From: an uncultured virus (IMG/VR IMGVR_UViG_3300028903_000005)
Taxonomy: Duplodnaviria; Heunggongvirae; Uroviricota; Caudoviricetes
DNA length: 20,000 nucleotides
Virus record (IMG/VR): IMGVR_UViG_3300028903_000005
Direction: 5' to 3' (one strand)
The position numbers and the translations under genes are program-made. This document shows, one piece after another, positions 1 through 20,000 of the stretch. A model generated the notes under the pieces. That model saw only the letters and a program-made list of their open reading frames with translations. It made no database searches and was not told where the DNA came from. Each line of letters opens with the position of its first letter. Position 1 is the first letter of the stretch.

Positions 1-28
1 ATAACTTTGCGTTGGTTATAAATAATGT

Positions 29-44
29 GCGTAAAGTTTATATA
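29..44 (+). promoter_or_regulatory. Archaeal BRE-TATA promoter (gcgtaaag-TTTATATA)
   Basis: Purine-rich BRE directly followed by TTTATATA upstream of the first ORF. A divergent BRE (caacgcaaag-ttat on the minus strand, 1-14) matches the element at 16488-16497. Confidence 0.6.
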
Positions 45-83
45 CAATAAAAGAATATGTTTAAATATAAAGAGGTACAGAAA

Positions 84-260
84 ATGAAAAAGTATCAGGA
101 ATCATTGAAGTTGCAGCACAACGAACTTAACAAGCGCGCAAATTCAAAGGGCGCGTATGTAATGGACGGAGAAAAACTTCTTAAAGAAGATCCTAAAGTT
201 GTCCGTATTGATGGGATTAAAGCAAAGGATACGGATACTTTTATGGGTCAGAAAATTTAA
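84..260 (+). CDS. Small hypothetical protein (58 aa)
   Basis: ORF 57..260. ATG at 84 preferred because a GAGGT RBS lies at 72-76. A T-rich tract follows the stop. Confidence 0.6.
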   Translation: MKKYQESLKLQHNELNKRANSKGAYVMDGEKLLKEDPKVVRIDGIKAKDTDTFMGQKI

Positions 261-341
261 TTTTTTAACACTTCTCTTTTAATAGAAACATTTATTAACA
301 ATGACTTATTACTCATATATATAGTATATGGTGATTAAATC

Positions 342-1687
<1,346 letters not shown>

Positions 1688-1691
<4 letters not shown>

Positions 1692-2251
1692 ACCTCTTCC
1701 AATTTTGGCATCGTTGGAATCACTAACGAATCATACATTTTATTTTTTATAAGTATTTTAATAATGGTAGAATACCATATTGTTTCCTTTTTAATAAGTT
1801 TTTCTGCTAACACTTCTATTTGTTCTCTATTATTATTTACAATTTCTTTTGCTACTTCCAATGTAGAAATATATAATCTTCTCTTACACGGTTTATATGA
1901 TTGTGGATAACTTTTATATTTAGTTGTTTTTAATGTATTATATATCCAATCCAATTCAACACATGCGTTATTAAAATCCGCTTTTCCACCACAATTAAAA
2001 TAATATTCTTCTGTTCCACACAACAACATATCCTGATTAAATATTATAGATTGGGCGAGTGGGCCAGTGAGAAAGACAATAGCGCGCGCAAGTGGGGGGC
2101 CATCTGTATAACCTTCTAATTTACCCCAAGAATTTTTGCTTTGTTTAATAGTTACCCCGTTGAATTTTTGATTTAAAACAATAGCAGCAATAGCATGTCC
2201 GGATTCATGATATGCAGCACAACGGGTTTCGTAGAGTGGGCGTTTTAACAT
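1688..2251 (-). CDS. Stand-alone M41 (FtsH protease domain)-like zinc metallopeptidase, 187 aa
   Basis: AAYHESGHA zinc motif near the N-terminus, then L-x-G-x-x-A and G-x-x-D-F-x-x-A motifs and a C-terminal 'LAEKLIKKETI' helix as in the FtsH protease domain. ATG at 2251 has a TATA-like element about 25 nt upstream. No AAA domain. Confidence 0.75.
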
Positions 2252-2315
2252 TGTAAGTAGTATATGTTTTGATTGTATTAATAAGTTGTTGAAAAATAGG
2301 AAATTGTAATAATTT

Positions 2316-2729
2316 TTACTTACACTTCCCAACAATCTCTTCAAGTTCCTTTTCTTTATTGATCTTGTAAAGAATCTCTCTTTCAAATTTTTGTATAGCA
2401 CGATCTATAATAATATTATCTTGTTCCAGAGTTGTTTTGCGAATTATTTTACCACCAACATCGTGCATTGTGGTATCAATATAATATGCAGAATCACCAT
2501 CAAGATTATCTAATAACAATTTTAACGAATGTAACATAAAACATGAAGCCGCAATCGCTGTTGTTAAAAATAATGTTATATTTGACTTTAACTGAAATGT
2601 GATGATTGCTATTCCCACCCCTATTATAAAATAAAATAACCAATACAACGAAATATCTTCTTCTTTATCAATAGTTATTTCCCTAATATATATTATATAA
2701 TTTCCAACATTCTTTAATGGAGTAGACAT
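2316..2729 (-). CDS. Membrane protein with two TM helices, 137 aa
   Basis: Two hydrophobic segments followed by a charged C-terminus. Divergent promoter region at 2730-2805. Confidence 0.7.
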   Translation of the reverse strand: MSTPLKNVGNYIIYIREITIDKEEDISLYWLFYFIIGVGIAIITFQLKSNITLFLTTAIAASCFMLHSLKLLLDNLDGDSAYYIDTTMHDVGGKIIRKTTLEQDNIIIDRAIQKFEREILYKINKEKELEEIVGKCK

Positions 2730-2769
2730 AATTACACATATGCGTTACTTCTATTTAATCATTACACCC

Positions 2770-2782
2770 AAACCTTTAAATA
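2770..2782 (+). promoter_or_regulatory. BRE-TATA (aaacc-TTTAAATA), probably giving a leaderless transcript
   Basis: TATA box 23 nt upstream of ATG 2806. Confidence 0.55.
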
Positions 2783-2805
2783 CATCTTTCCTACTATTAT
2801 ATATT

Positions 2806-3225
2806 ATGGGATTAATTGATCGTTTATCATACACTCTCGACACTGTAAAGAAACAACGTGAAGAACAAGAACTAAAGCGCGCGCTCGCATTAAAAGAACT
2901 ACGCGATAAAGTTATTCCTATGTTCCAGAAATTAATTGATAAATACCACGCGGAAGTTAAATATCTTGATACTGATGCTTATGTATTCGTGGTAGAAAAC
3001 GGACGAGAACGCGGAATATATATTCCTTATACCACAGATGAAATCCATTTGGATCTTAAACTCGATACCTTTGTTCACGACTATACTTCGTCATCTAAAC
3101 ATAAGATGCGCGCTCGGTTGGAACAGGGGTTAAATAATATTGATAGCAATGCAAAGAAAGATGGGTTTTGGGAAAGGGATATTGATCTTAAGAGTTTTAA
3201 TACGAGTTTGAGCAGGAGACGTTAA
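2806..3225 (+). CDS. Hypothetical protein, 139 aa, ending FNTSLSRRR
   Basis: ORF 2740..3225. ATG 2806 preferred from TATA spacing. Confidence 0.75.
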   Translation: MGLIDRLSYTLDTVKKQREEQELKRALALKELRDKVIPMFQKLIDKYHAEVKYLDTDAYVFVVENGRERGIYIPYTTDEIHLDLKLDTFVHDYTSSSKHKMRARLEQGLNNIDSNAKKDGFWERDIDLKSFNTSLSRRR

Positions 3226-3226
3226 T

Positions 3227-3550
3227 ATGGTCGATTATAATATGATAGATCCAGAAATCAGAGATCTTATAAAAATAATGTATAAACATAAATATTATAC
3301 ACAATTTAGTTGTGCTGGTCACAAAAACGATCCTAGGACATTTCCCGATGGGGGTTATTTGTGGTTTAGGAAATCATATCCAATAGCAGATCTTAGAAAA
3401 ATAATAACGATATTAGAAAAATATGGTTTAAAAAATATTAAAGTTTATTTTAAAAATCCAGCAAATTTAACTCGATCTTCGTTAGTAATGTTTAAACCAA
3501 TCGGCAAACCGTATATTAAAGTGAATGGAAGATGGAAAATGAGTAAATAG
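3227..3550 (+). CDS. Small protein with a TYW3/Taw3-like N-terminal motif, 107 aa
   Basis: IDPEIRDLIKIMYKHKYYTQFSCAGH resembles the ID-x2-I-x2-L...T-x2-SC-x-G motif. AGGAG RBS upstream. Confidence 0.6.
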   Translation: MVDYNMIDPEIRDLIKIMYKHKYYTQFSCAGHKNDPRTFPDGGYLWFRKSYPIADLRKIITILEKYGLKNIKVYFKNPANLTRSSLVMFKPIGKPYIKVNGRWKMSK

Positions 3551-3561
3551 GAGTAAAAATT

Positions 3562-3828
3562 ATGACCAACTACGGACAAACTGCAAAAGAACTGGAAGAG
3601 GAATTTGAACGGGAAGAAGAACCTATCGAACAAGAATACATAAGGACATTCCCGAAGAAACACAGTAGTTTAATTCCACGTGTAAAAACCGGTGTTAAAC
3701 TTCCAAATACTATGGAATATATGGGTAGAATGGATTCGTTGAAAGTTAATATTCCACACTCTGATATTTATAACAAAGAATGGAGAAATTTTAATACTTC
3801 GTTGTTGGTAGGGAAGAAGAGGAAATAA
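3562..3828 (+). CDS. Hypothetical protein, 88 aa, acidic N-terminus, ending FNTSLLVGKKRK
   Basis: AGGAG RBS just upstream. Last gene of the plus-strand operon. Confidence 0.75.
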   Translation: MTNYGQTAKELEEEFEREEEPIEQEYIRTFPKKHSSLIPRVKTGVKLPNTMEYMGRMDSLKVNIPHSDIYNKEWRNFNTSLLVGKKRK

Positions 3829-3842
3829 TAAAAAATATATTT

Positions 3843-4055
3843 TTAGATATCAATTGAATATTTCATCTTTGCAAGTTCAAGCGGAATCCTACCAAGTTTC
3901 GGGCTGTATTCTCTCGATCTATGATTATTTCCACAAGAGATATCTTTAATTTCAATCATCGTTGATGGTTTTAACTTTTTTACTTCTAAAGATTCCATTC
4001 CGCACCAAGTTTTAGAACCCGGAAAACGCACCATGAAGCGACTGCTGTTCACCAA
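3843..4055 (-). CDS. Hypothetical protein, about 70 aa
   Basis: GAGGTGA RBS just upstream of a TTG/GTG start, with its own promoter at 4102-4119. Confidence 0.6.
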   Translation of the reverse strand: MVNSSRFMVRFPGSKTWCGMESLEVKKLKPSTMIEIKDISCGNNHRSREYSPKLGRIPLELAKMKYSIDI

Positions 4056-4101
4056 ACTTTCACCTCTATAAACAAAAACATATTATATATGTTGTCTTTC
4101 A

Positions 4102-4119
4102 TATTTATAAACCTTTCGG
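4102..4119 (-). promoter_or_regulatory. Canonical archaeal BRE-TATA (ccgaaagg-TTTATAAATA)
   Basis: Good match to the archaeal consensus, immediately downstream of the 1648-aa gene stop. Confidence 0.65.
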
Positions 4120-7100
4120 TTACTTTCTCTTTTTCTTCTGTGGCAACGACGAAGGCAATGATATTGATCTAATGCCCGTGGTTGAAGATGACTTTTTAGT
4201 AATACCAATGTTGGGCATACTAAATGATGGCATTTGTATAGATGCTACTTTCTGTTGTACTGCACGCTGTGCAGGAACCACTTTAACGGGCTTTTGTTGC
4301 ACTTTAGTTGGTTTCTGTAATGAGAATGATGGTAATGATGAACCCGGGCCGCGTGTTACGTTGGAACCCCTTCTCAAAGCCTTTGTTACTGCTACTGCTG
4401 CCAAGACTGGGGTAAAGGGATATTCGAATTTTTCAACGTGTTTTTTGTATCTCTTTTTCTTATCCCTTATTCCGCCACTCCCGTACAAATTACCACCTGT
4501 GGGGAGAATCGGAATTGGCGATCCGGGACTCGGGGGTTTTGGTGTTGATGGTGGCAAACTGGTTGGAATGGAGGGAATAGATGGGGGAGAAATCTTTGTG
4601 CTTGAAGGTGTAGATGGTATATTAGGCATCGATGGGCTTCCCTCTTTCGGTGGAGATGGTGGTGAAAATATAGAAATTGATGGAACTATTGGAGAAACTA
4701 TTTTTGATACGGACGGTAGACTTATTTCTGAAACCGATGGTATAGAAGCAACAGATTTTAAAGAACCCAATGATGAAGAAAACCCCTTTGGTATTTCAGA
4801 AGATTCTTTTGAAACTGATTTGCTAATAGATTTTTCAATCGGTGATATATAACCACTCATATCTTTAGATAAACTCATCTCTTTGGATGGAGCAGATAAC
4901 ATTTCTGATGTAGCAATAACACTTTTTAATTTAGAATCGCTCGGTTTCAAACTACCAACACCCATTAATGGAGAATATTTTGGAATGGCGGTTGTAGATA
5001 AAGAACCAATGATTGATGCGCCAGACATCACGGGTATTCTTACAGATTTTACACCGGTTGATGAAGGCACAGACAAATCGATGTTAAATTTTCCACCAAC
5101 ATAGTTTTGTCTTACTTTTGTAGATGCATCCTTCCCCCATAAATCTAACCATTGTTCTAAATACACATCTGCTTTTGCTGCCTTTGCTCTAGTTAATGGA
5201 TTGGAAGATTTGCTCATTAATTCTATATTGCCCTTTTCTCCAATATAATAATCTCCTATATCTTTCATACGTCCTTCAAATCTAGGAGCAATTTTTCCAG
5301 TAACAGAAAATACTTCTGGCCCACCTTCATATCCTTTGCCAGTAACGGTTCTCGGTTCTGGAGTAATTTCCATTGCACCAGATGCCTTTCTCCCAATTTG
5401 TTCAGCATATGGCATTACTTCTAATCCTTCAGTAGTACTTACATATTTCTGTGGTTTCATACCAAGACCGAAATAACCCGAAGATGATCTAAATGGACTT
5501 GTTTCTTGCTTTAGTAATTTGTTGACGGTTGGATTTTCATTGTGTATATCAAATAATTTTCCACTTCCGTCTGACATTTCTACTGTGCCATCTTTAACAT
5601 AAACCACCTTTTTACCAGCGGCTTTATTTATAGCAGATGTAACATCTTGTGCATATGAATCCCCCATTGATTGTAAAGACGATGTTTTGGATGTTGTTAG
5701 TTTGCTCTTTATTCCTTCTATCAACGACAATTTTCCCGGTTGCCCTGCTTCAGAAGGTATCATAACATCAAGATCATTTGGATTGCGAAGCAATGTTGTA
5801 ACTCCACGTTCTATTCCAACCGCCTTCTGCCCAGCGGAACCATATAATTTTGCGCCATAATCAAGAGAAGTTTGTAAAATTGCTTCGGTAACTTCTGCCG
5901 AATTCGGGAATTTTCTTGCTTTTACAACTTCTCCTATCGCTGTAGATGCTTGATCATACTTTGCTCCGGAACCAGAAGTGATTTCATGGGTTTTATACAT
6001 CAAATCTAATTTTGGAGATTCTTCGGGTGCTATATATTTTTTACCAATGGCAACTTCCAATGGAGATTCCATCGCATACGTGGAACCCTCGGTTTTAAAT
6101 TTAAACATCTCTGCTGTTGGTTTTGGAATCCCAATATACACATTTTTTAGTGTGGATACGGCTTTAACAGCACCATATTTTAAATTCGGTAATAATTGTG
6201 GAGAAGTCGAAACATCTAATATAGCCCACTTCTCACCAGATGGTGAAACAACATTTTCTACATTTTTTAAATATAGTTTCGTTTCTGGTGCAACCACATA
6301 TTCTTCTTCTAATCCCAATCCTTTCCACGGCTTACCAGCAGCGGCACGAAGACCCGGATATAATTTACCCGGCGGTAATGTTGCTGCAACATCAGCAAAA
6401 TTCCTTCCATATGCTCCACTGCTCTTTATTTTACCCACGGCGCTAGCAAATTCCGGCGTGATTTCCGGAGTTGTTCTTAATCGCAATGCTACTTTTGTTC
6501 CGGTTTCACCAGCATACTGTTTAAGTATTGTACCCGGATCCCCAAAGAATAATGCACCTTCTTTTCCACCCTTTCCAACAACAACCTCTCCTGTGGTCAA
6601 GAGTTGATTTACAAATGCGTTTTCAGGAGTAACATGATAGAAATCCGATACTCCACCTTTAGCAAGAGTTGTATATCTTTGGGCTGCTTGACTAGCATCC
6701 GCAAAAGTATTCATCTTCGTAGTAAATGATATATCTTTTGCACTACCTTTTAAAAGGTTTGAACCAATAATAACATCGGTGGGAGAAGTTGTTTTTCCGC
6801 CTACACCAACCAAAGAAGATGTTAATTGTTCAATCTGTTTATCAGCACCAGATAATTTCGAAACGACAAGTGAAGTATATTTAGCAGTTGGTGTTTCCAT
6901 TCCTTTTGACGAAATTATTTCCGCGCGTTGCAATCCGATTCTATAAGGCTGTGCTTCATATAATTTTCCCCCACCCTTAAACAATAAATATTGACCAACC
7001 AATGAACCCGCAAACTTTGCTGGATTTGTTGTTGCTGATTGATACATCCCACCTGCTTGCATTGCAAGACCTGCTGTTGCCAATCCAGCAAATGTTGATG

Positions 7101-9066
7101 GATTACGCAATATTGTTTCTCCACCGACCAAAGCAGATTGCCCAAGTTGTGCTACCATTTCCGGGGTTGATGTTAAACCTGATATTACACCCCCGGGAAT
7201 ACCCCACCCAGATACAGCAGTTTCTATAGGTGCTTGAATATTAGCAGAATACCATTTTCCAACATCTCCAATATTAGAACCAAGTCCATACGTTAACAAT
7301 TTTGTTTGATCTACATTTCCCGTTAATGGAGATGCAGATTTGACATAATGGGATTCTGCTGTATCTATTTGCCCCTGCAATGTAGAAATTTTTCCATATT
7401 GCGTATCCAAATCTGTTTTCTGCGAGGTGAGGTTTTCATATTCTTTTTGCGTCGGTATAGCACTTTGTTTATTAAAAATATCCACGTTTTTACTATAAGT
7501 ATCAATTGAAGATTGTAAATTTTTTTGTTGTGATATTAAACTATCATATCCCTCTTGTGTTGGATTTGCTTTATAAGATTCGAGATTTTTATTATATATT
7601 TCCGATTTTAATTCTATATCTTTTTGTTGTGTCAACAAATTATCATAACCTTCTTGCATCTTATTTGCATTTATATTATATGAATTCATATTTTTATTAT
7701 ATGCAACCAAAGATTTTTCATAATCTGGCATAAGAGCATTAATTTTTTCTGTGTTTATAGAAGAAACCTTTTGATAATCATAATAAGATTCTGTTGCTGC
7801 ACCACCCTGTGATATTCCAGACAAAACATCACTAGCAACAGGCAATTTTGTTTCTGTTCCCAATTTGTACACAGATGATAAAACAGGAACTTCTCCCGAT
7901 GGAACTTTTGAACCAATATCATAAATATTACTTAATATTGGAGTGGCTTTTATAACATTTGAAACATCAGTGAATGTGGATGGGATATTTGTGCTTCCAA
8001 TAGTAGCATTTTGTGTTCCGGTCGGTCCCCCCTTATTAAAAACAACCGCGCTGCCCGGAACCACATATAATCCACCCGCCATCGGTTGACTTTTCATCGT
8101 AACATCGGGGCCAGTACCAGAAAATTGTGCAGGCATTGTAGTAACAACCGACCGTGGAACATTAGTTTCCCACGACGCCATTACGTTACCAACACTTTCC
8201 GGCGTAATACTCTTCACACCCGTCCCACCATACAAAGCACCATACGGCCCTTCGATACCTTCCGCCGCTTGCAAAGCCGCCAATCCCGGCATAAAATTAA
8301 CATTTTCGTTTTTACCTAATGCGGTATTCCATTGATGCTGTTGAACACCCATCGTTCCACCGGGTAAATATCTGGACATCTCCCCGCTAACAGGAGGAAA
8401 CACATCGGATCTGGTTATAGGAGCACCTTTCAACAACTCCACGGCAAGATCCGCTTGGTATTCATAAGGATTCGCCGCCACTGGTCTTCCCGTTTCTTTG
8501 GCCATATAATGATACTGGCTAGCTGCTTCTATCGGTTCTTGAATTGATTTAGTTAACTCATTTTCATAAAAACTTTTTGCCCTACTATCGGTTGCTGCTT
8601 GTCGTTGTTCTTCTAATGTATACCTCACAGCATCGTCATATGAACCGAATGGTTTGTTTGGTTGATTCATTAATTCTTTTGCGCGCGTTTGTGTTGCAGC
8701 ATCTCCCAATTCGGTTGAAGCATAATAACCGGGGCGCGTTTCCACAGCCCTATACATTGCTGGAGGCAACGCGGGGTGAACGTTAGTATCATAATCATAT
8801 TCTTGTGCTGCCGAAGGAGGAGTTGCCGTTTGAGCAGCAGCGATTCGTGCTACACTCGGATCTACAACACCTCCTGTTTTTCCAACCAATTGTGCAATTT
8901 CGGCAGCCGTGTTACCGGACATTGCGGGTTGTGGCGTGTCAACAGTGTGCGCGTTTGCTGGTGGACTACCACCACCCTCGTAAGTAATTTGACCGGTATA
9001 TGCAGATTGATAACCTATGATATTCCCACCAGAATCCCTAACAGCATATGAAGCATAAGATCCCAT
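4120..9066 (-). CDS. 1648-aa multidomain effector-like protein: coiled coil, Gly-rich hydrophobic helices, ADP-ribosyltransferase-like domain, AbiEii-like nucleotidyltransferase domain, Ser/Pro-rich basic tail
   Basis: GAGGTGA RBS. Motifs: DFYHVT (6628-6645), EEEYVV (6292-6309), LYGSAG (5830-5847), NDLDV (5764-5778), LFDIH (5542-5556), RMKDIGD (5251-5271). The ORF is certain; domain calls are by eye. Confidence 0.75.
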   Translation of the reverse strand: MGSYASYAVRDSGGNIIGYQSAYTGQITYEGGGSPPANAHTVDTPQPAMSGNTAAEIAQLVGKTGGVVDPSVARIAAAQTATPPSAAQEYDYDTNVHPALPPAMYRAVETRPGYYASTELGDAATQTRAKELMNQPNKPFGSYDDAVRYTLEEQRQAATDSRAKSFYENELTKSIQEPIEAASQYHYMAKETGRPVAANPYEYQADLAVELLKGAPITRSDVFPPVSGEMSRYLPGGTMGVQQHQWNTALGKNENVNFMPGLAALQAAEGIEGPYGALYGGTGVKSITPESVGNVMASWETNVPRSVVTTMPAQFSGTGPDVTMKSQPMAGGLYVVPGSAVVFNKGGPTGTQNATIGSTNIPSTFTDVSNVIKATPILSNIYDIGSKVPSGEVPVLSSVYKLGTETKLPVASDVLSGISQGGAATESYYDYQKVSSINTEKINALMPDYEKSLVAYNKNMNSYNINANKMQEGYDNLLTQQKDIELKSEIYNKNLESYKANPTQEGYDSLISQQKNLQSSIDTYSKNVDIFNKQSAIPTQKEYENLTSQKTDLDTQYGKISTLQGQIDTAESHYVKSASPLTGNVDQTKLLTYGLGSNIGDVGKWYSANIQAPIETAVSGWGIPGGVISGLTSTPEMVAQLGQSALVGGETILRNPSTFAGLATAGLAMQAGGMYQSATTNPAKFAGSLVGQYLLFKGGGKLYEAQPYRIGLQRAEIISSKGMETPTAKYTSLVVSKLSGADKQIEQLTSSLVGVGGKTTSPTDVIIGSNLLKGSAKDISFTTKMNTFADASQAAQRYTTLAKGGVSDFYHVTPENAFVNQLLTTGEVVVGKGGKEGALFFGDPGTILKQYAGETGTKVALRLRTTPEITPEFASAVGKIKSSGAYGRNFADVAATLPPGKLYPGLRAAAGKPWKGLGLEEEYVVAPETKLYLKNVENVVSPSGEKWAILDVSTSPQLLPNLKYGAVKAVSTLKNVYIGIPKPTAEMFKFKTEGSTYAMESPLEVAIGKKYIAPEESPKLDLMYKTHEITSGSGAKYDQASTAIGEVVKARKFPNSAEVTEAILQTSLDYGAKLYGSAGQKAVGIERGVTTLLRNPNDLDVMIPSEAGQPGKLSLIEGIKSKLTTSKTSSLQSMGDSYAQDVTSAINKAAGKKVVYVKDGTVEMSDGSGKLFDIHNENPTVNKLLKQETSPFRSSSGYFGLGMKPQKYVSTTEGLEVMPYAEQIGRKASGAMEITPEPRTVTGKGYEGGPEVFSVTGKIAPRFEGRMKDIGDYYIGEKGNIELMSKSSNPLTRAKAAKADVYLEQWLDLWGKDASTKVRQNYVGGKFNIDLSVPSSTGVKSVRIPVMSGASIIGSLSTTAIPKYSPLMGVGSLKPSDSKLKSVIATSEMLSAPSKEMSLSKDMSGYISPIEKSISKSVSKESSEIPKGFSSSLGSLKSVASIPSVSEISLPSVSKIVSPIVPSISIFSPPSPPKEGSPSMPNIPSTPSSTKISPPSIPSIPTSLPPSTPKPPSPGSPIPILPTGGNLYGSGGIRDKKKRYKKHVEKFEYPFTPVLAAVAVTKALRRGSNVTRGPGSSLPSFSLQKPTKVQQKPVKVVPAQRAVQQKVASIQMPSFSMPNIGITKKSSSTTGIRSISLPSSLPQKKKRK
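7417..7656 (-). repeat. Three degenerate coiled-coil repeats of about 33-36 aa (QEGYDNLLTQQK / QEGYDSLISQQK / QKEYENLTSQK)
   Basis: Visible in the translation of the 1648-aa ORF. Confidence 0.7.
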
Positions 9067-9069
9067 GTT

Positions 9070-9228
9070 TCACCTCTTCTTATTATTGTTATTTATTTTC
9101 GGTGCTGCTACTGCTTGCACAAGATATGCACCACCGCGCGCAGACTCACCGGGAATAATAACATTATTATATGTAGGAACATTCATATGCGATTCGACTA
9201 TCCTTGGGGCTACAACTGGAGGTAACAT
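9070..9228 (-). CDS. 52-aa protein missing from the ORF track (MLPPVVAPRI...KINNNNKKR)
   Basis: Translated by hand. AGGTG RBS and BRE-TATA (9263-9278) upstream. Its last codons form the RBS of the 1648-aa gene. Confidence 0.7.
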   Translation of the reverse strand: MLPPVVAPRIVESHMNVPTYNNVIIPGESARGGAYLVQAVAAPKINNNNKKR

Positions 9229-9262
9229 AAAACAACACCTTTATATAACAGTTGTAGTTATA

Positions 9263-9278
9263 CTTTATAAATCTTTCT
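9263..9278 (-). promoter_or_regulatory. BRE-TATA (agaaaga-TTTATAAAG) driving the 52-aa and 1648-aa genes
   Basis: Consensus match in an intergenic gap, just after a T6 tract (9282-9287, minus strand) that may terminate the upstream unit. Confidence 0.6.
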
Positions 9279-9302
9279 ATTAAAAAATAGTGGGAATTAA
9301 TA

Positions 9303-10544
9303 TTAACTATATGGTTTCACTAACACGGGGGAGGGAGAACTATACCCCGTCTTATTTGCCCACACATAATAAAAGTGATCTGAAGTCAATCCTGTAAGTA
9401 CTGCAAGACCGCGTGTATTACTTGTTGCAGTAGATATAACCGATGTGGTTGTGTCTTGCGCGTAATACGTTGCACTTGAAATAGGGTTTCCATATAAACT
9501 ATCACGCACAATGCCAACAATACGAGTATTACTATATTGTGCCGTTGGGATTAATGGTATTGTTAAATTGATTGGGCCACTTGCTAACGGAGTAAATGTA
9601 TTAACATCTGATGCATATCCGCTTTTATTAGTCATAATTGTTAGTGGGACACCATAAGTTAAAGATGCACTATCCATATTAAAGGAGCCGTCTGCTGCCG
9701 ATGTTGCAGAATACACAATTCCGGATTGTGTAGCATTTATAACAGCACCCGATATTGCAGAAGACGTATATGCATCAACAACATATCCCATAGGTATAAC
9801 CGATGTTGAAGAAGAATCATATGTGATTTCTACGTAACCATATGCACCGTTCCCCCCGGGGCCGCCAAGAGCGAAGTGACCAGCAACCGGGCTACCAGCG
9901 CCCCCGCCTCCTCCTCCAGCACCATTACCAATTCCACCGGGTGAACCATATGATGTACGTAAATTATCCGATGTTGTTCCAGTAATACTATTCAATCCAC
10001 TATATGCAATTTGATAATTACCATAACCATTTGCACCTCTAGAAGAACTCCCCGAACTTAATGTTACAACATACCATCCGCCATCACCGGATGGGTAACT
10101 ATGCCAAGATATATATGGGGCAGCCCCGCCTTCAGCAATATAACCAAATGCAGAAGAATTTCCTCCGGGTTCCCCATAATAATAATATTGAATGCCATCT
10201 GTTCCCACTAAATATTTACCATCAACCCCTATACCCGGTTTTCCAACTATTATAGAATAAGATTGCCCCGGAGTAACAGGAATATTGCTTTGTGTTACGT
10301 ATGTACCAGCATTGCCACCAGCCCCATTCCCAGATCCAATAAAACCACCAACTTGATTATAAACCCAATAATATCCACCAACCCCCCCGGATCCACCACC
10401 AATCATTTTTATTGATACAGTGGTCACATCAGAAGGGCATGTCCATATACCATCTTGCGTAAACGAAACTGTTTGTGAAACAGCTAAAGAGGGGGTTACT
10501 AATAATATTGTTGCTAATAGTAAAACAATATATTTGAAATTCAT
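9303..10544 (-). CDS. Secreted glycine-rich fibre/adhesin-like protein with two C-terminal carboxypeptidase-regulatory-like beta-sandwiches, about 413 aa
   Basis: Sec signal (MNFKYIVLLLATILLVTPSLA). 'FTQDGIWTCPSDVTTVSIKMIGGGSGG...GGNGAYGYVEITY' is the Gly-rich domain pattern of viral fibre proteins. Two 'G-x-V-x-D...PI-x-x-A' type repeats. ATGA overlap with the upstream gene. Confidence 0.75.
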   Translation of the reverse strand: MNFKYIVLLLATILLVTPSLAVSQTVSFTQDGIWTCPSDVTTVSIKMIGGGSGGVGGYYWVYNQVGGFIGSGNGAGGNAGTYVTQSNIPVTPGQSYSIIVGKPGIGVDGKYLVGTDGIQYYYYGEPGGNSSAFGYIAEGGAAPYISWHSYPSGDGGWYVVTLSSGSSSRGANGYGNYQIAYSGLNSITGTTSDNLRTSYGSPGGIGNGAGGGGGGAGSPVAGHFALGGPGGNGAYGYVEITYDSSSTSVIPMGYVVDAYTSSAISGAVINATQSGIVYSATSAADGSFNMDSASLTYGVPLTIMTNKSGYASDVNTFTPLASGPINLTIPLIPTAQYSNTRIVGIVRDSLYGNPISSATYYAQDTTTSVISTATSNTRGLAVLTGLTSDHFYYVWANKTGYSSPSPVLVKPYS

Positions 10545-10840
10545 AATCCAAACCACCCAAGTATAGTTTCTATAATGCCTTTGTTATTTTTACTCACGGT
10601 GATCATTTCGACATAATTTTCATATCTCACCATATATGTATCATTGTCTGGAAAAGATAATAATAAATTCCCGTTTTGTGGAATATCTGATGTATATAAA
10701 TATGTTACATTGAAAGTAGAGGGCACGGATATGTATTGTTCTCCACCGTAAGTAATACTCACCAATTTATAATCTTCTGCTAACACGGGGGATATAACTA
10801 AACATGTTAGAAACATTAATATTAATATTTTTTCTTTCAT
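10541..10840 (-). CDS. Small secreted protein, 99 aa
   Basis: Signal peptide MKEKILILMFLTCLVISPVLA. AAGGTG RBS favours ATG 10840. TATA-like element at 10875-10889. Confidence 0.7.
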   Translation of the reverse strand: MKEKILILMFLTCLVISPVLAEDYKLVSITYGGEQYISVPSTFNVTYLYTSDIPQNGNLLLSFPDNDTYMVRYENYVEMITVSKNNKGIIETILGWFGL

Positions 10841-10897
10841 TTCAAACACCTTTATATATGATAATAGTTTTAAGTATTAAAAGGTTTTGGTTGTTTA

Positions 10898-11356
10898 TTA
10901 TACATTCTTAAACATTGACATTACTATACCAGTGATTGAAGCTAGCAAAGCCCCGAATGCAAGGGGCTGAATAACAACCGGCATTGTAATTCCAATCCCA
11001 TCGGAAAATAAGAATGCACCCGCGAGTAGGAGACCTGTGATAGATGCAAGTCTCAAGTTAGCATGTGATAGCCACATCCCGATGTAGATGAAGAAAAAAA
11101 TTAAAAATGAGGGAACAGATAAGCTGCCCATTGTTGTCCACGCATAGGGGGAAAGAGCGTTTTGTGGGAATGTTATAATAGAGAAGTTGGAGGAGGTAAG
11201 ATTATCAAAGGCTTTACCATACGTTGTAACTTCTAAAGGTGTAATCGTGGGTGTGGGAGTAATAGTTATATACGGAGGCGAATCTGCTTTCACCAACCCG
11301 ACAATACTACCAAGCGCGCATAATGTTGGAATTATTTTAGAGATAATAGTATCCAT
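10898..11356 (-). CDS. Membrane protein (signal peptide, Thr/Pro linker, three TM helices), 152 aa
   Basis: GGTGA RBS and hydropathy pattern. Confidence 0.8.
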   Translation of the reverse strand: MDTIISKIIPTLCALGSIVGLVKADSPPYITITPTPTITPLEVTTYGKAFDNLTSSNFSIITFPQNALSPYAWTTMGSLSVPSFLIFFFIYIGMWLSHANLRLASITGLLLAGAFLFSDGIGITMPVVIQPLAFGALLASITGIVMSMFKNV

Positions 11357-11360
11357 TATT

Positions 11361-11645
11361 TCACCACCCGCTGTCTGTATCGTATGAAGTTACTCGGCTG
11401 GCCTCGTGCCACAAGCGTACGATAATAAATATTTCACATAATATAATTAAAACCCATACTAAACTCATCATCCAGATTATAGAATCACCCGATAGTGCAT
11501 TCCACCAATAGGGGGGAGTCATGCTCTTAAACAAAGGAACCACCTTCGAAAACAACGTCCCAAATATAATAGTATAAATCCCCAATGCCAACGTAACTAC
11601 CAGCATCGAAATACCTGCTATTAACATCCTACCCGCCGATGCCAT
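11361..11645 (-). CDS. Small two-helix hydrophobic protein, 94 aa, candidate virion envelope/capsid protein
   Basis: GGGGTGA RBS, TAATG overlap with the upstream gene, two hydrophobic helices. Confidence 0.75.
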   Translation of the reverse strand: MASAGRMLIAGISMLVVTLALGIYTIIFGTLFSKVVPLFKSMTPPYWWNALSGDSIIWMMSLVWVLIILCEIFIIVRLWHEASRVTSYDTDSGW

Positions 11646-11812
11646 TAAATATTCACCCCTTTATTTTGTGGAAACATCACAGCAACCGAAACGACTACCA
11701 TAATGGCTCCCCCAACCCATGTTCCAACCAAAGTCCAATCTGTTGCATATATCATACCAACCGCGCATATTATAATTCCCATAATTAAAAATATCAAACC
11801 CATTGTATTCAT
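11645..11812 (-). CDS. 55-aa two-helix hydrophobic protein missing from the ORF track (MNTMGLIFLIMGIIICAVGMIYATDWTLVGTWVGGAIMVVVSVAVMFPQNKGVNI)
   Basis: Translated by hand. ATGA overlap at its start and TAATG overlap at its stop fill the gap exactly. Confidence 0.8.
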   Translation of the reverse strand: MNTMGLIFLIMGIIICAVGMIYATDWTLVGTWVGGAIMVVVSVAVMFPQNKGVNI

Positions 11813-12066
11813 GTCTGTCGGCTCCTATCTCTTTTTGATTCGACAATCAAATTATACCCAGATGCTATCAGGAATAATATTCCCAACACATAAAAACACA
11901 TCGTCAATAAATGAAATGTGTTCATGGAATCCTGCGTAGTTAGACCCAACGAATTTAAATTATTCATTGTGGCTCCAAGCATATCCCACGCCTTTCCTAT
12001 TGCTATACATATTACCCCCCACGCAAAAAGATTAATGATAAAACCTTGCATTGCACCAGCCGACAT
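11809..12066 (-). CDS. Small two-helix hydrophobic protein, 85 aa, candidate virion envelope/capsid protein
   Basis: ATG 12066 lies 2 nt after the upstream stop, with a GGAGG RBS. Two hydrophobic helices. Confidence 0.75.
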   Translation of the reverse strand: MSAGAMQGFIINLFAWGVICIAIGKAWDMLGATMNNLNSLGLTTQDSMNTFHLLTMCFYVLGILFLIASGYNLIVESKRDRSRQT

Positions 12067-12068
12067 GA

Positions 12069-12959
12069 TTAAAGCCTCCCATCGCCCGGCATCGGTTTCC
12101 AAACATATCTATATAATGCTAATATATAAATAACCCATATTCCAACTTGTAACATTGCAACTAACGTCATCGCTTGCATGGAATCTTTGATCCACGGGTA
12201 TGTTTGTAAAAGCACTGTGGCAAAGAACGCTACCGAAACCAACAAATTGACAATTAGTACCAGTAGGTTCCAACCCATCGATACAACAGTTGATAAGATA
12301 TTAAACGACTGCCCCAGAATATTTTCGGTTCCGCTAGTGGTTTTAATGTTCGTCAACATCAAGTTCCCGTTGATAGCACAATTTTCATAAGTGACGGAGC
12401 CACTTGCACATTCTTGTGGAGTTGCAATGGTTGCACCGGGTTCCGTAAATATACCCGTCCCGTTGATCAACCCAATCGATGACTGCATGAGTAGAATAAA
12501 TACCAATATATTAATTAATGGATCTCCGGCTCCATTTATTCCGAATTGCATCCGTTTCTTTTCGGTCATATAAAGTATAACTGCAAGCACGGCGCACATT
12601 ATAATCAACCCCCATTCCCCGCCGGGATTATTTGGGGTTGTAAACCATTTCACCCAAGCGCAAAATGCGGATATCCCCACACCAATAATACAGAATTGTG
12701 CCGAAGAAGGTTCGTCTGCTACCCACGCTAACCACATTACAAGTGCTATAGAAATGATATTATAGTAAAACGCTGCTTGTGTTGCTGTAACGCCGGGAAT
12801 ATTTTGGATACCCAAATCGATTAAATATCCACCGGCCCCAGACATTGATGCAGCAGCACCAGCAAAAACCTGACTGACACTTGTTGCAGACACCGAAGCC
12901 ACAAGCAACGAAAATGATGACATTAATAATGCCAATCGCCTTTTCAAAGACATCATCAT
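12069..12959 (-). CDS. Polytopic membrane protein with signal peptide, about 296 aa
   Basis: ATGA overlap with the adhesin stop, N-terminal signal peptide, about six hydrophobic segments. Confidence 0.85.
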   Translation of the reverse strand: MMMSLKRRLALLMSSFSLLVASVSATSVSQVFAGAAASMSGAGGYLIDLGIQNIPGVTATQAAFYYNIISIALVMWLAWVADEPSSAQFCIIGVGISAFCAWVKWFTTPNNPGGEWGLIIMCAVLAVILYMTEKKRMQFGINGAGDPLINILVFILLMQSSIGLINGTGIFTEPGATIATPQECASGSVTYENCAINGNLMLTNIKTTSGTENILGQSFNILSTVVSMGWNLLVLIVNLLVSVAFFATVLLQTYPWIKDSMQAMTLVAMLQVGIWVIYILALYRYVWKPMPGDGRL

Positions 12960-15900
12960 ACATCCCTCGTGTAGTTGCCCCATACTAAATAATTCTTACC
13001 CCTTACATTTGGAACCGTATAATTCAATTGATAAATATTTCCAGCAACGGGCGAAGTAACATTTGTTATATATACCATCGTATCTAAATCAACATCCTTC
13101 AAATAGAAATCCACCCGTGTTGTCAAGCTCGTCATATCTTGGAATGACCACCAGAATGTAACATTAGATGGATCTGGTTCCGTGGCCCAAACTTTCGTAT
13201 TACCATTTGCATACAAATCATCCCATATATTATCTGTGGCAACAGTGGTTAAAAATCTGAATTGATATTGTGAATCCTGTGGATATATCGAATAATAATT
13301 TGTTTCCCCATTATATGTTATAGCAATATCATATTTTAAAGCACTGAGCATCGTAAATACTATAGATCCCTGATAATCCGTAGAACCAGACATCAACAAT
13401 GTTCCATTCAACGCCTCATTCGCTACATTTACATTCATTCCATAATTGCTAATTAAATCAGATACCCCGTTTGGCAACGTGGTTTCATTAAAACGAGCAT
13501 TAACAGAAGCGCCTCTCACTTGATTTCCATATGCATCTACAAACGAAATCACAATTGTTTTGGGAGTATACCACGTGGTGGAAACAGATGATGCAACTTG
13601 TGTTAAATAAATCGTTTGTATTAAATCTCCACTTATAAGATATGTAGCACGATTGTTATAATAATCGGTAGCGTTTGCTGTAAATGTATGCTGACCCGTA
13701 GAATATGAACCCGAAAATATACCATTTCCGTAGGAAGTGAGTTCGTTCCCCATCTCATCTGATACAGCGGCATGTGTAATTAAATTACCACTCGTGGCAT
13801 CTTTAATATACAATGTCACTATATTATTTGTATTTGTTAAAATTACATCTTGTCGCCCATTAGCAGCCACCCCACCGACACTTATATATGCACTTCTCAA
13901 TTTTGAACTTTCTCCGTAATCAGTAGTTGTTGTAAAGTTAACACTGTATGTTCCAGCATTCGAATAAGTATGAGAGGGATTTTGTGATGTAGAAGTAAGA
14001 CCGTCTCCGAATGTCCAGTACCACGACGATGGGGTTGCATTAATATATGTGGATGTATCAGTAAATTGAACATATAGTGGATAATCACCCGCTGTAACAT
14101 TGGCGGTAAAATTAGCAGTAACCGATCCGCCTAAAACGGTAACAGCCGATGTTGTATTTGCCCACGAAATAATTGATCCGTTCATTATTCTATGATTAAC
14201 ATCAAATGTGCCGATGGTTGTATATGTGTGGGTAGTATTTTTATCCGTTGATGTTGCACCATCTCCAAATTCCCAATAATAACTATCTGGGAGAAGCCCC
14301 GAATATGTTTCATTGAAAGTTACTAATAATGGGGCTACACCAGATGATGGCGATAATGTTGTAACAACGGTTGCTGCACCTTCAATCAACCACACGTTCA
14401 TCTGTAAACTTGGATCTAAACTGGATGAATTTGCCTGACCATTGCTGCTGAACAGGTAAGTGTTGGTGCCGGGAACTATGGTTTGGGTGATGCCATTGAG
14501 AGATGTGGTGTTGAGGGTGGCATTGATTGATAGGTATTGGAACTCTACGTTGTTTATAGCACTGGTTGAATATGTCTGGATATAAAATGTTGCGGAATTT
14601 GGAGTGAACGACCCTGTTAATGGTTTCCATCCCGCTCCTGTAGTCGTTCCTCTGACAAACTCAGTCCACGTCACACCATCCAAACTCCAATTATAGATGC
14701 GTGGTTGCGAATCTCCCCAATAATTTGTAGACAAATATACCTGTTCTGCCGGTAACATTGTGTTTACTTTAATTACTATTGGCTTGTTCGTAGCAAGATG
14801 CGAACCCAGGCCACCCCAACCTGCGATTATAAACGGATTTGTATACCCCGCTCTTGTGGATTGTGTTGTTGAATATACAGCGGGTGCAAACGCCAATCCC
14901 CCGGCAGTTGTTGAAACATCGGATGACCAGTTATAATACCCCTTGTCCAGATCCACTATCGCCCCACTCAATAACCCTGTTGCATCATTCGTACTTATAT
15001 TTAGGTTTACACCATTGACGGTGATGGAGGCAGATTCGGTGGATTTTGCGAAGTACTGGATATATGATGCGGTATCCATATCATTAGACGTTCCTGCCTT
15101 CAGAGTTGGTGTGCCTGTTGTGGTGCTGGAAATAACGTGGAAGTGATAATTCCCAGAGGTCCATAGTGCTGGTACTTGGATTGTATTAACCCCCGTTACC
15201 GGAGTGAACGTATTTGATGACACGGTATTATTTGATGCGTCGTGAACCAACATTGTCCATGTTGCAGCAGTACCAGTCGCCACGCAATAAATTGAGATAT
15301 TTGTTATGTGGTTTTTTGTCGGTGTGAATGCTTGCCATCCGGTTGCAGTCTCACTAACGGTTGTACCAAGCGCATAGGTATTTGTAGCAGCCCATCCTGA
15401 ATCGAGAAACTGATCAATATTATCGGTACTCGTTACACCCTGCACAACCGGCTTGACTATCTTGGCTGTTAATTGTGTATCGGTAACGACTTCTTCAAGG
15501 GTGATGTCGTCAAACCAAACACTCCCGGATTCTTTGGTGACCCCCAAATTATCAACCCAATATACGGCAGTACTCCCTGTAGTAAACGTAGAATTGTAGG
15601 GAGTCCAATCCCGTGTCCCGGTTAACCCACTAAAAATGGTAATTTCTGATAATACAGTGTTTGAGGAATCCATTACTAGCCCAAGAATTGTAGCCCCTCC
15701 CCCATATGTATTCGATACGCTATCTGTTTTTACCCAAGCACTATATTTATATACAGTACTGGGTTTTAGTGGAACAATATGAGATTTCCATGTTGGAATG
15801 CTCCAACCTGGATTATTTTCAGAAATGTATCCATAAGCACCCGAATTCGCGGTAGGTATATAAAATTTCATAGATTTTGTACCAGTGTGGGATTGATTGG

Positions 15901-16126
15901 CATCATATAATATCTCACCGACAAATCCATGTAGATCGTACCACCCGTAATTTTCAGAGCCGACCCACCCACTCGCAGTAGCAGTTCCCGTCCCCGTTTC
16001 AAACCCCCCGTTAAATACCCCGCCTTTTGAGGCGGTATAATTGAGTTGGGTGGATGCCTGTACTCCGCCAACGCACAGCCCGAGAAGGAGCAGCGTGATA
16101 AAGATTCGTTTGTAAGTCTGTTTCAT
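12956..16126 (-). CDS. Secreted adhesin/receptor-binding glycoprotein: CBM4/9-like domain, beta-rich region, two PKD domains, C-terminal beta domains, about 1056 aa
   Basis: GAGGTGG RBS before MKQTYKR and a Sec signal. 'NGGFETG...WFDDITLEE' carbohydrate-binding pattern. Two PKD signatures (WEFGDG, WTFGDG...HTY...G-x-Y/F-x-V). Many N-x-S/T sequons. Confidence 0.85.
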   Translation of the reverse strand: MKQTYKRIFITLLLLGLCVGGVQASTQLNYTASKGGVFNGGFETGTGTATASGWVGSENYGWYDLHGFVGEILYDANQSHTGTKSMKFYIPTANSGAYGYISENNPGWSIPTWKSHIVPLKPSTVYKYSAWVKTDSVSNTYGGGATILGLVMDSSNTVLSEITIFSGLTGTRDWTPYNSTFTTGSTAVYWVDNLGVTKESGSVWFDDITLEEVVTDTQLTAKIVKPVVQGVTSTDNIDQFLDSGWAATNTYALGTTVSETATGWQAFTPTKNHITNISIYCVATGTAATWTMLVHDASNNTVSSNTFTPVTGVNTIQVPALWTSGNYHFHVISSTTTGTPTLKAGTSNDMDTASYIQYFAKSTESASITVNGVNLNISTNDATGLLSGAIVDLDKGYYNWSSDVSTTAGGLAFAPAVYSTTQSTRAGYTNPFIIAGWGGLGSHLATNKPIVIKVNTMLPAEQVYLSTNYWGDSQPRIYNWSLDGVTWTEFVRGTTTGAGWKPLTGSFTPNSATFYIQTYSTSAINNVEFQYLSINATLNTTSLNGITQTIVPGTNTYLFSSNGQANSSSLDPSLQMNVWLIEGAATVVTTLSPSSGVAPLLVTFNETYSGLLPDSYYWEFGDGATSTDKNTTHTYTTIGTFDVNHRIMNGSIISWANTTSAVTVLGGSVTANFTANVTAGDYPLYVQFTDTSTYINATPSSWYWTFGDGLTSTSQNPSHTYSNAGTYSVNFTTTTDYGESSKLRSAYISVGGVAANGRQDVILTNTNNIVTLYIKDATSGNLITHAAVSDEMGNELTSYGNGIFSGSYSTGQHTFTANATDYYNNRATYLISGDLIQTIYLTQVASSVSTTWYTPKTIVISFVDAYGNQVRGASVNARFNETTLPNGVSDLISNYGMNVNVANEALNGTLLMSGSTDYQGSIVFTMLSALKYDIAITYNGETNYYSIYPQDSQYQFRFLTTVATDNIWDDLYANGNTKVWATEPDPSNVTFWWSFQDMTSLTTRVDFYLKDVDLDTMVYITNVTSPVAGNIYQLNYTVPNVRGKNYLVWGNYTRDV

Positions 16127-16152
16127 GCGGCCACCTCGTATGATCCCGATAT

Positions 16153-16242
16153 TCACAATTCAGCAGTATAACCAGACGGCAGAGTCCCGAACTGGCTGAA
16201 TTTAATCGTCGGAGTTGCCTCCGTATAATCAATATTATTCAT
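16153..16242 (-). CDS. Possible 29-aa microprotein (MNNIDYTEATPTIKFSQFGTLPSGYTAEL)
   Basis: ATG directly abuts the upstream TAG, with GGAGG upstream. Very short, so uncertain. Confidence 0.35.
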   Translation of the reverse strand: MNNIDYTEATPTIKFSQFGTLPSGYTAEL

Positions 16243-16425
16243 CTACCACACCCTCCCTCTGCGCGCCATGCGTTTTACAAACGCCTCGAATCCATAAACA
16301 CGACCGTCGGAAGCAATACGTATTTCACCAACCCTATCGAGATGTTCTAAAAAATCAATATCGAACATGGTTCTTATCATGTGCTTCTTTTTACCTTGTG
16401 TATTCTTTTTGGTCATAATCTTCAT
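16243..16425 (-). CDS. Hypothetical basic protein, 60 aa
   Basis: First ORF after the minus-strand TATA (ggaaaag-TATAAATA, 16445-16459). Confidence 0.5.
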   Translation of the reverse strand: MKIMTKKNTQGKKKHMIRTMFDIDFLEHLDRVGEIRIASDGRVYGFEAFVKRMARRGRVW

Positions 16426-16439
16426 TGTTCATAGATATT

Positions 16440-16510
16440 AATAGTATTTATACTTTTCCATAACACTTATATATGCGTATGAAAAAGCAACGCAAAGATT
16501 TATATATTAT
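16440..16510. promoter_or_regulatory. Divergent promoter region (minus TATA at 16445-16459; plus cgcaaaga-TTTATATA at 16491-16506)
   Basis: Two back-to-back BRE-TATA matches between divergent operons. Confidence 0.6.
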
Positions 16511-16529
16511 TACTACTACTATTATTAAT

Positions 16530-16685
16530 ATGAAGATACAACCCAACGAACAAACTCCAGAAGGGTATTATAGATGTGTTAAATGTAATTATATTTGGCG
16601 CGCGCGCATAAAACCTCCGGCACAACCGGTTTCATGTCCAGATTGTAAAAGCAGATCTTGGATGAATGTGGAGAAACAAGCATGA
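16530..16685 (+). CDS. Zinc-ribbon microprotein, 51 aa
   Basis: CVKC...W...P..CPDCKS..W motif. ATG 23 nt after the TATA box. Confidence 0.8.
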   Translation: MKIQPNEQTPEGYYRCVKCNYIWRARIKPPAQPVSCPDCKSRSWMNVEKQA

Positions 16686-16909
16686 CGCGCATCAAACTCT
16701 CACTTCGTCTCGGAACCGTTGGAGGTATTATTTGGGGTCTACTCTTCACTGCTTACTACTCTATGCTCCCATATCTTATGATATCGCAAGCAAAACGTTT
16801 TGAATTTGCATGGAAAAGTGCTTCAATTTGTTTTGCTGCACTCATCATATTAATTCTTGCATTACCATATGTCATTGAAGCATTTAAAAACGGAGCAAAA
16901 AAACAATGA
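16682..16909 (+). CDS. Two-TM membrane protein, 75 aa
   Basis: ATGA overlaps at both ends and two hydrophobic helices. Confidence 0.75.
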   Translation: MTRIKLSLRLGTVGGIIWGLLFTAYYSMLPYLMISQAKRFEFAWKSASICFAALIILILALPYVIEAFKNGAKKQ

Positions 16910-18513
16910 AATCATTATTTGTCGTTTTAATATTAATGGTATTTATTATTCCGGTTGCGGCAAATAATATCACGGTAGTTACACCTTATACAACCGTTAC
17001 ACCAATAGAAACCGGTTATATCCCTACACCCACACCCATTCCAACACCAACCCCCACTCCGACCGTTACCCCCAATCCTTACATTTCACAAGGTGCTTCC
17101 ATTTATGTGAATGACACGATTGATATTTCCGGTGTTGTTCCCCCATACCCCAAACTCGCATATTGGAATGGTTATGATTCCTATGATTCAAATGCTTCAT
17201 ATATTATAGATTTGCCACCATATAAATCGGCCTACTATAATTTTTATATCGACCCATCAATATTTGAAACACGAACCGGAAAGTGGTATAAATATAATGA
17301 TAAATTCGAATGGCACGCAAACACTTTGGCATTTGTAGTATATCCCCAATCCTACAAAAACACAACGATGCGTTATCAGAACGGGACACTTGTAAATATT
17401 TCTGAAATAATTTCACATAAATATAGTGAATTGGAAATCCCAATACAACCCCCCGTTGAAATAAAACATGTTTCGGATTACTTATTGGCGCGCGGAGATC
17501 CTTTAACAGTCAAAACTAATGAAACAACAAACATATGGTTATTCGGGCGAATCAACAAACTTCTTGATTTCACATCTACCAATGCAACACATGTGGATTT
17601 ATCAAACGATGTATTATCTGGATTTGAACCGGGATTGTATACTGTGAAAATGCAAACACTTGGTAACACCAGTAATAGTTTCACAGTGAAATACGATACA
17701 GAATCAGAAAAAATTAAATGGTTTGATTCAAATTCATTTTCAATTAAAGAAATAAATGCATTCGGATTATCCCCGCGTGTATTGGAAGAAAAATTTAATG
17801 AGGTTTTACCATCCACACTTGATGTATTTAAAACATATTCTATGGAATTGCAAGAACCATCTATTGAAATTACTAGCATCAGAGAAATAAACACATTTAA
17901 TTATACTGTAAATTATGCGGGTGTTACCGAATATAATACAAACATCAGTTATATTCAAGTCAAAGGTTATACTAATGTCGCCATTGGTTCTATATTAAAA
18001 TTTGTAGTTGATGAAAAACAACAAACACCAAGGACATTAAAATCTCATACAACAACTGCCGTTGCAGGAGGAACCAATAATCCCGGAGATATGAGATGGT
18101 TTGATGTTGTCATTCCTATTGCAAAATATAATTTGGCATTGGGTGATCATACAGTATCAGCGTATACAAATTATTCAACAAGTGGATCAACATATACATT
18201 TATCATTTATGACACTCCTCCAAATTCATATGTTCCACCAAAAACGATTCGTTATATATCTGGAAGATATGGGGCAGAAGAATTTGTTCCAACACCAACA
18301 CCGGTGGTTGAAACTGTAACACAGGTTGTGACCGTGCCGGTAACCGTGATGGTTCCGGTCACACCATCAAATGAACAGGTTAGAGCACAGCAAAAAATTA
18401 TTGCTGATGAGAATTTAAAAATATGGAGCACTAGAATAATTATAGGTATTATAACTATAATGGGTGTTTGGTATATAGTATCATTATATTTAAGGAGGAA
18501 AGAACTTGAATAA
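16906..18513 (+). CDS. DUF3821/Methanomicrobiales S-layer-like cell-surface glycoprotein with C-terminal TM anchor, 535 aa
   Basis: Sec signal, PT-rich linkers, 'ISQGASIYVNDTIDISG' (DUF3821-like start), Ig-like 'VKGYTNVAIGSIL...WFDVVIP...GDHTVSA', C-terminal TM helix followed by RRK. Confidence 0.7.
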   Translation: MKSLFVVLILMVFIIPVAANNITVVTPYTTVTPIETGYIPTPTPIPTPTPTPTVTPNPYISQGASIYVNDTIDISGVVPPYPKLAYWNGYDSYDSNASYIIDLPPYKSAYYNFYIDPSIFETRTGKWYKYNDKFEWHANTLAFVVYPQSYKNTTMRYQNGTLVNISEIISHKYSELEIPIQPPVEIKHVSDYLLARGDPLTVKTNETTNIWLFGRINKLLDFTSTNATHVDLSNDVLSGFEPGLYTVKMQTLGNTSNSFTVKYDTESEKIKWFDSNSFSIKEINAFGLSPRVLEEKFNEVLPSTLDVFKTYSMELQEPSIEITSIREINTFNYTVNYAGVTEYNTNISYIQVKGYTNVAIGSILKFVVDEKQQTPRTLKSHTTTAVAGGTNNPGDMRWFDVVIPIAKYNLALGDHTVSAYTNYSTSGSTYTFIIYDTPPNSYVPPKTIRYISGRYGAEEFVPTPTPVVETVTQVVTVPVTVMVPVTPSNEQVRAQQKIIADENLKIWSTRIIIGIITIMGVWYIVSLYLRRKELE

Positions 18514-18709
18514 TAACAAATTTTTTGATCTATATACGATTGGGAGTTTTATATCGATATTTGGATCTTCGATGTTGTTATTTACCGGATTATTATTTAC
18601 ATATATAGACAACAGATATATACCACTATCCCCATTATTTATCGTTCCCACACTAATTACAATTATCGGTATTATCATAATGTATATGAGTGGTAAATAT
18701 TATGATTGA
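18506..18709 (+). CDS. Two-TM membrane protein, 67 aa
   Basis: AGGAGG RBS before a TTG start. Overlaps both neighbours. Confidence 0.7.
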   Translation: MNNNKFFDLYTIGSFISIFGSSMLLFTGLLFTYIDNRYIPLSPLFIVPTLITIIGIIIMYMSGKYYD

Positions 18710-19217
18710 TCACGTCCATGCTGCTGCATACGTTGGTGTCATTTCAACACTGATTTATTTAATTCCCCTTTGTTATTGGGATATTAAATACCGGGCGATT
18801 CCCAAATGGTCGCTTACCCCACTAATAATCATCAATGTTCCATGTCTGGCAATTCTATACACAAATGGGTTGCCTCTTGGTTATATAGCATTATCCGGTT
18901 TATTAACCCTATTGTTCATATGCTTATTTGCTGTGAAATGCTATAGCGGAGCAGACGCGCGGTTCCTGATATTAATATCGTGGTTCTGCGTACTCAATCC
19001 AATTAACCCACTAGATAGCACAAATATATTTCAATTGATGTTTGCAATATTTTTGGCAACAACATCCGTGTTATGGATGATTTATGTTTATTTCTATAAC
19101 CGGAGGGTTGGAAATAAAGGGTTGTCACTATGGCAGAAATTTAACAACTATCCACGCGGGTCGCCATGGATGATTCCAATCACCTGTGCGTTTATTTTAA
19201 CGGTGGTGTTTGCATAA
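18702..19217 (+). CDS. A24-family (prepilin/preflagellin-type) aspartic peptidase, 171 aa
   Basis: Polytopic, with catalytic-type motifs WDIKYRAIP and SGAD (GxxD) and a C-terminal 'PWMIPIT' as in PibD/FlaK-like proteins. Confidence 0.8.
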   Translation: MIDHVHAAAYVGVISTLIYLIPLCYWDIKYRAIPKWSLTPLIIINVPCLAILYTNGLPLGYIALSGLLTLLFICLFAVKCYSGADARFLILISWFCVLNPINPLDSTNIFQLMFAIFLATTSVLWMIYVYFYNRRVGNKGLSLWQKFNNYPRGSPWMIPITCAFILTVVFA

Positions 19218-19402
19218 TGGAAGAAGAAATAATAGTAATAGACAAATTCGAAGTATTTTATAAATGGTATCGTTGGTGGAAAGCGCGCGGGGGAATGCAT
19301 TACTATGGATGGGGCGATGGAGAATATATTCTTGAAGGTTTGAGAAACGACCCGGTTAAAATTATAAAGTTGGGGCGATTGCAGGGATGGTTTGAAAAAT
19401 AA
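19217..19402 (+). CDS. Hypothetical aromatic-rich protein, 61 aa
   Basis: TAATG overlap with the peptidase stop and GGTG upstream. Confidence 0.65.
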   Translation: MEEEIIVIDKFEVFYKWYRWWKARGGMHYYGWGDGEYILEGLRNDPVKIIKLGRLQGWFEK

Positions 19403-19452
19403 TAAATATTATATACAAAAACTTTAAATACTATAAAAACATATACATTAAT

Positions 19453-19590
19453 ATGGAAAAGGAACGTGGTATTAGAGTTTCCGAAAGACTTAAAAATAAG
19501 ATTAAACGCGCAGCAATTTCTCATAATATGACAATGGTTGCTTATTTAGATTATATTGTTCCAGAAATTAAAATGGAAGAAGTTAAATGA
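19453..19590 (+). CDS. Ribbon-helix-helix-like protein, 45 aa, missing from the ORF track (MEKERGIRVSERLKNKIKRAAISHNMTMVAYLDYIVPEIKMEEVK)
   Basis: Translated by hand. Strand-helix-helix RHH pattern, TTTAAATA at 19423-19430, ATGA overlap with the next gene. Confidence 0.7.
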   Translation: MEKERGIRVSERLKNKIKRAAISHNMTMVAYLDYIVPEIKMEEVK

Positions 19591-20000
19591 TTTTGACTTA
19601 TAAAATTAAACATAATAGAGATTTCACTTATGAATTAGCGAAGGCTTTCGAAGTAGCAGAATTTGTAGTTAAAAATAAAATAAAAAAATACAATACATCG
19701 TTGGTAAAAGATATTCGCGGTTGTTTGCCAGCTTTAATTGCTGGTCAAGTAATGAGAAAATATGGAAATCAAAATAAAATTAAAAAAATTCATAATATTA
19801 ATTTAATAGTTTCTAATCAAGGAATAAAATTCTTTGAAGAAACAAATTCCATTTGGATACCTTGTTTAAAACTCCATTTGGAAAATACCATTCCATACAA
19901 ATTTATTAAAATTAACCAAGCGGAAATAGATAATAATTTTGTTTGTTTTGCTTGCACAATTCAAGAACAACCCGAGATGATACCCCAATCGTTCGTTGGA
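19587..20000 (+). CDS. tnpB: Compact TnpB / Cas12f-like RNA-guided endonuclease, first 138 aa, truncated by the window end
   Basis: Open to the window end. MILTYKIKHNRDF...QVMRKY...WIPCLKL...KINQAEID...PQSFVG resembles short methanogen TnpBs as I recall them. The window stops where RuvC-I (VG[VI]D) is expected. Confidence 0.75.
   Translation, partial: MILTYKIKHNRDFTYELAKAFEVAEFVVKNKIKKYNTSLVKDIRGCLPALIAGQVMRKYGNQNKIKKIHNINLIVSNQGIKFFEETNSIWIPCLKLHLENTIPYKFIKINQAEIDNNFVCFACTIQEQPEMIPQSFVG

Follow-up and report, generated by a model that had tools for sequence, protein, structure and literature searches.

To our knowledge, almost nothing is known about host takeover by spindle-shaped and other non-tailed archaeal viruses. 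The packaged ADP-ribosyltransferase (ART) Alt of phage T4 is presumably a system comparable to the protein analysed here. Phage polyvalent proteins are described in PMC9503650 as large, multidomain proteins embedded in the virion, in which ARTs are the commonest modifying enzyme, and they are thought to reach the host together with the DNA. The gene table of the pletoitzamnavirus PBV150 (PMC9894754, Supplementary Table 10) includes ATV-like and His1-like capsid proteins as well as a 742-aa 'Nucleotidyltransferase, Poly(A) polymerase', an entry that consists of an annotation only, with an HHsearch probability of 91.4. The assignment of the itzamnavirus module to the spindle-shaped viruses was based on capsid proteins, according to the same source (PMC9894754). 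For predicted methanogen viruses, too, one of the genes is named 'NT, tRNA nucleotidyltransferase' in a figure legend of PMC9796341.

The locus described here lies in a 20,000-nt stretch of DNA recorded as an uncultured virus (IMGVR_UViG_3300028903_000005), referred to as the window, and encodes a protein of 1648 aa (P0001). A sequence-only reading of the window had stated that no equivalent was described in methanogen viruses. This statement was too strong, since the PBV150 table cited above contains a probable homologue, though without discussing it. L054 and some 30 further loci encode relatives of the nucleotidyltransferase (NTase) domain found in the window protein (28-29% identity, E ~1e-30). 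They agree in gene order, and are similar in gene sizes, with the tabulated PBV150 genes: NrdD, helicase, ATV-like capsid protein, glycosyltransferase, AAA+ ATPase, NTase protein, His1-like capsid protein and adhesin. These itzamnavirus-like loci were assigned to Itzamnaviridae by synteny with the published table. PBV150 gp23 is thus a probable homologue of the window protein on the basis of gene order and sizes, not of the gp23 sequence. The L054-type proteins have 700-1100 aa and lack an ART domain, while the window protein has 1648 aa and includes one; the window module also differs from that of L054 and of the PBV150 table in its gene order, and the ATPase was not detected in it.

Results

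The gene and its product

The minus-strand open reading frame reported in the sequence-only reading is real and runs for 1648 aa without a stop; GAGGTGA sits 5 bases upstream of its ATG (Table 1). All the motifs that this reading had described are present at their places, and the lack of a signal peptide agrees with an N-terminus that is not hydrophobic. A scan for bacterial-type promoters and terminators gave results at the level of shuffled sequence, a tandem-repeat scan detected short chance arrays only, and no tRNA gene was found across the 20,000 nt. Searches of the whole protein against Pfam and PHROGs, and of 30 of its homologues against Pfam, identified no family, and a sequence search against the PDB gave no match.

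Table 1. Coordinates of the gene, the parts of its product and the upstream features (positions in the window).
Feature	Positions	Strand	Basis or remark
Whole gene, 1648-aa multidomain protein P0001	4120..9066	-	Stop-free ORF; SD-like GAGGTGA before ATG
Basic C-terminal module, aa 1536-1648 (KKKRYK...FEYPFTP...KKKRK)	4120..4461	-	Common to relatives with other centres
Ser/Pro/Thr-rich low-complexity linker, aa 1333-1535	4462..5070	-	Composition
Pol-beta-type NTase domain with helical C-terminal part, aa 966-1332	5071..6171	-	AlphaFold model and conservation
ART-fold domain, aa 771-965 (H811, T813, F840, E920, E922)	6172..6756	-	AlphaFold model and residue conservation
Conserved connector, aa 704-770 (YEAQPYRIGLQRAEI...)	6757..6957	-	Adjoins the NTase directly in ART-less relatives
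Gly/Ala-rich segment, aa 591-703, no predicted membrane span	6958..7296	-	Composition and Kyte-Doolittle
N/Q/K/Y-rich heptad-like repeats, aa 430-590, putative coiled coil	7297..7779	-	Crude heptad count and two imperfect repeats
N-terminal module, aa 1-330, common to relatives with a different centre	8077..9066	-	blastp
TATA/BRE-like AAAGATTTATAAAG, inferred promoter	9263..9276	-	Read directly from sequence
Upstream genes, adhesin-like to secreted protein	9303..16156	-	Collinear with G003:C3

The two enzyme-fold domains

AlphaFold models of the ART and NTase domains were built on homologue alignments. The model of the ART domain (pLDDT 82.7, pTM 0.82) had its best structural match in Tre1 (6drh_B; Z 8.5, rmsd 3.5, 97 residues aligned). 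In a wide structure search (VIA, 48,161 chains), 97 chains were retrieved at Z of at least 2; Tre1 was followed by ExoS, SpvB, XopAI, Vis, C2-I and VIP2, and ranks 1-41 were ART toxins or ART-fold enzymes with the exception of one unclassified NMR entry. A second search retrieved 136 chains at Z of at least 5, and the best 50 of the 136 were all ART folds. The motifs FYHVT at aa 809 (nt 6628-6642), LFFG at aa 839 and EEEYVV at aa 920 (nt 6292-6309) place their residues on model strands 38-44, 69-72 and 153-156. Besides the fold, the domain has a His on strand 1, an aromatic residue on the next core strand and a Glu on a later strand, an assignment made without residue-by-residue superposition. 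An HMM search found the domain in 9 distinct proteins of 154, and H811, T813, G837 and E922 are conserved in all 9, as is F or Y at position 840; E920 is kept in 8 of them. The ART fold proposed in the sequence-only reading, with its H...F/Y...E set intact, is therefore backed by the model, the structural matches and this conservation, and on these grounds aa 771-965 look like a catalytically competent ART domain. At the motif level we take it to be nearer the His-Tyr-Glu type, because its strand-1 residue is His and not Arg and its second motif is G-A-L-F/Y-F and not S-T-S. The R-S-E clade of ART toxins (C3, Iota and cholera type) was ruled out by the same two replacements, found in 9/9 members.

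The NTase model (pLDDT 86.2, pTM 0.85) was closest to the poly(A) synthases of Mimivirus (Z 8.4) and Megavirus (Z 8.2), followed by JHP933, ANT(2''), TglT and MenT1/3/4 at Z 5-6.5. Almost every row of the list was an NTase of the Pol-beta superfamily, including LnuA, CCA enzymes, Cid1 and Pol beta. Sequence motifs were located at aa 1074 (LYGSA), 1097 (NDLDV), 1171 (LFDIH), 1223 (QIGRK) and 1265 (GRMKDIGD), with G1076-S1077, D1098, D1100, D1173, K1227, R1266, K1268 and D1269 as key residues, and their positions fit strand 114-116, helix 118-128, strand 140-144 and strand 213-217 of the model. The core fold, the hG[GS] turn, the DxD motif and the third carboxylate expected of the superfamily are thus all present. 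These residues are near-invariant across 133 distinct domains: G1076 in 123 of 125 sequences, S1077 in 125/125, D1098 and D1100 in 126/126, and D1173 in 129/129. The conservation of GRxKDIxD (130/130) is partly by construction, because this pattern served to retrieve the loci. The Pol-beta fold with its GS/DxD/D residues was supported in this way by model, structural matches and conservation (123-129 of 125-129 sequences), and aa 966-1332 look, as modelled, like a catalytically competent Pol-beta-type NTase.

We take the motif order GS / RxPxDxD / D / K / RxKDxxD to resemble that of AbiEii/MenT enzymes, and the domain had been called AbiEii-like. The searches did not support this label. No Pfam match to it was found in 30 isolated domain sequences, which gave chance-level rows only at E<=5, the AbiEii/MenT family (DUF1814) is absent from Pfam results for the whole 1648-aa protein, and no AbiEi/MenA-type antitoxin family was detected by Pfam among the 18 ORFs of the window. 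The structural scores of these enzymes (JHP933 5.9-6.2, TglT 5.1-5.4, MenT1 5.3, MenT3 5.1, MenT4 5.1; rmsd 5-8 A) are below those of the poly(A) synthases. The giant-virus poly(A) polymerase catalytic subunit (PF19244), in turn, had no hmmscan match, even though it is the best structural match, and a PDB search with the A2 profile returned low-complexity matches to the Ser/Pro region only.

Neither enzyme domain was matched by Pfam, PHROG or PDB sequence searches, and Foldseek searches of both models against the PDB gave no match at E<=0.001. The structure-search scores are middling and, as the tool itself warns, a Z near 8 can arise by chance; the fold argument therefore rests on the consistency of the match lists and on the motifs. 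As the sequence-only reading required, the catalytic residues are kept in homologues (ART, 8-9 of 9; NTase, near-invariant in 133 domains). The motifs are for this reason more than chance, and the near-invariance of the catalytic residues in both domains argues for activity.

Non-enzymatic regions and mosaic build

At aa ~430-590 there are two imperfect repeats, YNKN...EGYD[NS]L..QQK, and 6-8 of 8 a/d positions are hydrophobic by a crude heptad count. The repeats noticed earlier at about 7340-7780 are thus present with a heptad-like pattern, and the coiled coil is putative. The helices described next to them as Gly/Ala-rich and hydrophobic were indeed rich in Gly and Ala (28-34% in aa 590-705), but not hydrophobic: no 19-residue window of the whole protein reached a Kyte-Doolittle mean of 1.5, the maximum being 1.34, in the Ser/Pro region. 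The idea of a membrane-inserting protein was not supported, as this analysis found no hydrophobic segment. Behind the NTase, the Ser/Pro-rich stretch was recovered at aa ~1340-1535 (SPT fraction 0.38-0.62), and most family members have a Ser/Pro/Thr-type linker at this place. The C-terminal module has KKKRK at aa 1644. Of 86 family members, 52 carry a motif P[IV]x[TS][PL]xEhhG after the basic run; among 1045 proteins it turned up only two more times. An ESM Atlas search with aa 1-450 gave no usable match.

One search found ten relatives of the 1648-aa protein. The family, whose members are large proteins, is defined by the NTase and counts 58 library representatives and 105 metagenome relatives. 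By blastp, the N-terminal module matched P0004 (aa 1-499, 68%), P0007 (aa 120-388, 81%) and P0009 (aa 1-346, 57%), and the C-terminal module matched P0007 (aa 1487-1648, 58%) and P0009 (aa 1507-1647, 43%). Five relatives (P0004 and P0007-P0010) have in common with P0001 only aa 1-~350/500 and aa ~1370/1500-1648, and no significant NTase match was found in them; P0002 matches only from aa 331 onwards. Among the ART-less relatives, in which the connector adjoins the NTase directly, P0014 matches aa 703-797 and then 977 onwards, and P0018 matches aa 704-777 and then 965 onwards. At the module borders, 8021-8085 and 4445-4465, contigs from other samples diverge from the window. Depth also differs along the gene, but these values stem from contigs and do not allow its parts to be ranked. 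None of the sequencing runs is listed as an RNA source; four have an RNA-Seq library label, marked as a guess. The proposal that the centre is swapped while both ends are kept was therefore supported, and the ART domain, present in 9 proteins, is by sequence comparison a cassette that was apparently inserted in this allele. As in polyvalent and polymorphic proteins, at least two effector enzyme domains are found in one large protein, shuffled, with a common module kept.

The family is nearly absent from IMG/VR, whose scans gave 1 NTase locus only, and P0010 had no locus there. No tblastn match was obtained with three family members in the phage collection or with one member in plasmids. The family is present in 1 of the 31 genomes around G003.

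Genomic context

The upstream genes encode a PKD adhesin-like protein (1066 aa), a 304-aa membrane protein, small two-helix membrane proteins (97, 55 and 94 aa), proteins of 152 and 102 aa and a Gly-rich/CarboxypepD_reg secreted protein (417 aa). An element in G003:C3 runs collinear with the window, and the F4 profile, made from itzamnavirus-like loci, matches the 304-aa membrane protein at E 2.4e-6. In about 30 of 84 loci the family gene belongs to a fixed module in which a small hydrophobic protein, a glycosyltransferase, further genes and an AAA+ ATPase come before it, and ~90-aa hydrophobic proteins and a ~1000-aa adhesin come after it; the neighbours include a GT87-like membrane protein, the AAA+ ATPase (phrog_5484, E 6e-36), membrane proteins and adhesins. 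The profile of this ATPase had no match in the window or in the examined 60 kb of G003:C3, and the ATPase and most other module profiles had none in the window, G1, G2 and G3. The 97-, 94- and 83-aa proteins of the window have two hydrophobic helices each; hhalign, with query profiles of two sequences, detected no similarity of its small membrane proteins to the capsid-type families F15, F19 or F22. Related elements carry integrase, resolvase and Cdc6 genes. Neither the protein-primed polymerase (PF03175) nor, in these incomplete MAGs, mcrA (PF02249) was found in G001-G003.

The genes in common with the morphogenetic module of spindle-shaped viruses are those of the large NTase protein and the F4-like membrane protein. 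A virus-type element, as had been assumed, is borne out by the collinear element and by the fixed module that matches the structural arm of itzamnaviruses. The name methanogen virus was not supported: the closest element in synteny belongs to a 1.1-Mb MAG whose label is just 'archaeon' and in which mcrA had no match; the nearest genomes are all small. We read the element as integrated and of virus type, and it is most likely related to the spindle-shaped archaeal viruses.

A tape-measure protein was also considered, on account of the fixed gene order. No HK97 capsid, portal or terminase gene was detected in the window with Pfam and PHROGs, and this candidate was dropped because the neighbours are glycosyltransferase, AAA+ ATPase, membrane protein and adhesin genes, and not those of tailed-phage type just named.

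Discussion

The reading that we favour, with confidence somewhat short of even, is that the 1648-aa protein is a hallmark of this kind of virus element and a virion-carried effector made of an address and a cargo, like the phage polyvalent proteins. With its two apparently intact enzyme domains between swappable end modules, it seems to be an archaeal equivalent of the large proteins with several enzymes that enter hosts with some phages. The N-terminal module (~330 aa) and, behind a Ser/Pro-rich tether, the basic C-terminal one (~110 aa) would form the address, and close relatives keep both. The centre is exchangeable, and in this allele it combines two domains that look catalytically competent, an ART cassette (His / aromatic / Glu) and the Pol-beta-type NTase conserved in the family. 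The ends would build the protein into the particle, and protein and DNA would reach the cell together. Inside, the ART domain may ADP-ribosylate a host macromolecule with NAD+ as the donor, and the NTase domain may extend the 3' end of an RNA or DNA, or some other acceptor, by nucleotides, so that takeover would be aided or defence blunted. We infer packaging, delivery, substrates and viral benefit, the first of them solely from the position of the gene in a structural block.

A rather unlikely alternative is a viral enzyme that is not packaged and acts in the infected cell after its expression. The NTase would then act on viral or host nucleic acids, for instance in RNA tailing, repair or modification of tRNA 3' ends, or processing of viral DNA ends; host proteins would be modified by the ART, and the long parts outside the enzymes would have a role in localisation or regulation. 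Giant-virus poly(A) synthases, which work without a template, match the NTase best (Z 8.2-8.4), the probable homologue in the PBV150 table is annotated 'Poly(A) polymerase' (HHsearch probability 91.4), the legend in PMC9796341 names a tRNA nucleotidyltransferase for predicted methanogen viruses, and the NTase is retained throughout the family, as a core enzymatic role would lead one to expect. However, close relatives replace the whole enzymatic centre and keep the ends, which fits a carrier with its cargo better than an essential enzyme of replication or expression, and the gene is found among capsid-type and adhesin-type genes, outside the enzymatic arm.

This conserved position beside capsid-type genes would also suit a mainly structural or assembly protein of the particle (tail, plug or scaffold), in which the enzyme-like domains would be accessory or inactive. 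The size, the heptad-like repeats, the Gly/Ala-rich segment and the Ser/Pro tether agree with such a role, as does the family-specific C-terminal motif (52/86 members), which suggests a binding partner. We nonetheless regard it as unlikely in view of the near-invariant catalytic residues of the ART and NTase domains, and its tape-measure form conflicts with neighbours that are not portal, terminase or HK97 capsid genes.

It is improbable that the element is an integrative plasmid or a vesicle-borne element with the 1648-aa protein as a transfer or surface component. The integrase, resolvase and Cdc6 genes of related elements, the single IMG/VR locus, the three family members unmatched in the phage collection and the negative hhalign comparison with capsid-type families would be explained by it; the hallmark gene and the F4-like membrane protein are, however, homologous to the published module of spindle-shaped viruses, and an isolated spindle-shaped virus encodes a structural look-alike. 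Least probable of all is a toxin for element maintenance, superinfection exclusion or abortive infection, whose AbiEii/MenT-type NTase and ART would be neutralised by a neighbouring gene: the motif order, the matches to MenT1, MenT3, MenT4, TglT and JHP933 (Z 4.9-6.2) and a nearest ART structure that is a toxin with an immunity partner speak for it, but neither the gene nor its neighbours have an AbiEii/AbiEi Pfam match, a 1648-aa fusion within a structural block is unlike toxin-antitoxin pairs, and the 70-aa gene downstream, which has an 81% identical copy in the G003 element next to a large protein without an ART domain, is therefore probably not an ART-specific immunity gene.

The address and cargo reading makes the 1648-aa protein a concrete candidate for an entry-stage effector, and its ART and NTase are directly testable since the catalytic residues for mutation are defined. 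The NTase-bearing giant protein is a family-wide marker for such viruses in metagenomes; it retrieved 105 loci here, mostly missed by virus catalogues. The inserted ART and the exchangeable centre point to an arms race of the kind seen with the polyvalent proteins of phages and the polymorphic toxins of bacteria. Here it would involve archaea that live in anaerobic digesters, landfills and sediments, all of them places that matter for methane cycling. A broader proposal, which we consider doubtful, is that large NTase proteins have gone unrecognised as a hallmark of spindle-shaped archaeal viruses and their relatives, as virion-borne carriers with a swappable effector bay that enter with the DNA. 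If true, this would be the first injected ART and NTase pair in a non-tailed archaeal virus, and therefore an independent archaeal invention of the polyvalent protein strategy. The proposal spans thaumarchaeal, ANME-1, methanogen-habitat, halophile and Thermoplasmatales elements.

Comparison with known systems

Large viral proteins that resemble the window protein, in structure only, were found with the NTase model by Foldseek/BFVD: A0A5P9U643 (1041 aa; E 1.1e-9, probability 1.0, TM 0.50) and the 1125-aa A0A514K2U2 of a Nitrosopumilus spindle-shaped virus, named 'IgA FC receptor' (E 1.1e-4, probability 0.98). The polyadenylate synthases of Mimivirus and Megavirus (4wse, 4p37) align with the NTase over 152-153 residues (rmsd 3.8-4.1, 13-14% identity), in the catalytic core alone and with no hmmscan match to Poly_A_pol_cat. 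With the AbiEii/MenT/JHP933 toxins the domain has in common the Pol-beta core and a helical C-terminal part (146-177 residues, Z 4.9-6.2), but it sits inside a giant protein, and no antitoxin partner was found in the window with Pfam. The ART toxins Tre1 (6drh), ExoS, SpvB, C2-I/Iota/CDTa and VIP2 have the same fold as the window ART (Z 6-8.5), and in both the Glu-x-Glu precedes the strand that starts, in the window protein, at E922; they differ in the strand-1 residue, which here is His instead of Arg, and in the second motif, which is not S-T-S. Finally, the polyvalent proteins of phages and conjugative elements, as portrayed in the source cited above, resemble the window protein in their several effector enzymes and shuffled domains. 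They belong to tailed phages and plasmids of bacteria, whereas the window protein would be a packaged protein of another type of virus.

Sequence Features of the Large Protein

The motifs that the sequence-only reading had listed for the large protein (P0001) were all found where it had placed them, and they are collected in the table together with other features of the window. Inspection of the sequence showed that GAGGTGA stands before the ATG of the gene and that a TATA-like sequence, AAAGATTTATAAAG, lies about 200 bases upstream. Ser, Pro and Thr make up 38-62% of the residues across aa 1340-1535, two imperfect repeats with a heptad-compatible pattern were recognized at aa 430-590 in a crude count, and the basic tail carries a family-specific peptide motif in 52 of 86 members. 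The segment previously described as Gly/Ala-rich hydrophobic helices is Gly/Ala-rich (aa 590-705) but has too little hydrophobicity for a membrane helix, and no window of 19 residues in the whole protein reached a Kyte-Doolittle mean of at least 1.5. Apart from the words "hydrophobic helices", that description holds. The protein matched no family in Pfam or PHROGs and had no match among PDB sequences or in the phage collection; a PDB search with the family profile returned low-complexity matches only.

Coordinates of the large-protein gene, its motifs (all positions confirmed) and other genes of the window
Feature	Position	Strand	Description
Open frame of the large protein	9066 to 4120	minus	1648 residues
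FYHVT	aa 809		motif
LFFG	aa 839		motif
EEEYVV	aa 920		motif
LYGSA	aa 1074		motif
NDLDV	aa 1097		motif
LFDIH	aa 1171		motif
QIGRK	aa 1223		motif
GRMKDIGD	aa 1265		motif
KKKRK	C-terminal end		motif
Acidic-run protein	342-1691	plus	449 aa; 13-Asp run, Lys/Glu-rich stretches, Pro/Gln-rich C-terminal half; no family match; 57% identity to a protein of the archaeal contig G003:C3
M41-like protein	1688-2401	minus	237 aa; similarity to Peptidase_M41 (FtsH type; E 4e-8) confined to its C-terminal protease part; HESGH motif, no ATPase domain; 66% identity in the sister element
Multi-helix membrane protein	12069-12983	minus	304 aa
Three genes closing the block	16658-19217	plus	83-aa two-helix membrane protein, 535-aa DUF3821 protein, 175-aa A24 (prepilin-peptidase-like) protein; kept in the sister element (64-75% identity)
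Open-ended ORF	19587-20000	plus	starts MILTYKIKHNRDF

ART-like Domain

The region of about aa 770-965 was modeled with AlphaFold2 from an 8-row alignment (pLDDT 82.7, pTM 0.82). Foldseek found no PDB match at E ≤ 0.001; from the top of its list, the ART toxins were C3larvin (E 2.6e-3), Plx2A, Iota Ia, CDTa, VIP2 and ExoS. A search independent of Foldseek gave only 97 chains at Z ≥ 2 among 48,161. Its best match was Tre1 (6drh_B; Z 8.5, rmsd 3.5, 97 residues aligned), and its list consists of ART toxins or ART-fold enzymes down to rank 41, apart from one NMR entry. In a second structural comparison, 136 chains reached Z ≥ 5. H811, T813, G837, F/Y840 and E922 are invariant in the nine members that have the domain, and E920 is present in eight of them. 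These residues fall on the model strands that bear the NAD-site residues in ARTs, and they form the set His/aromatic/Glu rather than Arg/Ser-Thr-Ser/Glu. The ART-like domain proposed from the sequence is supported by the match of its fold to Tre1 and the ART toxins and by the invariance of H811, F/Y840 and E922.

NTase Domain

The model of the following region (about aa 960-1335; 53-row alignment) reached pLDDT 86.2 and pTM 0.85. Its Foldseek matches in the PDB were weak but one-sided, with CdnE (E 5.4e-3) followed by JHP933, MenT4, TglT and MenT1. In VIA, the poly(A) synthases of Mimivirus (Z 8.4) and Megavirus (Z 8.2) came first, with 152-153 residues aligned; an NTase-like fungal protein was third (Z 6.5), followed by JHP933 (Z 5.9-6.2), ANT(2'') (Z 5.6-5.8), TglT/MenT3 (Z 5.1-5.4), MenT1 (5.3), MenT4 (5.1), and then Cid1 and Pol beta. 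Among 133 distinct NTase domain sequences, the G-S turn is kept (G in 123/125, S in 125/125), as are each Asp of DxD (126/126), the third Asp (129/129) and K1227 (129/130). The R-x-K-D motif is found in 130/130, yet this count is partly circular because the loci had themselves been retrieved with this motif. An NTase fold with its catalytic set is supported. An assignment to the AbiEii/MenT subfamily is not favored over a poly(A)-synthase-like type: the poly(A) synthases score higher, and neither the AbiEii/MenT nor the poly(A)-synthase Pfam models match the domain.

Mosaic Build of the Family

A word-indexed search found 10 relatives of the large protein, and when aa 780-1340 were searched exhaustively with phmmer, 58 representatives came up (52 at E ≤ 1e-10, 15 at E ≤ 1e-30). 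Almost all 58 match the second, NTase-like half; the first, ART-like half is covered in only six. By HMM, the NTase domain is present in 147 of 154 collected proteins and the ART domain in nine distinct ones. In pairwise blastp, five relatives (P0004, P0007, P0008, P0009 and P0010) match the large protein only over its N-terminal 350-500 residues (45-81%) and its last 140-280 residues (30-58%), and their centers are unrelated to that of the large protein. The NTase HMM with all filters off gave nothing significant in these five; in P0007, a sub-threshold alignment falls on GS...DVDV and KDIYDF (E 0.057 in the five-sequence search). The centers of P0008 and P0010 contain about five tandem repeats of about 45 residues, with the pattern GSL.YL.EKGI.F..PS.ED..RL.RA....IF..KTEGG, where the enzyme domains would be.

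Other relatives differ in other parts. P0002 matches aa 331-1648 at 73% and has a different N-terminus, and the blastp matches of P0003, P0005, P0006 and P0013 are confined to the center. Since P0014, P0016 and P0018 align to the connector upstream of aa 777 and pick up again at aa 965, the ART-like part is an inserted cassette. Whether the enzyme domains swap while the N-terminal region stays conserved was a check proposed with the sequence-only reading; the five relatives agree with such swapping in having an exchanged center and retained N- and C-terminal parts. At the DNA level, contigs of four other public runs diverge from the window at 8021-8085 and 4445-4465, which are module borders at the protein level, and continue as unlike sequence; as these are contigs, the breakaways are a hint and not a count. 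More contigs cover the flanks outside these points than the center. Divergence and coverage together fit several co-occurring alleles with common gene ends.

Gene Order and Spindle-Shaped Viruses

From a metagenome scan, 80 of the 105 relatives detected were retained, and clustering of neighbor proteins revealed a fixed gene order in about 30 loci. The module comprises an approximately 110-aa two-helix protein, an approximately 480-aa GT87-like membrane protein, then five genes of small to medium length, an approximately 240-aa AAA+ ATPase (phrog_5484, E 6e-36), next to it the large protein, approximately 90-aa hydrophobic proteins, an approximately 1000-aa CarboxypepD_reg adhesin, a 125-aa protein and LamG/DUF2341 proteins. 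The annotations of these neighbors do not fit a tape measure protein as known from tailed viruses, and that reading was dropped. Two diverged copies of the whole module (about 20 kb; large proteins of 1068 and 1095 aa) follow each other on one 45,217-base metagenome contig; two related genomes in tandem, a concatemer or a chimeric assembly could account for this.

The same gene order, with similar sizes, is tabulated for the pletoitzamnavirus PBV150, a spindle-shaped ANME-1 virus: NrdD, helicase, ATV-like capsid protein, glycosyltransferase, AAA+ ATPase, then a 742-aa 'Nucleotidyltransferase, Poly(A) polymerase' (HHsearch PF19244, probability 91.4), His1-like capsid protein and adhesin (PMC9894754, Supplementary Table 10). 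The 742-aa protein is a probable member of the family, as judged by synteny. Two viral look-alikes of the NTase model were found in BFVD at E ≤ 0.001, one of them a 1125-aa protein of a Nitrosopumilus spindle-shaped virus. The profile of the 125-aa gene that follows the adhesin matches the 304-aa membrane protein of the window (E 2.4e-6), the only other gene joining the window module to the itzamnavirus-like module. Two profile searches speak against a spindle-shaped virus for the window itself: its small two-helix proteins matched no capsid-type family, and the search for an AAA+ ATPase was negative both in the window and across 60 kb of the sister element. On balance, we lean moderately toward the window element being a virus of the spindle-shaped kind.

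Integrated Relatives and Host

Gene by gene, the window runs collinear with part of a 138,951-base archaeal MAG contig (G003:C3). Genes for a DUF3821 protein and an A24 peptidase-like protein and a TnpB-type gene close this sister block, and ordinary genes of the cell lie beyond them. Its opposite flank holds numerous small ORFs besides a resolvase, an MT-A70 methylase and a thymidylate synthase. On a Thermoplasmatales contig (G001:C1), the block with the related large protein lies between Cdc6 and a tyrosine integrase, and the element also carries a resolvase, a C39-like peptidase, and ASCH and DUF5131 proteins. It adjoins cellular FtsZ, GPI, Spt5 and ribosomal (L11) genes, which give a clean right-hand border of the integrated element. 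The sister and Thermoplasmatales elements are integrated mobile elements, and across the integrated elements the large protein is the sole gene in common at the blastp level.

Among the other window genes, the M41-like protein is a candidate processing protease. The A24 protein of the end trio would be unusual, as a leader peptidase borne by a virus. The open-ended ORF, which we take to resemble the start of a TnpB/IS605 OrfB-type protein, had no Pfam match over its 138 available residues; the TnpB-type gene of the sister element sits near the same end. Short basic clusters end the proteins at 2740-3225, 3562-3828, 4120-9066, 9070-9228 and 342-1691 (...FNTSLSRRR, ...FNTSLLVGKKRK, ...SSLPQKKKRK, ...KINNNNKKR and ...KLKNRKI) and may be a common DNA-binding or sorting tail.

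The family occurs on contigs labeled Methanoregula, Methanoculleus, Methanosarcinales, Halobacteriales and Thermoplasmatales, and three members are on short contigs binned with bacteria. No mcrA match was found in the MAG of the sister element, whose 30 nearest genomes are all 0.3-1.4 Mb. Near-identical DNA was present in metagenomes of activated sludge, landfill, groundwater, wastewater and manure (20 rows from 15 studies, two rows possibly being the window source itself). A methanogen virus is plausible for the habitat.

Proposed Role and Comparison with Known Systems

The analysis shows directly the two folds, the conserved residues, the mosaic architecture and the genomic context of the large protein. 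A carrier with exchangeable cargo is proposed, as it fits the conserved ends, the replaceable center, the flexible Ser/Pro tether, the basic motif tail and the place among particle genes. As a carrier, the protein would bring both an ART and an NTase, each of them active, into the host upon entry; we infer its packaging, its delivery and its substrates. Its main rival is an enzyme working inside the cell, for example an NTase of the poly(A) type or one tailing RNA or tRNA, to which the ART would be an accessory. Less weight is given to a mainly structural role, against which the conserved catalytic residues speak, to a toxin serving maintenance, and to an element that is not viral.

A multi-enzyme viral effector protein is an already known kind, as are the ART and NTase folds. 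In the literature consulted, the family is annotated once, in a supplementary table (PMC9894754), and the figure legend 'NT, tRNA nucleotidyltransferase' perhaps names it too (PMC9796341). The breadth of the family appears to be newly recognized, and its address-plus-cargo build, the ART cassette, and the tandem of ART and NTase in an archaeal, non-tailed element of virus type appear to be new; that they have not been described before is a provisional claim. ARTs are on record for two tailed viruses of haloarchaea (PMC8651126), and the 'polyvalent' virion proteins of phages, in which an ART is the commonest modifying enzyme, are carriers with exchangeable cargo of the kind proposed here (PMC9503650).
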